Source: a phage. From it: a stretch of 64,000 nucleotides of DNA. The notes beneath the pieces were generated by a model. It was not told the DNA's origin. It worked only from the letters and a program-made list of their open reading frames with translations, and did not search any database. Every line of letters begins with the position of its first letter. The first letter of the stretch is position 1. Positions 1 through 64,000 of this stretch are shown in pieces. The DNA is taken from assembly GCA_028130375.1 (NCBI GenBank), contig GCA_028130375.1_3658.1; one strand, written 5' to 3'. A program made the position numbers and the translations under genes.

Positions 1-1
1 A

Positions 2-18
2 GGGGAGGCCTCCTCCCC
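2..18 (+). promoter_or_regulatory. 5' stem-loop (GGGGAGG / CCTCCCC, 3-nt loop) directly upstream of the RBS of the first gene
   Basis: Perfect 7-bp inverted repeat at 2-8/12-18, followed by AAGGAGAG and ATG at 46; same hairpin-RBS layout recurs upstream of many genes. Confidence 0.35.
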
Positions 19-45
19 ACAAAAAACTAAGGAGAGCACCAAACG

Positions 46-1371
46 ATGAGCAAAACCAAATTAGAACTTACCTGGATAGGTAAAAACGAGCGCAAAAAGT
101 TAGAGCCCCACATTTTGTTAGAAGATTCTAGCAAATCTTACCACAGCCAGAAAGTGACCGAAAACGATATTTTTGATAATAAACTGATTTTTGGAGATAA
201 CTTATTAGCATTGAAGGCGCTAGAGCAAGAGTATGCAGGCAAAGTGAAGTGTGTTTACATAGACCCACCATTCAATACCGGGAGGGCTTTTGAGCATTAC
301 GATGATAGCCTGGAGCATTCCATTTGGCTGGGCTTAATGAGGGATAGGTTAGAAATAATTCGTAATCTTCTAAGTGATGATGGGGTAATATTCGTTCACT
401 TAGATGATTGCGAAATGGCGTATTTAAAAGTTTTGATGGACGAGATTTTTGGTCGTGCAAATCAGTTAAATACCATATCGATGACCACAAATTCCCCTTC
501 GGGATTTAAGGCAACAGGAGCCACAGTTTTCTCCACAGCAAACTTTTTGCTTGTATATGCAAAAGATCGCACCCAGAAACCGCTTAACAAAATCTATATA
601 CCTAAAGGGTATGATACAGGATATAACAAATACCTATTAAACCCGGATGACCATTATAAAAATTGGACGTGGTGCGGTATTGCCGATGCGTTTGCAAAGG
701 CCAATGGCTATAAAGATGCAAAAGAAGCCAAGAAAAAACTGCCTGATACATTCGATGATGAATTAGCACAATTCGCAATTGATAATGCAGAACGTGTATT
801 TCAATCTGTTGCAATTGGTGGTGGTGCTAAAATAAAGAGAAAAGAAACTATCGAGAAGTCAAAGAAAGATAGGGATAAGGTTTATGTACATCCAAATGAG
901 GATGTTGAAGGATTTTATATCGCAAATGGTAGGCAAATGGTCTTTTACTCCAATAGGCTTTTGGAAATTGACGGTGAGATGCAACCTGCGGAACTAATAA
1001 CTGATGTTTGGACAGACATTAGTTGGAATGGAATAGCAAATGAAGGCGGCGTTAGTTTCAAAAATGGGAAAAAACCAGAAGCGCTTTTGAAGCGGATTTT
1101 CGAAATGTGCACGCGAGAAGGCGATTTGGTATTGGATTCATTCGGTGGTTCTGGAACTACTGCTGCTGTAGCTCATAAGATGAAAAGACGCTGGATCTCA
1201 ATCGAGCTAGGTGATCATTGTCATACCCATATTATTCCGCGCTTGGAAAAAGTGATCGATGGCGAAGATCAAGGTGGTATTTCTAAGTCTGTAAACTGGC
1301 AAGGTGGTGGTGGCTTCCGTTATTACAAACTTGCCCCGGCCTTAGTTGCGAAAGATAAGTCTGATCAATAA
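46..1371 (+). CDS. DNA methyltransferase, beta-class amino-MTase (N6-adenine or N4-cytosine); motif IV DPPF precedes motif I
   Basis: 441 aa; ..VYIDPPFNTG.. near N-terminus and ..DSFGGSGTTAAVA.. (FxGxG SAM-binding) near C-terminus; RBS AAGGAGAG. Confidence 0.8.
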   Translation: MSKTKLELTWIGKNERKKLEPHILLEDSSKSYHSQKVTENDIFDNKLIFGDNLLALKALEQEYAGKVKCVYIDPPFNTGRAFEHYDDSLEHSIWLGLMRDRLEIIRNLLSDDGVIFVHLDDCEMAYLKVLMDEIFGRANQLNTISMTTNSPSGFKATGATVFSTANFLLVYAKDRTQKPLNKIYIPKGYDTGYNKYLLNPDDHYKNWTWCGIADAFAKANGYKDAKEAKKKLPDTFDDELAQFAIDNAERVFQSVAIGGGAKIKRKETIEKSKKDRDKVYVHPNEDVEGFYIANGRQMVFYSNRLLEIDGEMQPAELITDVWTDISWNGIANEGGVSFKNGKKPEALLKRIFEMCTREGDLVLDSFGGSGTTAAVAHKMKRRWISIELGDHCHTHIIPRLEKVIDGEDQGGISKSVNWQGGGGFRYYKLAPALVAKDKSDQ

Positions 1372-1384
1372 AGAGTACAATCAA

Positions 1385-1690
1385 ATGATGAAACGTTATA
1401 AACCATACACTTTTGAAATCGATTTCGAACTTGACGATATGTTCACTGTGGAAGCTCAGGCAGTTGTCCAGTTGCCAGACCCAGAGTGTCGTGATTCTGA
1501 TGTTGACTATTATGGATTTAGACAGATCACTGATGTGCATGTTTACCACAACGGTGAAGAGGTGGACTTCCACAAACTGCCAAACGATATGCGCCACTCA
1601 ATTTACAAACGTGCAGCCCGTGAACTAGAGTCCTATCTTGATGCAGCGACGACAGCAGCTGCATTTGCCGAAGAAGTGGGAGGTTTCTGA
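1385..1690 (+). CDS. hypothetical protein
   Basis: ORF; first ATG after upstream stop at 1369-1371 chosen over the track start 1346. Confidence 0.45.
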   Translation: MMKRYKPYTFEIDFELDDMFTVEAQAVVQLPDPECRDSDVDYYGFRQITDVHVYHNGEEVDFHKLPNDMRHSIYKRAARELESYLDAATTAAAFAEEVGGF

Positions 1691-2085
1691 TGATTACAGA
1701 TGTGAAGATTGTCCAATACCACTTAACCAAGTTGGAAGATGCTGAGAAAGAGCTTGCAGAAGTTCTGAATAGTGGATATACTTTGCTATCATGCGCCTGC
1801 TCAGACACCTACGCTGTGTGGACACTTATCAGGAAGGAAGAGCCTGCAGGGATCTTGGTGCCAAACCCTAAGATTATTAGTGAGGTGGATGACTACCCCC
1901 AGGACGGCCTGCCAGAAGGCTGGGAAGTATGGGAAGGTGGTGAAAACCCTGCACCAGGTAAGTGGGTAAAATACAAACTACGTAGTGGTGCACAGTACGC
2001 TGACTACTCTGATGACCTAGACTGGAGTCATTCTTCACCAGGATCATCTGCAAGTTCATATGATATCGTTGCTTTTCAGGAATAA
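1690..2085 (+). CDS. hypothetical protein
   Basis: 131 aa ORF; ATG overlaps upstream stop (TGATG); GGGAGG RBS. Confidence 0.5.
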   Translation: MITDVKIVQYHLTKLEDAEKELAEVLNSGYTLLSCACSDTYAVWTLIRKEEPAGILVPNPKIISEVDDYPQDGLPEGWEVWEGGENPAPGKWVKYKLRSGAQYADYSDDLDWSHSSPGSSASSYDIVAFQE

Positions 2086-2097
2086 GGAGAGGGTGTT

Positions 2098-2580
2098 ATG
2101 TCAGATTTTATGTGGAAAGTAGGCTATGCCACTCCTGAAATGTGCGAGGCTTGCTTTGTGAAAATAGGCCGCGAGGATATCGACAAAGTGATCCTTAAGT
2201 TTCGTGATGTGGCTGTGATCGGCAACCGAGTGCTTAAGCACTTAAAGAATCTGAAGCTCACTAAAAAGAAGTTCTTCGGGCTTTTCGAAGAGAAAGTTGA
2301 TGCTTGGACCCATTGCATTCAGGAAGCTAAATCTCACTACAGTGCTATCGTTACTCCAGAACGGGTAGCTAAGATGGAAGGATTCATTAACAGCACAGAA
2401 TTTGAGTGTCTGAAAGCTGCACTCGATAGTTATCCGAAATGCCTTAAGCACTTGGACAAGTATGCAGAAAAGGATGGGGAAATGTATCTAACCCTGGACG
2501 CATATTATGAGATGCAAGAAATTTTAAATTTAGATTTGACATTGGTATCCACCGAGTATACAATAGGTATCCGGGTTTAA
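2098..2580 (+). CDS. hypothetical protein
   Basis: 160 aa ORF; RBS AAGGAGAGGG 6 nt upstream. Confidence 0.55.
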   Translation: MSDFMWKVGYATPEMCEACFVKIGREDIDKVILKFRDVAVIGNRVLKHLKNLKLTKKKFFGLFEEKVDAWTHCIQEAKSHYSAIVTPERVAKMEGFINSTEFECLKAALDSYPKCLKHLDKYAEKDGEMYLTLDAYYEMQEILNLDLTLVSTEYTIGIRV

Positions 2581-2586
2581 CACTAG

Positions 2587-2613
2587 GCCCTGCCCGAAAG
2601 GGTGGGGCTTTTT
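2587..2613 (+). terminator. intrinsic terminator (GCCCTGCCC-GAAA-GGGTGGGGC, T5)
   Basis: 9-bp stem with two G-U pairs, GNRA tetraloop, then TTTTT; identical copy at 12754-12781. Confidence 0.6.
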
Positions 2614-3396
2614 GCATTAGGAGACAGCAAATTGAAATTTATCTACAAAGAACACTACCACAAAGGTGTTGTGTGGAGTCTATTTGACGGGTCTGGTGGT
2701 GCAGTCATTGACTGGGCAAAAGCTGGGTACCTGTGCCTGTGCTTTAATGCAGAAGGCGCTGATCACGGCAGTTATGCAGAGGTGATCACCGATCATCCCA
2801 ACATTCACTATGTGGACTATTGGATTGACCCGTGGTTCCCTCAGGAAACTTTTTGCATGTATCCGGCTCCAGATTTTATTCTTGCATTTCCTCCGTGCAC
2901 GCATTTAGCGGTATCAGGTGCTGCACATTTTAAGAAAAAGCTGGCTAAGGACCCCATGATCCAAATTAATGCTGTAAAGGATGCTCGGGTTGCGGAAGAG
3001 CTGGGAGAGATTTACGATTGCCCGTGGCATGTAGAGAATCCTGTGGGTGTTATGTCCACACTGTGGCGCAAACCTGATTACCGTTTTCACCCTTCGGATT
3101 ATGGCGGGTATTTACCGGAAGATGATGTAAACCCATGGTTTCCTGAATTTATAGCTCCACGTGATGCCTATCCAAAAATAACTTGCGGCTGGATAGGTAA
3201 TGGATTTATAATCCCAGCCACAAAACCTGTCCCGCAAATAGTTGACGCGGTTAGCGGGTATTCCATGCAACACGCCAAGCTGGGTGGAAAGAGTGCAAGA
3301 ACGAAGATGATTCGAAGCCTCACACCACGTGGCTGGGCAAAAGCCGTATTCCTAGCAAACGAGCCTGTAGTAAGGAGCAGAATTAATGGGAAGTAA
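2602..3396 (+). CDS. DNA (cytosine-5)-methyltransferase-like protein, compact and divergent
   Basis: Motif I-like SLFDGSGG, motif IV-like AFPPCTHLAVSGA (PC with catalytic Cys, T replacing Q), motif VI-like VENPVG; track start is GTG inside the terminator, a TTG at 2632 behind AGGAGA may be the true start. Confidence 0.5.
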   Translation: MGLFALGDSKLKFIYKEHYHKGVVWSLFDGSGGAVIDWAKAGYLCLCFNAEGADHGSYAEVITDHPNIHYVDYWIDPWFPQETFCMYPAPDFILAFPPCTHLAVSGAAHFKKKLAKDPMIQINAVKDARVAEELGEIYDCPWHVENPVGVMSTLWRKPDYRFHPSDYGGYLPEDDVNPWFPEFIAPRDAYPKITCGWIGNGFIIPATKPVPQIVDAVSGYSMQHAKLGGKSARTKMIRSLTPRGWAKAVFLANEPVVRSRINGK

Positions 3397-5464
3397 ATTT
3401 ATGGCATCTGCATACAACCGTTTCGGTGAGCCAAACCCGAAAGCAACTAAGTATAAAAGTGGGGGAAGTGTGAAACGAGACTATCGTGATGAAAAAGAAG
3501 TTGAAACTGTAGAGACTGTTTTAGAAAATACTAAAATTGTCCCTGTCCCACAACAAAATATCGGTCTGATGGCTGCACAATATTTTGGTGTGCGATCAGC
3601 ATTGTCACAAGAAGACGGTGTGACAGTCACTGCAACATATTTCCCATATTACGACCGCTACGGAAATCTGTCCGGTTTCAAAAAGCGTGACTGGACTATT
3701 CCTAAAGAACAAAGGGGCCACTTCTCCGTTGTTGGCATCGTAAAGGCCAACTCCCAGATGTTTGGTCAAAAGCTGTGTGCATCTTCCAACAACCGTAAGC
3801 AGATTAACGTTTGTGAGGGAGAAGGTGATGTTATTGCAGCATGGCAGGCTGCATATCAGATACAAGTAAAAGGGATTCTCACCAACGCTAAAGCCCCGGC
3901 AAAGGTGAAGCAGTGGGCTAAAGAGGTCCAGGACGGGATCGACGCAGTTATCAACGGTGGTGATCTGGCAGGAAAACCCTGCCTGCCTTTTGTTGGAATT
4001 AACTGTGGATGTGCAAACGCAGTAGATACTTTTGCAAACAATGAGAAGTTTATCCGTAGCTATGGAACAGTTGTACTGGCAATGGATAACGATGCAGCTA
4101 ACGAGGTAGAGAAGCAAAAACACGTCATTAAAGGTGTTGAGGCCACGCACAATATCGCAGCATTTTTGATGGCTGATAACGTTTACCACGTAGAATACCC
4201 TGGTGAAGTAAATGACCCTGACGGGGTAAAAGATATCCGTGACATGCTGAAGGCTAAAAAGCTGGAAGATATTGTCAACATGTTCCGGCATCCTGTTAAA
4301 TATGTGCCTGATGCTGTGTCGGATTTAGAAGACTTCTCTATCGAGTCTTTGCGGAAAAAGACTTCCAACGGGGTAGATATCAGCGCAGAGTTCCCAAAAC
4401 TGCAAAAAATGCTAAAAGGCTTGCACAAAGGGACACTCGTAATGCTTACAGGGCCATCAGGGGGCGGTAAAACAACTGTAGCTAAAAAACTGGAACATTG
4501 TATTGCAAGATACCTAATGGACCCGACATGCCCGAAGGCTGATGACTATGAAGAGGATGATCGTCTATGTATGATCCATCTTGAGGAGGACCCAGAGGAA
4601 GCAATTAACTCCTTGTATGCAAACCAGTTAGGGTTTGATGTTAAAGAGTTTGTTGAAGATCCTAGCCAGTTTTTAACTGATCAAGAACACGCAGAGATTC
4701 ACCAATCATGGGCAAAAGCTGGAAAAATCAAAGTGTTCAAACATTTCGGGTCTATTCCGGTGGATGAGTTGATTACCAAGCTTAAGCAAATGGTTTGCCT
4801 GTACCATTGCCGTTATATTGTGCTGGATCACCTGTCCATGGTAATTTCAGGGCTTAATGTTAAGGATGAGCGAAAAGAACTGGACATGGCTATGACTCAG
4901 CTGGCTGCGTTTTGTAAGCAGTTTAACGTGTTTATCTTGGTGATCGCTCACCTCAAACGTACAGAGATTGTGCCTCCTAAGGACAAGGATGGTAACCCGT
5001 TACCTTTCTGGTATCCTGTGCGAAAAGAGAATTTGCGAGGATCGGCGGGGCTTGAACAGTTGAGTTGGGTAGTCATAGGTGTCGAGGCCGAAGAAATGGT
5101 GGATCGTTCTCGTGGACGTGTCCGTCTGGTAGGTCTTAAAAACCGTCCAGCAAAAACTCTAGGTATTGCTGACACTTTGGTTATGGACCCGCACACAGGT
5201 AAGTTCCATGATGCCAGTAATTGGTACTGGGACAAAGAAATGCAAATGTTTACAGACGGAGAAGGTGGGGAGGTTGTTTGGAGACCTCAAGCTATGTTTG
5301 AGGATCAGGAGCATGCAGTTGTAGAAACACCTATGGGCAAGGTTGTGGCTGATAAGGTTGTAACTCCTACTGTTAAGCCTGTTGACACGCAGGAAGACCT
5401 CCAGTACGATGATCCATCCTCTGACCAGGTCCCTGGTTTTGAGGATGATGAAACGCCTTTTTAA
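3386..5464 (+). CDS. DNA primase/helicase (T7 gp4-like: TOPRIM primase + DnaB-family helicase)
   Basis: 692 aa; TOPRIM-like CEGEGDVIAAW and VLAMDNDAANE; Walker A LTGPSGGGKTT, Walker B IVLDHLS; acidic C-terminus ..FEDDETPF; RBS AAGGAG. Confidence 0.88.
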   Translation: MGSKFMASAYNRFGEPNPKATKYKSGGSVKRDYRDEKEVETVETVLENTKIVPVPQQNIGLMAAQYFGVRSALSQEDGVTVTATYFPYYDRYGNLSGFKKRDWTIPKEQRGHFSVVGIVKANSQMFGQKLCASSNNRKQINVCEGEGDVIAAWQAAYQIQVKGILTNAKAPAKVKQWAKEVQDGIDAVINGGDLAGKPCLPFVGINCGCANAVDTFANNEKFIRSYGTVVLAMDNDAANEVEKQKHVIKGVEATHNIAAFLMADNVYHVEYPGEVNDPDGVKDIRDMLKAKKLEDIVNMFRHPVKYVPDAVSDLEDFSIESLRKKTSNGVDISAEFPKLQKMLKGLHKGTLVMLTGPSGGGKTTVAKKLEHCIARYLMDPTCPKADDYEEDDRLCMIHLEEDPEEAINSLYANQLGFDVKEFVEDPSQFLTDQEHAEIHQSWAKAGKIKVFKHFGSIPVDELITKLKQMVCLYHCRYIVLDHLSMVISGLNVKDERKELDMAMTQLAAFCKQFNVFILVIAHLKRTEIVPPKDKDGNPLPFWYPVRKENLRGSAGLEQLSWVVIGVEAEEMVDRSRGRVRLVGLKNRPAKTLGIADTLVMDPHTGKFHDASNWYWDKEMQMFTDGEGGEVVWRPQAMFEDQEHAVVETPMGKVVADKVVTPTVKPVDTQEDLQYDDPSSDQVPGFEDDETPF

Positions 5465-5522
5465 TGTTTAACAAAGAGTGGGAGGGGTAGTACAACCGCC
5501 TCCCCTTTAAGGAGAACTGTAT

Positions 5523-8300
5523 ATGAGCATGTGGTCGTTCGATTTTGAGTCATCCGGTTTGCTGGAAGACCCAGATCTTTATTATCACTGCGGTCTGTTT
5601 AAAGAGCTGAATAAGAACCGTTTTATGCTGTTCCTTCCTCTAAATGACCGCACACACTACTCCGAGGAGGATATGGAGAAGGCTAAGAACTTTATTCTGG
5701 CAAAGAAAACTCTTTATAAAGATTTTGAAGTTCGCATAGCAGATTTTTCGGAGTTGGAAGGTTGGCTCACAGGCAATTCCGACTGGTCACCAACAGCTTT
5801 GAACTGCCATAACTGCTACAGTTATGACTTTATGCTGATGGAAAGATTATCCGGTATTCATTTTGATATGTTCCGTGATCCTAAATGCATGGGGACTATC
5901 AACGACCACCAGGTTAACCTGTTTGATACGTTGGCGATGAGCCGAATCTTATGGCCTGATCGCCCTTTACCAAAAGGTTGTCCTGACTCCGTATTCAACC
6001 CGGTTACTAAGAAAATGCAGCCTGTTGGTCCTCACGGCCTTATGGCATGGGGCTACGCCCTTGGTAACCAGAAAGTTCAAATTGATGACTGGCGCGATCT
6101 TCCGTTGTGGAAGTATGTGGATCGTGTATTCGAGGACGTTATCATCCAGGAGCTGCTCTGGAAAGAGCTGGTAGCGGAATCAAAAGGTGTATTCTACGGC
6201 AAATCTGACATGCAGAACTTTATGTACGATCCTGCCAAAGAGAAGCCGAAAGGGTTCAAGAAGATCACCTGGAAGAACGCATTGCGCCGGGGTATGCTGC
6301 AACACTTCCTGATGGAGCTGCAGGCCCGTCAGGGTGTGTATTTTGACATAGATGGAGCTATTGCTTTACGTGACCGTTGCGATGCGTGGATGAAAGAAAT
6401 CGCTGATCGTGTTGAACCGCAACTACCTTTAAAAGAGCTGTCAATGTCTCAGCGGCCCAAGTTCCCTGAAAAGCCGTTTAACCAAGATGGGACAATCTCC
6501 AATAATGGTTGGAAATGGTTAAAAGATAAGCTTGGCTATCCTGTAGATATGAGCGCTTTAGAGTTCAAAGCCCCGCCTAAGCGAGCATTTACCTCTACAG
6601 GAGATGTCAGTAAGATGGGGATAAAATGGTGTGAAGAGATGGGCTGCAAAGACCCCGATAAGATGGCTGATTTCTTGAGAGGCTATATTAAGGGCACCTC
6701 CACACCACAACCTTTACCTAAAGAGCTAATGGATCAGGCAATAAGTGATCTACAGCAGAAGCGAATGCCGGACTGCAAGATACCTATGAAAATCAGCAAC
6801 CAGGACGACATTAAGCGATACCTGATCAGTGCTGGTTGGCTTCCAACAATGTGGAGAACTAAGGATGTAACTAAAGACAGCAAGAAGAAAGCTCTACCTG
6901 ATGCAGATGTTGATGCACGAGTATATGCATATATGGACGAGCTTTTAGAGTCAGAGTATTGTGACCTGATTATCAACTTCTGGAACAAAACTGATGCTAA
7001 GTTCCAGACAACCGTGCACAAGTTCCGAAGCTTTCCTAACTCCGAAAGGATTAAAAAGGAAGTATTCGGGAAAATACGTAGAAAAGCTAGGGCACTTATT
7101 ACTTCTCCGCAACTGAAAGATACGTTTGGACACCTATGCCCTAATCTTGAAAAATTGAACGGAGAGATGGCTAAAGATATCGTCTTGTGGTTATCATTGC
7201 GAAACCGCAGATCGGTCCTTGATCCAATCAAGGAGGATAAGGTTGATACTGGTCTTCTTAATCACCCACGTTTGAAGATTGACCATAAGCTTCCTGCTAA
7301 AAGTTCTGGATTAACAAACACTTCCCGACAGAAACACAGTATTTGTGCAAACATGCCTAAACCATCTCCTAAAGTGGTTATGGGTAAAGAGATGCGTAGT
7401 CTGTGGGGTGTTCCTCCAGGATACTTTGAGATCGGTATTGACGGGTCCAACTTAGAGCAGCTTATCGGGGCTTGGGGTGCCTTTGAGTTCGACAACGGCC
7501 TGTATTACGATGTTGTAAGTAACGGGGACGCACACCAAAACAATGCTGAGGCATATACAAAAGTAGCAGGTAGAGAGGTGTCTCGTAACGACGGTAAACC
7601 TATCACGTATGGGGTTATGTATGGGGCACAAAAAGATAAAGTTGCAGATATGCTGGACATCTCTCCAGAGTTGGGACAAAGGGTAATCGATGCACTCTGG
7701 GATGCCAACCCTGGTCTTAAGGGGCGTAAAGAAGATCTGGAGAAATTCTGGGAAGCAACGGGTAAGAAGTTTATCTACTCTTTTGATGGTCATGCTATCT
7801 GGACCCGATCTAAACACTCTTTACTTAATGCATACCAACAAAATGGCGGTGCATCGTTGTGTGATTTAGTTGGGATACTCATGCACCACCAAATGGTGAA
7901 GCGTGGGTGGTACGATGAAGGTGTCCGTCGTATTATTTATTACCATGACGAATATCAGCTTCAAGTCCCTGACACACCGAAGTATAAGACTGTGTACACC
8001 TTCGACACAATTGAAGAACTGGAAGCATTTAAGGCAGAACAGGAGGCCAAACTTCATGTGTTCGACGGTCATAAGTACAAAAAGGCACGCAAAGATGAGG
8101 ACGGAAACGAAGTAGTTGACAGGGACGGAAACACGGTGTACGATCCTATCCTGAACGATGACGGAAAGCTTGAGCTTATCTGGAGCCCTGTGGGTGAAAT
8201 GGTGGTGCATTGCTTCTGGCAAGCTTCTAAAATGATGGGAGTCCCGTTCCAGATCACAGGTGAATACCTGTGTGGTCGTAATTGGGGTGATTGTCACTAA
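5523..8300 (+). CDS. DNA polymerase, family A, with N-terminal 3'-5' proofreading exonuclease
   Basis: 925 aa; Exo I MWSFDFESSG; motif B ..KPITYGVMYGAQ..; motif C ..YYHDEYQ..; RBS TAAGGAG. Confidence 0.9.
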   Translation: MSMWSFDFESSGLLEDPDLYYHCGLFKELNKNRFMLFLPLNDRTHYSEEDMEKAKNFILAKKTLYKDFEVRIADFSELEGWLTGNSDWSPTALNCHNCYSYDFMLMERLSGIHFDMFRDPKCMGTINDHQVNLFDTLAMSRILWPDRPLPKGCPDSVFNPVTKKMQPVGPHGLMAWGYALGNQKVQIDDWRDLPLWKYVDRVFEDVIIQELLWKELVAESKGVFYGKSDMQNFMYDPAKEKPKGFKKITWKNALRRGMLQHFLMELQARQGVYFDIDGAIALRDRCDAWMKEIADRVEPQLPLKELSMSQRPKFPEKPFNQDGTISNNGWKWLKDKLGYPVDMSALEFKAPPKRAFTSTGDVSKMGIKWCEEMGCKDPDKMADFLRGYIKGTSTPQPLPKELMDQAISDLQQKRMPDCKIPMKISNQDDIKRYLISAGWLPTMWRTKDVTKDSKKKALPDADVDARVYAYMDELLESEYCDLIINFWNKTDAKFQTTVHKFRSFPNSERIKKEVFGKIRRKARALITSPQLKDTFGHLCPNLEKLNGEMAKDIVLWLSLRNRRSVLDPIKEDKVDTGLLNHPRLKIDHKLPAKSSGLTNTSRQKHSICANMPKPSPKVVMGKEMRSLWGVPPGYFEIGIDGSNLEQLIGAWGAFEFDNGLYYDVVSNGDAHQNNAEAYTKVAGREVSRNDGKPITYGVMYGAQKDKVADMLDISPELGQRVIDALWDANPGLKGRKEDLEKFWEATGKKFIYSFDGHAIWTRSKHSLLNAYQQNGGASLCDLVGILMHHQMVKRGWYDEGVRRIIYYHDEYQLQVPDTPKYKTVYTFDTIEELEAFKAEQEAKLHVFDGHKYKKARKDEDGNEVVDRDGNTVYDPILNDDGKLELIWSPVGEMVVHCFWQASKMMGVPFQITGEYLCGRNWGDCH

Positions 8301-8349
8301 TGTAAACTATCAACACATGGAAGTGTTGTTGAGCAAAGAGGAGACTTTT

Positions 8350-8667
8350 ATGGTAGTAGAACCAACAAAAACATTTACATCCATGACTATCCCTGTTATT
8401 ATGCAGGTGGAGTGTGTTCAGGTATCTCAAGTGTGGCCAGGCACTAAAATCCCAACAGGGCCTGATTTCTTTCAGGTTGGGAAAGTGTACAATGTCTGGA
8501 AGGCACCAGATTGTCACCCTTTCATTAAAGAGAAGGCACCAAATTGCTACCCTTTCATCAAAGATGACCGTGGAATGCTGTGGTATCTTGGAAATGATTT
8601 GACACTGCACCTTGGGAATGCTATTATTGCAGTATTCAGACTTAACAAGAAGGAGACTGATCAATGA
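8350..8667 (+). CDS. hypothetical protein
   Basis: ORF; internal ATG at 8350 behind AAAGAGGAG chosen over GTG 8260 that overlaps the polymerase. Confidence 0.45.
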   Translation: MVVEPTKTFTSMTIPVIMQVECVQVSQVWPGTKIPTGPDFFQVGKVYNVWKAPDCHPFIKEKAPNCYPFIKDDRGMLWYLGNDLTLHLGNAIIAVFRLNKKETDQ

Positions 8668-8891
8668 CGACTTTGGTTAAAGCTACCTTTGTAGAAGAAA
8701 AGATGACAGACCTGTCATTCTTTAAAGAAGGAAAGACCTACGAGGTTTATTACGATAAAGCTCGTGCAAACAAGATGATTAAAGACGAGGAAGGGATTGC
8801 CTGGTTTATCTCCCATCTGGCAAACGGTGAGTATCATATCTACGGAACCACCCTGCTTGCCAAGTTTGTAGCTGTTGAAGAGGACCTATGA
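8664..8891 (+). CDS. hypothetical protein
   Basis: 75 aa ORF; RBS AAGGAG; ATGA overlap with upstream stop. Confidence 0.5.
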   Translation: MTTLVKATFVEEKMTDLSFFKEGKTYEVYYDKARANKMIKDEEGIAWFISHLANGEYHIYGTTLLAKFVAVEEDL

Positions 8892-9082
8892 AAGTAAAGT
8901 ATCTGGCTGAGGGTATGAGTAGGTATTTCACCCTTGGTGAAGAATATTGGCCCTTTACAAGCAACGGCGATGTCTACGTGAAAGATAATTTCGGCACGCC
9001 GTGGTTTCTGCACCCTAATGGGCTGGGATACTCCATTTACTGCGGTGCAGTGAACAACACAACACTTGCAGAGTTTGTATAG
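8888..9082 (+). CDS. hypothetical protein
   Basis: 64 aa ORF, coupled to upstream gene. Confidence 0.45.
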   Translation: MKVKYLAEGMSRYFTLGEEYWPFTSNGDVYVKDNFGTPWFLHPNGLGYSIYCGAVNNTTLAEFV

Positions 9083-9092
9083 AGGAGGTAGA

Positions 9093-9464
9093 ATGTTAGT
9101 AAAAGGTACCCACACAGTCAAACAACGTATTGAAGTTGAGATTGATGACTGCGAGCTGAAGCATATTTTACGGTCATGCTCCAACGTTTTGCTCCTTAGC
9201 ATTCTTCAGGAGCGAGCAGAGAACGAGTTCTTAAATGCACTGGCAGGCCGTCCTGGTGACTTCTGTGTGCGTAAGCGTGGTGACAACAAGTCATGGCTGT
9301 GGGAAATCGATGCCGACTGGGATTACCACAAAAATGAGGGTATAGATGAGCCTATTCGTGAATTGACAGACAAAGAGGTTCAGATGTACAATGAAGTTTG
9401 TCATTGGGCAACACGCCAACAAATTTACCTCGACCCTGTGTGGTTGATTGAAAATAGTCATTGA
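9093..9464 (+). CDS. hypothetical protein
   Basis: ORF; ATG 9093 behind GAGGAGG chosen over TTG 9066. Confidence 0.5.
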   Translation: MLVKGTHTVKQRIEVEIDDCELKHILRSCSNVLLLSILQERAENEFLNALAGRPGDFCVRKRGDNKSWLWEIDADWDYHKNEGIDEPIRELTDKEVQMYNEVCHWATRQQIYLDPVWLIENSH

Positions 9465-9540
9465 CAAGAAGTAAGATTAGATATAAGATGCTTCACACAA
9501 ACAGAGCGTTGATTGTTTAACACTTAAGGAGACCGCTAAG

Positions 9541-9795
9541 ATGAAAATTACTTTGAAGCCAGAATGCGTTGCAAATGACCGAGCTTTTAAAGATTGCACA
9601 GTCGGTGCAATTTATGAAGCAGAGTTTTGTGAGAACCCTCTGGTAAAAGCCCTTCTGGAAGAAGGGGCCCCTTTATCACAAGAAGAGATCGATGAGCTGG
9701 AAAACTCAGCACAGTGCCTTACCTTTAAAGATGACGAAGGAGACTCTGTCTGGTGCACTGTTAATGAAGTAGTTTTTGTAAAACCTGAACATTAA
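9541..9795 (+). CDS. hypothetical protein (paralogue of 9859-10119)
   Basis: 84 aa; RBS TAAGGAGA; shares ..RAFKDCT..(D/N)GD.V(W/F)CT.. with the next gene. Confidence 0.55.
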   Translation: MKITLKPECVANDRAFKDCTVGAIYEAEFCENPLVKALLEEGAPLSQEEIDELENSAQCLTFKDDEGDSVWCTVNEVVFVKPEH

Positions 9796-9798
9796 TAC

Positions 9799-9827
9799 TT
9801 GACAACAGTGATGGGGCCTAATATAAT
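9799..9827 (+). promoter_or_regulatory. sigma70-like promoter (TTGACA-17-TATAAT)
   Basis: Consensus -35 at 9799-9804 and -10 at 9822-9827 between the two paralogous genes. Confidence 0.55.
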
Positions 9828-9858
9828 GGCCCTATCAAAACGAAAGGGGACCACAGCA

Positions 9859-10119
9859 ATGACCAAACAATATCAACGAATTAAAGCCAAGGTTAAGCCA
9901 GACTATCTGGAGAAGGACTCTGCTTTTCGGGACTGCACAGCCGACAAAGTTTACACAGGGACTGTCCTGTTGAACGATAAACTTGAAGTAGATGTGCTGG
10001 GTAAAGAGGCCGTTATCGAGGATGACAACGGTGACTGTGTTTTCTGCACCACACGGGAGCTAGAAGTCTTAGAATACTTCGGTGAAATCTTCAACTCCTT
10101 AGACGACGAGGAAGCGTGA
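9859..10119 (+). CDS. hypothetical protein (paralogue of 9541-9795)
   Basis: ATG 9859 behind AAAGGGGA and downstream of the promoter; the track start 9799 lies in the -35 box. Confidence 0.5.
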   Translation: MTKQYQRIKAKVKPDYLEKDSAFRDCTADKVYTGTVLLNDKLEVDVLGKEAVIEDDNGDCVFCTTRELEVLEYFGEIFNSLDDEEA

Positions 10120-10508
10120 TGAAAAATATTTGGGATATTGGTATCTTTGAAGCCTCTAAGCTTGACGGTGCTGATGGGGTGATTATGGTGTCTGATGGCA
10201 AGGCAACACTAACTTCAGGAGATATCATCTATGCCTTGGACGAGCTGGCGCTTCTGAAATCTACCGGTAACACTTTAGAGGAGCGTCTTCAAGGCTTCGC
10301 CTTCAAAGAAGGCACAAATACCGCCATGATGTGCACCACACGGACAGTCCAGGTTGGTAACGGTGTCTATATGATCATTGCTGTGTGTCCTAAATTCAGC
10401 AACGTCAACAAAGATGATGCTGACGCTGTCAACGATGTGGTTGTTCTCTTCGTGGGTGACGCTATGGCAGACCTGATGAATGCAGGAGAAGCGGCAAATG
10501 AAGACTGA
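10116..10508 (+). CDS. hypothetical protein
   Basis: 130 aa ORF. Confidence 0.5.
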   Translation: MMKNIWDIGIFEASKLDGADGVIMVSDGKATLTSGDIIYALDELALLKSTGNTLEERLQGFAFKEGTNTAMMCTTRTVQVGNGVYMIIAVCPKFSNVNKDDADAVNDVVVLFVGDAMADLMNAGEAANED

Positions 10509-10800
10509 AAACATTACCCCAGCAGGGTTCTTAAAAGTATACCGTGAACTGCTATATACTACAGAGGACAGTGTTCTAGAGTATCCAGAATATCTTTTGC
10601 TGTATAAGTATCTACAGGAAGCTGGTGAAAATCTGCCAGTTAGTGCAGAAGGCGGTCCGAACTGGGTATACAGCGCATGGAGAAAGGTTGACATTCTCCC
10701 AGATCCAGGTAAAGATATGGTAGTTTGGCAGCTTATCAACAACATCGGGATTCCAATCTTTGATGAAGCTGTTAAAATCTATTTTGAACTTAACGATTAA
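10498..10800 (+). CDS. hypothetical protein
   Basis: ORF; ATG 10498 behind AGGAGAAG, overlaps upstream stop. Confidence 0.45.
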   Translation: MKTENITPAGFLKVYRELLYTTEDSVLEYPEYLLLYKYLQEAGENLPVSAEGGPNWVYSAWRKVDILPDPGKDMVVWQLINNIGIPIFDEAVKIYFELND

Positions 10801-10817
10801 TATCAGGAGACCTTAAG

Positions 10818-11063
10818 ATGACTGAAGTAGTTGCTCGCGCAGGACAGAAAGTACGTTGTGTTGAAGTAGGTTTTGGTGGCAAAGGGTGTCAAAACTTGAC
10901 TCAAGGTAAGGAATACGCTGTTATTTCTGGTGGTGGCGACGAAAGTATCGTGTTCGAGGGTCACATCCTGGATGCTGAAAACTTTGAAATCTTTGACGAC
11001 GATGGGGATCCGATCACCTGCCTGCTGGACGGGAATTGGGGAACTTTTGAAGTGATTGGCTAA
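10818..11063 (+). CDS. hypothetical protein
   Basis: 81 aa, Gly/acidic rich; RBS CAGGAGA. Confidence 0.5.
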   Translation: MTEVVARAGQKVRCVEVGFGGKGCQNLTQGKEYAVISGGGDESIVFEGHILDAENFEIFDDDGDPITCLLDGNWGTFEVIG

Positions 11064-11146
11064 CAAATATCTATTGTAATTTGCAGAAGGGGATGCTAAA
11101 ATAGTGTCTCCTTCTATGTTGTTCAAATAAAATCGGAGATTCCATA

Positions 11147-11512
11147 ATGGAACAAATGAACGATCAAACGTCGGTTGCAATGAACGAGCAAGAACAACCT
11201 CAAGAATTTTTCTTAGGGTTAAGTAAAGATCAAGTGTCTCTTTTGCTAGTGCTTTCTTCTTTCATGGGAAGACTTCAGGAGCTCACACAACAACCGGAGG
11301 CTGAACAATTATTTCAGGCTCTGCGCGAAGAAGAAAAATATCGTCGTTTGGACTATGCCTTAGGTTGGGTAGCTCAACAACGAGATATGCTGATGGCTCT
11401 CTCTGGGACCACAAGTTTTGCAATGGGCCTGTTGGCTCAAGTTCAGGACAAATTAATTCAGGCAGGGTTTGCACACACGGCAAACACTAACGAAGAACAA
11501 GGAGACAAATAA
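11147..11512 (+). CDS. hypothetical protein
   Basis: 121 aa ORF; RBS CGGAGA. Confidence 0.5.
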   Translation: MEQMNDQTSVAMNEQEQPQEFFLGLSKDQVSLLLVLSSFMGRLQELTQQPEAEQLFQALREEEKYRRLDYALGWVAQQRDMLMALSGTTSFAMGLLAQVQDKLIQAGFAHTANTNEEQGDK

Positions 11513-12738
11513 TGAGCGTTATTCAACAATTCGCTAACCCGATGAATCCGCGTGAAACTGTTTTACTGGCTCACGGCATGATTAAACGTGTCAGCATCAA
11601 GCCTATCAAAGGTGCTGATCCTACAACAGGTATTAAAACCACTGTGTGGCAAGGTAAGAAAATTGAATCCAGCCACACCATCTCTTTACTGATTTCTGAA
11701 CTGGATTCCTCTGATAACCTGCTTCAAGGTGGTGAAGAAGTTTGGATCAGTATGGGTGATAAGCTGCTTAAACCTGGTCATCAAGACTCTGTCTCTGTTA
11801 AAATTGATGACAAGTGGGAAACCGTAACGCCGGGATGGATCGTAAATATCCCTTTGAAGGCAAACGAGCATAACGGTAAGACCTATTACAAAGGCTCACT
11901 AGCTAAGATGGTCAAGCTGGGTGCAGGAGAGGCTCCAGCAGCGACCCAGCAGCAAAAACAGCAACAAGGTGCACAATCACAAGGCCAGAAGCAGAAACCT
12001 CAGCAGAATGCCAATCAGGACGTTTTACGCATCTATGGCGATGTGACTCAGATTGTTGGCAACGTGGTTACTGTTAATGACCACAAGATTGGCGAAGGTG
12101 CCATGGTTGTCACTGATGAGCAGCTTAAAGACCTGGTGGTAGGTGGTCGTGTTGCAGCCATTGTTGACAAAGACACCGGAAACATTATCAGTGGTTTCAA
12201 AGCCTATCCACCTAAGGCAGAGAACGGCACCCAAGGCTCTGGTGGCAAGCGTAAATCCTCTTACGACCCTATTGGTGTGGAGACGGGACATAGCATCAAT
12301 GCGTTGCAAATCATCCTAGATCGCGGGTTTAAGGTGGACGACCCACTAAGCGTGGCTAAAACACTGCACGTAGTCACCGTTGAGCTTAAGAAAGAGTATG
12401 CTCAAGCCACCAACCGAACTGAGGATGAAGTAGGTGCCAGTGTCGGTAATGCGGTGTTGAACGCTTGTCGCCGTATTGACAAGAAAACGAAAGTTGATGA
12501 TTTTGCAGCGGCAATTACTGCAGAAGCAAAAGATGTCTTGACTAATCTGGCTGAGCCGTTGTACGATTGGATCAAGAACGGTGCTGGGTCAACTGACCAT
12601 CAAGAACCTCAGGCTGCCAAACAGGAAGCAGCTCCACAGCAAAACACTGTAGACGCTCCTCCTGTAAATGATGAGGAAGATGACCCAATGGATCAGAATC
12701 CAGCACAGTACGCCTTTGATGATGACATCCCTTTTTAA
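11512..12738 (+). CDS. putative ssDNA-binding protein with E. coli SSB-like acidic C-terminal tip
   Basis: 408 aa; Gln-rich linker; C-terminus ..AFDDDIPF matches the host SSB tail DDDIPF; sits in the replication module; RBS AAGGAGA. Confidence 0.55.
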   Translation: MSVIQQFANPMNPRETVLLAHGMIKRVSIKPIKGADPTTGIKTTVWQGKKIESSHTISLLISELDSSDNLLQGGEEVWISMGDKLLKPGHQDSVSVKIDDKWETVTPGWIVNIPLKANEHNGKTYYKGSLAKMVKLGAGEAPAATQQQKQQQGAQSQGQKQKPQQNANQDVLRIYGDVTQIVGNVVTVNDHKIGEGAMVVTDEQLKDLVVGGRVAAIVDKDTGNIISGFKAYPPKAENGTQGSGGKRKSSYDPIGVETGHSINALQIILDRGFKVDDPLSVAKTLHVVTVELKKEYAQATNRTEDEVGASVGNAVLNACRRIDKKTKVDDFAAAITAEAKDVLTNLAEPLYDWIKNGAGSTDHQEPQAAKQEAAPQQNTVDAPPVNDEEDDPMDQNPAQYAFDDDIPF

Positions 12739-12753
12739 CAATTAGTTAACATA

Positions 12754-12781
12754 GCCCTGCCCGAAAGGGTGGGGCATTTTT
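12754..12781 (+). terminator. intrinsic terminator, second copy of the GNRA-loop hairpin
   Basis: GCCCTGCCC-GAAA-GGGTGGGGC then ATTTTTG, just after the SSB-like gene. Confidence 0.6.
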
Positions 12782-12800
12782 GTATAATGAGATCTGAAAA

Positions 12801-13217
12801 ATGACATTAGAAGATATCATTGTTAAACCTGAGAACTATGACCAATACAATCTGTCAACTCAATCTGTAGACCTCGGATGCGCCACAGTCAGTGCATGGC
12901 TGGTTAACGGAAAAGAGCTGGATAAATGCTTAGAAGCTCACATGTCTATTAACAAGTTTCTGGATGAAAATACTCACTGGCTTGAAGGTGCAGGCGTATA
13001 TGCTTCATGGTTGGAGAGTATGGGATTCGACTACCAATCTGAAGAGGGGTGGTGGAGCTATTTAGCTATCTGCCCAGAGACGCTGCAATGCTTCATGAAA
13101 TATTCTGAAGATTTGGAGTACCGGGCGGTGGTTGATAGTGCTATTGCCCGTTATAGCCGTAAACCTTTTTCCCACGACATTAAAACTGTGGAAGAATTTG
13201 TTGAAGTTTTCTGTTGA
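12801..13217 (+). CDS. hypothetical protein
   Basis: 138 aa ORF. Confidence 0.5.
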   Translation: MTLEDIIVKPENYDQYNLSTQSVDLGCATVSAWLVNGKELDKCLEAHMSINKFLDENTHWLEGAGVYASWLESMGFDYQSEEGWWSYLAICPETLQCFMKYSEDLEYRAVVDSAIARYSRKPFSHDIKTVEEFVEVFC

Positions 13218-13313
13218 CACAAGTTGAAAGGTGTGCAATTATAACTTCATAGAACGGGAGGACGTGATGAACGAAGAAAACTGGGATGTATAACTAACAG
13301 GAGGCCACTGCCC

Positions 13314-13511
13314 ATGATTTATCGAATCCGTGTAAGAGAAGATGCACCAGGCTGTTACTTTGACTGGCGTGGGTGGTGGTTTCTCCACCCGATGGATGGA
13401 CTCACAGATAGAATGCTGGATGCTGCCCTTTATACAGATACCGACATAGAATATAATCTCTATCTGAAGGACGGTATAGATAACGGTCTATTTGAAGCAA
13501 TTCCTGTGTAA
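13314..13511 (+). CDS. hypothetical protein
   Basis: 65 aa; RBS ACAGGAGG. Confidence 0.45.
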   Translation: MIYRIRVREDAPGCYFDWRGWWFLHPMDGLTDRMLDAALYTDTDIEYNLYLKDGIDNGLFEAIPV

Positions 13512-13579
13512 GAGACTGTGATAGCCATGTTTTATGATCTTCCTGTAGCACCACCACCTGTTGAACCCGGAGAACTAAG

Positions 13580-14005
13580 ATGACCTATGAAATGCCAAAA
13601 CTGATTCGTGACGATGCCCAAAACGCCCACACCTTTATCATGGGCAAACGCATGGATATTATTTGTCATAAAGATTTCTGGGAAGGGAGTTACTTCACAG
13701 AGTATTTTGGTAAACTGGACAATGGTCTGCTGATCCAGCTCTACACCGATGCGGAAAACAACATTCACTGGGAGTTCGAAACTGAAGATATCCATAAACT
13801 TTTCACCTTCCTCGGTATTAAGGTTGAGGCCAAGTTTGAAGAAGGTGAGTGCGACGATTGTGGATTCTATGAGGTAACAGATTTCTATCTCCCGAGTGGT
13901 GAGAACCTTTACTATGAAAGCCACTTCGGTAACTCCAATATGCCACAGTGCTGGACTGAGTTTTTTGAAATTGCGGAAGAGGAGCTGGCATACCGTGATT
14001 ATTGA
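13580..14005 (+). CDS. hypothetical protein
   Basis: 141 aa ORF; RBS CGGAGAA. Confidence 0.5.
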   Translation: MTYEMPKLIRDDAQNAHTFIMGKRMDIICHKDFWEGSYFTEYFGKLDNGLLIQLYTDAENNIHWEFETEDIHKLFTFLGIKVEAKFEEGECDDCGFYEVTDFYLPSGENLYYESHFGNSNMPQCWTEFFEIAEEELAYRDY

Positions 14006-14453
14006 TACTGTAGAGGGGGATTTAATCTCCCTTTTTAAGAGCGGTGCTGGTCACCTGATCCACGGTTGCAACTGCTTCCACACAATGGGCAAGGGGATAG
14101 CAAAACAGATCGCCCGTGAGTTCCCTCAAGCACTGGCAGCTGACAAAGAGACCAGACATGGTTGCCTAAGTAAACTGGGCGCGTTCTCAAGATGGGAGCA
14201 CTTATCTCCGATAGGTATTGTCTACGGAATAAATCTGTATACTCAGTTCTACCCAGGGCCTAATGCTGAATATTTCTCAATCCTGAAAGGCTTTGAGCGA
14301 GTCAATGAGGTATTCGAGGGATCGACTTTACCATTCTACATCCCTAAGATCGGGTGCGGCATAGGCGGTTTGAAGTGGGAACACGTAGAGGACGTTATTA
14401 ACCTTGCCACTTTCGACATAGATATTGTCGTGGTGGAGTACAAAAAGTGTTGA
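13995..14453 (+). CDS. macro-domain (ADP-ribose binding/processing) protein
   Basis: ..GDLISLFKSGAGHLIHGCNCFHTMGKGIAKQIAREFP.. and ..IPKIGCGIGGLKWE.. fit the macro-domain Gly-rich motifs; start uncertain (GTG 13995 used; alternatives GTG 13896, ATG 13914). Confidence 0.55.
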   Translation: MIIDTVEGDLISLFKSGAGHLIHGCNCFHTMGKGIAKQIAREFPQALAADKETRHGCLSKLGAFSRWEHLSPIGIVYGINLYTQFYPGPNAEYFSILKGFERVNEVFEGSTLPFYIPKIGCGIGGLKWEHVEDVINLATFDIDIVVVEYKKC

Positions 14454-14478
14454 CGACAATCTTCTGAGGTGATATAGT
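14450..14478 (+). promoter_or_regulatory. sigma70-like promoter (TTGACG-17-TATAGT)
   Basis: -35 at 14450-14455, -10 at 14473-14478. Confidence 0.45.
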
Positions 14479-14507
14479 TTCCACAACAACTAAGAGAGGA
14501 GAGCACT

Positions 14508-14678
14508 GTGGAGACTAAAATCTTAATTCTTGCTGTGGTAGATACAACCGAAGGAGCTATATTCGAATCTGCAGGAGGGTATTTCTACCTACCATACGGA
14601 AAAAGAACTTCCGAGCCAAGTAAAGATTCAATCCTCAAAGTGTTCCCGTGTGCTTTCTGGCTGGAGATTTTGGTATAA
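14508..14678 (+). CDS. small hypothetical protein (56 aa, GTG start)
   Basis: Not in the ORF track (<60 aa); strong RBS AGAGGAGAG before GTG at 14508; stop TAA 14676-14678. Confidence 0.3.
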   Translation: METKILILAVVDTTEGAIFESAGGYFYLPYGKRTSEPSKDSILKVFPCAFWLEILV

Positions 14679-14704
14679 GATTGCAGAGGATTTGGGAGAG
14701 AATT

Positions 14705-14899
14705 ATGAGAAACAAGAAAGAACTTTACTCTGGTGAGTGGATCAACGATCAACAGGTGGGAGAGGTAACCTGCTTCCGATGTTTTACCAGGTACAATCTT
14801 AAAACTGCACCAAAAAGTGTTCCAAAGACTGACGGTTATTACATAAAAGAACCTCATTGCCCAAAATGTAAATGCCGATTGTACTGGAGCAATCTGTAA
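14705..14899 (+). CDS. small zinc-ribbon-like protein
   Basis: ATG 14705 behind GGGAGAG; CxxC...CxxC pattern (..CFRCF.., ..CPKCKC..). Confidence 0.45.
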   Translation: MRNKKELYSGEWINDQQVGEVTCFRCFTRYNLKTAPKSVPKTDGYYIKEPHCPKCKCRLYWSNL

Positions 14900-14903
14900 G
14901 AGG

Positions 14904-14931
14904 TTGACATCTGAAAACTGCAGTGTATAAT
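14904..14931 (+). promoter_or_regulatory. sigma70-like promoter (TTGACA-16-TATAAT)
   Basis: -35 at 14904-14909, -10 at 14926-14931. Confidence 0.5.
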
Positions 14932-14962
14932 ATACGCATAAACTAACAGAGAGCGATGTATT

Positions 14963-15154
14963 ATGGTAATTTTTAACCGGGATGGTATCATAGTTAGACA
15001 GCACCCGTTCCTTGAATACTATCAAATTGAGCAATGGTGCTACGGGGATTGCAGTCACTCCTATGGACAAAGTTGGGGGTATCGCACAGTTTTTGAATCA
15101 ACAGATCTTGACAAAGTAAGACAGAAAGTTTTAGAACTTCTTAACAACAAGTGA
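14963..15154 (+). CDS. hypothetical protein
   Basis: 63 aa ORF downstream of promoter. Confidence 0.45.
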   Translation: MVIFNRDGIIVRQHPFLEYYQIEQWCYGDCSHSYGQSWGYRTVFESTDLDKVRQKVLELLNNK

Positions 15155-15164
15155 GTATCGTGCC

Positions 15165-15497
15165 ATGGTAACATTGGAAAGACGTAAAGCTATCGCCGCC
15201 ACACTGGCAGACATCTTTTGGGATTGCAACTTAAAAGATACCCGATATTGTGGCGCATCTGTAGATGTATTATTCCCACGGCCCACCATTGTTGCAATGG
15301 GCAACCTGCTCGATGTGGTATATGGAGCATGGGACAAGGAAGGTGGATTCTATATCTGGCAACCTGACTACGGGACCTGGAAAGAGGTTAGTGGTTCTGC
15401 GGACTTCACTCCTGCAGAGGCTAAAATGGATGGCTGGAAAATCTATGTCGGTAACGACATGGAACTGAAAGGCGAAATTGTTTACTGGTTACCTTAA
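15165..15497 (+). CDS. hypothetical protein
   Basis: 110 aa ORF. Confidence 0.5.
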   Translation: MVTLERRKAIAATLADIFWDCNLKDTRYCGASVDVLFPRPTIVAMGNLLDVVYGAWDKEGGFYIWQPDYGTWKEVSGSADFTPAEAKMDGWKIYVGNDMELKGEIVYWLP

Positions 15498-15517
15498 GAA
15501 AGTGCAGGAGATAAAGT

Positions 15518-15763
15518 ATGAACAAAGGGTGGACATTTGTAGACGGCGTTAAAAACATGCCTCTAGGAAAGTATATTGTAGCCATGGCAGATGAGAATGG
15601 CAAGGTGGATTTCGGAGTTTGCGAGGTTGTTCTTGCAGGATCTGGTGACTATGCTCACAAAACTGGGATAATTAACGGTCATTTCTACTTTGATTACAAC
15701 CCTGTTGTGGCGTATATGGCTATGCCAGAGTTAGAGCTCTCAAAGGAGGGTGCAGATGTTTAA
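15518..15763 (+). CDS. hypothetical protein
   Basis: 81 aa; RBS CAGGAGA. Confidence 0.5.
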   Translation: MNKGWTFVDGVKNMPLGKYIVAMADENGKVDFGVCEVVLAGSGDYAHKTGIINGHFYFDYNPVVAYMAMPELELSKEGADV

Positions 15764-15953
15764 GCTTAAATCTGCATGGAACATCGCTGTGGGGGACGAG
15801 ATCCGTATCCCAGGTGGAAAGACCATTATGAAGATATCTCGTATCGAGTACGAAGGTGATCGTGTATTTCATATCTTTGCAGAGGATGGTCGAGAAATTT
15901 ATATACAGGCAGGCTCTCACATCTATATTCGTAAGAAAGGGGACGACAAATGA
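15756..15953 (+). CDS. hypothetical protein
   Basis: ATG 15756 behind AAGGAGGG; overlaps upstream stop. Confidence 0.45.
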   Translation: MFKLKSAWNIAVGDEIRIPGGKTIMKISRIEYEGDRVFHIFAEDGREIYIQAGSHIYIRKKGDDK

Positions 15954-16279
15954 CAGAGATCATCATTTCAACTGCAGGGTATGTGTTCCTGACAATCATT
16001 GCACTGACCATTCTGGTTGTGGTATATGGAATTGTTATTCTCCCTATTCTTGAGACAATTAGTTTGTGTCGGTGTTGGAGAAAGGCTTACGGTCCACAGC
16101 CGTGGAAGGACTGGCCCCACCTTGTGCACATAGCGTTCTCTTATGCTTATGATCACGCCAGCAGTGCATGCATAACCGGGTATCACGCCCACAACTGGAG
16201 CTGGGAAGGGTTGAGGAAATGGAATGTTACAAAGACCATACCTCTCCGCATGTACAAACCTAAAAACAAAGACAGCTGA
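15950..16279 (+). CDS. putative membrane protein
   Basis: 109 aa; N-terminal hydrophobic segment ..ISTAGYVFLTIIALTILVVVYGIVILPIL.. Confidence 0.5.
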   Translation: MTEIIISTAGYVFLTIIALTILVVVYGIVILPILETISLCRCWRKAYGPQPWKDWPHLVHIAFSYAYDHASSACITGYHAHNWSWEGLRKWNVTKTIPLRMYKPKNKDS

Positions 16280-16324
16280 TACTTGAAAATTCCTGGCATA
16301 TCAAGTGTAAGGAGGATTTCTAAA

Positions 16325-16537
16325 ATGGATTTCCTCCTTTTGATATTTCACCGGGTTAGATATTTTAAAATTCTTAGAAAATCAGAAAATGGATCGAAAA
16401 CTAAAATGGATTTTTCAGAGCAGGCGCGACAAACCGAATCACTCATCCTATCGTTTGCACCATATTCCAGTCCACCATTACAGATTTCCCGCACATGCTT
16501 ACATCCTTCTACTGGAACTTCCTCCACTTACCCTTGA
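16325..16537 (+). CDS. doubtful small ORF in a repeat-rich region
   Basis: ATG behind AAGGAGG but sequence is low-complexity and overlaps AAATGGATTT repeats. Confidence 0.2.
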   Translation: MDFLLLIFHRVRYFKILRKSENGSKTKMDFSEQARQTESLILSFAPYSSPPLQISRTCLHPSTGTSSTYP

Positions 16538-16591
16538 CCTTTTATGGTAATAATCTAACCACTATCTTGAGGTTGCGGTACAGCTTTCCGG

Positions 16592-16678
16592 GTACTCGAT
16601 CTGTTTTTCGTTTCAAAGATTGAATTTTCTTAAAATTTTTCTCGATAAATTTCTCAGTACTCGATCTGTTTTTCGTTT
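16592..16678. repeat. direct repeats (2 x 22 bp GTACTCGATCTGTTTTTCGTTT) in an AT-rich non-coding island
   Basis: Identical 22-mers at 16592-16613 and 16657-16678, with nearby CGAAATCGATTTTTCG palindrome and AAATGGATTT repeats. Confidence 0.6.
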
Positions 16679-16885
16679 TCTGAATCGGATTTTCTGGAAA
16701 TCGTTCCGGAGCTCGACCTGAAATTTTTGGGAACGAAATCGATTTTTCGTTTTCAGAAATGGATTTTTAAAATTTCTATATGGGAATATTTTATGGGATA
16801 CTGTTTTATAGGAAATTGTTACGGAGGGTAATTAGCACGCTAATTAAATTTATTAAATGCGAGGAGTTCTCATTTAGAATTTTGA

Positions 16886-17215
16886 ATGATAATCATTCTC
16901 GTTTGCAGAATAACGGGCACCCCCGGTGATTGTCTCCCGGCCCCTGTTGCCCCGGCTTGTTATTATAGTATCACACAGGACAAAGAAGGCAAGGATTTTT
17001 TGCATAAATTTTTAAATGATAATGATAACCGTTCTCATTTTATGCAGCGCCCATCCCCGGTGGTTATCTCCCCCGTCACCGGTGCCTGCCGTCCTTTCGA
17101 TAGGTATATTGTGCCACCTGGCGGGGCCGCTGTCAACACCTTTCAAAAAAAATTATAACCAGGTGCGCCCACTGCCAGGACCTGGCGGGGCCAGTCTGGC
17201 AGGGGAGAGTGAAAG
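16886..17215. repeat. GC-rich repeated element family (two ~80-bp imperfect copies plus three ACCTGGCGGGG boxes)
   Basis: TTkAATGATAAT..CCCCGGTG(A/G)TT(G/A)TCTCCC.. at 16886-16965 and 17016-17100; ACCTGGCGGGG at about 17116, 17180, 17399; the 17-mer CCCGGTGATTGTCTCCC recurs inverted at 26051-26067. Confidence 0.5.
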
Positions 17216-17451
17216 CTTGCAAACCTGGTAGGGCTATGCTATAGGGTAGGCAACAACTGGAGAGGAGGTACAAAAATGAAAGGTAATATGATCCCCTGGA
17301 AAATGTAGCGACTAATGACGCTGAGGCTATCGCCATGGTTGAAAAGGCTATGGCGGGAGCGTTGGAACATAAAGAAGAGTACGAAAAAATGGTGGTTAAC
17401 CTGGCGGGGGCGGCAGGTGGATTCTATCATAAAAATAATTTAAAATAGTCG

Positions 17452-17479
17452 TTGACAACAAGGTTAATCATGGTATTAT
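17452..17479 (+). promoter_or_regulatory. sigma70-like promoter (TTGACA-16-TATTAT)
   Basis: -35 at 17452-17457, -10 at 17474-17479; first of a long series of promoters preceding the small genes. Confidence 0.5.
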
Positions 17480-17529
17480 TACCCTACAAGGTGAACAACA
17501 CCGCACTAACCAGTAAAGAGGATAAATTT

Positions 17530-17727
17530 ATGAACGCATACGGGATCAAAGTACGTCGCAACACTCGCCAGGTGGTCACCAATCAAGTGATTTGCCGGGT
17601 GGATGTAACCATCAACAACGGGCAAGGCCTTTATAAATTTCGTCGCGGTCATAGCTATACCCTGCAACAGCTTAATCGTTGCGCCCTGACAAAAGGTCAG
17701 ATCAACCACTGGTTTAATAAAAAATAA
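17530..17727 (+). CDS. hypothetical small basic protein
   Basis: ATG 17530 behind AAAGAGGA and downstream of promoter; track start 17452 is the -35 box. Confidence 0.45.
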   Translation: MNAYGIKVRRNTRQVVTNQVICRVDVTINNGQGLYKFRRGHSYTLQQLNRCALTKGQINHWFNKK

Positions 17728-17730
17728 GTA

Positions 17731-17759
17731 TTGACATATAGTCCGACACCAAATACACT
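17731..17759 (+). promoter_or_regulatory. sigma70-like promoter (TTGACA-17-TACACT)
   Basis: -35 at 17731-17736, -10 at 17754-17759. Confidence 0.5.
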
Positions 17760-17791
17760 AAAAGCACAAAAGACACTAAGAGGATAAAATC

Positions 17792-18190
17792 ATGAAAACC
17801 ACTACCTTTAATTTTGATAATGCAGACTTTTCTTTTTCTGATGTCAAGAACTGCCGCCGTGATCGTGGATTTTACAAGGCTTATAATCTGGTGGGCCTGG
17901 ACGATGACAATAATTTGCACGAAGTAGCTGAGATCCGGTATTATGCCGCCGCCAGCGGGAACACTTACTACTGCGTTTTTTGGATACACGACAACAAGAA
18001 CAATAAGTACGGCTATACTGGCGGCAAGGCGAGCGGTCACGGTTATGATAAAGCTAACGCAGCACTTGAGAGCGCATTAAATGCTATGGGGATCACTGCC
18101 GACGGCTGGATCTACGAAGAAGAGTTTTTGTCGGCACTTGCTGACCACCTAGGCTATAAAAAGCACATTGTAACATGCGCCCACGAATAA
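17792..18190 (+). CDS. hypothetical protein
   Basis: 132 aa; RBS AAGAGGA. Confidence 0.55.
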   Translation: MKTTTFNFDNADFSFSDVKNCRRDRGFYKAYNLVGLDDDNNLHEVAEIRYYAAASGNTYYCVFWIHDNKNNKYGYTGGKASGHGYDKANAALESALNAMGITADGWIYEEEFLSALADHLGYKKHIVTCAHE

Positions 18191-18196
18191 AAATCA

Positions 18197-18225
18197 TTGA
18201 CACGCTGCAAAATTTAAGTAAACTA
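18197..18225 (+). promoter_or_regulatory. sigma70-like promoter (TTGACA-16-TAAACT)
   Basis: -35 at 18197-18202; followed by 5' hairpin GGCGGGAA-TGT-TTCCCGCC at 18235-18253, then RBS and ATG 18273. Confidence 0.5.
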
Positions 18226-18272
18226 GACACAAAAGGCGGGAATGTTTCCCGCCAGCACAAAGGAAAAAGATC

Positions 18273-18677
18273 ATGAATAAGAACGTACGCCGCATCATGA
18301 ACGAGTTGGCAAACGATGAAAAAATTATTGACATGCATTTGATCAACATTTGCCGCCGTTGTGTAACATATAACAACCGCGCCGCAAAAGCGCGTGAGAT
18401 GAACGCAAAAGGCACCTTAAAGCCATTCCAGGTGGTGGTAAAGGCCATTAAAGATGTAACTAATACGGCAAACCAGGTACAGGGGAACACCAACGAGAGT
18501 ACCAATATTGATCCAGCTTACATCATGAAACGGATCCGGACCTGCAAGAACAAAGAGCAAGTGTATAATGTCATAGACTGGTTGGATTCTATGGGCGATG
18601 TGGTTTACAATAGGTTTTCTGCAGCTATCGAGATCCAGCTTGACAGGTTGGACGGTAAAGTACTGAAAACTTACTAA
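18273..18677 (+). CDS. hypothetical protein
   Basis: 134 aa; RBS AAAGGAAAAAG. Confidence 0.55.
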   Translation: MNKNVRRIMNELANDEKIIDMHLINICRRCVTYNNRAAKAREMNAKGTLKPFQVVVKAIKDVTNTANQVQGNTNESTNIDPAYIMKRIRTCKNKEQVYNVIDWLDSMGDVVYNRFSAAIEIQLDRLDGKVLKTY

Positions 18678-18679
18678 GT

Positions 18680-18725
18680 TTATTTTTAGATGGCCTTGAC
18701 TTCAGGGCCATCAATAAAGTAAACT
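18680..18725 (+). repeat. repeated 46-bp promoter/stem-loop element, copy 1
   Basis: TTATTTTTAGATGGCCTTGACTTCAGGGCCATCAATAAAGTAAACT: inverted repeat GATGGCC/GGCCATC encloses a -35-like TTGACT, then -10-like TAAACT. Confidence 0.6.
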
Positions 18726-18757
18726 AATCTCAACTAAGCGAAAAAGGGGGCTTTAAG

Positions 18758-18877
18758 ATGAGCACTACACGCCAATACACAAAGGTAACTATTATCGTTT
18801 GCGTTGTCGGTTACATCCTGGCGCAAATGTTAATGAGTAGCGCTAACAGTTTTGCAAAATTTTTCTTAAATTTTTAA
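18758..18877 (+). CDS. small hydrophobic peptide (39 aa)
   Basis: Not in the track; RBS AAAAAGGGGG; MSTTRQYTKVTIIVCVVGYILAQMLMSSANSFAKFFLNF. Confidence 0.3.
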   Translation: MSTTRQYTKVTIIVCVVGYILAQMLMSSANSFAKFFLNF

Positions 18878-18905
18878 TTGACAAACTGACTTAGATCGAT
18901 ATACT
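18878..18905 (+). promoter_or_regulatory. sigma70-like promoter (TTGACA-16-TATACT)
   Basis: -35 at 18878-18883, -10 at 18900-18905; followed by 5' hairpin GGGAA-AAC-TTCCC at 18919-18931. Confidence 0.5.
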
Positions 18906-18956
18906 TAAACACGTAAACGGGAAAACTTCCCAGAGCACACAAAAGGAGAAAACACC

Positions 18957-19298
18957 ATGACTACTATGACCGCCGCAGAAAAAGCTATGCAGATCGCCGC
19001 GCTGAAAAAACAGATCGCAGACCTTGAGAACAAGATCGATAACTTTGAAATCGACGAGGACAAGTACGACGAAAACTATGATGAATGGTTAGACGAGATC
19101 TACGGCGAAATTATGATCGGAAACATTTCTTTTCTTCCGTCGCGTATCCTCAAGGAGCTAGATCCTATCGCTTACCGCTGCGGATTTGGCGACTACATCG
19201 ACAGCCTGGATATTGAGGACGATGAAGAATACCAGGAACTACAGACAGAGTTAGAAGAAGCAAAAGAAGAGCTTGCGGAGCTGGAAGAAAACGAGTAA
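18957..19298 (+). CDS. hypothetical acidic coiled-coil protein
   Basis: 113 aa; Glu/Asp-rich helical repeats; RBS AAAGGAGAA. Confidence 0.55.
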   Translation: MTTMTAAEKAMQIAALKKQIADLENKIDNFEIDEDKYDENYDEWLDEIYGEIMIGNISFLPSRILKELDPIAYRCGFGDYIDSLDIEDDEEYQELQTELEEAKEELAELEENE

Positions 19299-19299
19299 G

Positions 19300-19345
19300 A
19301 TTATTTTTAGATGGCCTTGACTTCAGGGCCATCAATAAAGTAAAC
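19300..19345 (+). repeat. repeated 46-bp promoter/stem-loop element, copy 2
   Basis: Identical to copy 1. Confidence 0.6.
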
Positions 19346-19387
19346 TTTATACTGTTAACACTGAACTAATTCAGAGGAGTTAAAACC

Positions 19388-19633
19388 ATGGCAGCACTAA
19401 TCACCAAATATTATGCCCCTACCAACACCAAAAGCGCCCGTATCATGGTAAAAGGCTTCGGACGTAAAAAGGTTTACACCTGGGATTATGCCTTAGACAC
19501 GGAAGACAACTACACCAACGCGATGACCGATTTTATTAATGATCTGAACACGCGGATCTTGACAAATTATAAAATTACCGATATTGCCTATATAGGGGAA
19601 GGCGGGATCTGTTTTGTCGGTATCGTCAAATAA
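19388..19633 (+). CDS. hypothetical protein
   Basis: 81 aa; RBS AGAGGAG. Confidence 0.5.
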   Translation: MAALITKYYAPTNTKSARIMVKGFGRKKVYTWDYALDTEDNYTNAMTDFINDLNTRILTNYKITDIAYIGEGGICFVGIVK

Positions 19634-19709
19634 GCTGTTTTTTCGGTGGTCCTGGTAGCAGGGCCATCTATAAAGATAGTTTATCAACACAATGAAAGGA
19701 GAAAGTAAC

Positions 19710-20063
19710 ATGATCAGCGGGGCAAGTTTTATTATTGGCGCTATTGCTACGGCTTTAATTGTAAACAAGATCCAATCCAAAAACGAAAAAGAGAGCAACG
19801 CGCTTACAGAATACCCATTTTGGGTATTCAACGACAATGAAGACTACATTATCAAGTACAAGGATGAGAAAGGGGACCAGGTAACACCGAGACCGATCCC
19901 AGCTTACAAGATGCAAGAAACATTATACCGCTTAAAGGCTGGCGGCGCAAAAATCGTAGACTTTTGGGGATATGATTGCAAGGATCAGGAGACTATAAAA
20001 CGTCGTATCCGGGCGATTCAGGCAAATATTGAGATCAGTAAAGGGGGCGTTTATGAAAATTAA
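19710..20063 (+). CDS. hypothetical protein with N-terminal transmembrane segment
   Basis: ATG 19710 behind AAAGGAGAAAG; ..ASFIIGAIATALIV.. Confidence 0.5.
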   Translation: MISGASFIIGAIATALIVNKIQSKNEKESNALTEYPFWVFNDNEDYIIKYKDEKGDQVTPRPIPAYKMQETLYRLKAGGAKIVDFWGYDCKDQETIKRRIRAIQANIEISKGGVYEN

Positions 20064-20250
20064 TTTCGAAAAAATTGTAAAGCGCCCCCACGATTCCGAA
20101 GAGCTGCCGGAACGCCGCCAGCGTAACAATAAACTGAATAAACCGAAAAGGTTCGGGAAGATCTGGAGAAATCACTATGATCGCAAATTACCGAGCCTGC
20201 TTTTGGAACGTGAACGACAGGCGGAACGATACCGCCACAAAGACAAATAG
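20053..20250 (+). CDS. small basic protein
   Basis: ATG 20053 behind AAAGGGGG; Arg/Lys rich. Confidence 0.35.
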   Translation: MKINFEKIVKRPHDSEELPERRQRNNKLNKPKRFGKIWRNHYDRKLPSLLLERERQAERYRHKDK

Positions 20251-20431
20251 CAACCAACGCCCCGCCATTGTGAGGGGCTTTTTATTTCTATCCCGCCGAT
20301 AGCGCCCCTGGTTGGCCCTACAAGCGCCATAAAGGCCCCTACCTATGCAATCCCCTTTCTTAACCTGAAAACAGCGTCTAGGGCCGTTTTATGGCGTTAA
20401 AAATATTATTGACAGTGATTCTATTTAAAGC

Positions 20432-20460
20432 TTGACACCTTGGGATAGTCCGGATATACT
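20432..20460 (+). promoter_or_regulatory. sigma70-like promoter (TTGACA-17-TATACT), with a second TTGACA at 20409
   Basis: -35 at 20432-20437, -10 at 20455-20460. Confidence 0.5.
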
Positions 20461-20495
20461 AACCACATCAAAGCAAGAAGGAAGGAGTAAACGCC

Positions 20496-20756
20496 ATGCG
20501 TAAATTAAAAAATTTTGATAAAGTCGATGTTGTCCTGAATAATTTTTACTACTGCAATAATAAAGCCGTTTGGTGGCGTGATAGTTCCACCGATAAAGTT
20601 AAAGCGCGCTTTCTCCAAGGGCACTGGCAAGGCCGTCCAGTGATTAAAATCCTGGGGCAATTGGTAGCGTTTAAAAATTGCCGCCGTGTTGATGACGTTG
20701 AAGAGATTCTAAACATTTTACGCCACAATAATTTAAAAAATAGTGTTGACAAGTAA
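20496..20756 (+). CDS. hypothetical protein
   Basis: 86 aa; RBS GAAGGAAGGAG. Confidence 0.5.
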   Translation: MRKLKNFDKVDVVLNNFYYCNNKAVWWRDSSTDKVKARFLQGHWQGRPVIKILGQLVAFKNCRRVDDVEEILNILRHNNLKNSVDK

Positions 20757-20773
20757 GTCTCAATAAGTATACT
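20746..20773 (+). promoter_or_regulatory. sigma70-like promoter (TTGACA-16-TATACT)
   Basis: -35 at 20746-20751; followed by 5' hairpin GGCGGGAA-GTT-TTCCCGCC at 20784-20802. Confidence 0.5.
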
Positions 20774-20830
20774 TAAACACACAGGCGGGAAGTTTTCCCG
20801 CCACTAACAAAGAAAATAGGAGAAAATATC

Positions 20831-21454
20831 ATGACCACCGTTAACATTACTACAGGTTACAATTTATCTTTCGACGTGCTGACCGGCGAACAAAAAGAAA
20901 AAGCTGTTGAAATGGTCCGCGAAAGAGAAGAACACAGCGGGGATAACTTTTTTGCAGAAAGTGTAATTGAGTACTATAAAGAATATGTTTTTCCAGAGTA
21001 TGGCCTTGAAGATACCGAAATACATTGGTCCGGCTTTTGGTGTCAAGGCGACGGCGCATCAATTAGCGCTGAAAATGTAAACTTAGAAAAATTCTTGCGT
21101 AAGGTTAAAGCGCTTACAAAATTCCGCTTAATTAGACACTTGTTCGGCACAATGCATGATGGCGAACTGTCAGCCAGCGTTGAACGTATCCCGTTTAGCC
21201 ATTATCATCACGAAAACACAATAGGCGGGTGCATCGATACCAATTGGCTAGACCTGACCACCAAGCAAGAGGATAAAGTTGAAGAGCTGGAAGAGCTGAT
21301 CACCGAGACGGTACGGGAGTTATCCCGCAAGGTTTACGTAGACCTGGAGCAAGCCTATCTTGAACAATTCACCACCGAAAACCTGATCGGCCTTATCGAG
21401 GCCAATGATTGGCGGTTTGATGTGGATGAATATGGCGAGATGACTTTTTCATAA
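20831..21454 (+). CDS. hypothetical protein
   Basis: 207 aa; RBS AATAGGAGAAA. Confidence 0.55.
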   Translation: MTTVNITTGYNLSFDVLTGEQKEKAVEMVREREEHSGDNFFAESVIEYYKEYVFPEYGLEDTEIHWSGFWCQGDGASISAENVNLEKFLRKVKALTKFRLIRHLFGTMHDGELSASVERIPFSHYHHENTIGGCIDTNWLDLTTKQEDKVEELEELITETVRELSRKVYVDLEQAYLEQFTTENLIGLIEANDWRFDVDEYGEMTFS

Positions 21455-21462
21455 ATAAAGTG

Positions 21463-21490
21463 TTGCAATAACCTAAAAACCTGCTATATT
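21463..21490 (+). promoter_or_regulatory. sigma70-like promoter (TTGCAA-16-TATATT)
   Basis: Followed by 5' hairpin GGGGCAA..TTGCCCC at 21500-21518. Confidence 0.45.
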
Positions 21491-21542
21491 AGAACTCAAG
21501 GGGCAAGAAGTTTGCCCCACACAAAACAAAGAGGAAAACATC

Positions 21543-21923
21543 ATGAAAAGCACCACTAAAGCCATTGACACCGTTATGTTTAACCTGGTTACCTTTCGCG
21601 AGGATATGAAAGATCTTCCACGTGAAACAGTGCGCGATCACATTGAAAACTATCGCAAACTAATCAAAGAGTTGCCTTTAAAACGTGACCAGTACGCGGC
21701 TAACGCTATGCTTAACGCTATGATCAAGAAAATGATCCAGTGTGATTTGACTTTAGCTTATGATTATGCAGGTGGTCGTTTTGCAGTATACAATCAGCCC
21801 GTGCCCGGTATGAGCACCACCGAAGAATTGCACGCGTTAAATCTGAAACAAGATGTATGGGATAACATGCCCCGCGTGGTGGTGTGGGCAGAAAGCGGAA
21901 AGATTTACGGCGATAATTTTTAA
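21543..21923 (+). CDS. hypothetical protein
   Basis: 126 aa; RBS AAAGAGGAAAA. Confidence 0.55.
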   Translation: MKSTTKAIDTVMFNLVTFREDMKDLPRETVRDHIENYRKLIKELPLKRDQYAANAMLNAMIKKMIQCDLTLAYDYAGGRFAVYNQPVPGMSTTEELHALNLKQDVWDNMPRVVVWAESGKIYGDNF

Positions 21924-21933
21924 TCAGGTAACA

Positions 21934-21959
21934 GGCGGCATATTTGCCGCCTTATTGTT
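21934..21959 (+). terminator. intrinsic terminator (GGCGGCA-TATT-TGCCGCC, T-rich tail)
   Basis: 7-bp stem then TTATTGTT. Confidence 0.5.
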
Positions 21960-21987
21960 AAACAGAACTGCAAAAGAGGTACATAGA

Positions 21988-22359
21988 ATGGAATTTATTA
22001 TTTTGGCTGTAGTAGTTGCCTTGTTCAACGCCTGGATAGCTGGCAAAATAGGTAGATCCGCTTTTCTATGGTTTGTTATATCTATTTTCCTGGGAGTGGT
22101 TGCAACCATTGTACTAGTTATCCTTGCAATTGTTGACAAGGATAATAATAAGAAGGGTAAAGTATTTTCCGACCTGTATGACGCCCAAACTTTTGTTAAC
22201 GCCTATTATAGTGATCTTCCGGTCTCCTTGCGCTGCAGCCTGGCGCAACAAGTTTTTGATGAGGCTAAAACCAGAGATCAAGCCCATGAGATATGTTTAA
22301 CTGAGGCGGATCGCCTATTTGAGAGGAATAGAAAATATGTGGGCCAACCGTTTAAATAA
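21988..22359 (+). CDS. putative membrane protein (two transmembrane segments)
   Basis: ATG 21988 behind AAAAGAGG; ..ILAVVVALFNAWIAGKIG.. and ..FVISIFLGVVATIVLVILAIV.. Confidence 0.5.
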   Translation: MEFIILAVVVALFNAWIAGKIGRSAFLWFVISIFLGVVATIVLVILAIVDKDNNKKGKVFSDLYDAQTFVNAYYSDLPVSLRCSLAQQVFDEAKTRDQAHEICLTEADRLFERNRKYVGQPFK

Positions 22360-22582
22360 TGCCACGTTAATTAATCCCTTTAGTGAAGATTTGAAGCCAG
22401 CCGCCTGGCGTGACGGATTCAATAACGAACGCTTTATTTTCAGGCCTGATCTTGAGGAATTTTATAACAATGGATCGAACAACAGCGGAGATAATTTTTC
22501 TTGTGGTGTGTGTCGTGATGGTACTCCTGGGGGCCATTGTAAACCACGTCACTACTACCAGGAGGAAAGGGGGAGACGATGA
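22337..22582 (+). CDS. hypothetical protein (frame choice uncertain)
   Basis: ATG 22337 behind GAGAGG; an overlapping alternative frame (22410-22595) encodes a hydrophobic peptide. Confidence 0.3.
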   Translation: MWANRLNNATLINPFSEDLKPAAWRDGFNNERFIFRPDLEEFYNNGSNNSGDNFSCGVCRDGTPGGHCKPRHYYQEERGRR

Positions 22583-22698
22583 CAACCAAGGATAAGCCAT
22601 GCACCGATAAGGTGCGCCGCGTTATGGTATGGCTTGAGATTATCGCCCTTGAAATATTGCTAGGAGTAGGGATGTACTTTATCGCTGTAAGTAACTAG
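22579..22698 (+). CDS. small hydrophobic peptide (39 aa)
   Basis: Not in the track; strong RBS AGGAGGAAAGGGGGAG; MTTKDKPCTDKVRRVMVWLEIIALEILLGVGMYFIAVSN; followed by a terminator. Confidence 0.35.
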   Translation: MTTKDKPCTDKVRRVMVWLEIIALEILLGVGMYFIAVSN

Positions 22699-22702
22699 GA
22701 AC

Positions 22703-22731
22703 GGCCCCCGATCATGGGGGCCTATCTTTTT
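22703..22731 (+). terminator. intrinsic terminator (GGCCCCC-GATCAT-GGGGGCC, TATCTTTTT)
   Basis: 7-bp GC stem followed by T-tract. Confidence 0.6.
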
Positions 22732-22837
22732 AAAAAATTTTTCTTCCGTGGTGTTGCAATCCGGTCCGGAATGTGGATAATAACAATCAACGGGGAGCTA
22801 ATCCCCACCACCACAAAAACCAGAAAGGAGAAACAAA

Positions 22838-23038
22838 ATGAGCAACAATATCCGCGTTATTAACTTCAAAAAAGAAGAAAAAATTGCCGTGCTGATTGAC
22901 GGTCAAGAAATCTTCAAGGGCGACTATGAAGATCATCAAACGGCGATTAGTATCACTCGCGTGATTGGTTACCATAATTTTTACCCCCAAGGCGCTGAGG
23001 CAGCGGTTAAACGAATCAAAGAGATTGTAGGCCTGTAA
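22838..23038 (+). CDS. hypothetical protein
   Basis: 66 aa; RBS AAAGGAGAAA. Confidence 0.5.
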   Translation: MSNNIRVINFKKEEKIAVLIDGQEIFKGDYEDHQTAISITRVIGYHNFYPQGAEAAVKRIKEIVGL

Positions 23039-23041
23039 AAT

Positions 23042-23087
23042 TTATTTTTAGATGGCCTTGACTCCAGGGCCATCAATAAAGTAAATT
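23042..23087 (+). repeat. repeated 46-bp promoter/stem-loop element, copy 3
   Basis: TTATTTTTAGATGGCCTTGACTCCAGGGCCATCAATAAAGTAAATT, two mismatches to copies 1 and 2. Confidence 0.6.
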
Positions 23088-23131
23088 TAAACCCTGTTAA
23101 AATACCACACAGTTAACAAGGAGTGATAGAC

Positions 23132-23431
23132 ATGTTTATCCAGGCTAATAATCTTTATTTCTTTGATGGTCAGATCGTAGATGGTGTGGAAGTGGAGATC
23201 ACCGGGTGCCCTGGCGGTCAGGCTATGACTTTTCGGAATAATGCCTTTGATGATTCTCATATCGTTATGAGAATGGAAGTTACGAAGCTGGACGACAAGA
23301 AAACACTTATTGACTATTCTGTGAAAGATCATCCAGACTACCGCATGATCCATGGCGATTTGTGCATTGTTGACCGTGACAAGGTGGGCGGCATTGTGAT
23401 CGCTATTGTGAACGATGTTTTCTCAAACTAA
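23132..23431 (+). CDS. hypothetical protein
   Basis: ATG 23132 behind CAAGGAG. Confidence 0.5.
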   Translation: MFIQANNLYFFDGQIVDGVEVEITGCPGGQAMTFRNNAFDDSHIVMRMEVTKLDDKKTLIDYSVKDHPDYRMIHGDLCIVDRDKVGGIVIAIVNDVFSN

Positions 23432-23448
23432 TTTCAGCAGGCGATTTT

Positions 23449-23799
23449 ATGAAAGTCAAACTATATTACCTTAATGAGCTTAACCCCCTTGCCCAGGTCC
23501 GCGCCCTAGCTAATACCTTGATTTGTGAGAAATCTGTATATTGTGTTGAGCTTAACGCCATGCGTGAACGTCTCAAAGGTGGTTACTTTGACATCCATGC
23601 TGCAATCAACGGCCTGAATATAGAATTTATACGCTTACGTAACAGCCGCCGGAATCTGGCAAGAATGGAACAAGATCCGGCCCACCTTCGTAAGCTGGTT
23701 ATTGAAAATCATCTGATGTTTAATGCCGAGGGTGATTATTACCATTTTCACCGCAAACGCTGGTACCGTGGCGGCAATACAGGCAAGAATGCAAAATAA
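23449..23799 (+). CDS. hypothetical protein
   Basis: 116 aa ORF. Confidence 0.5.
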   Translation: MKVKLYYLNELNPLAQVRALANTLICEKSVYCVELNAMRERLKGGYFDIHAAINGLNIEFIRLRNSRRNLARMEQDPAHLRKLVIENHLMFNAEGDYYHFHRKRWYRGGNTGKNAK

Positions 23800-24001
23800 G
23801 GCCCCAGGCAGGGCCTACAGCGACCTAAACACTAGCAGGCTATGCAATCGCATAGCCTTTATTGTTTTGACGTTACAACGGCCCTAAGGTGCTTAAAAAA
23901 AAATTTTAAATAAAGGCTTGCATCAAGTCGAACAATATGGATAATAAGAGGTGTAGGGAGGTGATGCCTCCAATCATTAACAAAAACAGGAGTTAAAGAA
24001 T

Positions 24002-24286
24002 ATGGCTATTGTTACCGCTGGCGATGTAGTAAAAATGGAAGCGAAGTATTTAAAAGCTGGTATGCATATCATCCGCAATGATCTTGAACTGGTCCTCACT
24101 ATGGTTGATTATAACCCTGGTCAAGATTATCCAAGTGTTGACTACTTTTTTGAGTATGTCGATGAAGAGCTAAAAGAGGATGAGGCCTACTGCGGAGAAT
24201 TCTGCAACTACTTTTGCCCTGACGAGGTTGTAAAAGTTATCTACCAACCTGGCGTACCTTTCCCGCTACACGCTATCAATAAATAA
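24002..24286 (+). CDS. hypothetical protein
   Basis: 94 aa; RBS ACAGGAG. Confidence 0.5.
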   Translation: MAIVTAGDVVKMEAKYLKAGMHIIRNDLELVLTMVDYNPGQDYPSVDYFFEYVDEELKEDEAYCGEFCNYFCPDEVVKVIYQPGVPFPLHAINK

Positions 24287-24341
24287 ACCCGGCGGGGCCG
24301 AAAAGGCCCCCAATTATGAAAATAAAGAGAGGTAAATCATC

Positions 24342-24575
24342 ATGATGGAACAAATTAAACGCACTGAGGCTATTAATGGCAATGTGATCTATTTTGTCAG
24401 CAAAAACGAAAAAGGCGTACCCTATGCGGCGGTAACAGTACAACCTGACGGCGATTATTGGTTTACTGTGTACGGCGCTTATTCTTTTGGGCGTCCAGTG
24501 CATGATAAAATTTTGAAAGTAGCGAACCCTACCGGGAAGAATATCACAGCAGAAAAATTTTTTGAAAATAGTTGA
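24342..24575 (+). CDS. hypothetical protein
   Basis: 77 aa; RBS AAAGAGAGG. Confidence 0.5.
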   Translation: MMEQIKRTEAINGNVIYFVSKNEKGVPYAAVTVQPDGDYWFTVYGAYSFGRPVHDKILKVANPTGKNITAEKFFENS

Positions 24576-24650
24576 CATGACCATATAAGACTGTAATATA
24601 TAAATCAAAGGGGGCAACAAGCCCCACCAACCACAAAGAGGATAAAAATC

Positions 24651-24830
24651 ATGGCTATTATTGCAAAGACTGAGATCGTAGGCTTAGATTCTATTCTCCT
24701 CGCATATGAGGAAGCTATAGAAATGTATGTGGTTTCCTATGGTGAGTATATCCGTGAATATAAATCTATTGATCTGGCTTTTGAATGTTATATTCGCCAG
24801 GTTAATAAAGCGTACGATGATTATCGTTAA
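24651..24830 (+). CDS. small hypothetical protein (59 aa)
   Basis: Not in the track; RBS AAAGAGGA; preceded by a promoter and 5' hairpin. Confidence 0.4.
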   Translation: MAIIAKTEIVGLDSILLAYEEAIEMYVVSYGEYIREYKSIDLAFECYIRQVNKAYDDYR

Positions 24831-24921
24831 AATAGTTTGACAACAAACAACCATCTAACAAAGCATAATACATAAGGTGGTAGAATGATCCGCCACCCGG
24901 AACAAAGAAGAGGTAAACACC

Positions 24922-25026
24922 ATGAAACAAAAATTAATTGATGCTGTGATCCTGGTTATTGCCCTGGGTATTGGCCTGATTGCAACCATGGCTAATATGA
25001 TCTTGTCTTCCAACGGTATCTGGTGA
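24922..25026 (+). CDS. small hydrophobic peptide (34 aa)
   Basis: RBS AAGAAGAGG; MKQKLIDAVILVIALGIGLIATMANMILSSNGIW. Confidence 0.3.
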   Translation: MKQKLIDAVILVIALGIGLIATMANMILSSNGIW

Positions 25027-25035
25027 GGTTGGCAA

Positions 25036-25251
25036 ATGATCACTAACAAAACAGGCAAAACAGAATTTTTACGCAACTTACAGATCGGCAAGCCTGAGAT
25101 CTGGTATTGCACTAAAACACCACGTGACGAAATGAAAGACTTCACCGCCACGTTGCAACGGGTAAAGATATCCATCACGCAGAAAAAGGCCTTATTAGTG
25201 GTGGAAGGTGAGATCCCCCAAACCGTTGTTATAGTTGAGCGTACAGCATAG
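25036..25251 (+). CDS. hypothetical protein
   Basis: 71 aa ORF. Confidence 0.4.
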   Translation: MITNKTGKTEFLRNLQIGKPEIWYCTKTPRDEMKDFTATLQRVKISITQKKALLVVEGEIPQTVVIVERTA

Positions 25252-25342
25252 TTTAATTTATACCGATACCCGAAAATTAACCAACAAAGCATAAACAGGC
25301 GGTTACCGCCGCCTTAAACGTAGCAGAAAGAGGATAGACACA

Positions 25343-25627
25343 ATGAAAAAGATGATCGCAGTGGTTGCCCTGGTTGTTGGACTTAATGCGCCTGTAATGG
25401 CTAAAGAGCTGGCAAAAGAGGTTAATCTAACGGATATTCATGCCGTCAATAAAATCGGGGTTACTTATCGCTTATGCCTTGCCGCTAAAACTTTCCAGGA
25501 CGGCACGACAGAGTACTACGGATTCGAGGGTATCCGGTGCGGTGAGCTTGCTCGCGACCTTAAGGAAGATCCAGACCTGGAAGATCTGCCCATCACCGTA
25601 AACGGTAAAGCTTACGTAAACCGTTAA
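25343..25627 (+). CDS. putative secreted protein (N-terminal signal peptide)
   Basis: MKKMIAVVALVVGLNAPVMA.. signal-like N-terminus; RBS AAAGAGGA. Confidence 0.5.
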   Translation: MKKMIAVVALVVGLNAPVMAKELAKEVNLTDIHAVNKIGVTYRLCLAAKTFQDGTTEYYGFEGIRCGELARDLKEDPDLEDLPITVNGKAYVNR

Positions 25628-25629
25628 CC

Positions 25630-25764
25630 ATGAGAAAGATAATCATCACCTTGGGGATTGTGGCGGGATCGCTGGCGCTCTTTCCCCTTATGGTTAGGTA
25701 TGTGCTGATCAGTATTGTCCTGGTAGTCAGTGATCTATTGGAAACGGTTGGCACCTTGTTTTAA
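25630..25764 (+). CDS. small hydrophobic peptide (44 aa)
   Basis: ATG 2 nt after upstream stop; two hydrophobic segments. Confidence 0.3.
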   Translation: MRKIIITLGIVAGSLALFPLMVRYVLISIVLVVSDLLETVGTLF

Positions 25765-25779
25765 AGAGCGATAAAAAAA

Positions 25780-25971
25780 ATGAATGTCGAACAAGTTAGA
25801 AAGGTATTGGCGGTACTGCGTTATCATAATCATAGAAAGGTCATAGACGATCCTGATTATGTCGATTCAAACCTGGAAGAGGATACACTACAAGCCATAA
25901 GTAACATGCAAGAATTGCTAAAGCGCATGACAGAGAAAAACCGACCGGACTACATAGGCGAAAAAATATAA
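25780..25971 (+). CDS. hypothetical protein
   Basis: 63 aa ORF. Confidence 0.45.
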   Translation: MNVEQVRKVLAVLRYHNHRKVIDDPDYVDSNLEEDTLQAISNMQELLKRMTEKNRPDYIGEKI

Positions 25972-26031
25972 TATTTATAAACTACAAAACAGGGCTTGCA
26001 ATGGTCCTGTTTTTTGTTATACTTATTCCAC

Positions 26032-26074
26032 GGCAGGCACCTGGCGACGGGGGAGACAATCACCGGGCCTGCCT
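26032..26074. repeat. GC-rich hairpin element related to the 16.9-17.4 kb repeats
   Basis: GGCAGGC..GCCTGCC stem encloses CACCTGGCG and GGGAGACAATCACCGGG, the exact reverse complement of 16923-16939. Confidence 0.5.
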
Positions 26075-26181
26075 GTCATATAAGAACTATAAAAACCGTT
26101 GACATCTGCCATGGGGTGGGGTAACATTTATCTTGAAGGGGCAAAAGTGCCCACACAACAACCAGGAGAGAGGAAAACATT

Positions 26182-26454
26182 ATGTCAAGCTGGATTAATC
26201 AAGAAGTCGAATCACGTTTTAATGCTATATGGGATCTCATCGAAAAAGAGGACGGAACATCAAGCCCCTACCTCAACAATTTGGAATTCCATTTTGTGGA
26301 AGCGATGAACGCAGAACATGATCACGAAGGTGGCGCGGATGAGTTCGCTAAAGGTTATGGCTTTAACAATGCCAACGAAATGATCGAGGCGGTAGTACTC
26401 CAGGCTGAGGAAGATTATCAATTAAAAACGCTTGAATTCTGCCGCCGTAAGTAA
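26182..26454 (+). CDS. hypothetical protein
   Basis: 90 aa; RBS AGGAGAGAGG. Confidence 0.5.
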   Translation: MSSWINQEVESRFNAIWDLIEKEDGTSSPYLNNLEFHFVEAMNAEHDHEGGADEFAKGYGFNNANEMIEAVVLQAEEDYQLKTLEFCRRK

Positions 26455-26514
26455 TAAGATAATGACACGGGCCAAAAGGCCCACTAATCAGAACCACACA
26501 AAGAGAGAAAGAAA

Positions 26515-26733
26515 ATGACAACCCGTAAAATTAAAGTTGTTTGCATTGAATCGACTGGGGGCGCTTTTGTAGTTGGTCAGGAATATAATGCGGTTTTAAT
26601 GGGTACGGATTGGAAGGTTAAAGGCCTTAATGGTTACGAGTACGGCACTACTTGCGGCTTGCGTGGTCGAATCGGATACGTGAGTTTAGACAATAAAGAA
26701 AAATTTGTTTTCGACACCCTTGTGAGTAAATAG
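26515..26733 (+). CDS. hypothetical protein
   Basis: 72 aa; RBS AAAGAGAGAAAG. Confidence 0.5.
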   Translation: MTTRKIKVVCIESTGGAFVVGQEYNAVLMGTDWKVKGLNGYEYGTTCGLRGRIGYVSLDNKEKFVFDTLVSK

Positions 26734-26810
26734 CATGAATTGCTAAAGACTGATCTGCGAACTGCTGTATTATCAACTAATCAAAACGAACCACATAAAG
26801 AGTAAACATC

Positions 26811-27074
26811 ATGAAACGTCTGGATCAGCTTAAATTAGTTCAGTACATGGCCTACAGAATTCTTGAAGTCCAAAAAGGTAGCAAAAAAGAGGTTTGCGAG
26901 AAAGCTTATAAGATCTTTACCCGCAAAAAAGATGACTGGATGCTGCGCCAGACCAAAAAGGCTGACATCTTGGGGTACCTGGAAGAAGAGATCCGCCTTG
27001 AAGAGCAAGAAGAGATCCGCCGTAGTGAGGCAGATTATCAGGCAGCTTGGGAAAGCTGGATGAGTAACAAATAA
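26811..27074 (+). CDS. hypothetical protein
   Basis: 87 aa; an alternative overlapping frame exists. Confidence 0.45.
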   Translation: MKRLDQLKLVQYMAYRILEVQKGSKKEVCEKAYKIFTRKKDDWMLRQTKKADILGYLEEEIRLEEQEEIRRSEADYQAAWESWMSNK

Positions 27075-27139
27075 TACAACAAGTTACGGTCAGGGGGTAA
27101 TAAAGCCCCTTGATCACATAAAAATTATGCTATCCCTGG

Positions 27140-27169
27140 TTGACAGGGATCGGCAGTTTTGCTATATTC
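27140..27169 (+). promoter_or_regulatory. sigma70-like promoter (TTGACA-18-TATATT)
   Basis: -35 at 27140-27145, -10 at 27164-27169. Confidence 0.45.
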
Positions 27170-27217
27170 TTTTTTGAAGGGAAGTTGTAAGAAAATTAAC
27201 TAAGAGGTAAAAACACC

Positions 27218-27637
27218 ATGAACATTAAATCTAATAATCCGGCATATAGCTTTGATAACGCTTTTTGTCACGGTCCGGCGGCGAAAGGATTCGAAATCGA
27301 TGGTAAACTAATTATTGTCAATGTTGACGGGGAAGAGGTTGCAGTATATCCGGTGGCAGACGTAAAAAGTCGTTTACAATGCCGCATGGATGTTACCGCC
27401 TACCAGCTTGATCCGGTCCGCATAGTTGCCCTGGTCCTGGAAGGAGAAATTAAAGCCATGCACCATAGCAACAGGTTTATTGGTGACGCTCAGGATAATA
27501 TGAAAGTATGCCGCCATAAAGTTAATGAAGTGCTTAAAGAGTACGGCTATAAAGATCTTATGATCAAACGTGAGGAAAAATTCCGCTACCGTAACGACCT
27601 GGCAAATCGGATTTTTGAAATATACGAATCATTATAA
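27218..27637 (+). CDS. hypothetical protein
   Basis: 139 aa; RBS TAAGAGG. Confidence 0.55.
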   Translation: MNIKSNNPAYSFDNAFCHGPAAKGFEIDGKLIIVNVDGEEVAVYPVADVKSRLQCRMDVTAYQLDPVRIVALVLEGEIKAMHHSNRFIGDAQDNMKVCRHKVNEVLKEYGYKDLMIKREEKFRYRNDLANRIFEIYESL

Positions 27638-27655
27638 TTTTTAACTGAATTATCA

Positions 27656-27679
27656 AGGGGCTTAGGCCCCTTTCTTTTT
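27656..27679 (+). terminator. intrinsic terminator (GGGGC-TTAG-GCCCC, TTTCTTTTT)
   Basis: Closes the plus-strand arm. Confidence 0.55.
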
Positions 27680-28298
27680 GTCTGCTCTTCCCCCCTACCA
27701 TAAACGGCCCTACCTGGCAAGTGGAATAATTGACGAGCCATCAATCCCACACACTGTACAAATATACATGTAAAATAGCTATTGCATAACCTTTCATTGT
27801 GTGGTAGCGGTGCTATTTTTTACCCGTTTTCCTTCCAAAATTGCACGTAATGCAGTTATTGCACAAAATTTAACCTGATGCACATCTTCAATATCTTGTC
27901 AACAACTAAAAATCTTTATAAGTCATACACTTACACAAACCAAAGAGCGTGTTCTACGTGAAAAATCGAGTATAACTATAGCCGCCAGATCTCAGAATTT
28001 ACGTACGCTCGCCATTCTATAGCCTGCTAAGCATTTATTCCAACCATAGAATAACGGAATAGTCAATACCTGCATAAAATAATTATTCGTGTAAACTGCA
28101 TAACATAAATCAGCTTAGGTGTCAACATTTTTCGTAAACAGTCTGAAATTATCACGGTGAGTTATCATAAACAGAGAAATCTTTAGTCGTCTAATGTTTA
28201 CTGTACGTTACTATACTAACTGAAATCATTAGATGACTAATAGAAAGATAAGAAATAATTAACAATACAATTATTTTATCTGTAACAATAAGGCAACT

Positions 28299-28531
28299 AT
28301 GCAAACGAATGGCATGGCGCGACGGAGTCGCGACATAATATAAAAGCAGTAACCATCACCCCCGTGATAGTTTGTCTGCAAACTATTAATCAGATCATAG
28401 TTGCCTTGTATTTAGTTAATCATGACATAACAAGCAAGGCAACTATAGATCTTCTAATAGTTGCCCTGCTTTTATATTATGTCATAGATTATTAACTTGC
28501 TAATAGTTATCATGCAAACGAATGGCATGGC
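28299..28531. repeat. 20-bp direct repeat pair (ATGCAAACGAATGGCATGGC) flanking GGCAACTAT palindromes
   Basis: Exact copies at 28299-28318 and 28512-28531; AAGGCAACTATAG..CTAATAGTTGCCCT inverted repeats between them. Confidence 0.6.
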
Positions 28532-28544
28532 TTATCATTTCCAT

Positions 28545-28620
28545 GTAAACTGTCAAGGTGTAAACTATCCAGGCGTAAACAGTCTATGCGGGAACAATCT
28601 ATACGTGAACAGTGAAACAT
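28545..28620. repeat. iteron-like array (5 x GTAAAC(A/T)(A/G)TC-like units, about 15-bp period)
   Basis: GTAAACTGTCA, GTAAACTATCC, GTAAACAGTCT, GGAACAATCT, GTGAACAGTG in tandem. Confidence 0.55.
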
Positions 28621-29159
28621 GAAATAATAACAGTCGTTATTGTTCCATATTGTGTCATAGTATGTCACCATTATGTCTAAAGTGTCTAAGGTGTCAGACA
28701 AGTTTTTCTCCTCTTTGTCAAGTGCTGCATGAAAAATTTACAATCTTGTATGGTAGCATTTTTGCGGCCATGTTTACATTCAGCGATGTATGTATAAGCC
28801 TTGTTGTGTGGGCGTTTAGACGTCTAGACGGTTGGAAGTCCACAGGTCAATATCTAATCTATCGGCTGCTAACTATATCCCACACAAATAGTAATAAATA
28901 TAATTGTTATATGCGTAAACAGTAACTCATGTTATCAATCCCTGTATGTATCGCCAGTGGTGCGCATAATGGGTATTATGTTAAATTGCCCGTAATGATA
29001 ACAGTTCTCACAATGATAGGTATTCTCATTCATCCACACAAAATAGGTTGCAAATGTTGTGCCACTGTGTGAACGGCCTGGCCTATTAATTTCTCTCACT
29101 GCCTCGATATTTGAGAATTGTTATAAGAATGAGAAGTATTCCCATTCCGTCCGCCTGGC

Positions 29160-29470
29160 AGCGCTCCTGTAGGTCCTGCAAGGACTCTAGCTGAAAGCTA
29201 GACCCTTCGGGCCTCCCTGTAGGTCAGGTCAAAATCGTGGCAGAACTGAGCCTGTTCAGATATTTCTGGCTGACTCTTCAGGTCTGTGTGGGAAAAGCCA
29301 ACCTCTCCGGCGGGGCAGGGGGAGGTCAATTAAAAAATTTACGTGGTGTATGAAGCGCTCTTCAGGTAAGGCAGGTATTATGGGATGAAACCCTCTTCAG
29401 GCAATGATATTTGTGGGTGTGATATTTGCTGGAAAGCCAGATATGACGGGACTCCCGGCGGGGCAGGGGT
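29160..29470. repeat. degenerate repeat cluster (CCGGCGGGGCAGGGG x2, CTCTTCAGG x3, CCTGTAGGTC x2)
   Basis: Exact 15-mers at 29306-29320 and 29454-29468 plus short recurring words; no convincing ORF. Confidence 0.5.
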
Positions 29471-30165
29471 AGTACAGACAGGGAAAATATGAGAATGTAG
29501 TTGGGGAAATTGATCAGACAGGTAGAGTATGGAATATGTTACAAGTATGTTAAATATGGAGGTTGAATATCTGTAGGATTTGTGTGTAAAATCAAAGACT
29601 TAAGGGGTGTTGTGGTATTTTCTATAAATAATTCAAGTTTAATAGGCAATATTTGTCTCTATCCGCTTTGTGTGGTAAACAGATTCAGATTAGATTGGTT
29701 TACAAGTGTATACATAATATACAAATTAAAGATACAAGAAACCCCCCTCCCCCCTTCGGCTACCATTCACCTTTTCCTCTGACTGGTACTTAAACACTTA
29801 TTCAGACTCTTCAGGTTATCACCCATATATCATATGGCAGTGACTGGTGTCCTCCGGCCCCTCTTTCGTCACCCGTCCGCTTCGCCATGCTAATGCCATA
29901 GCTAATGGTTCGGTTGTTCACCCTGTTCACTCAGGTGTATCTCTATACCCCTTCAAACCGAAGAGAACAGAAAACCCGAATTACTCGGTAAAAGAAAAGA
30001 GAAGAACTTAATTTTATCAGGATAGGCAAGAATGTCAAGGCATGACTGCTCACTAAACAAGCAAACAGTCATGTGTGGGAGGTAAGTGATTGTGGTGGTA
30101 GGAAATTTAGTTGAAAGATGTGTTATAGGTGCTTCCAGCACTTTAGCCGGGCAGCTAATTGTGTG

Positions 30166-30381
30166 TCAGTCCAGCGGTTCATCCTCTACTTCACTGAAAT
30201 CAATGTTCATGGTCTCTTCCCAACCATCGATCTCAGCACAAGAGTGGAGTTCTTTAGGGTTTACTCCCAAAGCCTCAGCAACAGAGTCTATATTTAACAC
30301 CTCTGGCAGGTATGATTCATCGAATTCAAGGTAAATCAGGCCACGAGTGTTGTCAGCTCCACCAAATATCTCTATCTTCAT
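30166..30381 (-). CDS. hypothetical protein
   Basis: 71 aa acidic ORF. Confidence 0.45.
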   Translation of the reverse strand: MKIEIFGGADNTRGLIYLEFDESYLPEVLNIDSVAEALGVNPKELHSCAEIDGWEETMNIDFSEVEDEPLD

Positions 30382-30502
30382 AAAATCTCCTCTGGGAATG
30401 AAAGTGTGAACAGGGTTTTATACGTTCTAATGCACAGGAATTATACACGTTTGCCTCTTCAGGCCATGCTTTAGCATGAGGAACCTGTGTGGGCTCGGTG
30501 CT

Positions 30503-30715
30503 TCATAGTCTACCACCTCTGAACTCTTCGTGCTCAGGCATAATAGAGAACCAGATATCTACGATGTCCTCCCACGTCAGGTCATCAGCCTCAGGATCTG
30601 TCTGGGACGAAGATGAAGAGTCCTCAGAATCTAAGTTTTCCTCTTTAACTGGCTCATCCAAGGGACATATGGTCACTCCTTCGGATGTCTCTTCAGATGC
30701 ATGTGTGTTGATCAT
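30503..30715 (-). CDS. hypothetical acidic protein
   Basis: 70 aa ORF. Confidence 0.45.
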   Translation of the reverse strand: MINTHASEETSEGVTICPLDEPVKEENLDSEDSSSSSQTDPEADDLTWEDIVDIWFSIMPEHEEFRGGRL

Positions 30716-30813
30716 GTTCCACCCGTGAGTATTCCGGCAACAGCCGCTATGGAAGTAATGATCATCAGGATCACCACTAAAACTTCAGACAATGTTCTCA
30801 TTGTGTATTCCAT
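30712..30813 (-). CDS. small hydrophobic peptide (33 aa)
   Basis: Not in the track; SD GGAG; stop overlaps next start (ATGA); MEYTMRTLSEVLVVILMIITSIAAVAGILTGGT. Confidence 0.3.
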   Translation of the reverse strand: MEYTMRTLSEVLVVILMIITSIAAVAGILTGGT

Positions 30814-30833
30814 ATTCTCCAAACTGTGTGTGG

Positions 30834-30862
30834 ATACTATCACGGGAGCGGTAATGTGTCAA
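30834..30862 (-). promoter_or_regulatory. sigma70-like promoter on minus strand (TTGACA-17-TAGTAT)
   Basis: TGTCAA at 30857-30862, ATACTA at 30834-30839 on the plus strand. Confidence 0.45.
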
Positions 30863-31020
30863 CAGAAACGCCGCGAGGGTTTGGTTAAAATCCGAGCGTA
30901 TGGTGATTTGGGTCAAAACGGACGTGCGTTCTCGCTACGCTCGAAAGAGAGATTTGTTTGTAGGAAGCTCTTAAACGCTCTGTAATGAGATTATCTGTCC
31001 AAGGTATGCAATCGTGCACC

Positions 31021-31050
31021 AGATAAAGAAAAGGACGCCACAGAGCGTCC
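31021..31050 (-). terminator. intrinsic terminator (minus strand)
   Basis: GGACGC..GCGTCC hairpin followed on the minus strand by TTTTCTTTATCT. Confidence 0.5.
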
Positions 31051-31075
31051 TAGGTGTCTTAAATTTGATATTTTG

Positions 31076-31387
31076 CTATACCCATGAGGGCTTATCAAGG
31101 TTGGAGTAGCTGAAAGGTGTCAAAAGGTGACTGTCAAAATCTCTCAAACTATCTAAATCTTTTTCCTCGTCCTGACACCATCTGTGCCTACATTTATTGT
31201 TGTAGTGCATAGAATGCATAGCGTTCTGCAATTTAACAGGCACAAGTGATTCAGGAGTAGATAGTATTGTTGGGTATGCCAGAACCACCTCAAACAGTGG
31301 AAACACATCGAAACTAAAGTCTACCTCTGCAGAGGTTGATGGCATGTAAGAGTATTTAGCCGCCTTTGTAGACATAATCCACCTCAC
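31076..31387 (-). CDS. hypothetical protein
   Basis: 103 aa ORF. Confidence 0.5.
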   Translation of the reverse strand: MRWIMSTKAAKYSYMPSTSAEVDFSFDVFPLFEVVLAYPTILSTPESLVPVKLQNAMHSMHYNNKCRHRWCQDEEKDLDSLRDFDSHLLTPFSYSNLDKPSWV

Positions 31388-31710
31388 ACAGGTTTGATAA
31401 TACCTTTACCGAATAACTCTTCGTATCTAATCTTATCCGGATCCCACTCCTGGATAATTTCGAAGACAATATCCAACCCTGGGATAATCACTTCTCCAGT
31501 GTCGAGCTTAGCAAGAACAAAACCGGAAGGTTGAATGGTTTCCCAGTTGCGCCGATTGGAATAGAAGACCTCGAAAATATCGCCGACCTTTATCTGTTGA
31601 TCAAGATGTTCAAGATTCTCTTTCATATAGACGCAGCGGATTTTTCGTGCAGGCCATAGACCACCTGCATCACGTTCATTTAGCTCTTTTACAGTGATTG
31701 GTATACCCAT
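31384..31710 (-). CDS. hypothetical protein
   Basis: 108 aa ORF; ATGA coupling. Confidence 0.5.
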   Translation of the reverse strand: MGIPITVKELNERDAGGLWPARKIRCVYMKENLEHLDQQIKVGDIFEVFYSNRRNWETIQPSGFVLAKLDTGEVIIPGLDIVFEIIQEWDPDKIRYEELFGKGIIKPV

Positions 31711-31730
31711 CTCAAATCTCCTTCATAGAT

Positions 31731-31756
31731 AGTAAAAAGAGGGGCCCAAGCCCCTC
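31731..31756 (-). terminator. intrinsic terminator (GAGGGGC-loop-GCCCCTC, T-tract on minus strand)
   Basis: Hairpin 31739-31756 preceded on the plus strand by AGTAAAAA. Confidence 0.5.
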
Positions 31757-31765
31757 TCTTTGTCA

Positions 31766-32071
31766 TTATTCTACAGAGCGTTTGAACAGAATGTCTGCCT
31801 CAGACATGTGCTCAACCTCTTCTTCGATTTTAGCGCGACGTTTTTCAGCCTCATAGCGAATATCGAACTCGGTAGCCACCAGAGATTTGATGAATTTAGG
31901 AGAATACAGGTGATCCTGCTTCTCAACGAGAATGATATCCTTAATGGCATCTTTCAGATCTTTAATCTGAAGTTGGAGTTCTACCAGTTCTTCGATTGTT
32001 TTGCGAAGGCGATCACGCTCTGCAGTGTCAGAAGGAAGAGAGGTGAACAGTTCAACTTTAGATTTAGCCAT
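31766..32071 (-). CDS. hypothetical coiled-coil protein
   Basis: 101 aa, charged helical composition. Confidence 0.5.
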   Translation of the reverse strand: MAKSKVELFTSLPSDTAERDRLRKTIEELVELQLQIKDLKDAIKDIILVEKQDHLYSPKFIKSLVATEFDIRYEAEKRRAKIEEEVEHMSEADILFKRSVE

Positions 32072-32099
32072 AGTAAGAGTCTCCTTATGTTGTTTTAAA

Positions 32100-32351
32100 T
32101 TAACGTTCTACAAAAATACCGTTCAGTTCAATAACCAGGAATTTCTGGTCTTCACTATCGTCTCGTGCCAGCACCTCACAGACGTATCGGTCATCCCCAT
32201 CATCATCGCAGTCAAATACAAGACTGAGGACTTTATCATGGTAAACCTTCGCCACTACCGCCTCGTAAGTATTGCCGATTGTGAATCCAAGATAATCTCC
32301 GATGCATTTGACAACAACATGGTCTCCAGCATTTAAGTCAATCTTCGTCAT
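32100..32351 (-). CDS. hypothetical protein
   Basis: ATG 32351 behind AAGGAG chosen over TTG 32417. Confidence 0.5.
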   Translation of the reverse strand: MTKIDLNAGDHVVVKCIGDYLGFTIGNTYEAVVAKVYHDKVLSLVFDCDDDGDDRYVCEVLARDDSEDQKFLVIELNGIFVER

Positions 32352-32478
32352 TACTGCGCTCCTTGGGTAATAATACTGTATGTAAAACTTTAACCAGAGA
32401 TGTGAATAACGCCCCAAAACACACCGATAGCGCTAAAACAGACAAGGCCATCATTAAAGCTTCAGTAAAATCAGTCAT
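32338..32478 (-). CDS. small hydrophobic peptide (46 aa)
   Basis: Not in the track; RBS AAGAGGTGAGGA; MTDFTEALMMALSVLALSVCFGALFTSLVKVL.. Confidence 0.3.
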   Translation of the reverse strand: MTDFTEALMMALSVLALSVCFGALFTSLVKVLHTVLLPKERSNDED

Positions 32479-32506
32479 TCCTCACCTCTTGTTAGTCACT
32501 ATACTA

Positions 32507-32770
32507 TCATTTATCCTTGTCGTCAAGAACTTTTTTAAATCTTTCAGGGATATCTCCCGTTCTTAGATAGTTCATGACCTCGCAAGGTTCCCACTTGAAT
32601 TTCTTACAGAGCAGGGCGGCTGAGATTGTTTCATTGCGAAAAGAAAGGATATTAATATCCCACTCTGAGAACCCCAACTTCCGAAGGGTAGCTACAGAAA
32701 TCCTCACCGCAACCCAGCAGCAAAAACATGCAACAAACGCCACTGCTACAACCCACATCAGGATGTTCAT
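32507..32770 (-). CDS. putative membrane protein
   Basis: 87 aa; N-terminal hydrophobic ..MWVVAVAFVACFCCWVAV..; RBS AAGGTG. Confidence 0.5.
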   Translation of the reverse strand: MNILMWVVAVAFVACFCCWVAVRISVATLRKLGFSEWDINILSFRNETISAALLCKKFKWEPCEVMNYLRTGDIPERFKKVLDDKDK

Positions 32771-32779
32771 ATAAGCACC

Positions 32780-32863
32780 TTACTGAAATACAAGACACAG
32801 TGTTAAGGTTACTGACCAGCAAATAATTAACAGTGCCGTTGCAACCTTGGCAAGATTTATCAT
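32780..32863 (-). CDS. small hydrophobic peptide (27 aa)
   Basis: ATGA overlap with upstream stop; MINLAKVATALLIICWSVTLTLCLVFQ. Confidence 0.25.
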   Translation of the reverse strand: MINLAKVATALLIICWSVTLTLCLVFQ

Positions 32864-33147
32864 AGTGCCTCTAAGATTTCATATCCTTCGGGTCGGAATA
32901 CAAGCCACTCCGTGGCTCCGTTTGGTCGATACGCTTTATACAGAACAACCTGGTCTCGGCACATGCACATGGCTACATAGTTTTCATCCACACCTGCAGC
33001 CTGCATTGCATCTTCTTCTCCGGCAACTGCTTTGCTTACAACTTCCTTGGTAGGCAGGTGTGCGATCAGCTCGTCACCATCATTAATTCCAAAATGGCTG
33101 AGTTCGCCGTTGGTATCTTTAATCTTAATCTTAACCAGATCTTTCAT
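32860..33147 (-). CDS. hypothetical protein
   Basis: 95 aa ORF. Confidence 0.5.
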   Translation of the reverse strand: MKDLVKIKIKDTNGELSHFGINDGDELIAHLPTKEVVSKAVAGEEDAMQAAGVDENYVAMCMCRDQVVLYKAYRPNGATEWLVFRPEGYEILEAL

Positions 33148-33476
33148 TAGTCTTCCCCCAGGTTCAAAGGTCCTAAGATTTCATATGCCAGATTAGAAGT
33201 TACAAGAGGGTCTTCTGCGTCTTTAGTATTATACCACCCGTGAATAACCAGAGCCCCACTTTGTTTCATGTCCAACTGGAACTCTTCTGCCGTTTCCTCA
33301 TCCAGCTCCAAGATTTCCATAAGGTATTTGATGTTAGGGAGGTATGCAGCTGTTACAGTCCCCTCTACCAGACCTTCAGGCCAACCTACATCTGGATGAC
33401 AAGTAGGAACCAGGTTGGTCAGCTTAATGGTGTACGCTTTTTCTGCACGAGCCTTCAGTAACGGGTCAATCTTCAT
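33147..33476 (-). CDS. hypothetical protein
   Basis: 109 aa ORF. Confidence 0.5.
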   Translation of the reverse strand: MKIDPLLKARAEKAYTIKLTNLVPTCHPDVGWPEGLVEGTVTAAYLPNIKYLMEILELDEETAEEFQLDMKQSGALVIHGWYNTKDAEDPLVTSNLAYEILGPLNLGED

Positions 33477-33826
33477 TATTCGTCCTCCTCTTCGGTACCT
33501 GCTTCCAGTAATAAGTTAAGAATATCTTCTGCACAAGGTTCATAGAACTCTTGGCCTTCATTATCGATGATTTTGTAGTCATCTCCACGAATAATCAGGG
33601 GATCACTCTCAAAATTATCGAGACCTTTAACAACGACAACACGATCGATTGCCATCATTGTAAGAACTTTATCGACATCTTCCTCTGCTACACCATACTG
33701 CAGCAGAATGTCTTTGGTAGGAGGAACAGCATCCACCACAACGCCGTTACCAAAACCTTCTGGAAGTTTAGCTAAAATATCTTCCGGAACCACATTCACA
33801 TCAAAACCGGTAATTTCTACTTTCAT
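33476..33826 (-). CDS. hypothetical acidic protein
   Basis: 116 aa ORF. Confidence 0.5.
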   Translation of the reverse strand: MKVEITGFDVNVVPEDILAKLPEGFGNGVVVDAVPPTKDILLQYGVAEEDVDKVLTMMAIDRVVVVKGLDNFESDPLIIRGDDYKIIDNEGQEFYEPCAEDILNLLLEAGTEEEDE

Positions 33827-34087
33827 TTACAGCACCTCTTCGTCAACTACTTCATAAAAATGGCCTGGGATTGCAATAGCGTTCTCACCTTCACCTACAA
33901 ACACAGTTCCGTCAAGAATCAACATCATAAGAATTTCTGTAATATCCTCTTCCGGAACGTTGCCAAAACCTTTAATCAGCTCGTAGGTTGGAATATTTAC
34001 CTCTAAGATGTCACCATCTTTAGAACGGAAATCAACACCGTCCTGAATCTCTGCCGTTTCAAGGTTTTTCAATTTAATCTTCATCAA
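33827..34087 (-). CDS. hypothetical protein
   Basis: 86 aa ORF. Confidence 0.5.
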   Translation of the reverse strand: MMKIKLKNLETAEIQDGVDFRSKDGDILEVNIPTYELIKGFGNVPEEDITEILMMLILDGTVFVGEGENAIAIPGHFYEVVDEEVL

Positions 34088-34163
34088 TCGGTCCCCTGTC
34101 TTGTTAAGATGAAGGTATTATTTCACACAGGGTTGGCGTTGTCAACACCTGTGTGCAAGAAAA

Positions 34164-34559
34164 TTACTGAAACAGTGCGGATAAATTACCTTCTGGTGGG
34201 AACTTATCTGCCAAAAACGGTGTTAGCACAGTAGCCTTCTGAAGATCTGGGGTCCACTCGTTGTTCAGAACATCCCAGTAGTACGCAATGTTGCTGTGTG
34301 GGTGCCGCATTACGAACTTTTTCCCTTCGTAGTCATCTGAAACCTCTACAGAAGAAATAACAACAGAATCTTCAAGGGTTTCTTCATAGAAAGATCCACC
34401 TTCAAATTTCCAACGAGATGCAAGAGCCCCTGCCTTGAACGCTGCAGATAACGGACTGTCGGCAAGAACATACATTTCTTGCACTCTGTCGCTGCGATCT
34501 TTGCTTCTTACGTTGTATACAGTATCTGAGCTATACTCAACACGGTATAGGCTTACCAT
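34164..34559 (-). CDS. hypothetical protein (paralogue of 36371-36769)
   Basis: Shares ..(V/R)HP(D/H)S..YW....(T/E)WTP.. with 36371-36769. Confidence 0.5.
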   Translation of the reverse strand: MVSLYRVEYSSDTVYNVRSKDRSDRVQEMYVLADSPLSAAFKAGALASRWKFEGGSFYEETLEDSVVISSVEVSDDYEGKKFVMRHPHSNIAYYWDVLNNEWTPDLQKATVLTPFLADKFPPEGNLSALFQ

Positions 34560-34891
34560 TACCGCACCTCCTCAATAACTTCCACATCTGAACCTACCAC
34601 AAATGCAAAAGGACAGGTTTCATGAAAGATATCCGGATCGCCGCCAAGCTTGCTAACAATTTCTCCACCACTAATAAACACAAGCTCACCGATATTCATC
34701 AGATTGCTGAAATAGTACCCATAATGATTAAAGAATGCAGCAGGGTCAGGTAGACTAGTAGCCTCAAGCACTACATCGGTTGAGGTTACTTTCTTATCAT
34801 AACCTCTCGCCTTTTGAGATGCAAGATCTGCAGAATCCTCAGGCGACCGGAGATGCATAGGAATTGTTTCACCAATAAAGCGTACTTTCAT
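34559..34891 (-). CDS. hypothetical protein, MKVK-type small paralogue family
   Basis: ATG 34891 (MKVRFIG..) chosen over TTG 34918; C-terminal ..FVVGSDVEVIEE.. resembles 36782-37036. Confidence 0.45.
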   Translation of the reverse strand: MKVRFIGETIPMHLRSPEDSADLASQKARGYDKKVTSTDVVLEATSLPDPAAFFNHYGYYFSNLMNIGELVFISGGEIVSKLGGDPDIFHETCPFAFVVGSDVEVIEEVR

Positions 34892-34895
34892 ATTA

Positions 34896-35159
34896 TCACC
34901 CAACAACCATAGCTTCAAAAGGAGTCATGAACGAATAAACGGCATCATCATCTGCTTCAGGGAATGCTCCCAAAGACTTCATATCTGAGCCCTTGACAAA
35001 TACAAGGTTTTGATCAAAGGCTTCTTGGGGGTCAATCCGATACATATTTCGTAAAATATCGCTTACCTCCTCATCAAGAGGTGAGTATGCTGTGCACGTT
35101 TTTCCGATCAAGCTTTGAGAATCAGGGTATCCACCTGAAGTTTTAAAATAAACAATCAT
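34896..35159 (-). CDS. hypothetical protein
   Basis: 87 aa ORF. Confidence 0.45.
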   Translation of the reverse strand: MIVYFKTSGGYPDSQSLIGKTCTAYSPLDEEVSDILRNMYRIDPQEAFDQNLVFVKGSDMKSLGAFPEADDDAVYSFMTPFEAMVVG

Positions 35160-35250
35160 ATAGTATCACCTCTGGTAAGAGATTGGGACTCCTTTCCCAC
35201 AAATAATTACAAATCTTCCTTAGCGAGGAAGTATGCTAATCCAAGCAGGA

Positions 35251-35520
35251 TTATTCCTCTACAATCTCATACACATCAGGAGTTACAATCAACTCTTCTC
35301 CGTTACCCGGTGCAACAAACACCACCAAACCTTCAGGTGTGTGCTTTTTAGCCATCTCGATAACATCTTCTCGCAGAGCTGGCTCCATCAGATCAAAACC
35401 TTCACCTAGGGCATCACGAACCACCTTCATATAGTCCACTGGTTGTGCTTCAACAATCATGCCTTCAACCAGTCCACAATTTTTGTCTGCCAGCTCAGTT
35501 TGGAATAATTTAATTTTCAT
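35251..35520 (-). CDS. hypothetical protein
   Basis: 89 aa ORF. Confidence 0.5.
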   Translation of the reverse strand: MKIKLFQTELADKNCGLVEGMIVEAQPVDYMKVVRDALGEGFDLMEPALREDVIEMAKKHTPEGLVVFVAPGNGEELIVTPDVYEIVEE

Positions 35521-35546
35521 TTAGAGGTCTCCTCAATTATTTGATA

Positions 35547-35648
35547 TTAATAGCCGTAACCTAACACATTAACTACAACTGCGATTGCAAACATAATTTC
35601 AAAGCATGCAATCTCTACATTTGGGACTAATTTCTTAATCACACCCAT
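35547..35648 (-). CDS. small hydrophobic peptide (33 aa)
   Basis: Not in the track; RBS GGAGAATGAGGTG; MGVIKKLVPNVEIACFEIMFAIAVVVNVLGYGY. Confidence 0.3.
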   Translation of the reverse strand: MGVIKKLVPNVEIACFEIMFAIAVVVNVLGYGY

Positions 35649-35657
35649 TGTAGCACC

Positions 35658-35978
35658 TCATTCTCCAAAGTCAATCTTTACTTTGCCTTTCCCCTTACCT
35701 TTCTTTCCACCGCATTTAGCCAGCTGACGTGCTGCAACATCTACCATACGGTCAGTTGCCTCGTAAGCATCACTGCCTTTAGCCTTGGCAATAACTTCTT
35801 TTCCAGAATTGTCAAAAATGAACGCCATAACTTCCTGGTGATCATTTTCAACTTTTACACTCACACGTGCATAGTTAACAGAGGGATGTAAACGCTCCAG
35901 CTTGGACATTTTGCGGGAAATAAAAGATACCATACCTTCTGTGATTTCTACATTGTTGCCAGTGATTTCAATTTGCAT
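35658..35978 (-). CDS. hpf: ribosome hibernation promoting factor / RaiA (S30AE family) homologue
   Basis: 106 aa; MQIEITGNNVEITEGMVSFISRKMSKLERL.. closely parallels bacterial HPF (MQLNITGNNVEIT..AKLEQ..) and ..AARQLAK.. matches ..LARQLTK..; own promoter and RBS. Confidence 0.8.
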   Translation of the reverse strand: MQIEITGNNVEITEGMVSFISRKMSKLERLHPSVNYARVSVKVENDHQEVMAFIFDNSGKEVIAKAKGSDAYEATDRMVDVAARQLAKCGGKKGKGKGKVKIDFGE

Positions 35979-36027
35979 AACGTGTTCCTTTTAAGGAAGA
36001 GGGAATAACTATCTCTCTTTGAAAACA

Positions 36028-36056
36028 ATGATACTAAATCTGAAGCGTTGTGTCAA
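36028..36056 (-). promoter_or_regulatory. sigma70-like promoter on minus strand (TTGACA-17-TATCAT) upstream of hpf
   Basis: TGTCAA at 36051-36056 and ATGATA at 36028-36033 on the plus strand. Confidence 0.5.
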
Positions 36057-36062
36057 CAGTTT

Positions 36063-36353
36063 TTACAGCTTGTTGTCGATAGTTTTTAAAATATCCACAG
36101 CAAGATCTGCCATTTTTCGAACATACTCTGCAAACTCAACAGGATCCTTGATCAAAGAATTCACAGGGTCGTACCCTAGAGCGTTTAAAATGGCTGCAGC
36201 ATCTACAACCTTCTCATCATTTGCGAAGATCTCTCCGTCAAACTTGTAGGTCCATTTCGAGTCAACCTTAGCAGAGCAGGGTTTGTCCATGCTTGTTACA
36301 CTATCGTCTTTAAACTCTCCTGCGTTATCAATATTTAGAATTAAATCCATCAT
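36063..36353 (-). CDS. hypothetical protein
   Basis: 96 aa ORF. Confidence 0.5.
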   Translation of the reverse strand: MMDLILNIDNAGEFKDDSVTSMDKPCSAKVDSKWTYKFDGEIFANDEKVVDAAAILNALGYDPVNSLIKDPVEFAEYVRKMADLAVDILKTIDNKL

Positions 36354-36370
36354 GGTGACACCTCACTGTT

Positions 36371-36769
36371 TCAGTTTAGCTTTTCTTCAACAACCCCATA
36401 ACTTGGGGCAGAGTCAAGAGCTTTCTGGTTTAAAAGTGGCGTAGCAGAATCTGCAAACGGTGTCCAAGTTTTTGTTCTGGCATTCCAGTAATGCTTCACT
36501 CTGGAATCTGGATGCACTATAACAAAAACTTTTTCACTTGTCAACACATTAATTTCTTCTACACCCTTGCTGATAATTTCTCCGTCATAGCCCCCAGTCT
36601 GGTATCCTTCGTACCAGGTTCTTGCATAGGCATAGCCAGCCTGCCAGCATGCAGCCTCCTCCGAGGTGGAGACTACGTAGAAGTCTTTCTCAAATTCTGG
36701 AACACGCCCTTGCTTTACGCTCCAAGCCCCGCGAATTTTCATTGTAACTTTAAACAGTTTATTTTTCAC
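36371..36769 (-). CDS. hypothetical protein (paralogue of 34164-34559)
   Basis: 132 aa; ..VHPDSRVKHYWNARTKTWTPF.. Confidence 0.5.
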   Translation of the reverse strand: MKNKLFKVTMKIRGAWSVKQGRVPEFEKDFYVVSTSEEAACWQAGYAYARTWYEGYQTGGYDGEIISKGVEEINVLTSEKVFVIVHPDSRVKHYWNARTKTWTPFADSATPLLNQKALDSAPSYGVVEEKLN

Positions 36770-36781
36770 AACGGTTACCCA

Positions 36782-37036
36782 TCACAGCTCTACAATATCT
36801 GCATCTGACCCTACCCCAAAGGCATAGTAGGACTCTTCCCCGAAATAATATTCAGGTGCACCAGCGGTGATCAGGTCTGATCCCAAGATAAACACCACGT
36901 TGTGGCCTACATAACTGTGATGTTGCCGCACAGGATCATCCCACGGCAACCCTTCAAAGTATACCGCAGGAACGACCTTTCCATTCAGGAAGGATTGTCC
37001 CAAGTAGATGTTAGAATCAAGAATTTTAACCTTCAT
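36782..37036 (-). CDS. hypothetical protein, MKVK-type small paralogue family
   Basis: MKVKILDSNIYLGQ..DLITAGA.. Confidence 0.5.
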   Translation of the reverse strand: MKVKILDSNIYLGQSFLNGKVVPAVYFEGLPWDDPVRQHHSYVGHNVVFILGSDLITAGAPEYYFGEESYYAFGVGSDADIVEL

Positions 37037-37253
37037 GATCGTCCTCCACTACCTCTACATCCTCACCTAGGGCAAAGTTATAGGTCCACTGACTGTCAAA
37101 GCATTCCTGAGATGCACCAGCGGCAATAAGATCTGCTCCTTTTATTTTTAAAAGGTCAGGGTAATCTTCGTTAGGGACAGCAGTAAACACTTTTCCTACT
37201 AAAGGCTCCTGACCAATATAGAAGCTTGAATCTAAAACTTTAACTTTCATCAA
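37026..37253 (-). CDS. hypothetical protein, MKVK-type small paralogue family
   Basis: MMKVKVLDSSFYIGQ..DLIAAGA..EVVE.. Confidence 0.5.
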   Translation of the reverse strand: MMKVKVLDSSFYIGQEPLVGKVFTAVPNEDYPDLLKIKGADLIAAGASQECFDSQWTYNFALGEDVEVVEDDHEG

Positions 37254-37537
37254 CGGTCTCCATCAGGTGGTTGTGGGACGTAAACACTGTTACGAATATC
37301 GTCAGCAGTGTAGTAATAAGTGGTTCCAACCCTGTCTCGGGCTGCAATGTACTCTGCTATACCAATAAGTGCCATTGATTTGGTGGCGTATCTTCCCAAC
37401 TCGTTAGCTCCCCAGTAGAATTTAGACCAGTAGGGAATAAGACCGAACAAATATACCTTTTGACGAACTTCCCAGTAAGTGCCTTTTCCGACAAGTTTAA
37501 ACTCTACTTCACTACTGTTAATCTTTTTCATTATCAA
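37250..37537 (-). CDS. hypothetical protein
   Basis: 95 aa ORF. Confidence 0.5.
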   Translation of the reverse strand: MIMKKINSSEVEFKLVGKGTYWEVRQKVYLFGLIPYWSKFYWGANELGRYATKSMALIGIAEYIAARDRVGTTYYYTADDIRNSVYVPQPPDGDR

Positions 37538-37830
37538 TCTCCCTCTACCGTGGTCGGATTGTCAGTAAGAAATTGAGCATTGGCTGGAGGCACGCCTGAC
37601 ATTTTCCACACAACCATAAGTTTGTAACCAGGCACTCTATTAAGTGCAGATCGAGTAGAGTTTGTGCACGTATACTTTCGCTTTCCAAACCCGTTCTCCA
37701 TCATAATCCAGTACCCAGTATCTTTGTCACCAGGTATCGGTAGACCACCTTCATCAACCCACTGAATGGACCACGGCACGATGGCTACAGCTTTATATTT
37801 AAACTTTTTAAACCACTCAAAAAGTTTCAT
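37534..37830 (-). CDS. hypothetical protein
   Basis: 98 aa ORF. Confidence 0.5.
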   Translation of the reverse strand: MKLFEWFKKFKYKAVAIVPWSIQWVDEGGLPIPGDKDTGYWIMMENGFGKRKYTCTNSTRSALNRVPGYKLMVVWKMSGVPPANAQFLTDNPTTVEGD

Positions 37831-38015
37831 AATTCAGCCTCGCTTGGCAACTCTTCTACCTTAACATGCCGAAAAGTGTTACCGTAATGGTTGATCCATG
37901 ACATCAGCTCGCTTTCTTGCTCTTCCTCTGGGATGAACTCTCGAATGCTGACAAGTTTTAAGAAAACCCAATCACAATCTGCACCCATTCTACCAGACAG
38001 GCAATAGTGCTTCAT
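37827..38015 (-). CDS. hypothetical protein
   Basis: 62 aa ORF. Confidence 0.4.
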   Translation of the reverse strand: MKHYCLSGRMGADCDWVFLKLVSIREFIPEEEQESELMSWINHYGNTFRHVKVEELPSEAEL

Positions 38016-38033
38016 AAAACCCTCCTGCCTGGT

Positions 38034-38228
38034 TTAGAATATTGCTTCTTCCATTGCGCCTGAGAGCAACAAAGAGGTGATCTGGCTAACATTCATCTCA
38101 GACTCTACTTCCTCCCCTTTGAAAGGTTCGCGGCAGAATAGGACTGTTTCAGGACTTTTACTTCGAACAATATAATACAAATCATTCAATGTGTTGTAGT
38201 AATAAGTGTTAAAACGTAAGTTTTTCAT
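38034..38228 (-). CDS. hypothetical protein
   Basis: 64 aa ORF. Confidence 0.4.
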   Translation of the reverse strand: MKNLRFNTYYYNTLNDLYYIVRSKSPETVLFCREPFKGEEVESEMNVSQITSLLLSGAMEEAIF

Positions 38229-38512
38229 TTTCTAGTCCTCTTCTTAGATTTTTGGGGAGAAACGCTTTCTGCAATACGAGACAGACGTTCTTCTGAAGCC
38301 TTACCTACTCCAGGTTTTTTGAGTGGATTATCTTTATGACCACAATCCAACTGGATATTGGATACCTCTCCAACTTTGTAAGTCAATTCTAGCAAAAGGT
38401 TGTCGTCCTTGTCAAATGTTTTTACGATAAATTTTTTATCGTTCTCCTGAACTTCATATCTGGTACCTGCAGTATACAGCATGGTGCCATCAGCATAGGA
38501 TATCCAGATCAT
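38225..38512 (-). CDS. hypothetical protein
   Basis: 95 aa, basic C-terminus. Confidence 0.45.
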   Translation of the reverse strand: MIWISYADGTMLYTAGTRYEVQENDKKFIVKTFDKDDNLLLELTYKVGEVSNIQLDCGHKDNPLKKPGVGKASEERLSRIAESVSPQKSKKRTRK

Positions 38513-38856
38513 TGAGCCTCCTTTTGCTGCAACAGCATTAACTCTTTGTTAGAGATCTTTACTGCTGTTTTTATTGTTCCATCTTCACGAAACCACGACC
38601 AGAACTCTACAGTGTCACCACTATCAAGTAAAGCATGCCCATGGTAAAAATCTTTGTCCTTAGACAGTTTCTCATCTATATCTGCATCAACACATTCGTG
38701 ATCCATAGCATTTTGCCTGAACGCATCGGTTATGCCAATGCACGCCTTGCTCTCAAGACTGGTATATCCGATATCTTTTAATTCAGTTTCCCAAGTCCAG
38801 TACCCTATAAAAGCTAAAACAGCTACCCACAGTAATAACGTTTTAATCTTTGGCAT
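38509..38856 (-). CDS. putative secreted or membrane-anchored protein
   Basis: 115 aa; N-terminal ..MPKIKTLLLWVAVLAFIGYWTWE.. Confidence 0.5.
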   Translation of the reverse strand: MPKIKTLLLWVAVLAFIGYWTWETELKDIGYTSLESKACIGITDAFRQNAMDHECVDADIDEKLSKDKDFYHGHALLDSGDTVEFWSWFREDGTIKTAVKISNKELMLLQQKEAQ

Positions 38857-38918
38857 TCTCTCTACCTCTTTCTTAGTTTATTTCACTATGGCACATCCTT
38901 TGTGCCATATCTCAACTA

Positions 38919-39389
38919 CTACTTAAATAGTAGTTCAAAATAGTGCAAAATTAACAGAAGTTGAACTACACCTAGTGCAACGGCGAGTATGTTAATCTTA
39001 GAATCGAAAAACTTCTTAACTTTTACTCTAAAAGGTTCCTTAATGTCCTTTACGATCCTATCTATAGATGACCTCATATCTCTGATTACCATCCTGAACA
39101 TTAAAGACGGATGCTCCCCCATCTCTGTAACGGAATCGAAAACATACTCTCTTCGGTCATAAGGGCCGCCAGCTCTGCGTATTAACCTCTCCACAGAGAC
39201 CTCGAACGTCACACCTGTAACGTAATCATCTATAACAAGTCGTGACGGGTCTTTACCTTTACTATCAAGAGGTATCAAAGTTATCTTTCCAGATTTTGTT
39301 AAAATTTCCCCTTTTTCAAGCAAGGTGTACCAATGCTCTCTGCCAAGACTGTTGAGGCACGTTTTTACATATTTAACAAACATCGTCAC
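38919..39389 (-). CDS. hypothetical protein with C-terminal transmembrane segment
   Basis: 156 aa; ..ILAVALGVVQLLLILHYF.. at C-terminus. Confidence 0.5.
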   Translation of the reverse strand: MTMFVKYVKTCLNSLGREHWYTLLEKGEILTKSGKITLIPLDSKGKDPSRLVIDDYVTGVTFEVSVERLIRRAGGPYDRREYVFDSVTEMGEHPSLMFRMVIRDMRSSIDRIVKDIKEPFRVKVKKFFDSKINILAVALGVVQLLLILHYFELLFK

Positions 39390-39589
39390 CCCTCATCGCA
39401 CGTCTGATATAACCACTCTATAAAATCTTGATACCATTCGCCCTCTGAGCGCTCCGTAGGCCAATAATCTTCACCCTCTCGTGCATTAAAATCTGAGTAT
39501 TCAACTTTCCACTCCTTTACCAGCTCGTGGAGAAGGTTTTCAGCCTGCTCTAAAGATTTATTTTTTACCATTGCTGTCTCCTTTTTCAA
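39386..39589 (-). CDS. hypothetical protein
   Basis: 67 aa ORF. Confidence 0.45.
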   Translation of the reverse strand: MKKETAMVKNKSLEQAENLLHELVKEWKVEYSDFNAREGEDYWPTERSEGEWYQDFIEWLYQTCDEG

Positions 39590-39790
39590 GATAGTTATAC
39601 ATCAGAACTGCACCACCTAAGATGGCTACCAGTAACAATATCCCAGATAGCATCTCAATAAACATGGCTTGAAACACTGGAAGGTCTCCCTAAATTAACG
39701 CACCATTTTAAATACATGCTCTTTTCCCATAAAGGTGCCTGGCTAAGATCTGCGTAGAACGCAATCTCTTTAAGAACAGTATAGATAGTT

Positions 39791-40018
39791 TTAGGTGCGG
39801 TCTCCATCCCTACTCTCCTTCCTGATATTCTTGTAGTAATCAACTAGGCACATTATTACGATGAAGATAACAACAGGCCAAAAAGGTGCAGCAGTGATGA
39901 TGGTGATAAAATCATCAAACTTCACCCTTCGTCTGGACACGATGCATACACCTGTCAAGAATACCGCTGTTATAACGGACATTACCAGGTAACCTATTAG
40001 CACAACATTTATACTCAT
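39791..40018 (-). CDS. putative membrane protein
   Basis: 75 aa; two hydrophobic segments. Confidence 0.45.
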   Translation of the reverse strand: MSINVVLIGYLVMSVITAVFLTGVCIVSRRRVKFDDFITIITAAPFWPVVIFIVIMCLVDYYKNIRKESRDGDRT

Positions 40019-40048
40019 TGGTCCTCCCTTTGTAGGTTAAATTGTATA

Positions 40049-40582
40049 CTACAAATGGTCGCTGAGGGTGTCAAGAAAATTATCCCGTTCTTTCTCAGAG
40101 TTTTCATGTGTGTAGCTGAAAAACATATCGAGAATAACCTTATTGATATATTCCAGCTCCTCTGTGTTCAGATGCTTAGCAGGATCTACAATGACATCCC
40201 AAATATCATACAGACCACACTCATGATACCCATAACGCCACTCAATTGTCAAGCTGAGCGGCAAATCTTTACCTTCACAAACAACCTTCCATCTACATAT
40301 GTTGGTATCTGGTCGTACCTGTGCACGGTACACCTGCACAAAATCCAATTTGAATTTGAGGTACTCGTCATACAATTTAAGCACAAAGCTCTCGATTTGT
40401 GGAGACACTTTTGCAGCAAACTGTGCGTATTTGTACTTGCACTGGATGATCTTTCTGCGTTTTGCAGTTAAATTTTTTGCCGCCAGTTGTTCTTCAGTGT
40501 ATCTCCACCTACGATCAACAAACGCAACAGGGTCTTTGTCCCCATAGAGGTCTTCCCAGTTAATCAGAAGCATACCTGTCAC
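40049..40582 (-). CDS. hypothetical protein
   Basis: 177 aa ORF. Confidence 0.5.
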   Translation of the reverse strand: MTGMLLINWEDLYGDKDPVAFVDRRWRYTEEQLAAKNLTAKRRKIIQCKYKYAQFAAKVSPQIESFVLKLYDEYLKFKLDFVQVYRAQVRPDTNICRWKVVCEGKDLPLSLTIEWRYGYHECGLYDIWDVIVDPAKHLNTEELEYINKVILDMFFSYTHENSEKERDNFLDTLSDHL

Positions 40583-40812
40583 TCCTCCACAACTTCAAGG
40601 CCTTTACCGCCTCGCTCTGGCAGATTACTTAAAGATAGGTAATACATATAATCAGGAGAGATCCTGCCAGACTCTGCACCTGCAGCTAGTAAATCCTTAC
40701 CTTTAACCAGGACAACATTCTCGTTTGCAGATAGCCGTTTTGCTTCCACAATTTTACCAACACAGTCAACCAAGGAAGGGTACCCTAAATCTGTAAGAAA
40801 TTTAACTTTCAT
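40579..40812 (-). CDS. hypothetical protein, MKVK-type small paralogue family
   Basis: MKVKFLTDLGYPSLVDCVGKIVEA..DLLAAGA..LEVVEE. Confidence 0.5.
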   Translation of the reverse strand: MKVKFLTDLGYPSLVDCVGKIVEAKRLSANENVVLVKGKDLLAAGAESGRISPDYMYYLSLSNLPERGGKGLEVVEE

Positions 40813-40849
40813 GCTACCTCCTACCTACCGTCCCTGGTAAGATAAATTA

Positions 40850-41248
40850 TTACTGAACAGAGCGCGGTGCTGGGAAGGATAACTCTTCTAAAGAGAAGAT
40901 TTCATTTCCTACCACCCAAGTTGCTGGGTCATCTGGATCAACAGGTTGGATAATCATTACCTCATCCGCCTCGCACACACGTTTACCACCCATAGTAGCG
41001 TCAGCCACTAACATACGCGGCTCTTCAGAAATGCACAGGTAGCCACCTCGGCCCACTGTTCCTTCCACGGGATCCTGCCCTTTGACCACAATGAATACCT
41101 TCTCTCCTGTGGAGATATTACTTTTCACACTAACAGTTTGACCAACTTTAGATGTACCGATCTTGGTGGCTTCAAACATTAAATCCCGAATTACTGTTGC
41201 ATAGTTGCCGGACACTTTCTTACCTTCTTTAGTAATCTCAATCTTCAT
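40850..41248 (-). CDS. hypothetical protein
   Basis: 132 aa ORF. Confidence 0.5.
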   Translation of the reverse strand: MKIEITKEGKKVSGNYATVIRDLMFEATKIGTSKVGQTVSVKSNISTGEKVFIVVKGQDPVEGTVGRGGYLCISEEPRMLVADATMGGKRVCEADEVMIIQPVDPDDPATWVVGNEIFSLEELSFPAPRSVQ

Positions 41249-41484
41249 AATCTAGGCTCCTTAAATGAATCTATGTAATCAATTAAATCCCAAGCATCGC
41301 GATGGGCTGTCAGAGGGTATACTTCTCCGAGAGGGATCATAGCAATAAGTCTATCAAAAACCCAGTCTGGACGCAACATTTTATGGTGATATTCCCACTC
41401 ACCTTCCACAGATTTTTTCTGAGTGATCAGGATCTCTGTGTAGTGTTTCGCCTGTCTTGAGTAGATTGAAAATGACTTGTACAT
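41245..41484 (-). CDS. hypothetical protein
   Basis: 79 aa ORF. Confidence 0.45.
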   Translation of the reverse strand: MYKSFSIYSRQAKHYTEILITQKKSVEGEWEYHHKMLRPDWVFDRLIAMIPLGEVYPLTAHRDAWDLIDYIDSFKEPRL

Positions 41485-41520
41485 AAATTACCCCCTCTTG
41501 TTGAAAACAACAATACACAA

Positions 41521-41835
41521 CTACCAGGTTACTGTCAAGTAGGCAACCGTATTATTTTTCTCTGGGGAGATGCCAACAACATCTACCTGCAGACCTCCTG
41601 CCCTTAAATCTCCAACAATGTGCGGGAAGTAATCTGAGAGATGCGAGGGTAGATTTATCGAAAATCCGCACCCCAGAAAGCCTGCTAACGCTTTATTTTG
41701 TATCTCCCCTACAATCGCATCATAAATGGAGTTAAGCTCGTCAGGGAGCGTTACAGGGCGTTTTAGCGCTAGCTGGTGTAATTTGTCCTTAGCACTCATT
41801 TTCATTTCAGGTCTACCTCTGGGGGTGCCAACCAC
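41521..41835 (-). CDS. hypothetical protein
   Basis: 104 aa ORF. Confidence 0.45.
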   Translation of the reverse strand: MVGTPRGRPEMKMSAKDKLHQLALKRPVTLPDELNSIYDAIVGEIQNKALAGFLGCGFSINLPSHLSDYFPHIVGDLRAGGLQVDVVGISPEKNNTVAYLTVTW

Positions 41836-42335
41836 ATAAATGGCGGCAAGTCTAAACGGTTTTTCTTATCCCACACAAAATATGCATATGCTTGCCCGTC
41901 AGTTCTGCCGTTTGATTGAAATGATGGACGCTTAGATATTGTGATCACAGTAGTAGGTGCATTATCAAGCCACCATTCAAATCTGGCTTTGCTTTCCAGA
42001 AAATTAAGACGCAAAAGCATAATAACTACGTCAGCATCTTTCAACGCCTTGTCTACAAACTCACGAGCCAGGCTGTATGGTGGGTTGGTGATAATACAGT
42101 CAACATGGTTGTATTCTGTATTCAGATAGTCAACACCTTCTTGTATTTCTCCCCATGCAGATCCTAACGGCATACGGGAGTAGAACACACCTGAGGCACT
42201 ATTCCTGCAAGGCTCTAAGTAGGTCCAGTCTTCTGGGAACGGAATAAGGTCATACAGCCCTTCTGCACACCACTCCGGTGTCACATACTCATCGTAGGCG
42301 TTACGTTGTTCATCAGGTTTTCTAGCACAAGTCAT
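41802..42335 (-). CDS. small DNA N6-adenine methyltransferase (NPPY motif)
   Basis: 177 aa; ..YLEPCRNSASGVF.. (motif I-like) and ..DCIITNPPYSLA.. (motif IV). Confidence 0.65.
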   Translation of the reverse strand: MTCARKPDEQRNAYDEYVTPEWCAEGLYDLIPFPEDWTYLEPCRNSASGVFYSRMPLGSAWGEIQEGVDYLNTEYNHVDCIITNPPYSLAREFVDKALKDADVVIMLLRLNFLESKARFEWWLDNAPTTVITISKRPSFQSNGRTDGQAYAYFVWDKKNRLDLPPFMWLAPPEVDLK

Positions 42336-42350
42336 GCAAATCTCCAGATC

Positions 42351-42374
42351 ATAAAAGCCCTCCGAAGAGGGCTT
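42351..42374 (-). terminator. intrinsic terminator (minus strand; UUCG-type loop)
   Basis: AGCCCTC-CGAA-GAGGGCT on the plus strand with flanking ATAAA, giving a T-tract on the minus strand. Confidence 0.5.
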
Positions 42375-42386
42375 TAGAATTAATGT

Positions 42387-43436
42387 TTAAGCTTCTTCGA
42401 CAATTCCTGCACCCAGGATTTTTTCATTGAGCTCTTTTGCTGTTTTAATAATATTGTCCACCAGACGCTTGCGGGTCTTATCTTTCACCTTAACCTCTTC
42501 ACCGCCGTTCAGAGTAGTCTTCAGTTGAGACAGAATATCCTGAAGTTCAACGACAGAGAATCTCTGCAGATCTTCTGAAGTAATCTCACTCAGGGCAATT
42601 CTGACGGTCTCGCCACTTTCCATCTGCAGATTCAGGAACACAGTGTGAACATCACCTTTCGAACCACCCGCTTTTGCAGATTCAACAGCATGAACTAACT
42701 CATCTAAAGATGTGCACTGGTGAATCTCCGGAAGACCTGCTTCACCTAACACGCCTTCTTCATCACCTTTTGCCAGAAGCTTTTTCGGTTTTTGTCCGTT
42801 CTGGATGCGTTGTATGTTGCCTTCATCCAGAATAATAGCTCCAGTGCGTGCTGCCAGCTCTTCTCCGTCCAACCACACTTCGCCACCAGCTGTGATGGAT
42901 GCGATCTCATCTTCTGTCAGCACCCCACCGTAGTATTTTTCGATCAGGCGTTCAAAACGTTTTTTCCAGTAGCTGACCTGAGTATTCATGTTCACACCGT
43001 TACCATAAGTGCCACCTTGATAGTAGTGGAACATAAACTCTGTGTCCGGAGCCACAGTACGTTCTTTACAACCAAGCCATAAGATTGTTCCAGCAGAGCA
43101 GCACATCCCTTCAGCATGTGCAACAACGCTTGCCTGAGACTCTCGGAATGCCTGCAGATAAGCCATTGCAATGTGCACGCAACCCCCAGGGCTATTGATG
43201 ATCACCCGAATGCTTTCTTCCGGCTGAGCCATACGGATCGTCTGCAGACGAGACATATGATCTTGTAAGTCTTCCAAATCGTCGATATAAAGAACGTGGT
43301 CAACAACAGGTGTTGGGTAGCTGTATGTTTCCATGATACCGCCCGGCATACCAAACATTTTATTACTCATAGGTTCGAAACCGTTCTGTTTTTCTTTCAT
43401 GCCGTGTACCATGGTTCTGCGAGGTGTTAAATTCAT
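42387..43436 (-). CDS. ClpP/S49-family serine protease-like protein with long C-terminal helical extension
   Basis: 349 aa; ..VIINSPGGCVHIAMAY.. and ..GMCCSAGTIL.. resemble the ClpP INSPGG and active-site Ser motifs; C-terminal third is charged/helical. Confidence 0.55.
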   Translation of the reverse strand: MNLTPRRTMVHGMKEKQNGFEPMSNKMFGMPGGIMETYSYPTPVVDHVLYIDDLEDLQDHMSRLQTIRMAQPEESIRVIINSPGGCVHIAMAYLQAFRESQASVVAHAEGMCCSAGTILWLGCKERTVAPDTEFMFHYYQGGTYGNGVNMNTQVSYWKKRFERLIEKYYGGVLTEDEIASITAGGEVWLDGEELAARTGAIILDEGNIQRIQNGQKPKKLLAKGDEEGVLGEAGLPEIHQCTSLDELVHAVESAKAGGSKGDVHTVFLNLQMESGETVRIALSEITSEDLQRFSVVELQDILSQLKTTLNGGEEVKVKDKTRKRLVDNIIKTAKELNEKILGAGIVEEA

Positions 43437-43496
43437 GAGAAATCCTTAATATTGGAAGTTGAAAGCTATTTATTTAAACCTGATTCACATTTACCT

Positions 43497-43808
43497 TTAT
43501 TTAGCAATCACTATGGAATACTTACGATTGTCAGAAGCATCACAACTCAATGATTGCCAGTCTACCACATACCACGTATCATTGTCAACAATTACTTTAT
43601 CGCCTGTTCTGTAGCAAGTGCTGCTTTCAATAATTCGAGACTCGATAAAGAATCTGTGTCGGCGCTCACGTAGCAACGCTAAGTTAATTATATTACCACC
43701 GCTGTCCTTGGTCCACACATTCTTGGATCCCTTATTTGCCAAAATTGTCTCGCCGTTATAGACAAACAGGCAGTATATTTTATTCAGTTTCTCTTGTATT
43801 GTAGCCAT
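43497..43808 (-). CDS. hypothetical protein
   Basis: 103 aa ORF. Confidence 0.5.
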   Translation of the reverse strand: MATIQEKLNKIYCLFVYNGETILANKGSKNVWTKDSGGNIINLALLRERRHRFFIESRIIESSTCYRTGDKVIVDNDTWYVVDWQSLSCDASDNRKYSIVIAK

Positions 43809-43836
43809 ACTGTCCTTCTCTCTGTTTTGTCCGATA

Positions 43837-43865
43837 ATAATATCTAAAGCTTACCTATTTGTCAA
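43837..43865 (-). promoter_or_regulatory. sigma70-like promoter on minus strand (TTGACA-17-TATTAT)
   Basis: TGTCAA at 43860-43865 and ATAATA at 43837-43842 on the plus strand. Confidence 0.5.
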
Positions 43866-43909
43866 CAACTGTTTTAGATATTTAAGGGTGGAATAACCAC
43901 CCTTCTGTA

Positions 43910-44698
43910 TTACTCGGAAACAGGGGTCCAAATATGATTTGCACGATCCTCAATAAGATTGAGTGCGATCTGACGACCCAACCCAGAACGAACGACATCG
44001 TCTGGACTATCAAAGCTGATCATTCCAACCTCAGGATCTGGATGACGAGTAAAGAAATCCGTCACCCATGCAAGGCCAGATTTACCAGGGATGTCACGTT
44101 GGCTATTATCACCCATAATTACAAGGGTGGCTTGATCAGAGATCCTTGTGATAATTGACAACATTTCTTCAGGGTTAGTTTGCTGTGCCTCGTCAATCAG
44201 GACAAAGCATCGCTCATCGAAACTACGACCACGAATGCTTTCAACTTCACAAATCTCGATACGGCTGTTCTGACCGTCTCCCAGCATTGCGGCAAAAGCA
44301 CCTTTGCCAACACGACGACAAATCGTGTCCATCATGCTTCGAAGATAGGGCCACAGTTTCTGCATTGCATTTCCAGGTTTAAATCCTGAAGTCTTTCCTG
44401 TCTGAACGTAAGGACGTGCAACAATAATCTTATCAATCTCGTTCTTACGCAGAAGATCACCTGCATATGCAGATGCCATGAATGTCTTACCGGATCCAAA
44501 CACACCGTTTACAATAATAATCTTACGTGACCCTAGATAATCAAGATACTTTTGCTGCTTCTTATTCATTGGTCGGAGAGCTGGAGCGGTGTGCTCTCTT
44601 TCGTCAGCAAATTTCTCAGCAGCCTTACGCAGGCGATCAGATTTGCGAGCCTCTCTAGCTTCATCACGCATGCGTTTTGTTTCTTTAGCTCGACCCAT
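43910..44698 (-). CDS. phoH: PhoH-like ATPase
   Basis: 262 aa; Walker A ..VNGVFGSGKTFMA.., Walker B ..FVLIDEAQ.., ..LVIMGDNSQRD.. as in the PhoH family. Confidence 0.78.
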   Translation of the reverse strand: MGRAKETKRMRDEAREARKSDRLRKAAEKFADEREHTAPALRPMNKKQQKYLDYLGSRKIIIVNGVFGSGKTFMASAYAGDLLRKNEIDKIIVARPYVQTGKTSGFKPGNAMQKLWPYLRSMMDTICRRVGKGAFAAMLGDGQNSRIEICEVESIRGRSFDERCFVLIDEAQQTNPEEMLSIITRISDQATLVIMGDNSQRDIPGKSGLAWVTDFFTRHPDPEVGMISFDSPDDVVRSGLGRQIALNLIEDRANHIWTPVSE

Positions 44699-44736
44699 GT
44701 TGGGACTCCTTTCAGATTGAGATGTGCCAAGTACTT

Positions 44737-45087
44737 TTACTGCAACAGTTTTTCAATAGCCGCTTCCATGCTGCTTGCAACAGCCTGAACTCGGATATTC
44801 ATCTCTTCTTGGTGGATCAGCTCCTTAAGCTCTTTAATGGTAAATTCTTTAGAGAAACCTTCCACCATAATCTTGTGCAAGGCTTCTTGCGTGTCTACTT
44901 GCAAGAACTTTTCCAGTTTGTTGGCAGAGGCTTCTAAATCAGCCCGAATACGAGGGTCATCTGTGCGATTCAGCATTAGGCGTAAGCCATCAAGATTAGT
45001 AGAAATAGCATCTGCATGTTGAGTAACTAACCGTGGCAAAATGAGATCTACAAACTTATTAGCCAAATCGATACGTTCTTGTGTCAC
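44737..45087 (-). CDS. hypothetical protein
   Basis: 116 aa; GTG start overlaps upstream stop. Confidence 0.45.
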   Translation of the reverse strand: MTQERIDLANKFVDLILPRLVTQHADAISTNLDGLRLMLNRTDDPRIRADLEASANKLEKFLQVDTQEALHKIMVEGFSKEFTIKELKELIHQEEMNIRVQAVASSMEAAIEKLLQ

Positions 45088-45197
45088 TGTTGCACCCCCT
45101 CTTCATCTTCATGATGTTTCTTTTCACGCTTGTGTTTTTTCTTAAGCTCAAGCGCAATCTCTTTCTTGTACGCCTTCTTCAAGGCTTTTTTAGCCAT
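45084..45197 (-). CDS. small highly basic protein (37 aa)
   Basis: Not in the track; strong RBS AGAGGAGGTG; MAKKALKKAYKKEIALELKKKHKREKKHHEDEEGVQQ. Confidence 0.35.
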   Translation of the reverse strand: MAKKALKKAYKKEIALELKKKHKREKKHHEDEEGVQQ

Positions 45198-45227
45198 TTG
45201 GCACCTCCTCTGCTTTCATTACGGCAA

Positions 45228-45256
45228 TTATAACCAACTCAACAAAGCTTTGTCAA
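45228..45256 (-). promoter_or_regulatory. sigma70-like promoter on minus strand (TTGACA-17-TTATAA)
   Basis: TGTCAA at 45251-45256 on the plus strand. Confidence 0.45.
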
Positions 45257-45259
45257 CAA

Positions 45260-45733
45260 CTAGTCTACCTGAACCCAACCGCCTGATACTTTTTTAAACA
45301 TTCTTTGGTTATCACTGCCTCTGAACGGTTTCTTGGTTGGTAAATCTTTTACATACTTACCGTCAATGATGATATCAGCCAGTTTAAGAACATCACTAGA
45401 GATATGGTCAAATGTGAACCCAGTATATACAAGAATAGTTTTCTTGTCACCAAATTTTTCCTTAATTTTCTCCATCAGGCTAATAATATCTGGCTCATTA
45501 TAGTATGCTAAGGGTTCTCCACCCAGTAGAGAGATACCGCACACAGACGGGTTATCTAAATCTGACAAGATTTTTTGCAAGTCTTCTTCAGTGAACTTCC
45601 TCCCCTTATCTTTTGACCAAAATGCCTGATTAAAGCAACCAGGGCAAGCGTGTGGGCACCCAGATACCCACAAGGCAGTTCTAATACCTGGTCCTTCGGT
45701 GTAAGATATTTCTGTGTATCCAGCAATGTTCAT
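45260..45733 (-). CDS. nrdG: anaerobic ribonucleotide reductase activating protein (radical SAM)
   Basis: 157 aa; ..VSGCPHACPGCFN.. CxxxCxxC radical-SAM cluster motif; adjacent to nrdD. Confidence 0.85.
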   Translation of the reverse strand: MNIAGYTEISYTEGPGIRTALWVSGCPHACPGCFNQAFWSKDKGRKFTEEDLQKILSDLDNPSVCGISLLGGEPLAYYNEPDIISLMEKIKEKFGDKKTILVYTGFTFDHISSDVLKLADIIIDGKYVKDLPTKKPFRGSDNQRMFKKVSGGWVQVD

Positions 45734-45846
45734 AGATACTCCGCATCACATTTAGGGCAATGCCAAATAAAATCGTCTAGTGCCTTGCACCAACGAAGAT
45801 TACAACTACAGCCGCACTTGCAAATTTTATAAATACCTGATGACAT
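45730..45846 (-). CDS. small Cys-rich protein (38 aa, 8 Cys), coupled to nrdG
   Basis: Not in the track; RBS AGGAGGTG; MSSGIYKICKCGCSCNLRWCKALDDFIWHCPKCDAEYL; stop overlaps nrdG ATG. Confidence 0.4.
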   Translation of the reverse strand: MSSGIYKICKCGCSCNLRWCKALDDFIWHCPKCDAEYL

Positions 45847-45909
45847 ACTGCACCTCCTAGCTCACTGTGTGTCAATAATATGCCACATCCTTGTGGCTTT
45901 TGTCAAGAA

Positions 45910-48033
45910 TCAGCAACCACAACTTCCGTAGTGCTTAACTCGCTCGATAACTTCCGCTTGCTTACCTTTATTGTAAGGACGGGAGTTAGGACTGGAAAGG
46001 TATCCAGACACACGTCGAATTACACTGATCGTTCCCTCTTCATGGTTTCCACACTCTGGGCATACAAAGCCTTTAGCTGTTGCACTGAACTCACCAGAGA
46101 AACCACACTTGAGACATTTATCCACAGGTTGGTTAATACCAAAATACATAATGTGTTTATACCCGAAGTCAACAAGAGCCTCTAAAGCATCCAGGTTGTT
46201 TTTCAGGTTAGGTGTTTCTACGTATCCGATGTTGCCACCAGAGGAGATCATAGCAAAACCTTCCTCATACTCCCACTTATCAAAAGGAGAGCTATTTATC
46301 CATACTGGCTGATGGAAACTGTTGGTGAGATATTCATGCTCGTGCTTCAACACTTCCGGATATTCACGATCCAGACAGGTTGCAGCTTTATAGCATAGAC
46401 TCTCAGAAGGAGTGCCGTACAAGCTAAATGCTAGTCTACTTTCCTTCTTGTATCGCTCACAAGCATCTCTCATGTGCTGAAGGATTCCAAGAGCTAAAGC
46501 CTTGTCACCCTCTCTGCCCAAAATCTGACAGGTTTCATACACACCGATATACCCAATACTGATGGAAGCGTACCCGTCATAGAAGAGTTTATCAATACTC
46601 TCTTCAGGATCCAGGCGAGCAAGAGCGCCTTCACACCACATGATGGGGTTCTGCCCTGCCTTTGTTCCTTTTAGACGATTAACCCTTACAAGGTGAGCCT
46701 CGTATGCAAGATCCAAGTATTCGTCAAGAACTGCAAAGAAATCAACACCTTCCGTCTTGGCTTTTGCCGCAATCATTGGCAGGTTAAGGCTAACAACGCC
46801 TAAGTTAAATCTGCCAAGGTATTTCTCCTCGCCTGTTTCCAAGTCATTGTATTTGCTAAGAAAACTCCTGCAACCCATGCTAGTTACTTTGCCATCTGTC
46901 GAGCCTGTCACTTTTCTATTTAGTGGTACAGATACGAAGTCAGGATAGATACGTTCTGCACAGCATTCCAGAGCTAATCGTTTCAAATCATAGTTAGGAT
47001 CCCCAGGGTTCATGTTGACACCCTCTTCCAGGAAGAACAGCACTTTAGGGAACACAGGTGTGATACGTTCTTCACCAAGACCCATTTTGTGGACTTTCAG
47101 GTAGTTTTTGGTAATCATTCTACCAAAGACCGAGGTATCCAGTCCTAAACTCAATGTGATGAATGGAGTTTGCCCGTTGACAGAAGTTAACGTGTTGATT
47201 TGATAGAGCAAAGTCTGCATGCTGTCAAATACGTCTTTATCTGTCATTTGCATTGCAACAGTTTCAGCATCCGGCAACCAATGTTCCTGGCAAAATTTAA
47301 GGTTCTTCTCATAGGTTGCTTCAGCATACTGTGCCAGATAATGATCAATATGGCTCATAGTCTGACCACCATATTGAGCACTAGCTACCGCACTAGAGAT
47401 TTGGCTAAGGATTGTTGTTGCAACCCCTATTGACTTCGGCTTACTGACATGGGCGTTACCAATGTTGAATCCGTTTTCCAACATATCTGGATAATTTACC
47501 AAACAACAGTTTGTTAACGGACTGATCAAGTAGTCAAGATCATGCACATGGATGAATCCTTTATTGTGCTCTTCGGAGACACGGTCTGGCAGGATCTGTG
47601 TTGATGCAAGGTGTTTGCTAAGAATACCTGCAAGCAGGTCGCGATGAGTGTGTACATGATTAGTAGGCTTATTTGCGTTTTCTTTTGTAAATTCATCACA
47701 AGTTCGATCCAAGAAGCCACTAATATCTGCAAGCAGTTTTCCACCTGCCTCTCTGTTATTATCTCTTGTCTGTCTATACTGGATGTATTCTCTGGCTGCA
47801 CATTTTAAACCCATATCCATAAGAGCATCTTCAACAAGGATATGGATATTTTTTACAGAGATCGTGCACTGGTCGGTTGGTAGATTGTTAGCAACAACTT
47901 CATTAACCGCGCAGGCGATCCGGTAAGCTTCTTCTTCAGTATGTCCAGACTCAAGTAAGGCGGACTCTGCCGCCTTGATCACCTTAATTCCGTTATAGAA
48001 CTCTTCTCTACCGTCCCGTTTTACAACTTTCAC
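45910..48033 (-). CDS. nrdD: anaerobic ribonucleoside-triphosphate reductase (class III)
   Basis: 707 aa; N-terminal ATP-cone-like ..VVKRDGREEFYNG..; C-terminal zinc ribbon CLKCG..CPECG and glycyl-radical region ..IRRVSGYLS.. Confidence 0.88.
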   Translation of the reverse strand: MKVVKRDGREEFYNGIKVIKAAESALLESGHTEEEAYRIACAVNEVVANNLPTDQCTISVKNIHILVEDALMDMGLKCAAREYIQYRQTRDNNREAGGKLLADISGFLDRTCDEFTKENANKPTNHVHTHRDLLAGILSKHLASTQILPDRVSEEHNKGFIHVHDLDYLISPLTNCCLVNYPDMLENGFNIGNAHVSKPKSIGVATTILSQISSAVASAQYGGQTMSHIDHYLAQYAEATYEKNLKFCQEHWLPDAETVAMQMTDKDVFDSMQTLLYQINTLTSVNGQTPFITLSLGLDTSVFGRMITKNYLKVHKMGLGEERITPVFPKVLFFLEEGVNMNPGDPNYDLKRLALECCAERIYPDFVSVPLNRKVTGSTDGKVTSMGCRSFLSKYNDLETGEEKYLGRFNLGVVSLNLPMIAAKAKTEGVDFFAVLDEYLDLAYEAHLVRVNRLKGTKAGQNPIMWCEGALARLDPEESIDKLFYDGYASISIGYIGVYETCQILGREGDKALALGILQHMRDACERYKKESRLAFSLYGTPSESLCYKAATCLDREYPEVLKHEHEYLTNSFHQPVWINSSPFDKWEYEEGFAMISSGGNIGYVETPNLKNNLDALEALVDFGYKHIMYFGINQPVDKCLKCGFSGEFSATAKGFVCPECGNHEEGTISVIRRVSGYLSSPNSRPYNKGKQAEVIERVKHYGSCGC

Positions 48034-48308
48034 TTTTTCTCTCCAAAACCATTCTTAACAAAAGAGATGAAATCGTCGGCACCGCCTATATGGACACTGT
48101 CAAGATCGCTTTCTAAGAAGATCTGCGGCAACGTTCTGGGGACAATTGGACTGCACTTCTCAATAAGCTCTTCTTTTGTGTAGCCCTCGCCAAGTGTCTT
48201 ATATACAAAAGGCAGACCTTTGCTGATTGCAAATTCTTTTGCTCTGACACAATGTGGGCAGTTATCCTTACCGTAAATGATGATGAAAAAAGATTTTTCG
48301 CAGCTCAT
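48030..48308 (-). CDS. glutaredoxin/thioredoxin-like protein (CPHC active site)
   Basis: 92 aa; ..YGKDNCPHCVRAK.. and ..TLPQIF..IGGADDF.. typical of the glutaredoxin fold; between nrdB and nrdD. Confidence 0.7.
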   Translation of the reverse strand: MSCEKSFFIIIYGKDNCPHCVRAKEFAISKGLPFVYKTLGEGYTKEELIEKCSPIVPRTLPQIFLESDLDSVHIGGADDFISFVKNGFGEKK

Positions 48309-48311
48309 ATA

Positions 48312-49400
48312 TTAAAACTCCCAAATTTCTTCTTCAGCGTCGTTAACAGTTGTGTTGACGCGGTAGTCAGTGTTCGACATTTCTTGGTTCGCCGTCTGTT
48401 GTAATGAAGGTTTCATCCACACCTGCATAAACGGTAGCGGGTCCTTTGTTGGCGGCACAAAGTCTTTGTCGATGTCGTAGTAATCATAAATCGGTGAGCA
48501 GTTATAGTCAACCCACTCTTTAAGCAACGGTGAGTTAAGACCTATAATCGCTCTTCCTTCGCTGAAAATATAGTCACTCCAACCGTACTCTTTGGTTCGT
48601 ACTTCATCAAGAATCTCTTTTAACTCCCCCTTTATCTCAAGGAAGCTTTTCTCCCATGCGGGATCATTAAGCAAGATATCAATGATGGCAAAATCACCTT
48701 TCGAATGTAGCATTTCGTCAAGCATGATTTTTTGAACAAGCTGCGCCACCTGAACAAAGATACCCTGTTCAGCTACTGCGAAAGTGCATGCAAAACTTGC
48801 AATAAACTCAATACTTTCCAGAGCTAAAAGCGCAAAAAGCGCTCTAAGAATGCATTTCCGCACAATATCTTCTTCAACACTAGAAGGATCCAGGCGGTAT
48901 TTTGCACCAATAACCTCAAGCTCTTGCATGTATTTGACAATAACGCCGGATCTGCTCAGAACGTTTTGGTTTTCCTGAATCTCTTCTATAATCTCACGGG
49001 CATTGGGGAGGCATTGTCTAACAATCTCTGAGTAAGTTAGTGCGTGAAGAACTTCAATCTCTGACTGTTTCATCAATAGAGTGAAAAGCTCACTATTAGT
49101 GATGAATGGTGAAAAGAGGCAGATGATCGATCTTGCCGCAACGCTATCAGCCTCCCATTGCCACATCAAGGTCTGCACCATCACGTCATAAGTTGACTTT
49201 GAGCATGTTACAAAATCTGAAATAGATTGCGACAAATCCACTTCATCCTCTGCCCAATCTTGCTCTTTTTGTTTTTTGTATAGTTCAAACAGTTGTGGAT
49301 ATTTTTTGTTGATAGAGTCGTACATACCCATTTGCTGTCCCAGAAACAGCGGATAGTCACCAGTTTTATGAGCGGTGTTCTCAGCATTAAATACAGCCAT
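48312..49400 (-). CDS. nrdB: ribonucleotide reductase small subunit (class Ia)
   Basis: Ferritin-like ORF next to nrdA; ATG 49400 (MAVFNAEN..) behind GAGGTAGA chosen over the upstream start at 49460 that overlaps nrdA. Confidence 0.8.
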   Translation of the reverse strand: MAVFNAENTAHKTGDYPLFLGQQMGMYDSINKKYPQLFELYKKQKEQDWAEDEVDLSQSISDFVTCSKSTYDVMVQTLMWQWEADSVAARSIICLFSPFITNSELFTLLMKQSEIEVLHALTYSEIVRQCLPNAREIIEEIQENQNVLSRSGVIVKYMQELEVIGAKYRLDPSSVEEDIVRKCILRALFALLALESIEFIASFACTFAVAEQGIFVQVAQLVQKIMLDEMLHSKGDFAIIDILLNDPAWEKSFLEIKGELKEILDEVRTKEYGWSDYIFSEGRAIIGLNSPLLKEWVDYNCSPIYDYYDIDKDFVPPTKDPLPFMQVWMKPSLQQTANQEMSNTDYRVNTTVNDAEEEIWEF

Positions 49401-49417
49401 TATTCTACCTCTAAAAT

Positions 49418-49431
49418 GGGGCCGAAGCCCC
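49418..49431 (-). terminator. terminator-like hairpin between nrdA and nrdB (GGGGC-UUCG-GCCCC)
   Basis: GC stem with UUCG-type loop and weak T-tract on the minus strand; may act as an attenuator. Confidence 0.35.
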
Positions 49432-49438
49432 TTTAAAA

Positions 49439-51754
49439 TTATAGTGCACAGCTTTCGCAATACGGATCTTCAACTGAACTATCTGCAATCAAAGGATAGT
49501 TCTTTCTGGTTTCATCTTCAGCCTGTTTCTTGGCATGAAGTTCCTCTGCCAAGGAGTCACCAGCACCAACCCTAGAGTTTAAATAATACCATGTCTTCAT
49601 CCCGAATTTAGTGGCACGGATAAGGTACCCTAACTGCTCCTTCATTGAAATTTTACCATCTTTCAACTTGGTGTAGTCTATGTATAAATCCGCGCTGATT
49701 GCCTGACCTGTGAATTTTTGAATCACGGCATACATATCGATCATGTCGTTAGTATCAACGTCCCAAGCCGAGGTGTAATACTCTTTCAACTCATCATAGT
49801 CAGGAACGATAAACAGCACCTGCCCTTGTGGCGACTTTTTAAAGATAATGTGCTCACGGACAGGATAAACCCCGTTAGTGGTGTTTGTTGCCAGCGAAGA
49901 GCTTTCATTAGGCATATATGCTTCAAGAACGCTATTACGTAGCCCACCATTCTCAATGATTTCTTTACGTAACCCTTCCCAATCCTGTTTAAGAGAAGGA
50001 TCTTTCACCACGCTATCGACCTCTTTGTTATAGGTGTCGATTGGTAACCAACCTTCTGGATATTTTGTTTTATGCATCCACTCGCAGACACCACGCTCTT
50101 TTGCCAACCGTAAACTTGCCTTATGCAAGCTGTAGCTGTGAAGTTCTGCAAGATCGTGAACGAGCTGTTTACTTTCAGGAGACCCGTAAGTAACCTTGTG
50201 GCTGGCAATAAAATGTGCAACATTGGTAAGGCCAACCCCGATGGATCTGCGTTTTTTAACTGTGCTTTCCATATTTTCATACGGATATGTCATGATTTCC
50301 ATAACATTGTCAATCATAAGCACCGTATAGTATGCAACATCCTCATACTCCTCTGGAGTAACCCTCCCAGCTACAAGAGATGACAGGAAGCACAATGCAA
50401 CCTCTCCATCATCAGCATCGTACTTGAAGATATTACGCATATCTGAATAGCCTTTTGTCGGGAGGGCTATTTCTGCACACAGGTTGCTTGAATAGATCAC
50501 ATCTTTAAAAGGTGTATGTCTATTCATCTCATCTGTCCAGTATACGTACAGCCTTCCCACCTCAGTGCGCTGCGTGATCAGTTCAACAGCAAGATCTCTA
50601 GCTCGGATCCATGTTTTAGGAATACTGTCATCTTTAGCAATACGATCAACCTCTGCATCAAACTCCTCCATAGACATGGTGAAGATACCCTCATGCAGTT
50701 GAGGCGCGTGCTTATAAGAAACAAGCATCCAATCTAAATTCTTAGCCACACGGTTGATAAACGACCTATTAATACCGATGGAGTAGTCCATGGTGTTGAT
50801 TCTTTTTGAAGCAACAGTCATAGGGTTTCTCAAACGGATTAGCTCATCAATCTGCGGGTCCAGTGCAAGGAATGATACTGTTGCAGAACCACCACGTGAT
50901 TGTTGTCTGTTCTCCTTAACCCCAGCATCAATACCTCGATAATATGGAATCTTACCCATATGTTTAATAGTGTTACCACGAACACCATCGCCTGCAGATC
51001 TTGAGGATAAGTAGTAGCCGATACCTGCTTGGTTAACCGTCATTGTGTACGCAACTTCACGTGCCACACCAATAGATTTTGCTGTATCGTCAGCTTTTAT
51101 TACACAACAAGATGCATACCCTGTCTTACCTGTGCGCAGCCCGTTTAAGTACGGTGTTGGGGCATTGATCTTTAAGTCGGACAGATAAGTGTACAATTTT
51201 ACAACATCGTTGATACGACGTTCTTTCGGCATATTCTTCATGACAGCCATTGCTATCCCCATAAACATCATCTGGGGAGATTCAAACAAGGTGTCTTTAA
51301 GAGTATCCTTGATCCCGTATTTGTCGCGAAACTGTTTAAGGACTGCATAGCCATAACCGAGATCTTTACTGTGGTCAATAACAGCGTCTAAAGTGTTTAG
51401 CTCGGTAAAGCTATAACCCATATCCTCCCAATAACCTTTCTCAACCATGTCATTGTAAAATGATGGTAAGGAAGGGATCTTTGTAAACCCTCCAAAAGCC
51501 TCTTTATAGATCTGACCAATAAGAACACGACCAGCCATACGGGAATGTGCTTCGTCTTTACGGCTAACACAAGAGTCTATAATAGCTTGGTTAACTTCTT
51601 TGGTTGTACATCCATCATACAACCGCTTGTAGGCATCCAGTGCAATATGTGACCAATTGCCGTTACCATCGTCACCGAAAATAGCTGCCTTATTTAAACG
51701 TTCTGGATCGAATGCCACTTCACATCCGTTGCTTTTAATTACCTTGGTGATCAA
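49439..51754 (-). CDS. nrdA: ribonucleotide reductase large subunit (class Ia)
   Basis: 771 aa; N-terminal ATP-cone-like ..KVIKSNGCEVAFDPERL..; C-terminal ..CESCAL redox tail. Confidence 0.9.
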   Translation of the reverse strand: MITKVIKSNGCEVAFDPERLNKAAIFGDDGNGNWSHIALDAYKRLYDGCTTKEVNQAIIDSCVSRKDEAHSRMAGRVLIGQIYKEAFGGFTKIPSLPSFYNDMVEKGYWEDMGYSFTELNTLDAVIDHSKDLGYGYAVLKQFRDKYGIKDTLKDTLFESPQMMFMGIAMAVMKNMPKERRINDVVKLYTYLSDLKINAPTPYLNGLRTGKTGYASCCVIKADDTAKSIGVAREVAYTMTVNQAGIGYYLSSRSAGDGVRGNTIKHMGKIPYYRGIDAGVKENRQQSRGGSATVSFLALDPQIDELIRLRNPMTVASKRINTMDYSIGINRSFINRVAKNLDWMLVSYKHAPQLHEGIFTMSMEEFDAEVDRIAKDDSIPKTWIRARDLAVELITQRTEVGRLYVYWTDEMNRHTPFKDVIYSSNLCAEIALPTKGYSDMRNIFKYDADDGEVALCFLSSLVAGRVTPEEYEDVAYYTVLMIDNVMEIMTYPYENMESTVKKRRSIGVGLTNVAHFIASHKVTYGSPESKQLVHDLAELHSYSLHKASLRLAKERGVCEWMHKTKYPEGWLPIDTYNKEVDSVVKDPSLKQDWEGLRKEIIENGGLRNSVLEAYMPNESSSLATNTTNGVYPVREHIIFKKSPQGQVLFIVPDYDELKEYYTSAWDVDTNDMIDMYAVIQKFTGQAISADLYIDYTKLKDGKISMKEQLGYLIRATKFGMKTWYYLNSRVGAGDSLAEELHAKKQAEDETRKNYPLIADSSVEDPYCESCAL

Positions 51755-51981
51755 TTTGCTTCCTCCACTTCACTAACGTATTTATCAAGGCAGGTATCAG
51801 TATCTTGCTGGATAAAAGTATCCTCTTCTACAGAGATATTTATAATTTTACCTGTATACTCGTCATAATAGACATCATCATACATTTTAATATCGTTTGT
51901 CAGGCCATTGAACCAAAGCCAACCAACATACTCTGCCCGACTTGCAAAACCAAGATCCTTCCACTTGGAGTTATGACTCAT
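51751..51981 (-). CDS. hypothetical protein
   Basis: ATG 51981 behind AAGGTGGTG chosen over the longer track ORF. Confidence 0.45.
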   Translation of the reverse strand: MSHNSKWKDLGFASRAEYVGWLWFNGLTNDIKMYDDVYYDEYTGKIINISVEEDTFIQQDTDTCLDKYVSEVEEAN

Positions 51982-51991
51982 CTTCACCACC

Positions 51992-52465
51992 TTAGCTTTC
52001 AATACCGAATAATTTTTCCAGGCGATGCAGATCTTCAAAATTGAAAGGTTCATCAACAATATGAATATCTTCAGCCTTTTCAGATTGTTTTGTATACTTT
52101 CTTACATTAACACGATCCTCTACAGGGATATCATACGGGAGATCTTGAACAAGCATTGCCTCACCAGGTGCTTTATCTACATCTAAAATATCTACACCGT
52201 TATACATTTGTGGGTATCTAAAGTCTGCACGCATGACACCAGCAAATACATCTGCCTTTCGATAATGTGTTGGCTTATTTTTGCATCGAACGTTTTTTCC
52301 ACGAAGAACATCAATACTTTTTAAATCAAACCCTACGGCAAAGAGTGCAGCTCGGAGACCGTTTCGTGTGCGAACGTTAAACCCGGGGACGGTAGATAGA
52401 AAATCTAAAGTAACTGAAATAAATGTCTTTTTAGGAATCATAACATTACTCATATCTGTCTCCAT
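51992..52465 (-). CDS. hypothetical protein
   Basis: Start moved to ATG 52465 (SD GGTGAG) because a promoter -10 box abuts the track start at 52492. Confidence 0.4.
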   Translation of the reverse strand: METDMSNVMIPKKTFISVTLDFLSTVPGFNVRTRNGLRAALFAVGFDLKSIDVLRGKNVRCKNKPTHYRKADVFAGVMRADFRYPQMYNGVDILDVDKAPGEAMLVQDLPYDIPVEDRVNVRKYTKQSEKAEDIHIVDEPFNFEDLHRLEKLFGIES

Positions 52466-52493
52466 TTCTGGCTCACCAACAAAGTGAGCCATT

Positions 52494-52522
52494 ATTATAG
52501 ATTATCTAATACTATTAGTCAA
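52494..52522 (-). promoter_or_regulatory. sigma70-like promoter on minus strand (TTGACT-17-TATAAT)
   Basis: AGTCAA at 52517-52522 and ATTATA at 52494-52499 on the plus strand. Confidence 0.5.
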
Positions 52523-52551
52523 CACAAAAGTTACCTATCGCTGTGATAGGA

Positions 52552-53535
52552 TTAACCTTTCACGAAGTGGTTATTAAGCAGTTGTCTGTGCTGAACCCAC
52601 CCACAAAAGTTGGCAGACCAGAATTTACCATCACGGTCTTGATGGGTTACACCTTCCTGCCAAGTACTGATGTCTTGTGTGATTTCACATGAAGACAGGT
52701 AGTAGTTTAAACGTTCCATTGCGTTATCGTGATCCATAGGTGTTGCCTGGTGCTCGTAAGGGCTTGCATGAATACGATCCCCACCAATCAATTTTTTAGC
52801 CACACTATCTGCCTTTTCAAACGTGCTGTCAATATTTCGATAAGATACTTGTGCACAGCAACTAGCACTGATAGACAGAGCTTCTTTAGTATCGAGAATG
52901 CAGAGCTTTCCTTCTGTGTCACGTACAGCGTAGTTAAACTCTCCGTCCAAATAAACGTGCTCTACATATGGGGTGTGCCATTGACCCGGTTTAAGGATTT
53001 CAGGAGTGCTATTCTCAAGAGCCTCCCACATACAATTAGCTAACATCTGAATCGTAGGATCCGCATCGTGCCAGCAACGGAGGTGGAAAAAATTATTCCA
53101 CTCGGTGCTTGTTACAACTGTTTTCATGCGCTGGAACGGCTCCACTAAGCGGTTACATACTTGCTTATGGTAACCAGCAAGGGCGAACTTCTCTGCATGC
53201 CAAGCGGCGTTTTTTGCAGCTTCTTTCCAAAACTCTTCAGGAGTTAGCTCCATGTCAGTGTACTCTACACGGATCTTTTGATCGTGTTCCCCACCATCTT
53301 CCATTCCTCGCTTATTTACACCGAAGCGAACTGGCATTGCCGGATTCTCCACAATCTGTTGCAGCATCTTGCCGACAGGTACTGCACGGGAAGACATGGC
53401 GTTTCGGCTGAACACTCGGTGCGTCATAAGCTCTGAGTGAATAATTCGAGGATACTCTAGTTCAAAAGTGGTGATACGCTTACCTTTCTCGGAAATGCTG
53501 TCAGCAATAATCTTTGCAGTGCACAGTTTTAGCAT
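52552..53535 (-). CDS. ThyX-like (flavin-dependent thymidylate synthase family) protein, divergent
   Basis: 327 aa; ..TTFELEYPRIIHSELMTHRVFSRNAMSSRA.. aligns by eye with the ThyX core ..[30 protein letters not shown].. but RHR is THR and SxRY is SSRA. Confidence 0.45.
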   Translation of the reverse strand: MLKLCTAKIIADSISEKGKRITTFELEYPRIIHSELMTHRVFSRNAMSSRAVPVGKMLQQIVENPAMPVRFGVNKRGMEDGGEHDQKIRVEYTDMELTPEEFWKEAAKNAAWHAEKFALAGYHKQVCNRLVEPFQRMKTVVTSTEWNNFFHLRCWHDADPTIQMLANCMWEALENSTPEILKPGQWHTPYVEHVYLDGEFNYAVRDTEGKLCILDTKEALSISASCCAQVSYRNIDSTFEKADSVAKKLIGGDRIHASPYEHQATPMDHDNAMERLNYYLSSCEITQDISTWQEGVTHQDRDGKFWSANFCGWVQHRQLLNNHFVKG

Positions 53536-53735
53536 TATTTAGCTCTCCTTGTTTTAATTTTGGAAATTTCGTCTGGGTTTATGTTGGCCTTAAATGCAAG
53601 GTATCTGTTGAACATGTCAGAGCACATATCTTGGGTGATCCTAGAGGCATACACTAGCTTACCTCCTAGATCATACACCTCTAGCCAGTCACCGTATCTG
53701 ACTACAGGATCGCCACCTTTAGAACATCTGCCCAT
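53535..53735 (-). CDS. hypothetical protein
   Basis: 66 aa ORF. Confidence 0.45.
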   Translation of the reverse strand: MGRCSKGGDPVVRYGDWLEVYDLGGKLVYASRITQDMCSDMFNRYLAFKANINPDEISKIKTRRAK

Positions 53736-53736
53736 T

Positions 53737-54330
53737 TCAAATACCTTCTAAAAATTTTCCTATTTTATACCAGCTATTAGCGGTATAGTCAACACTGACC
53801 TTTAACTCCTCGAATTGCTCATAAGGCGTATCTTTTAGGATTTTAATAACTTCAGGTCGTGAAGCGAATTGGTTCAGGTATTCATGCCTGTCGTCAATTA
53901 TAACATCTACAGCCACATTCCCTTTGAAATGTGTGGCGTAGAAGCCGTGGCCCTGGGTGTGATCGTCCAGATCCATAAAATCACTGGTCCAACGCTTTAA
54001 GAACCTTGATTTAGATGCAAGGTGACCTTTCTTGCATACCGAGATAAATGCAAGCTTGTGACCACGAGCCACCAAATCTTTCATAACCTCAATAGCCCCC
54101 TCTTCAGGCTTAAGGAAGTCGTAGAGGAACGGATCACTCCAGAAATCAAAAGGTCCTATGATGTTTTCTTTGGGACGATCAGGCCAATACTTTGACAGAT
54201 CGTAATACATTAACCCATTAGAAGGTTTAGCTACTGTCTTACTGGCTGGACCATACAAACGCTCCAACCACTCCCACCATGCTGTTCCTGAATCTACCAG
54301 TGTCAGATCTACATCAATTCCGATTAACAT
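53737..54330 (-). CDS. HAD-superfamily hydrolase, putative 5'(3')-deoxyribonucleotidase
   Basis: 197 aa; N-terminal MLIGIDVDLTLVD (DxDxT motif I). Confidence 0.55.
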   Translation of the reverse strand: MLIGIDVDLTLVDSGTAWWEWLERLYGPASKTVAKPSNGLMYYDLSKYWPDRPKENIIGPFDFWSDPFLYDFLKPEEGAIEVMKDLVARGHKLAFISVCKKGHLASKSRFLKRWTSDFMDLDDHTQGHGFYATHFKGNVAVDVIIDDRHEYLNQFASRPEVIKILKDTPYEQFEELKVSVDYTANSWYKIGKFLEGI

Positions 54331-54938
54331 TCTTCTTGGGCCTCTTTAGCATCAATATACTTGCACACAATCTCCGATGCACACTCCCAAGGTGCACCTT
54401 CAGGGTTTACAACATCAAACTCAACCCCTTTTATTCCGTTCTTTTCCAGACTTAGATAGGTTCTGGAATCATTTCCCCAGTCATATCCTACACGGTGAAT
54501 ACGGAACAACAACAGATCTCCACCTGTGCTGTATGCGTACTCGCTAAGGCATGCCAGCTCCTCTTTGAATCCCCCATCGGAGTAAACAATAACCCCTTTA
54601 CCTTCAGGGAAATCTTTCTTCAAAGATGCGACTGCGGCTTTACCGAAAGCATCTTCACCAAAGATAGGTTTAATCAGATTTTCACTACAATGGATCATCC
54701 ATTCTCGCGGAGAAACATGCTTGCCGTCTATCATTAAGAAAGGGCAAGGCTCTTCTTTGTAGTGGCGGTCATAAAGTGCATTCCAGAGTTGAGGAGTTAC
54801 ACCAGCTGCCTTAATTGCCACACTGAAGAGCATTTCCTTAACCTCACGGTGGTGTGAGTTAGGAATAGCTTCCAACAAGAGATCTGCAATGTGATCCTTA
54901 CCACTGCTGGGTGGGGCGTTAAGAACAATAATATCCAT
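54324..54938 (-). CDS. deoxynucleoside monophosphate kinase (T4 gp1-like)
   Basis: 204 aa; N-terminal P-loop MDIIVLNAPPSSGKDHIADLL resembles T4 dNMP kinase MKLIFLSGVKRSGKDTTADFI. Confidence 0.65.
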   Translation of the reverse strand: MDIIVLNAPPSSGKDHIADLLLEAIPNSHHREVKEMLFSVAIKAAGVTPQLWNALYDRHYKEEPCPFLMIDGKHVSPREWMIHCSENLIKPIFGEDAFGKAAVASLKKDFPEGKGVIVYSDGGFKEELACLSEYAYSTGGDLLLFRIHRVGYDWGNDSRTYLSLEKNGIKGVEFDVVNPEGAPWECASEIVCKYIDAKEAQEEC

Positions 54939-55141
54939 TAAAAACCTCCGTGGTATTCTTCAACTGCATCAATAATACTTTTACACTTATCTACCAGCTC
55001 GTTAGCCACTACAGCATCGTCTTCCCAAACAGCCTCCTCAATCTGATCAAGCAATGATCGCATCTTACTCATCATTTCTGGGATAAAGTTTTCTGAAAAG
55101 CTGTCTGGAATTGTTAACTCTAGTGTCATTTCGGTCTCCAA
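54938..55141 (-). CDS. hypothetical acidic protein
   Basis: 67 aa ORF. Confidence 0.45.
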   Translation of the reverse strand: METEMTLELTIPDSFSENFIPEMMSKMRSLLDQIEEAVWEDDAVVANELVDKCKSIIDAVEEYHGGF

Positions 55142-55156
55142 TCATACTATGCGTTA

Positions 55157-55615
55157 TTAGAAGTTTGTTTTTACACGTCCCTTCTCATCAACCTCGTTGT
55201 TAGCTAAAAGCGTTACAAAGTCTGTGAAACGAACATGAAGAACCCTTTTCTTATCAAGGTATCCTAAAGCCACCCCTGAGAAATTTAGCATCAAAGGGGC
55301 TAAAGAAGCTCTGGCACTGAAATGCTGTTGTTCTACCCTTCCAACACCCTTAGTGTAGGATGGGTTAAGATTGTAAGTTCTGAATCCCAGTTTTGTTGGA
55401 GCTTTAGAATTAAAAACGACTTTATAGCGTTTCTTACTCAACTTATGCTCCAGGATAAGCATTCCCTTATCACCTTTGATAAGTTGAAAATCTGTAAAGT
55501 GCTCTTTTAAGACGAAAGGTAGTGCCAGTCCCATCGCCTGTCCTCTTTGTACCGCTGTCTCACCAAAAGCTTTTGCATCAGTAAGTTCTTTGGTCAAGTC
55601 TATGCTTTTGATCAT
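55157..55615 (-). CDS. hypothetical protein
   Basis: 152 aa ORF. Confidence 0.5.
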   Translation of the reverse strand: MIKSIDLTKELTDAKAFGETAVQRGQAMGLALPFVLKEHFTDFQLIKGDKGMLILEHKLSKKRYKVVFNSKAPTKLGFRTYNLNPSYTKGVGRVEQQHFSARASLAPLMLNFSGVALGYLDKKRVLHVRFTDFVTLLANNEVDEKGRVKTNF

Positions 55616-56396
55616 ACCTGGTCTCCAAAATGTATTGTAGTTCTTTCTTGCCTATACTCTTCATTCCAGCAGTCTTACCTGCTTCTTCTTGAAAAGAAGA
55701 ATAGCATTCAGCAAACACTCTGTCAACACCGTTAACTAAAGATTTTATGAAATATGTTGATTCTTCAGATTTTGGGTCATCATCCCCCAATACTTTTCCA
55801 GCATTATACCCAACACGTCTTACACAGAAGTCGTAGTCATCTGGTGTGCTAAAAGAAAATAACTTATTCTCTCCAATCTCTACAGGATCCCTATTGCACG
55901 CCTTTTTCTCCCAAATTTGGAAAACACATGGCACGTCATAAGGTTTGCCATTAAGTAAAAACGAATTCTTAGGGCACCTTTCGCTGTAGACAAGGTGCAT
56001 CGACATGTCCAGTTTGTTTGCAAAAAATATTTTTTCAAATGTCCGTGGCAAGATGAAGGCTATAGCCCCTCCAAGCTCTAGCAATGATGCACAATGGTTA
56101 AAGAATTTGCAAGCTAAGGATGAATTCTTGCCAAATGGTGGGTTACCTATGAAGACATCTGCCTTGGGATGCACCTCCAAGAAGTTTGCCTGAATGCACG
56201 GTGTTGGTCCTTCAAATTCAGGATCTGGTACTAAATCGTACGACAGTATCTCTGAAAATAGTTTTGAAAAAGAACCCCTTCCAGCAGAAGGCTCAACGTA
56301 TGCACAATTCCCATACTTATCTTTTACTTTACCAACAAGATATTCTGCATACTCAGGGTTTGTGTAGTATTTGTCGTTGGACTCTTTCTTGCTCAA
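55578..56396 (-). CDS. DNA N6-adenine methyltransferase, gamma-class (motif I then NPPF)
   Basis: ..YVEPSAGRGSF.. (motif I) then ..FIGNPPFGKN.. (motif IV); no in-frame ATG near the 5' end, TTG at 56396 behind GGAGG proposed. Confidence 0.6.
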   Translation of the reverse strand: MSKKESNDKYYTNPEYAEYLVGKVKDKYGNCAYVEPSAGRGSFSKLFSEILSYDLVPDPEFEGPTPCIQANFLEVHPKADVFIGNPPFGKNSSLACKFFNHCASLLELGGAIAFILPRTFEKIFFANKLDMSMHLVYSERCPKNSFLLNGKPYDVPCVFQIWEKKACNRDPVEIGENKLFSFSTPDDYDFCVRRVGYNAGKVLGDDDPKSEESTYFIKSLVNGVDRVFAECYSSFQEEAGKTAGMKSIGKKELQYILETRYDQKHRLDQRTY

Positions 56397-56409
56397 AGTG
56401 CCTCCAAAA

Positions 56410-56433
56410 GGAAAAGGGAGGCGCAAGCCTCCC
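56410..56433 (-). terminator. intrinsic terminator (minus strand; GGGAGGC-loop-GCCTCCC)
   Basis: Hairpin 56416-56433 with T-tract on the minus strand, after the exonuclease gene. Confidence 0.5.
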
Positions 56434-56441
56434 TATAATTG

Positions 56442-57425
56442 TTAGATTATCTGAATCAGGGTATTTTTCATTTCTTCTCTGGTGCGGATGTTGTTACGGT
56501 CACGAACAACAGATCCACAACCTTCGCAGCGATATGTTTTAAATGCACTCAGTTGAGTATACGCCAAAGCTTCTTCCTCGTGAAGGTGTTCTCCACCACA
56601 GCGTGGGCAACGAACTTTTGGCTCCTCATCCTGGTAGTACAATGACATGTTGGGGTGCTGCTTAGCAAACGGGCGAGCCAGCAAATACAGGCCTTCCAGA
56701 GATAGGATATCGCCAACATTGTACTCCCGCATCTGTTTAAACGCCTCAAGATCACCGTGAACACACTTGATCCACATTTCAAATGTGTGGTCAATCAGTT
56801 TCTGTCGGGCAAGTTGGAAGTATTTGCATGCATACTCCAAAGTGTTTGCATTCAAACGGAATGCCTTCTTGATCATTTTAAGGGTGTCAACCTCTTTGTA
56901 GGGGCTTGTTGGAGGCAATCCGTGAAATGCAAATCGTTGGTTGGCCCACCCACAGTCAAAACCTGAATTGTGGGCTACTGCGACATCACATTTATCCAGA
57001 TAATACCACAAATCCTGAATCAATTCGAGATCATTGTGAATATCCTCATCCCACATTTTGTAATCAGGAAGAGCGCAGTCAACCACACTAGGACTGTCTA
57101 ACCACTTACCTGCGAAAGTTAGCATGTAGGGCATAATTTCAATACCGCAGGTTTGAATGTTGGTCTTATAGTGCCCAAAGAACCAGCCGTTTGTTGGAGA
57201 TGTCTCTGTATCATACACCCAAACTTTAGCACCTTTGTGCTCTTCAAGGAAGCGCTCCGTTGCTTCTCCTACAATCTCTGACATATTCTCTTGTGCACGT
57301 TTAAGCTGTAGTCGGATCCAGCTCTCACGTGACTCACGGCCTAAAAATTCACGAGCAATTTGTCTATTAGTGTATCCCTGTTGCTTTAGTGTTAAAATTT
57401 GCTCAAGAGTTAACTTTGTCATCAT
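56442..57425 (-). CDS. DEDD-family 3'-5' exonuclease with N-terminal HTH-like region and C-terminal zinc ribbon
   Basis: 327 aa; Exo I ..VWVYDTETSP.., Exo II ..VAHNSGFDCGW..; ..CPRCGG..CEGCG.. Confidence 0.6.
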   Translation of the reverse strand: MMTKLTLEQILTLKQQGYTNRQIAREFLGRESRESWIRLQLKRAQENMSEIVGEATERFLEEHKGAKVWVYDTETSPTNGWFFGHYKTNIQTCGIEIMPYMLTFAGKWLDSPSVVDCALPDYKMWDEDIHNDLELIQDLWYYLDKCDVAVAHNSGFDCGWANQRFAFHGLPPTSPYKEVDTLKMIKKAFRLNANTLEYACKYFQLARQKLIDHTFEMWIKCVHGDLEAFKQMREYNVGDILSLEGLYLLARPFAKQHPNMSLYYQDEEPKVRCPRCGGEHLHEEEALAYTQLSAFKTYRCEGCGSVVRDRNNIRTREEMKNTLIQII

Positions 57426-57437
57426 CGTTAAGATTCC

Positions 57438-57659
57438 TTAGTAAAACTGAAGAATGTCTTTTAAAGCGAAGTCACGATATTCGCCCTTGTCTACATCGAA
57501 GGCACGCATCAACCACTGCTCTTCTTTATGATACTCTGTAGAGCCAAACCATAAATTAGGCTCAGTAACGCAGCGATCTGCAACAACACCTTTCCAGTTA
57601 CGGTATTTCATCCTGATCAGGACTGAGTCGCAAGGATTGAATACCTTTTTCATCCCCAT
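57438..57659 (-). CDS. hypothetical protein
   Basis: 73 aa; RBS GAGGAG; overlaps the 3' end of the HNH gene. Confidence 0.4.
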   Translation of the reverse strand: MGMKKVFNPCDSVLIRMKYRNWKGVVADRCVTEPNLWFGSTEYHKEEQWLMRAFDVDKGEYRDFALKDILQFY

Positions 57660-58203
57660 AGAAATCTCTCTCCTCAGTTTTCTTTATAAACTCCTGCATG
57701 TAGAACTCAATAGCCTCATGCTTGGTGCACTCTGGATTAATGACAAGATTGAGATCTGATTCTGCTCGTGCAATGATCGTAGCTTTAGAGCATCTCCTCA
57801 AGAACTTTGTCATATCATCTCTGTAGTTTTTGTGGAGCGGGAAGTCGCTGTAGTCTTTCTCCAAATAGTCAGCCATCCGGCGCAACGCCTCTGATAAACT
57901 GCAATCTGTATACTCGTTACAGTATTTCATCCAGTATTTAAGCACATACCCCTCAAAGGTATTAGTGCATTGTGACAAAACACCCCTGCAACGACCAGTC
58001 AGATGGTCATGATCCAAACAAGGCTTACGAAGTGGCTCGCACAAGATCGGATCAAGACCATCCTGCTCCTCTGACAATTCTTTTCGAAAGTTGGCTATGT
58101 CCTTAGAATCTTTTAACCACCCGTTATGAACGGGGGCTTTGACAGCTTTCTTTCTTATTTTACGCTTTGCGATAATCCCTCCAGATGCGCCCTGCCTATC
58201 CAA
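57598..58203 (-). CDS. HNH endonuclease
   Basis: 201 aa; ..CLDHDHLTGRCRGVLSQCTN.. classic HNH core. Confidence 0.7.
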   Translation of the reverse strand: MDRQGASGGIIAKRKIRKKAVKAPVHNGWLKDSKDIANFRKELSEEQDGLDPILCEPLRKPCLDHDHLTGRCRGVLSQCTNTFEGYVLKYWMKYCNEYTDCSLSEALRRMADYLEKDYSDFPLHKNYRDDMTKFLRRCSKATIIARAESDLNLVINPECTKHEAIEFYMQEFIKKTEERDFYGDEKGIQSLRLSPDQDEIP

Positions 58204-58784
58204 TAAGCATCTGCGAGATCGGCCTTACCTTGTACCAAATTGATCCCATCTAGGAACCCAGGTTCAGATACTTCGCAGGCCTTAACCATCAACTTTTTAT
58301 CCATCGTAACAGGTTTCTTCACAGTATGCTCTTTACCTGTCTTTTTGTCAAGCTTTTTCTTCTCCTCGAAAGCAAGTTCCTCAGGAAGATGACCACGAGC
58401 AAACTTTTTGGCAGTTGTTGGTGTCACTGTGTGGACCTTAAACAGGCCGTCATTTTCACAATCAGCTAAGGCATCCCAAAGCATAACTTCAAGACCGTAA
58501 AACAACCCAGCCAGTTCACGTGTGGCATCCCCGCGTGATCCAAAGGAAAGCCCTTCCATAACTACAGTGTCAACGCCGTGCGTGTGGATATAATATCTGA
58601 CCTGTTTGCAGATCCAGTCAATACGCTCAGCAGCTGTTGCAAAAGAAACCGTCCCTGGTTTCTTCTCTTTTGCAGATGAGCTTTGAGTTCGTAACACAAC
58701 CTTATGAACAGGCTTTCCATCGTCCCATACAACGCAAGCTGTGTGTGTCAACGACTGGTCTATGGATAATAGACGCTCTCTCAT
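58155..58784 (-). CDS. RuvC-like Holliday junction resolvase (RNase H fold)
   Basis: 209 aa; ..LLSIDQSLTHTACVV.. (N-terminal Asp), ..VVMEGLSF.. (Glu), ..GKADLADAYWIG.. resembles RuvC DAADALA motif. Confidence 0.5.
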   Translation of the reverse strand: MRERLLSIDQSLTHTACVVWDDGKPVHKVVLRTQSSSAKEKKPGTVSFATAAERIDWICKQVRYYIHTHGVDTVVMEGLSFGSRGDATRELAGLFYGLEVMLWDALADCENDGLFKVHTVTPTTAKKFARGHLPEELAFEEKKKLDKKTGKEHTVKKPVTMDKKLMVKACEVSEPGFLDGINLVQGKADLADAYWIGRAHLEGLSQSVK

Positions 58785-59116
58785 GCTTCCTCATCCTCCT
58801 CTCCTTCATCAGGAGCATAAGCCTTATCTTTGAACAATACGAGAGAGCAAAGCTTAACATCTGTTTCCACACTGGTGAACATGCATAACCGCTCGCCCTC
58901 AATCAGCTCACAATCCTCTTTTAAAACAGCAGACCATACACGGTCATCTGCGTAATCATCCGTGTACAGGATGTATGAAATGGTGTCATCTTCATACAAC
59001 CGCCACATACCTGTGGCAACAACGAATGTATTTTTTGTTTTAAGTGTCCCTGTTGTGTGATCATCCTCAAAAACAGCTTCCATAATTGCGTTATCTACAG
59101 AATTTTTAGTCATCAA
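58781..59116 (-). CDS. hypothetical protein
   Basis: 111 aa ORF. Confidence 0.5.
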   Translation of the reverse strand: MMTKNSVDNAIMEAVFEDDHTTGTLKTKNTFVVATGMWRLYEDDTISYILYTDDYADDRVWSAVLKEDCELIEGERLCMFTSVETDVKLCSLVLFKDKAYAPDEGEEDEEA

Positions 59117-60252
59117 ATTGCTCCAACATTTCTAAGAACGTTAACAAGTTTTGTTTGATCATTGAATGTTCGCTTCATATACAAACAGTCAAAAATTATA
59201 CTCATCCATTGACCTACGGAGATTCTACGATCAATACCATTGAAGTCAGTATACTTAACAACACCTTTCGGGAACCACTTCTTGTACTGATCAATAATAG
59301 CCACCCACATCTCCTTTGGAGTGCTGCACTGAGACAGTAGGTAGAATGCTGAGGCATCTCCGAACTTACCCTTACCGATAAGTCCTTGATACGGCTTGAT
59401 GTTGTCAGCAGAGTCACCACACAGCATTTGGTATCCGAAGAACAGCATTCCGTAACCACCAACCTCTCCATTAGGCTTCATGAAGATGTTCCCCATACCG
59501 TTATCGATCAGCATAGGGGTTTCCCTTACAAAATCTCCCTTATCGTTTCGCATGGGATCGAACACAAGCCCCGGTAGTGTTCTTTGGTCCTTATCAATAG
59601 AGATAATAAACTTGTTGAACTTACCTGTTTTTTGGTAGTGGTTCCAACCTTCAAATTGCTGGATAGCTAACCAGTCATCAGCCTCGATACCGTTGATCAC
59701 TTGAGCATTATACTGCTTTTGGAGATACTGTCTTGCATCTCCAAGCAGCAGTGGTCGAAGAGTATTGTTACGGTTGGCTTTGTATCTTTCCGGCATTGGA
59801 AGATCTAGTCTGAAGTTACCTGTGCCTCCCAACACCCCGACACATCGCTCTTCCGGAATACCAAGATAGTTAAGAACTGCATTTGCCTTACATTTTATTG
59901 TGTGCAAGCAGTTCTCTACAGGGTCAGGTGTTTGGATATCCAAGACATCAAAATCTTCACGTGTCCACGGAATAAACTCCTTACCAGACTTTTTACATGC
60001 GGCTTCACGGTTGGTATTCTCAGCTTTTAGCCAACCACCAACGGTGTTCTTCTGCCGCCCCCAGAACTCTGTTCGTGTTTTAAACATCTTCTTACGTCCG
60101 GAGGCTTTGTGTGTTACCTCAATTGTCCTTTTTTCACAACTTGCTGCAGCTTGATATGCAACCTGATCGAAGTCATAATAAACTATAGCGTCAGGTTCAA
60201 GAAGATCAGCCAGACAATCTATGGACTCAATAAGTGGATATTCTCTACTCAA
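59113..60252 (-). CDS. 5'-3' exonuclease / flap endonuclease (T7 gp6 / T4 RNase H family)
   Basis: 379 aa; ..VINGIEADDWLAIQ.. matches the G(Y/I)EADD signature of 5' nucleases. Confidence 0.72.
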   Translation of the reverse strand: MSREYPLIESIDCLADLLEPDAIVYYDFDQVAYQAAASCEKRTIEVTHKASGRKKMFKTRTEFWGRQKNTVGGWLKAENTNREAACKKSGKEFIPWTREDFDVLDIQTPDPVENCLHTIKCKANAVLNYLGIPEERCVGVLGGTGNFRLDLPMPERYKANRNNTLRPLLLGDARQYLQKQYNAQVINGIEADDWLAIQQFEGWNHYQKTGKFNKFIISIDKDQRTLPGLVFDPMRNDKGDFVRETPMLIDNGMGNIFMKPNGEVGGYGMLFFGYQMLCGDSADNIKPYQGLIGKGKFGDASAFYLLSQCSTPKEMWVAIIDQYKKWFPKGVVKYTDFNGIDRRISVGQWMSIIFDCLYMKRTFNDQTKLVNVLRNVGAI

Positions 60253-60553
60253 AGACCCTCCTGTTAGTTATTCTGCAAGATGGTTGGATGCTATAATGGA
60301 ATGCATCATCACTCTCTGCAATAAGTGACTCAACATCCCAATACTTTTCAAAAAGGAACGGATTAGACCCCCAGTGGTGGGTTATTTTCATCAAGGAGTC
60401 TGGTATCATATAACCACAGATCTTAATTACATCGCCAGGTTGAATTGTGTTTTCATGAAGGTTGCTTGCCTTCTTCAGAATCATACCTTTATGATTCTCG
60501 TTTGCATACAACTGGACAATATCTTTATCTTCAACAATAAAAATTTTAAGCAT
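60245..60553 (-). CDS. hypothetical protein
   Basis: 102 aa; RBS AGGAGA. Confidence 0.5.
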   Translation of the reverse strand: MLKIFIVEDKDIVQLYANENHKGMILKKASNLHENTIQPGDVIKICGYMIPDSLMKITHHWGSNPFLFEKYWDVESLIAESDDAFHYSIQPSCRITNRRVFE

Positions 60554-60586
60554 ACCTAGTTCTCCTAGTTTATAGATATCTGACCG

Positions 60587-60616
60587 ATAATATCAGATTA
60601 ATAACACTTTTGTCAA
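60587..60616 (-). promoter_or_regulatory. sigma70-like promoter on minus strand (TTGACA, 17-18 nt spacer, TATTAT-like -10)
   Basis: TGTCAA at 60611-60616 on the plus strand. Confidence 0.45.
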
Positions 60617-60906
60617 GACTTTTTAGTCTTTCTTGGAGAGCTTTTTGTTGATCTTTTCCTTTTGTGGTAGATTCCAAGTGCAGCGTTTTCTTGGGCGCAC
60701 GTTTTAACAGTTCTCAGACAAGAGCTTTCAGCTTTAGGCAGGTTTAACTCCCACCAACCAAGCCAGTAAAGTTCTGATTCAGACAACTGCTCAGATTCAG
60801 CCTTCCGATACAAGGCTTGCATACCCCTGATGATATCGTCCAGAGGTGTATCGAATACAAAAGCTGTCTTATCGAATTTCTCTTTTACAGATCTCTTAGC
60901 CATCAA
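60613..60906 (-). CDS. hypothetical basic protein
   Basis: 97 aa ORF. Confidence 0.45.
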   Translation of the reverse strand: MMAKRSVKEKFDKTAFVFDTPLDDIIRGMQALYRKAESEQLSESELYWLGWWELNLPKAESSCLRTVKTCAQENAALGIYHKRKRSTKSSPRKTKKS

Positions 60907-61360
60907 GGTAACCCTCTATCCACGAAAAGTCAGTCTTCCATTCTGGAACTTTACTAAGCTCGCGCCACTCTGCAAAGCAGTCTCGGTAATACGCCTCTGC
61001 CATACCTCTGGTGATCTTATTCACCTTAGCCAACTGATTAACTGCCTGAGCATACTTTCCACGGATATTTGCTAATCCAGGATGTACCGATGTGTGACAA
61101 TCTGGGCACAACGCTATCAGTCCGACAAGCCGGATCACTCCCTCTTCGAAAGTGTAAAGTTCATGACACTCCACTGGATGTTTGCTGCCTTTACCGCCGC
61201 ACACCTCGCAAGTGTAGTTTGCCTCTCTGTAGCACTTCTTACGGATCTTATCCCACTCACTCTTCTTCACAGCGTTTCGGAGGTTATTATACCAAGCTGT
61301 TTCTGGGATCAGTTGCACAATAAGCCTGCGTTCAGACCTCATTAAACGTCCGTCTTCCAC
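60896..61360 (-). CDS. putative HNH-like zinc-finger nuclease
   Basis: 154 aa; ..CEVCGG..HPVECHELY..CPDCHTSVH.. (CxxC..H..CxxC H pattern). Confidence 0.4.
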   Translation of the reverse strand: MEDGRLMRSERRLIVQLIPETAWYNNLRNAVKKSEWDKIRKKCYREANYTCEVCGGKGSKHPVECHELYTFEEGVIRLVGLIALCPDCHTSVHPGLANIRGKYAQAVNQLAKVNKITRGMAEAYYRDCFAEWRELSKVPEWKTDFSWIEGYLDG

Positions 61361-61369
61361 GTATCCCCC

Positions 61370-61576
61370 TTATTCAAAGAAATGGGTGCGAGGGCAGGAA
61401 CCTGCCTCGCCTTGTTTCACAAGCTCGTAGAGCTCACCTTGGCTTGTCTCATAAAGGCAAATACGTTTACCATTGTCCCGATACACATCGACAAGATACG
61501 CTGTTTCACCTGCAAACACGACACCACAGGCCAGACATGCTGCCATGAACAAAATTGCCAACAGAAAATCTTTCAT
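61370..61576 (-). CDS. small secreted protein (signal peptide), possibly lysis-associated
   Basis: ATG 61576 behind GGAGTG; MKDFLLAILFMAACLACGVVFAG.. hydrophobic N-terminus; next to endolysin. Confidence 0.45.
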   Translation of the reverse strand: MKDFLLAILFMAACLACGVVFAGETAYLVDVYRDNGKRICLYETSQGELYELVKQGEAGSCPRTHFFE

Positions 61577-61607
61577 GGTTAAACACTCCATAACATTTTA
61601 TGAGGTA

Positions 61608-61636
61608 ACAATACCACGTCCGTGTGGTTATGTCAA
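61608..61636 (-). promoter_or_regulatory. sigma70-like promoter on minus strand (TTGACA-17-TATTGT)
   Basis: TGTCAA at 61631-61636 on the plus strand. Confidence 0.45.
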
Positions 61637-61639
61637 TGA

Positions 61640-62110
61640 TCAATCCAGGACAATGCCGCCTGCCTTTTTAAACACATCGATCAACTTCTCGATCTTCTGT
61701 TCATGCTGACCATATCCAGCGCCGGGTAACGAAGCCCAGCGGGAACGGCATTTGCGGATAGCTTCGTGGATACGCCCTTCGTCAATGTCGGCGAGAGCCT
61801 TGCACTCACGGATCAGTTGCAACGCAATCTTGTCCTGACTGGCAGGGCCAAAATCTGGTAATCCTAACTGTTTCATGTAGTGTTTAGCAAACTTCTCCAA
61901 AACCTGGTAACGACCAGCAGCGGAGGAGGTAAGTTTAGCATTTAGCTTAACGTAAACACCTGGATGCTTGCTGTAATCGCTGAACAGCTTGCCGCCGACT
62001 ATGACATCGTACCCCCGATCCTTGGTAGGTTGTCTACCATTATCTGTTCCTTCCGAATATGCAATCATATCCAAGAAAGCTTTTCGTTGAACATTTTTAT
62101 CAAGTTTCAT
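61640..62110 (-). CDS. endolysin, lambda R-like lytic transglycosylase
   Basis: 156 aa; ..QRKAFLDMIAYSEGTDNGRQPTKDRGYDVIVGG.. and ..RWASLPGAGYGQHEQ.. closely match lambda R (..QRKAFLDMLAWSEGTDNGRQ.., ..IWASLPGAGYGQFEH..). Confidence 0.85.
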   Translation of the reverse strand: MKLDKNVQRKAFLDMIAYSEGTDNGRQPTKDRGYDVIVGGKLFSDYSKHPGVYVKLNAKLTSSAAGRYQVLEKFAKHYMKQLGLPDFGPASQDKIALQLIRECKALADIDEGRIHEAIRKCRSRWASLPGAGYGQHEQKIEKLIDVFKKAGGIVLD

Positions 62111-62234
62111 TTTTCATACTCTCCAGTTTGCTCATAACTAACCCGATCAACAACACTGCATAGTGTGGTTATGTAGGTGCCAATTGAAAAACCATCATTC
62201 AATTGGCTACCGTTACCTACTAAACCATCCTACA

Positions 62235-63518
62235 TCATTCCAGAACCTCCCAAGTATCTGGGTTAACATTTCGGACGCAGATACCGACAGGGAATTGGTA
62301 GTTGTTGTCTTCTGTCCTTGCTTGATATTTGAAGGTGACAAACTTGCCGATCATTTCCTGCATTCTGTCATAGCTACGCTCCTCGTGCGTACCTTTCATC
62401 TTCATTTTAACAACAATACCTTCCTTGTCAACACAGATAAGAACACCTTCATCATTCTTATCTTTCTCAACGTCAATAACTTTCACCTCTGCGTCGTTGA
62501 ACTTTTTCCATTTCAATGCTTCAGATGTTCGCTGACCGTACTCATATTTACCACAGAAGTTACGCATAATGGTACCTTCATATCCTTCGGACATGAATAT
62601 ACCAACAGATTCTTCGCAATGATCAACTGTGTACGCAAGCTCTGCGTCAACAACCTTGATATGGTCAAGCATCAGAGTGGTAACGGTATCCTCTGCATCC
62701 ATAAGATCCTTGCAGCGTCCAGACTCTGTTTCGGGATCCCACCACACCTTGTCGCTAGGAATATCAAAAATGTGATACTCCAGATCGTAGCTACAGTACC
62801 CACCGTAACGCAAATCATCACGAACAGGCTCAACATCGACAGGAATATCTACCTTGTTGAAGTTTTTGTATGTTGATAAGCCGGACTTAATTGCGGCATG
62901 ACGGCGTTTTTTATCTGCCTCATAGTCTTTATCGATCTCGGCCTGAATCTCTTCCTGTGTGCGCCACCGTTTAGCAAGAGACACTATTTTCTGCAAAGGA
63001 AGACCATGAATGTATAGTTCCCCATCAAGTTGTTTAATCCCAGTGGTAGAATGGAAAGAACGAAGTTGCTCTAAAAGCTTTCCTTGAATAGGGTAGGACT
63101 TATTACCACGGGAAATAAATTTAGGCTCACCATTTTGGAAAACAACAAGCAGACGAAGGCCATCTAACTTACGCAAGATCCAGCAAGGTAGTTTAAGTGC
63201 CTTGCCACGCTTCAGGTAGTCATGCACCAGCATGGGTAAAAGATCAACACCCTGCTCGCAATCTTCCATGTTTTCAACATACCCCAGACGGACTTGTTTT
63301 TCCCACTTGCTGATAGCCTCAAGCTCGGCCTGTTGCTCAGCTGTAGTCTCATTGGCACGACCTACGTTCTTAGGTGTGCATACCGTCTCTTTGTACTGCA
63401 ATTTACCGTCAAGCTTGCCAAACTCTACGATAACCTTTTCGCCATCAGTGAATACTTTCCACTGTTGGTAGCTGCCATCTTTGTTCAGTGCGTACAGTGT
63501 TGTTTTGATTTGATGCAT
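62235..63518 (-). CDS. ATP-dependent DNA ligase
   Basis: 427 aa; adenylation motif I K-x-D-G-x-R present as ..RKLDGLRLLV.. Confidence 0.72.
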   Translation of the reverse strand: MHQIKTTLYALNKDGSYQQWKVFTDGEKVIVEFGKLDGKLQYKETVCTPKNVGRANETTAEQQAELEAISKWEKQVRLGYVENMEDCEQGVDLLPMLVHDYLKRGKALKLPCWILRKLDGLRLLVVFQNGEPKFISRGNKSYPIQGKLLEQLRSFHSTTGIKQLDGELYIHGLPLQKIVSLAKRWRTQEEIQAEIDKDYEADKKRRHAAIKSGLSTYKNFNKVDIPVDVEPVRDDLRYGGYCSYDLEYHIFDIPSDKVWWDPETESGRCKDLMDAEDTVTTLMLDHIKVVDAELAYTVDHCEESVGIFMSEGYEGTIMRNFCGKYEYGQRTSEALKWKKFNDAEVKVIDVEKDKNDEGVLICVDKEGIVVKMKMKGTHEERSYDRMQEMIGKFVTFKYQARTEDNNYQFPVGICVRNVNPDTWEVLE

Positions 63519-63787
63519 TACTCGGCCTCTTCCTTAAAAATTTTAAACATCTCTTCTTTACTCATTACCAACCAGTCTCCCATAAAGTCAACTAGCCAAT
63601 CTCCCTGGTACAAGACAAGGTTACCAAAAGGCTCGACAAGCTCACACATGCGACGAAGATCTCTGGTCCGAACAGGTGACGATGCAAACACACCTGTATC
63701 AATCCACCGTTGCAGATCAGATACTGATGAAGAGCTTCCGTCAAACTGGTGGGCTTCTACAGGTTTAGCAAGATTAAATAACGGCAT
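63518..63787 (-). CDS. hypothetical protein
   Basis: 89 aa ORF coupled to ligase. Confidence 0.5.
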   Translation of the reverse strand: MPLFNLAKPVEAHQFDGSSSSVSDLQRWIDTGVFASSPVRTRDLRRMCELVEPFGNLVLYQGDWLVDFMGDWLVMSKEEMFKIFKEEAE

Positions 63788-64000
63788 TGCAGTCCTCCTT
63801 CTGTAGTAGGTCTTTTATAGGATAAACAAGTAAGTGTGGATCGGAATAACGTATAGTCCTATTCTGCCACACTATGAACTTTATTACAACCAAATTTACA
63901 ATATCTTTATCACCATGTAGCCCAACACACACATTTGTCCATATTTTGTGGTTGAAGATCTTGCTATCAATGTAGATTTTAGTGTCAAACTTATCTTCCA

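Follow-up and report, generated by a model that had tools for sequence, protein, structure and literature searches.

Very short genes for hydrophobic single-helix peptides in two gene clusters of an rV5-like Escherichia coli phage

Hydrophobic open reading frames (ORFs) of only a few dozen codons recur between the larger genes of a 64,000-nucleotide stretch of phage DNA (hereafter the window), which raises the questions of whether they are genuine genes and, if so, whether they belong together. The window is that of a Vequintavirus, an rV5-like E. coli phage, with 99.3% identity to Murica over positions 30000-36000, and the ORFs sit in two divergently transcribed, promoter-rich clusters of small genes. 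The coordinates, strands, and lengths of the eight ORFs listed in a preliminary description were all reproduced exactly (Table 1), as was the single hydrophobic stretch of at least 19 residues in all eight peptides, for which the best-window mean Kyte-Doolittle hydropathy (19-residue window) was 2.03-2.95. A ninth such ORF, 39558-39677, was absent from that list. Good Shine-Dalgarno sequences had been attributed to the ORFs in general; seven of the eight had one (a match of at least 4 nt within positions -17 to -4, P = 1.4e-5 given a base rate of 15% for any ATG in the window), but ORF 25630 had none. Similarly, the ATGA or short overlaps with flanking genes were found for four of the eight, whereas three others were nearby (2-15 nt) and one was isolated. 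Genes in these clusters are generally packed closely, so overlap and tight spacing are not peculiar to the tiny genes.

Table 1. Positions of the tiny hydrophobic ORFs and of the promoter and terminator sites around them
Feature	Position	Strand	Peptide (aa)	PHROG (E)	rV5 match (aa)	Context
ORF	30712..30813	-	33, MEYTMRTLSEVLVVILMIITSIAAVAGILTGGT	34195 (4e-21)		Stop overlaps (ATGA, 30712/30715) start of acidic 70-aa gene 30503-30715
ORF	32338..32478	-	46	16755 (4e-36)	gp156 (46)	Overlaps 83-aa gene 32100-32351 by 14 nt (32338/32351)
ORF	32780..32863	-	27, MINLAKVATALLIICWSVTLTLCLVFQ	none		Unannotated; start overlaps (ATGA, 32863/32860) stop of 95-aa gene 32860-33147; ends 9 nt before 87-aa membrane-protein gene 32507-32770
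ORF	35547..35648	-	33, MGVIKKLVPNVEIACFEIMFAIAVVVNVLGYGY	15151 (4e-26)	gp145 (33)	Starts 9 nt after ribosome-hibernation-factor homologue 35658-35978; 26 nt before gene 35251-35520
ORF (ninth)	39558..39677	-	39	15251 (6e-22)	gp131 (39)	GTG start; overlaps both neighbouring genes
ORF	18758..18877	+	39	16391 (4e-31)	gp193 (39)	Isolated; 80-nt and 79-nt flanking gaps, each with promoter-like site
ORF	22579..22698	+	39	13629 (2e-32)	gp181 (39)	Start overlaps (ATGA, 22579/22582) 81-aa gene 22337-22582; last ORF ahead of strong terminator
ORF	24922..25026	+	34	14631 (9e-23)	gp173 (46)	Ends 9 nt before gene 25036-25251
ORF	25630..25764	+	44	16005 (6e-27)	gp170 (44)	Starts 2 nt after stop of 94-aa gene 25343-25627; 15 nt to downstream neighbour
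Sigma-70-like promoter	30834..30862	-				TTGACA-17-TAGTAT, TG before -10; just upstream of 30813 start
Sigma-70-like promoter	32498..32526	-				TTGACG-17-TATAGT; just upstream of 32478 start
Sigma-70-like promoter	18696..18725	+				TTGACT-18-TAAACT; upstream of 18758 start
Next promoter	18878-18905	+				Begins directly after stop of 18758-18877
Promoter-like site	35647..35674	-				TTGACT-16-TACAAT; pattern match only; -10 hexamer overlaps ATG at 35648
Intrinsic-terminator-like hairpin	22703..22722	+				8 pairs (7 GC), then T run; 5 nt past 22579 ORF stop

Hydrophobicity was concentrated in the small ORFs between genes. Eight of the 22 gap ORFs, defined as same-strand ORFs of 25-50 aa with an ATG start between larger genes, reached a hydropathy of at least 2.0. 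The same threshold was reached by four of the 186 ORFs that lay within a gene or antisense to one (Fisher P = 1.6e-6) and by 1.1% of ORFs in shuffled sequence. Within the same clusters, nine of about 13 tiny genes were hydrophobic as against about five of 62 larger ones (P = 9e-6).

Conservation in related phages, which the preliminary description had proposed as a check, was borne out, with the reading frames intact in every Vequintavirus relative fetched. Pooled dN/dS was 0.32 (pN/pS 0.36) in frame versus 0.73 and 1.6 in the other two frames, and when the changes were compared with a relocation null, 83 of 179 were nonsynonymous where 122 were expected (z = -6.5), while the hydropathy shift was also lower than expected (z = -6.5). 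Six ORFs were individually significant at P < 0.03 by nonsynonymous count: 30712 (changes among nine alleles distributed 3/7/11 over the three codon positions, P = 0.029), 32338 (23 nucleotide changes relative to a divergent relative, mostly synonymous, P = 0.010), 18758 (8/1/14, P = 0.005), 22579 (5/2/13, P = 0.0005), 24922 (P = 0.007), and 39558, for which 10 of 11 changes relative to the divergent relative fell at third positions; 25630 was significant at the same level by hydropathy conservation (P = 0.015). Across relatives the helix cores were invariant or showed conservative I/V/L/A exchanges only, and an ATG-to-GTG start swap was seen, with 32338 beginning with GTG in two relatives. 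We conclude that these ORFs are real coding genes, that their products are hydrophobic micro-proteins with a single helix, and that purifying selection acts on both their amino-acid sequence and their hydrophobicity.

The arrangement of several of the genes could also suit leader or spacer cistrons, for which the act of translation would serve the neighbouring gene and the peptide itself would be irrelevant. No ORF intervenes between a promoter and 30712 or 32338, both of which extend into the start of a larger gene. For 32780, 24922, and 25630, the following gene starts 9-15 nt past the stop and has its Shine-Dalgarno sequence at that stop. However, selection on the peptide residues and their hydrophobicity, together with the restricted changes in the helix cores, argues against this interpretation, as do 18758, which has no neighbour within 79 nt, and the terminal position of 22579. 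Hydrophobicity in all nine cases would also be unexplained for a coupling device, and we regard this explanation as very improbable.

Substitution patterns gave no individual support for 32780 (P = 0.39) or 35547 (P = 0.28, a test with little power), and for these two only it could be asked whether they are instead a promoter, 5' leader, RNA element, or other non-coding intergenic DNA that is by chance open and T-rich at the second codon position. ORF 32780-32863 was intact in 10 distinct alleles, with changes lacking third-position bias (5/5/6), and it fills an 89-nt gap, a normal intergenic length in these clusters. Codons 11-33 of 35547-35648 were nearly invariant at the nucleotide level, divergent relative included, the predicted RNA fold had z = -2.4, and since the -10 hexamer of the promoter-like site lies on the ATG, transcripts from that site would start inside the ORF. 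Against this, no other intergenic gap of these clusters held a same-strand hydrophobic ATG ORF of at least 25 aa. At the position of 32780, the divergent contig L012, at only 50% nucleotide identity, retains a hydrophobic ORF of 27 codons whose start overlaps through GTGA (P = 0.016 for being open and hydrophobic by chance), suggesting selection on a hydrophobic peptide there rather than on a nucleotide element. Similarly, 35547 has a well-spaced GAGGTG Shine-Dalgarno sequence, shares the hydrophobicity of the seven better-supported ORFs, and has changes clustered in N-terminal residues 2-10. The chance that these two are non-coding thus seems slim.

Although the eight ORFs had been described as missed, it was only the first-stage ORF track, with its 60-aa limit, that lacked them, and seven of the eight are present in GenBank, UniRef, and PHROGs. 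ORF 30712-30813 is annotated as Murica gp132 and MaxBurger bas54_0138, and the exact sequence of 35547-35648 occurs on 753 contigs. A long ORF in another frame across 30712-30813, annotated in JEP1 and HMD-6, was considered and rejected, as a stop codon breaks that frame in the window. The sole unannotated ORF is the 27-codon 32780-32863, the other tiny genes being already known; of 115 records, 60 were sampled, and those among them that are annotated show no feature under it, and its exact peptide was not present in a collection of 15 billion proteins. The rV5 products matching five of the eight listed ORFs in size and position are labelled 'membrane protein, 1 TMD' (Kropinski et al. 2013, Virol J 10:76, Table S3), as are the match of the ninth ORF and gp173, at the position corresponding to 24922-25026; TMHMM/Phobius was used for these calls (Kropinski et al. 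2013, Virol J 10:76). Membrane targeting is a prediction, drawn from hydropathy and these rV5 calls. No mass-spectrometry evidence marks stand on these products in rV5 Table S3, and a search for transcriptome, Ribo-seq, or proteome data on these ORFs found none for any Vequintavirus.

The preliminary description also saw in the number of these ORFs a deliberate set, a view that did not hold. The peptides lack mutual similarity, eight of the nine were assigned to eight different PHROG families (all of unknown function), the genes are scattered over the two clusters, and sister phages lack some of them or carry different alleles. The nine peptide genes are neither paralogues nor a coordinated module. 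Single-helix peptides dominate the under-50-aa class of bacterial small proteins generally and are no peculiarity of this phage. The ORF families were restricted to rV5-like and phAPEC8-like phages, with 24922 and 25630 sharing 55-70% amino-acid identity with copies in Phapecoctavirus, a different subfamily. ORF 24922-25026 occurs in two allelic types, the second of which is also found in Phapecoctavirus, and its C-terminal ATMANMILSS(N/H)GI is invariant. The family of 25630-25764, which is 70% identical to its Phapecoctavirus copy, has only 3 cluster representatives among 1.84 billion proteins and a conserved motif, MVR(Y/H)VLI..VL.VSDL, with R23 and D35 invariant. Among the other peptides, that of 32338-32478 is acidic at the N-terminus and, past its one hydrophobic helix, ends in a charged tail (KERSNDED), and that of 22579-22698 has a basic N-terminus and two Glu residues within the helix.

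Because the clusters are rich in sigma-70-type promoters, the ORFs are most likely made early by the host RNA polymerase and ribosomes, a timing suggested by promoter consensus. The rV5 authors likewise described '88 mainly small ORFs' in this region, along with 33 promoters extensively homologous to the E. coli consensus (Kropinski et al. 2013, Virol J 10:76). We think it fairly probable that these are nine separate genes for early peptides with a single transmembrane helix that reside in the inner membrane, each independently modulating membrane proteins or the membrane. Each gene would yield a peptide of 27-46 residues, little beyond one transmembrane helix with short polar ends, translated as the first cistron after a promoter for 30712, 32338, and 18758 and probably by re-initiation at or near the preceding gene's stop for 32780, 22579, and 25630. 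The peptides would then insert into the E. coli inner membrane, for which the 27-aa YohP offers a precedent, and each alone may bind a host or phage membrane protein or alter the membrane, with host take-over, exclusion of other phages, or defence evasion as likely purposes. Gene context gives no clue to the targets, because all neighbours lack known function, and a role as independent early modulators of inner-membrane proteins is our best guess by analogy.

In size and composition the peptides also fit type I toxins such as Hok, TisB, Ibs, and Ldr, and could act by membrane damage, with depolarisation serving host shutdown or abortive and exclusion roles. A preprint reports that small hydrophobic peptides such as the 27-aa YohP depolarise membranes when overproduced (bioRxiv 10.1101/2025.05.06.652344). 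We consider this unlikely for the window peptides, since no toxin family in Pfam or NCBIfam matched at E <= 1, nine early depolarisers made from strong promoters would probably drain energy that the phage needs, and conserved polar motifs (R23/D35 in 25630; ATMANMILSS in 24922) suggest specific contacts.

Small size, a single transmembrane helix, and charged ends would likewise be compatible with components of lysis timing (holin, antiholin, pinholin-like, or spanin-like), a role implied by the preliminary description when it proposed lysis-timing effects as a check. Two of the genes have a candidate holin nearby: the BASEL annotators call gene 21988-22359 (123 aa, two helices), located two genes before 22579, a 'putative holin', and the same label is given to rV5 gp129, the counterpart of a 75-aa two-helix gene (39791-40018) two genes upstream of 39558 (Kropinski et al. 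2013, Virol J 10:76). Both labels are themselves putative, however, and the ORF that corresponds by position and size to the rV5 lysin gp89 (156 aa), 61640-62110, is 22-43 kb from all nine, which are located among early genes with sigma-70 promoters. Pfam, NCBIfam, and PHROGs yielded no match to holin or spanin families for any of the ORFs. To our knowledge, 27-46 aa with one helix is shorter than any known holin class, and a role in lysis timing appears quite improbable.

The closest known counterparts of the window ORFs are in rV5 itself, where gp131, gp145, gp156, gp170, gp173, gp181, and gp193 have the same position and neighbours and, in six of the seven, the same size, the exception being gp173 (46 aa versus 34 aa for 24922-25026). 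In rV5 there is no feature at the position of 32780-32863 and no annotated equivalent of 30712-30813, at about whose place synteny would put the 101-aa gp162 (Table S3). Like the window peptides, holins and the lysis peptides that small phages encode in a single gene are short and have at least one transmembrane helix and charged termini, but the window ORFs differ in being neither beside the lysin nor in a late operon and in matching no holin family. Bacterial small membrane proteins of up to 50 aa, among them AcrZ, MgrB, MgtS, and KdpF, are similarly built of one transmembrane helix and a few polar residues, which leaves no room for a catalytic fold, but the window peptides have no Pfam or NCBIfam similarity and are encoded by a phage in an early cluster. 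Where the function of such bacterial proteins is known, they bind larger membrane proteins. For E. coli YohP, 27 residues have been shown to suffice for SRP-dependent insertion (PMC7549839). Among phages, the early protein Gp11 of Staphylococcus phage PhiNM1 binds MurG and DivIC (PMC11237401), and the 51-aa Ac of T4 is assumed to interact with AcrAB-TolC (PMC13250531). The window peptides have no homology to either, and the likeness is one of functional analogy only, but Gp11 and Ac, as small membrane proteins of the early or non-essential phage gene set that act on host envelope machinery, provide the working model that we adopt for the nine peptides described here.

The eight tiny hydrophobic ORFs of the preliminary description were all found where it had placed them, and a ninth, 39558, was added (each ORF is named here by one window coordinate; see the table). 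Across the nine, the peptides are 27-46 aa long, within the limit of 50 residues used for small single-pass membrane proteins, and the best 19-residue Kyte-Doolittle window has a mean of 2.03-2.95 in every case, in agreement with the single hydrophobic helix that had been proposed. Start signals and gene contacts were less uniform than claimed. Seven of the eight ORFs said to have good Shine-Dalgarno sequences do carry such a motif at a workable distance (P = 1.4e-5, given a base rate of 15% before any ATG in the window), whereas 25630 has none and begins 2 nt past the stop codon of the preceding gene; the ninth ORF has GGGAG upstream of its start codon. Overlap with neighbours, likewise attributed to the group, held for 30712, 32338, 32780 and 22579, whereas three further ORFs lie 2-15 nt from a neighbour without overlapping it and 18758 is isolated, with gaps of about 80 nt on both sides.

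Tiny hydrophobic ORFs and other features of the window, with rV5 counterparts assigned by position, neighbours and size
Feature	Coordinates	Strand	Size	Overlap (partner)	Helix-flanking charges	rV5 counterpart
ORF 18758	18758-18877	+			N-terminal side, RQYTK	gp193, 39 aa
ORF 22579	22579-22698	+		ATGA (upstream gene)	N-terminal side, KDK..KVRR	gp181, 39 aa
ORF 24922	24922-25026	+	34 aa		N-terminal side, KQK	gp173, 46 aa, at this position
ORF 25630	25630-25764	+			N-terminal side, RK	gp170, 44 aa
ORF 30712	30712-30813	-		ATGA (downstream gene)		
ORF 32338	32338-32478	-		14 nt (downstream gene)	C-terminal lysines	gp156, 46 aa
ORF 32780	32780-32863	-	27 codons	ATGA (upstream gene)	N-terminal side, K6	
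ORF 35547	35547-35648	-	33 aa		N-terminal side, KK	gp145, 33 aa
ORF 39558 (ninth, GTG start)	39558-39677	-	39 aa	both neighbours	C-terminal lysines	gp131, 39 aa
Gene directly after ORF 32780	32507-32770	-	87 aa			
Ribosome hibernation factor homologue (HPF/RaiA, S30AE family), phage-encoded	35658-35978	-				
Two-helix gene	39791-40018		75 aa			gp129
Tiny non-hydrophobic ORF	45084-45197	-				
Tiny non-hydrophobic ORF	45730-45846	-				
Lysin candidate	61640-62110		156 aa			gp89 (lysin; by position and size)
ORF-free block	27640-30165		about 2.5 kb			
Repeat copies in the block	28283-28515					
Exact inverted repeat	28332-28349 / 28466-28483		18 nt			

The abundance of such ORFs exceeds what chance would supply. 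When every ATG-started ORF of 25-50 aa in the six frames was scored against a hydropathy cut-off of 2.0, the cut-off was reached by 8 of 22 coding-strand ORFs in gaps between larger genes and by 4 of 186 lying inside or antisense to genes (Fisher P = 1.6e-6); in shuffled sequence the proportion was 1.1%. Within the same gene clusters, 9 of about 13 tiny genes are hydrophobic against about 5 of 62 larger ones (P = 9e-6). The observation of tiny hydrophobic ORFs is correct and statistically solid. The same screen brought out the ninth ORF and a few tiny non-hydrophobic ones. A pair of the latter amid the nrd genes, 45084-45197 and 45730-45846, has perfect AGGAGG Shine-Dalgarno sequences; one encodes a 37-aa Lys-rich peptide and the other a 38-aa peptide with a zinc-ribbon-like CxC...CxxC cysteine pattern.

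These genes had been described as overlooked, yet seven of the eight are annotated coding sequences in at least one GenBank record (Murica, BASEL phages, FV3, A51.2 and others), and the exact sequences of those seven are present in NCBI/UniRef. In rV5 itself, gp131, gp145, gp156, gp170, gp173, gp181 and gp193 are listed as 'membrane protein, 1 TMD' on the basis of TMHMM/Phobius (Kropinski et al. 2013, Table S3; PMC3606486). Eight of the nine ORFs gave full-length profile matches (E = 4e-21 to 4e-36), each to another PHROG family of unknown function (34195, 16755, 15151, 15251, 16391, 13629, 14631 and 16005), and there were no cross-matches, which argues against a coherent or deliberate set and led us to reject paralogy as the sense in which the genes are recurrent. 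Against known small-protein and toxin families in Pfam and NCBIfam nothing was found at E <= 1 except sub-threshold matches to YqzM, LPAM_1 and a Mycoplasma lipoprotein signal, which we dismissed as meaningless. For 25630, Pfam DUF7396 (PF24129) was considered and set aside, as the window copy gave no match and the gathering threshold of 27 bits was not reached; three relatives of this ORF have full-length scores of 13-18 bits (E = 0.004-0.11, sub-threshold), so that the link may serve as a lead only.

Conservation of the reading frames, one of the checks named in the preliminary description, was found throughout: in about 20 related loci drawn from GenBank phages, IMG/VR and metagenomes, all ORFs are intact in every Vequintavirus with the region. 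When IMG/VR was scanned for two anchor proteins, 10 loci were obtained, of which only three contigs are close relatives of the window and one of these three is divergent; the metagenome scan returned the same divergent contig together with close copies. Substitutions within the helices are I/V/L/A exchanges, and 32338 starts with GTG in place of ATG in two phages. In the claimed frame pooled pN/pS was 0.36 (dN/dS 0.32); the two other frames gave 0.73 and 1.6. When each observed base change was relocated to another site with the same base, 83 of the 179 changes were nonsynonymous where 122 were expected (z = -6.5), and the summed hydropathy change did not reach half the expected value (z = -6.5). 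Six ORFs passed individually at P <= 0.03 (30712, 32338, 39558, 18758, 22579 and 24922) and 25630 passed on hydropathy (P = 0.015), so that purifying selection on the frame as protein is evident in the pooled data and in seven of the nine ORFs taken singly. Four rival readings are made less likely by the data, though not conclusively so for every ORF. One is an origin of these frames in chance or regulatory DNA. Another is that of leader peptides or uORFs translated for the sake of translation alone, in which position would be conserved and the peptide free to vary: both peptide sequence and hydrophobicity are constrained here, and for two of the ORFs the next gene downstream is at least 79 nt away. 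Together these results show that the nine ORFs, two of them less firmly than the rest, are real genes for single-helix peptides that are mutually unrelated; the proposal of membrane micro-protein genes was right as to hydropathy and selection and wrong as to a coherent or overlooked set.

Three of the loci have histories of their own. Both 24922 and 25630 have counterparts in Phapecoctavirus, a member of a different subfamily, at 55-70% amino-acid identity. The motif MVR(Y/H)VLI..VL.VSDL is invariant in the 25630 family, which is narrow: a set of 1.84 billion proteins contains just three of its cluster representatives. A word-indexed protein search and a full HMMER search of these representatives found no member beyond these phages. 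The 24922 gene occurs either as MKQKLIDAV... or as MLEKIFTVV..., allelic types that are about 55% identical to each other and both end in an invariant ATMANMILSS(N/H)GI; the second is common to Vequintavirus and Phapecoctavirus, which suggests exchange between the subfamilies. Across the 33-aa ORF 30712-30813 a long TTG-started ORF in another frame is annotated in JEP1 (13771-14130 of the fetched locus, JEP1_131) and HMD-6 (847-1236). That frame is broken by a stop in the window, leaving the hydrophobic frame as the conserved one, and the longer calls are probably wrong; rV5 gp162 (101 aa) may be a call of the same kind.

Two ORFs are weaker cases when taken alone. For 35547, which varies little in sequence and offers few substitutions, the relocation test gave P = 0.28; codons 11-33 are nearly invariant, including at the nucleotide level, a promoter-like site (TTGACT-16-TACAAT) places its -10 hexamer on the ATG, and the RNA of the region folds mildly better than shuffles (z = -2.4). 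We nevertheless regard it with good confidence as likely to be a real gene. For 32780 the changes within the genus fall 5/5/6 over the codon positions, with no third-position bias (P = 0.39), and the argument that its gap must be coding is weakened by the finding that gaps of 55-93 nt are normal in these clusters whether or not a promoter is detectable; its own gap is 89 nt. No other same-strand hydrophobic ATG-started ORF of at least 25 aa occurs in any intergenic gap of the clusters. In the divergent lineage represented by IMG/VR contig 3300010279, where the proteins flanking this spot are 86% and 78% identical to those of the window, the spot holds a 27-codon ORF (VMNMSKVVTAALVITIISTVLLCVFGH) with a hydropathy of 2.73 and a GTGA overlap with the upstream stop. 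Nucleotide identity between the two ORFs is only 50%, and random placement of the same 40 changes on 32780 left an open and hydrophobic frame in 1.6% of trials (P = 0.016). On this evidence 32780 is probably a real gene, a judgement we hold a little less firmly than that on 35547, and one that appears to evolve fast, with flanking genes 80% identical between the same lineages. Common gene callers have a 90-nt minimum, and the 84 nt of 32780 fall short of it, which explains its absence from annotations: in a sample of 60 records out of 115, none of the annotated ones has a feature over it, no PHROG profile matches it, and a collection of 15 billion proteins lacks its exact sequence. This conserved 27-codon gene, missing from every sampled deposited Vequintavirus annotation, is the sole new item here. 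The gene directly after it, 32507-32770, starts with an N-terminal transmembrane helix (MNILMWVVAVAFVACFCCWVAV...), so two membrane proteins are encoded back to back.

Escherichia phage Murica shares 99.3% identity with the window between 30000 and 36000, a region matched by 120 phage records, nearly all Vequintavirus (rV5-like myoviruses); between 18000 and 26000 identity to the same phages is 92-95%, and the Phapecoctavirus match is patchy at 80-87%. About 18-24 unannotated records, MG0656xx and others, bear the name 'Campylobacter phage' and give C. jejuni as host. Their identity to this E. coli rV5-like phage is 94-99%, and they appear to be mislabelled or to stem from contamination. Large plus-strand genes occupy 1-16 kb; small genes on the same strand are clustered between about 16.5 and 27.6 kb, and from about 30.2 kb a minus-strand cluster of small genes runs into nucleotide-metabolism genes. 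The block at which these early clusters diverge, and where the GC skew turns, holds no credible ORF in either direction and gave neither tRNA nor Rfam matches. The rV5 genome has the same layout, with '88 mainly small ORFs' and an ORF-free region at 104013-106618 marked 'non-coding' on its map (PMC3606486). Within the block ATAGTTGCC(C/T)TG recurs several times, both directly and inverted, besides the 18-nt inverted repeat, making it a candidate iteron-like region and a putative replication origin or regulatory hub.

Both clusters are rich in near-consensus sigma-70-type promoters (65 found, 44 +/- 7 expected), the matches at 10-11 of 12 positions being mostly intergenic, and in terminator-like hairpins (38 against 17 +/- 4 expected). 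Promoter-like sites lie just upstream of the starts at 30813, 32478 and 18758, and a strong terminator-like hairpin lies 5 nt past 22698, the end of 22579. Over 17001-37000 such promoters (TTGACA-16/17-TATACT and similar, 10-11 of 12) are found in most of the 55-93-nt gaps, so that many cluster genes appear to have their own promoter. This pattern fits early transcription by the host polymerase, and the rV5 authors took the same view of the promoter-rich region (PMC3606486). The ten genes flanking the tiny ORFs all belong to PHROGs of unknown function except the ribosome-hibernation-factor homologue beside 35547, for which tblastn against the phage collection matched 119 records, 118 of them rV5-like and one from Salmonella enterica at 42% identity. 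We found no transcriptomic, Ribo-seq, localisation or functional work on these genes in the Vequintavirus literature, and rV5 Table S3 marks mass spectrometry evidence for none of these products.

A third rival reading is a role in lysis timing, as for holins. Two genes upstream of 39558 is the two-helix gene 39791-40018; its counterpart in rV5 was labelled 'putative holin' by the rV5 authors. The data count against this reading for the tiny ORFs, as PHROGs, Pfam and NCBIfam gave no holin or spanin family match, the lysin candidate 61640-62110 is 22-43 kb away, and the ORFs sit among sigma-70-like promoters. Depolarising peptides resembling type I toxins (Hok/Gef, Ldr, Ibs, TisB, ShoB, DinQ) are likewise disfavoured: no Pfam or NCBIfam family matched at E <= 1, and the window contains no Rfam family anywhere. 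A reading of the window as RNA elements was set aside too, no Rfam family and no tRNA having been detected.

Most of the helices carry positive charges at one end, and by the positive-inside rule for membrane topology these predict an N-in orientation for six and C-in for two. The peptides would insert into the inner membrane, and each would work by itself, affecting membrane proteins or the bilayer. Tentatively, and with more doubt than belief, we consider that the nine could form a toolkit in which each peptide specifically inhibits or adapts, helix to helix, some inner-membrane machine of E. coli, with the 27-codon gene 32780 in an arms race with its target. If so, the targets might include transporters, the divisome, lipid II enzymes, proteases and membrane-bound defence systems, and the peptides could be called natural 'protein antibiotics', 27-46 residues long. 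What is established is more modest: the tiny membrane genes of rV5-like phages are known and annotated but functionally unexplored, small single-helix proteins being ordinary in these genomes and in phage early regions generally, and the quantitative evidence indicates that the existing annotations are real genes under selection and not gene-caller noise. The nine genes offer a clean short list for functional screens of phage micro-proteins, for which the BASEL phages Bas48-59 on E. coli K-12 provide a tractable host system.

Precedents for the proposed action of the rV5-type peptides are found in Gp11, a small membrane protein made early by the staphylococcal phage PhiNM1, which binds MurG and DivIC (PMC11237401), and in T4 Ac, which is assumed to interact with AcrAB-TolC (PMC13250531). 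For the peptides themselves a precedent is E. coli YohP, a protein of 27 aa whose membrane insertion is aided by SRP (PMC7549839).

Follow-up and report, generated by a model that had tools for sequence, protein, structure and literature searches.

In an rV5-like E. coli phage we find a three-gene cassette in two diverged copies, together with a solo gene. They are built from two small-protein families (A and B), whose genes probably serve infection of particular hosts or counter-defence, because in published transposon data one cassette is dispensable on laboratory E. coli and required on a clinical isolate. Our preferred reading, to which we give about an even chance, sees them as host-specific infection determinants that most likely bind and neutralise some host factor of the particular strain, with an immunity component as the likeliest target. 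Vequintavirinae, among the coliphages isolated most often, are therapy candidates, and most of their ~230 genes are uncharacterised; they are also reported to be unusually sensitive to restriction systems (PMC8594841).

Results

Gene set and cassette layout

The window, i.e. the entire 64,000-nt stretch of DNA analysed, is from an rV5-like E. coli phage (Vequintavirus) and is 99.8% identical to phage Murica. Seven genes of families A (65-110 aa, mostly acidic and soluble) and B (~131 aa), named below by their first coordinate, lie on its minus strand, with an hpf homologue and small hydrophobic ORFs nearby:

40579..40812, minus strand: family A, solo copy, 77 aa; phrog_5009 E=8e-36; hhalign 99.1% to the external-only profile
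37026..37250, minus strand: family A, cassette 1 position 1, 74 aa; phrog_5009 E=2e-38; structure modelled
36782..37036, minus strand: family A, cassette 1 position 2, 84 aa; phrog_5009 E=7e-32; insertion between strands 2 and 3
36371..36769, minus strand: family B, cassette 1 position 3, 132 aa; GTG start; phrog_7379 E=1e-73
34896..35159, minus strand: family A, cassette 2 position 1, 87 aa; HMM E=3e-6 (746 ORFs); hhalign 90.8%
34559..34891, minus strand: family A, cassette 2 position 2, 110 aa; long insertion; HMM E=1e-4; hhalign 94.4%
34164..34559, minus strand: family B, cassette 2 position 3, 131 aa; phrog_7379 E=2e-66
35658..35978, minus strand: hpf/RaiA homologue between the two cassettes; TIGR00741 56.8 bits (cut-off 40.9)
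35547-35648: small hydrophobic ORF, GRAVY 1.37
39558-39677 and 39791-40018: further small hydrophobic ORFs

The original prediction had described six of these genes as tandem arrays interleaved with hpf and tiny hydrophobic peptides. All six are present on the minus strand, except that the second probably starts at ATG 37250, as annotated in Murica, rather than at TTG 37253, and the interleaving holds (PF02482 is seen in relatives' versions of the hpf homologue). The small genes are indeed duplicated but do not form a simple array: both cassettes have the order A-A-B, with the solo A gene apart. In cassette 1, genes 37026 and 36782 overlap by 11 nt and a 12-nt gap separates A from B. In cassette 2 the 34559 start follows the 34896 stop by 4 nt, and the end of 34559 shares 1 nt with the start of 34164. 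Family B is tightly, probably translationally, coupled to the preceding A gene.

Paralogy and predicted structure

In BLASTP among 38 local proteins, 37026 matched 36782 (40% identity, E=1e-14), 40579 (E=7e-7) and 34559 (E=4e-4), and 36782 matched 34559 (E=6e-4). Among the 746 stop-to-stop ORFs of the whole window, an HMM built from the three core genes picked up only 34896 (3e-6) and 34559 (1e-4), the next ORF scoring E=1.7. A profile made from 31 external homologues only put five window genes at hhalign probabilities of 99.4, 99.1, 98.8, 94.4 and 90.8%, against at most 4.8% for the other 33 neighbours. Three A genes fall into phrog_5009 (E=1e-32 to 1e-38), 34896 into phrog_13920 with a weak phrog_5009 match (E=1e-4) and 34559 into phrog_13661, so that by HMM and profile the window genes are members of a phrog_5009-type small-protein family. 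Hence the earlier count of at least four genes sharing a pattern stands as paralogy far above chance, although family A has five members and 34896-35159 had been missed. The second pair claimed at the time (36371-36769 and 34164-34559) is borne out as family B by 28% identity over 119 aa (BLASTP E=7e-10), hhalign at 97% and full-length phrog_7379 matches of both genes (E<1e-66). For both families the real scores were reached in 0 of 2000 shuffles. Paralogue identity is 27-40%.

The AlphaFold2 model of 37026 (pLDDT 94.5) is an SH3-like five-strand barrel, to which the BFVD model of the 34896 orthologue from Shigella phage CM1 compares at TM 0.81. The predicted fold of family A is thus an SH3-like beta-barrel, typical of protein- or nucleic acid-binding modules rather than enzymes, and its structural neighbours include KOW domains and ribosomal proteins. 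At the level of sequence profiles, no SH3 or KOW membership emerged, with no Pfam match at E<=1 for the window members and none among 35 family A homologues; a profile search yielded no PDB relative of family A, and its Foldseek PDB matches were all at E>0.3. Pfam and NCBIfam searches returned neither a known anti-defence family (e.g. Ocr, ArdA, Acr families) nor a KOW or ribosomal match. For family B the model, at pLDDT 51.5, is too unreliable for judging the fold. A WW domain, considered for its motif HPxS..YW.....W(T/V)(P/S), found no Pfam match at E<=1 and no PDB profile match; the motif spacing is shorter than the WW consensus.

That the genes are unrelated ORFans, alike through composition or chance, is an idea to which one might be led by two traits frequent among many small genes of the block, MK(V/I)K at the N-terminus and an acidic C-terminus. 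We consider this practically negligible, as chance is already refuted by the E-values, by the profile built independently from external members, by the shuffles and by PHROG co-membership, and the structural match of the 34896 orthologue to the 37026 model speaks against it as well. The all-against-all and HMM-HMM comparisons proposed with the original prediction hence found significant similarity beyond composition.

Transposon data from a near-identical phage

Published Tn-seq data exist for phage Bas54 (HIDEN-SEQ preprint supplement; K-12 in Data S2, CFE311 in Data S7; 10.1101/2025.11.20.689424), whose locus matches window positions 34100-35260 at 1158 of 1161 nt, with bas54_0152 identical in sequence to the 34896 product. 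Since sheets S6 (labelled CFE303) and S7 (CFE311) carry identical numbers, effectively one clinical-isolate condition is available. On K-12, each of the seven orthologues scores as non-essential or intermediate. On CFE311, a uropathogenic clinical isolate, bas54_0152, 0151 and 0150, the orthologues of cassette 2 genes 34896, 34559 and 34164, are depleted at log2FC -7.16, -6.17 and -6.77 (Padj 0), with a mean of 0.0 reads over 14, 21 and 24 TA sites, respectively. The orthologue of cassette 1 B gene 36371 (bas54_0157) is depleted ~4-fold (log2FC -2.14, Padj 0). Three of the five A genes, i.e. the solo copy and both in cassette 1, have no CFE311 phenotype (bas54_0166, orthologue of 40579, log2FC +0.72; bas54_0159, orthologue of 37026, +0.98); nor does the hpf orthologue (-0.53). 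The transposon has no terminator and was built for read-through, its authors argue against widespread polar effects, and insertions in bas54_0158 and 0159, just upstream of depleted 0157, are not depleted (10.1101/2025.11.20.689424). The preprint follows up bas54_0063 and bas54_0140 only and its text is silent on 0150-0152; the CFE311 systems cloned were only DS-28 and Gao_Tmn, assayed with other mutants. Gene bas54_0140, validated there as an anti-defence gene countering DS-28, corresponds by gene order and size to window positions 31076-31375, ~3 kb away in the same block.

Promoters and neighbouring genes

Sequence features around the cassettes and a further set of small genes are as follows:

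36028..36056, minus strand: sigma-70-like promoter 5' of hpf, TTGACA-17-TATCAT, 11/12; 'Sigma70-type promoter P144' in the rV5 record
35215..35231, minus strand: terminator-like hairpin between 35251-35520 and cassette 2, 6-bp stem and T-rich tail, a consensus match only
34117..34145, minus strand: sigma-70-like promoter directly 3' of cassette 2, TTGACA-17-AATAAT, 11/12; P150 in the rV5 annotation
32860-33147, 33147-33476, 33476-33826 and 33827-34084, minus strand: four tandem small acidic genes, a probable third paralogue family (C)

The sigma-70-like promoters with 11/12 matches sit on the gene strand, and two are independently annotated in rV5. The one at 36028..36056 probably drives hpf, 35547 and 35251 and possibly cassette 2 too, while that at 34117..34145 marks the 3' boundary of the cassette 2 transcription unit. 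The cassettes sit within a block whose small genes are non-essential and have host-type (sigma-70-like) promoters in front of them; this block also encodes a ClpP-like protease, PhoH and NrdDG, a methyltransferase gene is a neighbour, and nearby 38919-39389 carries a 'virion structural protein' annotation in rV5 and Murica. Family C is a probable family on sequence comparison, with evidence weaker than that for A and B (HMM-HMM 91% for 33476 with 33827, 84% for 33147 with 33476 and 53% for 33827 with 35251; BLASTP E=3e-4); 35251-35520 may be a further member. Its orthologues (bas54_0146-0149) have no CFE311 phenotype.

Distribution, variation and selection

Family A is phage-only and widespread, with 47 representative clusters (50% identity) among 1.84 billion proteins, and all 35 aligned homologues match phrog_5009. 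Closest to 40579-40812 outside the group are mEp021_40-like genes of temperate coliphages (41-49% identity), located in mEp021 between Q and holin; LL5 (Tlsvirus, T1-like) has a member at its genome left end and in Phi1 (T4-like, Krischvirus) five or more A genes independently form an array in tandem between gp38 and dam. Because of that array, and of fused two- and three-repeat A polypeptides elsewhere (P0024, P0029), family A copies, to judge by their arrangement, probably act together. Outside rV5-like phages, neither family B nor the A-A-B cassette turned up. Cassette 2 is present in all 119 Vequintavirus records (34559 orthologue in 119/119) and in the divergent relative L016 (58% and 53% identity for its A genes, 40% for the 34164 orthologue). 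Natural variation consists of presence or absence and recombination of cassette 1, which is deleted in Bas59 (leaving a 36371 fragment fused into ORF bas59_0152), fused in L013 and L014 and decayed in L016, where the 36782 orthologue is shortened to 44 aa and that of 36371 is absent. In some relatives 36782 and 37026 form a hybrid gene (P0006/P0007), and a full-length close 36371 orthologue is absent from 3 of the 119 records. This variation, with cassette 2 kept and cassette 1 lost or fused, mirrors the CFE311 phenotype.

Across ~119 Vequintavirus genomes, orthologues are mostly 92-100% identical, and family A has a dN/dS, pooled and taken against rV5, of 0.14 and family B one of 0.11, the same as for neighbouring genes (0.12). 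The paralogues are old duplicates, each under purifying selection, and the suggestion that they diverge under arms-race selection finds no support; dN/dS shows no sign of an ongoing arms race, a point against our preferred reading.

Discussion

Our preferred reading is that the proteins would bind a strain-specific host factor stoichiometrically and so neutralise it, the target being most likely part of an immunity system, and that the A-A pair and B would act jointly, possibly as a complex. In the cited data the genes are dispensable on K-12, and cassette 2, less so the B gene of cassette 1, is needed for the phage to multiply on the uropathogenic isolate. Counter-defence as the cause of the requirement, action by binding, and A with B as one unit are what we infer. 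For the anticipated host-interaction or anti-defence role, the CFE311 depletion of cassette 2 and of the cassette 1 B gene is genuine but indirect, partial support; no defence system was matched to any of the genes. Dispensability without the defence comes from the literature (Bas54 on K-12) rather than from our analysis. Families A and B resemble no known anti-defence protein in Pfam or NCBIfam, and an SH3-like fold is functionally non-specific. A requirement on a single isolate could also stem from any strain difference other than immunity. A more far-reaching version, which we put forward only tentatively, sees A-A-B as a multi-component counter-defence module against an immunity determinant of uropathogenic E. 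coli: two SH3-like A proteins and a lineage-specific B partner would assemble, with A a modular scaffold amplified for different targets in rV5-like, T4-like, T1-like and temperate coliphages, both as tandem arrays and as fused repeats.

Alternatively, and at perhaps half the likelihood of our preferred reading, the proteins may be host-takeover or physiology modulators outside immunity, small binders retuning host translation, proteolysis or transcription beside hpf, the ClpP-like protease, PhoH and the methyltransferase, whose importance is set by host-strain physiology. The block shared with hpf, the ClpP-like protease, PhoH and NrdDG, the location of cassette 2 downstream of the hpf promoter, the KOW and ribosomal fold neighbours and the ordinary purifying selection on orthologues are all in keeping with this. 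However, hpf itself has no CFE311 phenotype, Pfam and NCBIfam gave no match, whether KOW, ribosomal or otherwise, and when insertions vanish completely on one isolate but are fully tolerated on K-12, the genes behave as the validated bas54_0063 and bas54_0140 do in this data set. It is rather unlikely, in our opinion, that family B is the sole effector, with A a dispensable accessory or regulatory partner and the cassette 2 A genes seemingly required through lost translation of coupled B. Both B paralogues are depleted on CFE311 and the cassette 1 A genes are not; moreover, the close spacing in cassette 2 (stop/start overlap, 4-nt gap) could make A insertions there act via B loss, whereas across the 12-nt gap of cassette 1 they have no effect. 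Against this, the read-through transposon shows little polarity according to its authors (10.1101/2025.11.20.689424), and the conservation of the cassette 2 A genes in every genome examined, including L016 (58%, 53%), speaks for a function of their own. Very improbable, finally, are virion-associated or injected proteins, structural or ejected with the DNA: the annotations of 38919-39389 and of mEp021_41, which adjoins the mEp021 A gene, as virion structural proteins hint that way, but no record examined labels any of the seven genes structural, all tolerate insertions on K-12, they lie in the sigma-70-promoter block and outside the structural module, and no signal or packaging motif was noticed.

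As a result, seven 'hypothetical proteins' become a defined unit with a confident fold family and a repeated cassette architecture, and Tn-seq evidence that was available but had gone undiscussed indicates that one cassette decides whether the phage can grow on a clinical isolate. Should the target prove to belong to immunity, family A, found as multi-copy arrays in unrelated phages, would represent a novel, widespread anti-defence scaffold, and the cassette a marker for host-range prediction.

Among known systems, the nearest in behaviour are bas54_0140 and bas54_0063 (against DS-28), which like cassette 2 are non-essential on K-12 and strongly depleted on the clinical isolate; the same screen holds T-even anti-defence examples against Septu, Druantia III and Mokosh. 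These validated genes share no sequence similarity with cassette 2, and here three adjacent genes are required, not one. SH3 domains, Spt5/NusG KOW domains and PsaE resemble family A at the fold level only (4-25% sequence identity), a likeness that assigns no function. Family A members do occur (Phi1, LL5) in the hyperplastic regions where T4-like and T1-like phages keep small early genes, but what defines these regions is their position and plasticity and not a common function; the A-A-B cassette and family B turned up in rV5-like phages only. PHROGs, in which membership is direct by HMM (phrog_5009, phrog_13367, phrog_13920 and phrog_13661 for A; phrog_7379 for B; label 'unknown function'), splits family A over several clusters without function, fold or gene arrangement, and it is our analysis that links these clusters, gives them an SH3-like fold and places the genes in an A-A-B cassette.

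Results

The six open reading frames that the original prediction had placed in a family of at least four members (A) and a second pair (B) are all present in the window, and our comparisons add a seventh gene, 34896-35159. We name genes by their lower coordinate (g40579 and so forth).

Table. Family A and B genes, their orthologues in the near-identical phage Bas54 and the log2FC of the latter on E. coli isolate CFE311.
40579-40812, minus strand, solo A gene; bas54_0166, +0.72, unaffected
37026-37250, minus strand, A gene of cassette 1; bas54_0159, +0.98, unaffected
36782-37036, minus strand, A gene of cassette 1; bas54_0158, -0.30, unaffected
36371-36769, minus strand, B gene of cassette 1; bas54_0157, -2.14, Padj 0
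34896-35159, minus strand, A gene of cassette 2; bas54_0152, -7.16, mean 0.0 reads, Padj 0
34559-34891, minus strand, A gene of cassette 2; bas54_0151, -6.17, mean 0.0 reads, Padj 0
34164-34559, minus strand, B gene of cassette 2; bas54_0150, -6.77, mean 0.0 reads, Padj 0

All-against-all BLASTP among the 38 proteins of the surrounding gene block pairs g37026 with its neighbour g36782 (40% identity, E=1e-14), with g40579 (E=7e-7) and with g34559 (E=4e-4), the last of which is also matched by g36782 (E=6e-4); the two B proteins, g34164 and g36371, share 28% identity over 119 aligned residues (E=7e-10). Run over the window's complete set of 746 stop-to-stop ORFs, an HMM built from the three clearest A members found two additional genes only, 34896-35159 (3e-6) and 34559-34891 (1e-4), with the next match at E=1.7. 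An independent profile made exclusively from 31 homologues of other phages scored the five A genes at 99.4, 99.1, 98.8, 94.4 and 90.8% in hhalign and the other 33 block proteins at 4.8% or less, while for the weaker members 0 of 2000 shuffles equalled the real scores. PHROGs, independently, assigns three A genes to phrog_5009 and both B genes to phrog_7379. Together, BLASTP, HMM, external profile, shuffles and PHROGs confirm that similarity within the families is significant: the B pair stands as proposed, and family A stands with its count corrected from four to five.

Directly downstream of cassette 2, tandem small acidic paralogues (32860-34084), possibly together with 35251-35520, probably represent a third paralogue family, C, judging from HMM-HMM probabilities of 91%, 84% and 53%. 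They were rejected as relatives of family A, to which neither external-profile hhalign nor HMM-HMM comparison detects a relationship.

In the order of transcription, solo g40579 comes first, with other small genes filling the next ~3 kb; then follow A (g37026), A (g36782), B (g36371), one unrelated gene and hpf; after hpf come an ORF for a hydrophobic peptide of 33 aa, g35251, A (g34896), A (g34559) and B (g34164). This order defines the A-A-B cassette twice over, with one further A gene standing alone. In cassette 2 the A genes are separated by 4 nt and the stop of g34559 overlaps the start of g34164 by 1 base; in cassette 1 the A genes share 11 nt, and a gap of 12 nt precedes B. Sigma-70-like promoter matches (at least 10/12) number 12 on the gene strand versus one on the opposite strand, and the rV5 record independently annotates promoters P144 (upstream of hpf) and P150 (just downstream of cassette 2). 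Most A proteins are acidic, having a pI of 4.1-4.7 (solo g40579, 5.4), the B proteins have one of 4.7 (g34164) and 7.8 (g36371), and no protein of either family is hydrophobic.

Escherichia phage Murica matches window 33000-41500 at 99.8% identity, as do many other Vequintavirus (rV5-like) coliphages at 98-99%, and family A and B genes are 'hypothetical protein' in every annotated record examined. They sit in a minus-strand block of about 38 small genes (~30.1-43.4 kb), which also encodes hpf, an N6-adenine methyltransferase, a ClpP-like protease and PhoH. Up to 99.8% identity to the same 33000-41500 stretch is also seen in 18 GenBank 'Campylobacter phage' records (MG0656xx, host C. jejuni), which look like mislabelled or contaminant phage genomes. 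Between solo A and the hydrophobic ORFs lies a gene for 177 aa (40049-40582; 'putative glycosidase' in BASEL records, 'hypothetical' elsewhere) with a strong sigma-70-like promoter match inside it (40252-40223).

The block is separated from the plus-strand genes by some 2.5 kb without convincing ORFs (27640-30165), the GC minimum of the window (0.397). It contains iteron-like copies of ATAGTTGCC(C/T)TG in both orientations (28283-28515), a perfect direct repeat of 20 nt (28299/28512) and a perfect inverted repeat of 18 nt (28332/28466); searches for tRNA and Rfam families gave no match. The corresponding intergenic region of Bas54 tolerated zero transposon insertions (HIDEN-SEQ preprint, doi 10.1101/2025.11.20.689424), and the stretch may be an essential cis element, e.g. 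an origin or regulatory hub.

Among relatives, Murica, Bas58, Bas54 and rV5 carry the full set (five A, two B). Bas59 keeps three A and one B after a natural deletion of ~3.7 kb that took cassette 1 and neighbours. Two metagenomic rV5-like contigs (L013, L014) have three and four A genes in the stretches examined and two B genes, and here the tandem pair is replaced by one hybrid gene with the N-terminus of g37026 and the C-terminus of g36782. In a divergent relative (L016; 40-88% amino acid identity) cassette 2 is intact (58/53/40% identity), while cassette 1 is reduced to a single A gene and 44 aa of the other A and lacks B, leaving one B gene in all. Across the phage collection, g34559 has an orthologue in 119 of 119 Vequintavirus records, and a g36371 query finds the diverged paralogue alone (<60% identity) in 3 of the 119. 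Copy number thus varies at cassette 1, which is evolutionarily expendable, whereas cassette 2 is not. The surrounding region (37534-39389 / ~36371-40100) is recombinationally plastic: Bas54 lacks the six genes of 37534-39389 by natural deletion, the Bas59 deletion (~36371-40100 equivalent) joins a B fragment to another ORF, the fusion being annotated 'putative glycosidase', and in one homologous entry (P0012) B (g36371) is fused to the C-terminus of g36063.

Segmental duplication of a whole cassette was rejected, since position-matched A genes are not mutual closest relatives and g37026 most resembles the adjacent g36782. That resemblance would fit gene conversion or recombination between neighbours, given that hybrid genes exist. 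For window versus rV5, a single genome pair of low divergence, dN/dS is 0.14 for pooled A, 0.11 for B and 0.12 for the rest of the block, which together with orthologue conservation indicates that the paralogues are old and each conserved. Rapid divergence under arms-race selection, as originally envisaged, therefore does not fit at the orthologue level.

Single-sequence searches returned near-identical rV5-like proteins only, and wider reach needed a profile, which among 1.84 billion representative proteins found 47 family A clusters (E<=1e-3), nearly all of 63-87 aa, with the consensus MKVKLLxxGGYxGMxxVxGKVVEA...I.GxDLIxAGA...F....Y.F..G.E.EVIEE. In some of them (P0024, P0029) two or three A repeats are fused per polypeptide. 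Pfam, NCBIfam and PDB sequences hold no relative of family A; longer homologues were inspected for domain fusions and yielded no informative Pfam domain, an ankyrin-like match in P0056 being spurious. By tblastn, members occur in temperate coliphages (mEp021_40, sited between Q and holin; gp40 goes unmentioned in the mEp021 paper) and in RB49-like T4-type, T1-like, Proteus, Vibrio, Klebsiella and Iodobacter phages, always next to small uncharacterised genes. In Phi1 (Krischvirus; EF437941 39781-46987, locus L018), at least five annotated ORFs (ORF071, 073, 074, 076, 080) match the A profile within 3.5 kb, so that tandem amplification has occurred independently in an unrelated T4-like lineage.

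An AlphaFold2 model of g37026 (pLDDT 94.5, pTM 0.81; 35-sequence alignment) is made up of five strands and a single short helix. Foldseek against the PDB gave nothing significant, and the best matches among predicted viral structures (BFVD) are uncharacterised phage proteins only. An 87-aa protein of Shigella phage CM1, orthologous to g34896, superimposes on the model with TM 0.81, independent support for g34896 in family A. The modelled fold suggests a binding module and assigns no function. Family B has homologues in rV5-like phages only, a conserved HPxS...YW.....W motif in its alignment, an empty PDB profile search and no Pfam or NCBIfam match; its predicted structure is unreliable (pLDDT 51.5, four-sequence alignment).

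Bas54 (phage MaxBurger, MZ501093), profiled in the HIDEN-SEQ transposon-sequencing preprint (doi 10.1101/2025.11.20.689424), matches window 34100-35260 at 1158 of 1161 nt, with gene order one to one. On E. coli K-12 its seven A/B orthologues are non-essential or intermediate (same preprint). The values for CFE311, one uropathogenic isolate, come from the supplementary TRANSIT table of that preprint (K-12 vs CFE311, Data S7): all three genes of cassette 2 are depleted to zero mean reads, the B gene of cassette 1 drops less, and the other A genes are unaffected (Table), as is hpf (bas54_0155, -0.53). Family C orthologues have no phenotype there. Data S6 (labelled CFE303; supplement file 10) holds the same values as Data S7 and is probably a duplicated sheet, so that effectively one condition is represented.

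Discussion

Our data are best accounted for by cassettes that encode host-specific infection determinants: their products would be small, soluble binding proteins that the phage can do without on a laboratory strain, with cassette 2 being needed on a wild isolate. The host-interaction or anti-defence role originally proposed is supported in part, as a host-specific requirement; counter-defence is the most likely specific role, though a putative one. The gene block includes at least one validated anti-defence gene: the HIDEN-SEQ authors, whose text leaves the A/B orthologues undiscussed, pursued only bas54_0063 and bas54_0140, which they show to counteract the DS-28 system of CFE311 (10.1101/2025.11.20.689424). 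By gene order and size, bas54_0140 (log2FC -5.48 on CFE311) corresponds to window 31076-31375 in the same block, ~3 kb away, and BLASTP within the block finds no sequence relationship between it and families A or B. The main rival to counter-defence is strain-dependent host takeover.

A narrower rival sees family B alone as the effector, and coupling within cassette 2 could make the A phenotypes secondary to loss of B at the level of translation. As for polarity, the transposon lacks a terminator and polar effects were argued to be rare (10.1101/2025.11.20.689424); insertions in bas54_0158 and bas54_0159 are not depleted though upstream of depleted bas54_0157, consistent with little polarity. 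Joint action of the A copies, with one another and with B, is suggested by the adjacency and coupling of A and B in each cassette, by fused A-A(-A) proteins elsewhere and by the recurrence of A arrays in other phages. Outside HIDEN-SEQ, the changes described in the Aionostat preprint on Bas54 evolution lie in tail-fibre loci and not in this region, an accessory-gene screen (PMC12373910) lacks A/B sequences in its supplements, and a literature search for a Vequintavirus transcriptome found none.

What is new is the unification of family A with its fifth member, a confidently predicted SH3-like fold for it, the duplicated A-A-B architecture with two differentially retained cassettes and the link to existing Tn-seq data, which makes function directly testable. 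Databases already list the A/B genes and their PHROG clusters as unknowns, and it is well known that phage early regions carry small accessory genes with paralogues; we regard the finding as a solid lead of moderate interest, not as a system of a new kind.
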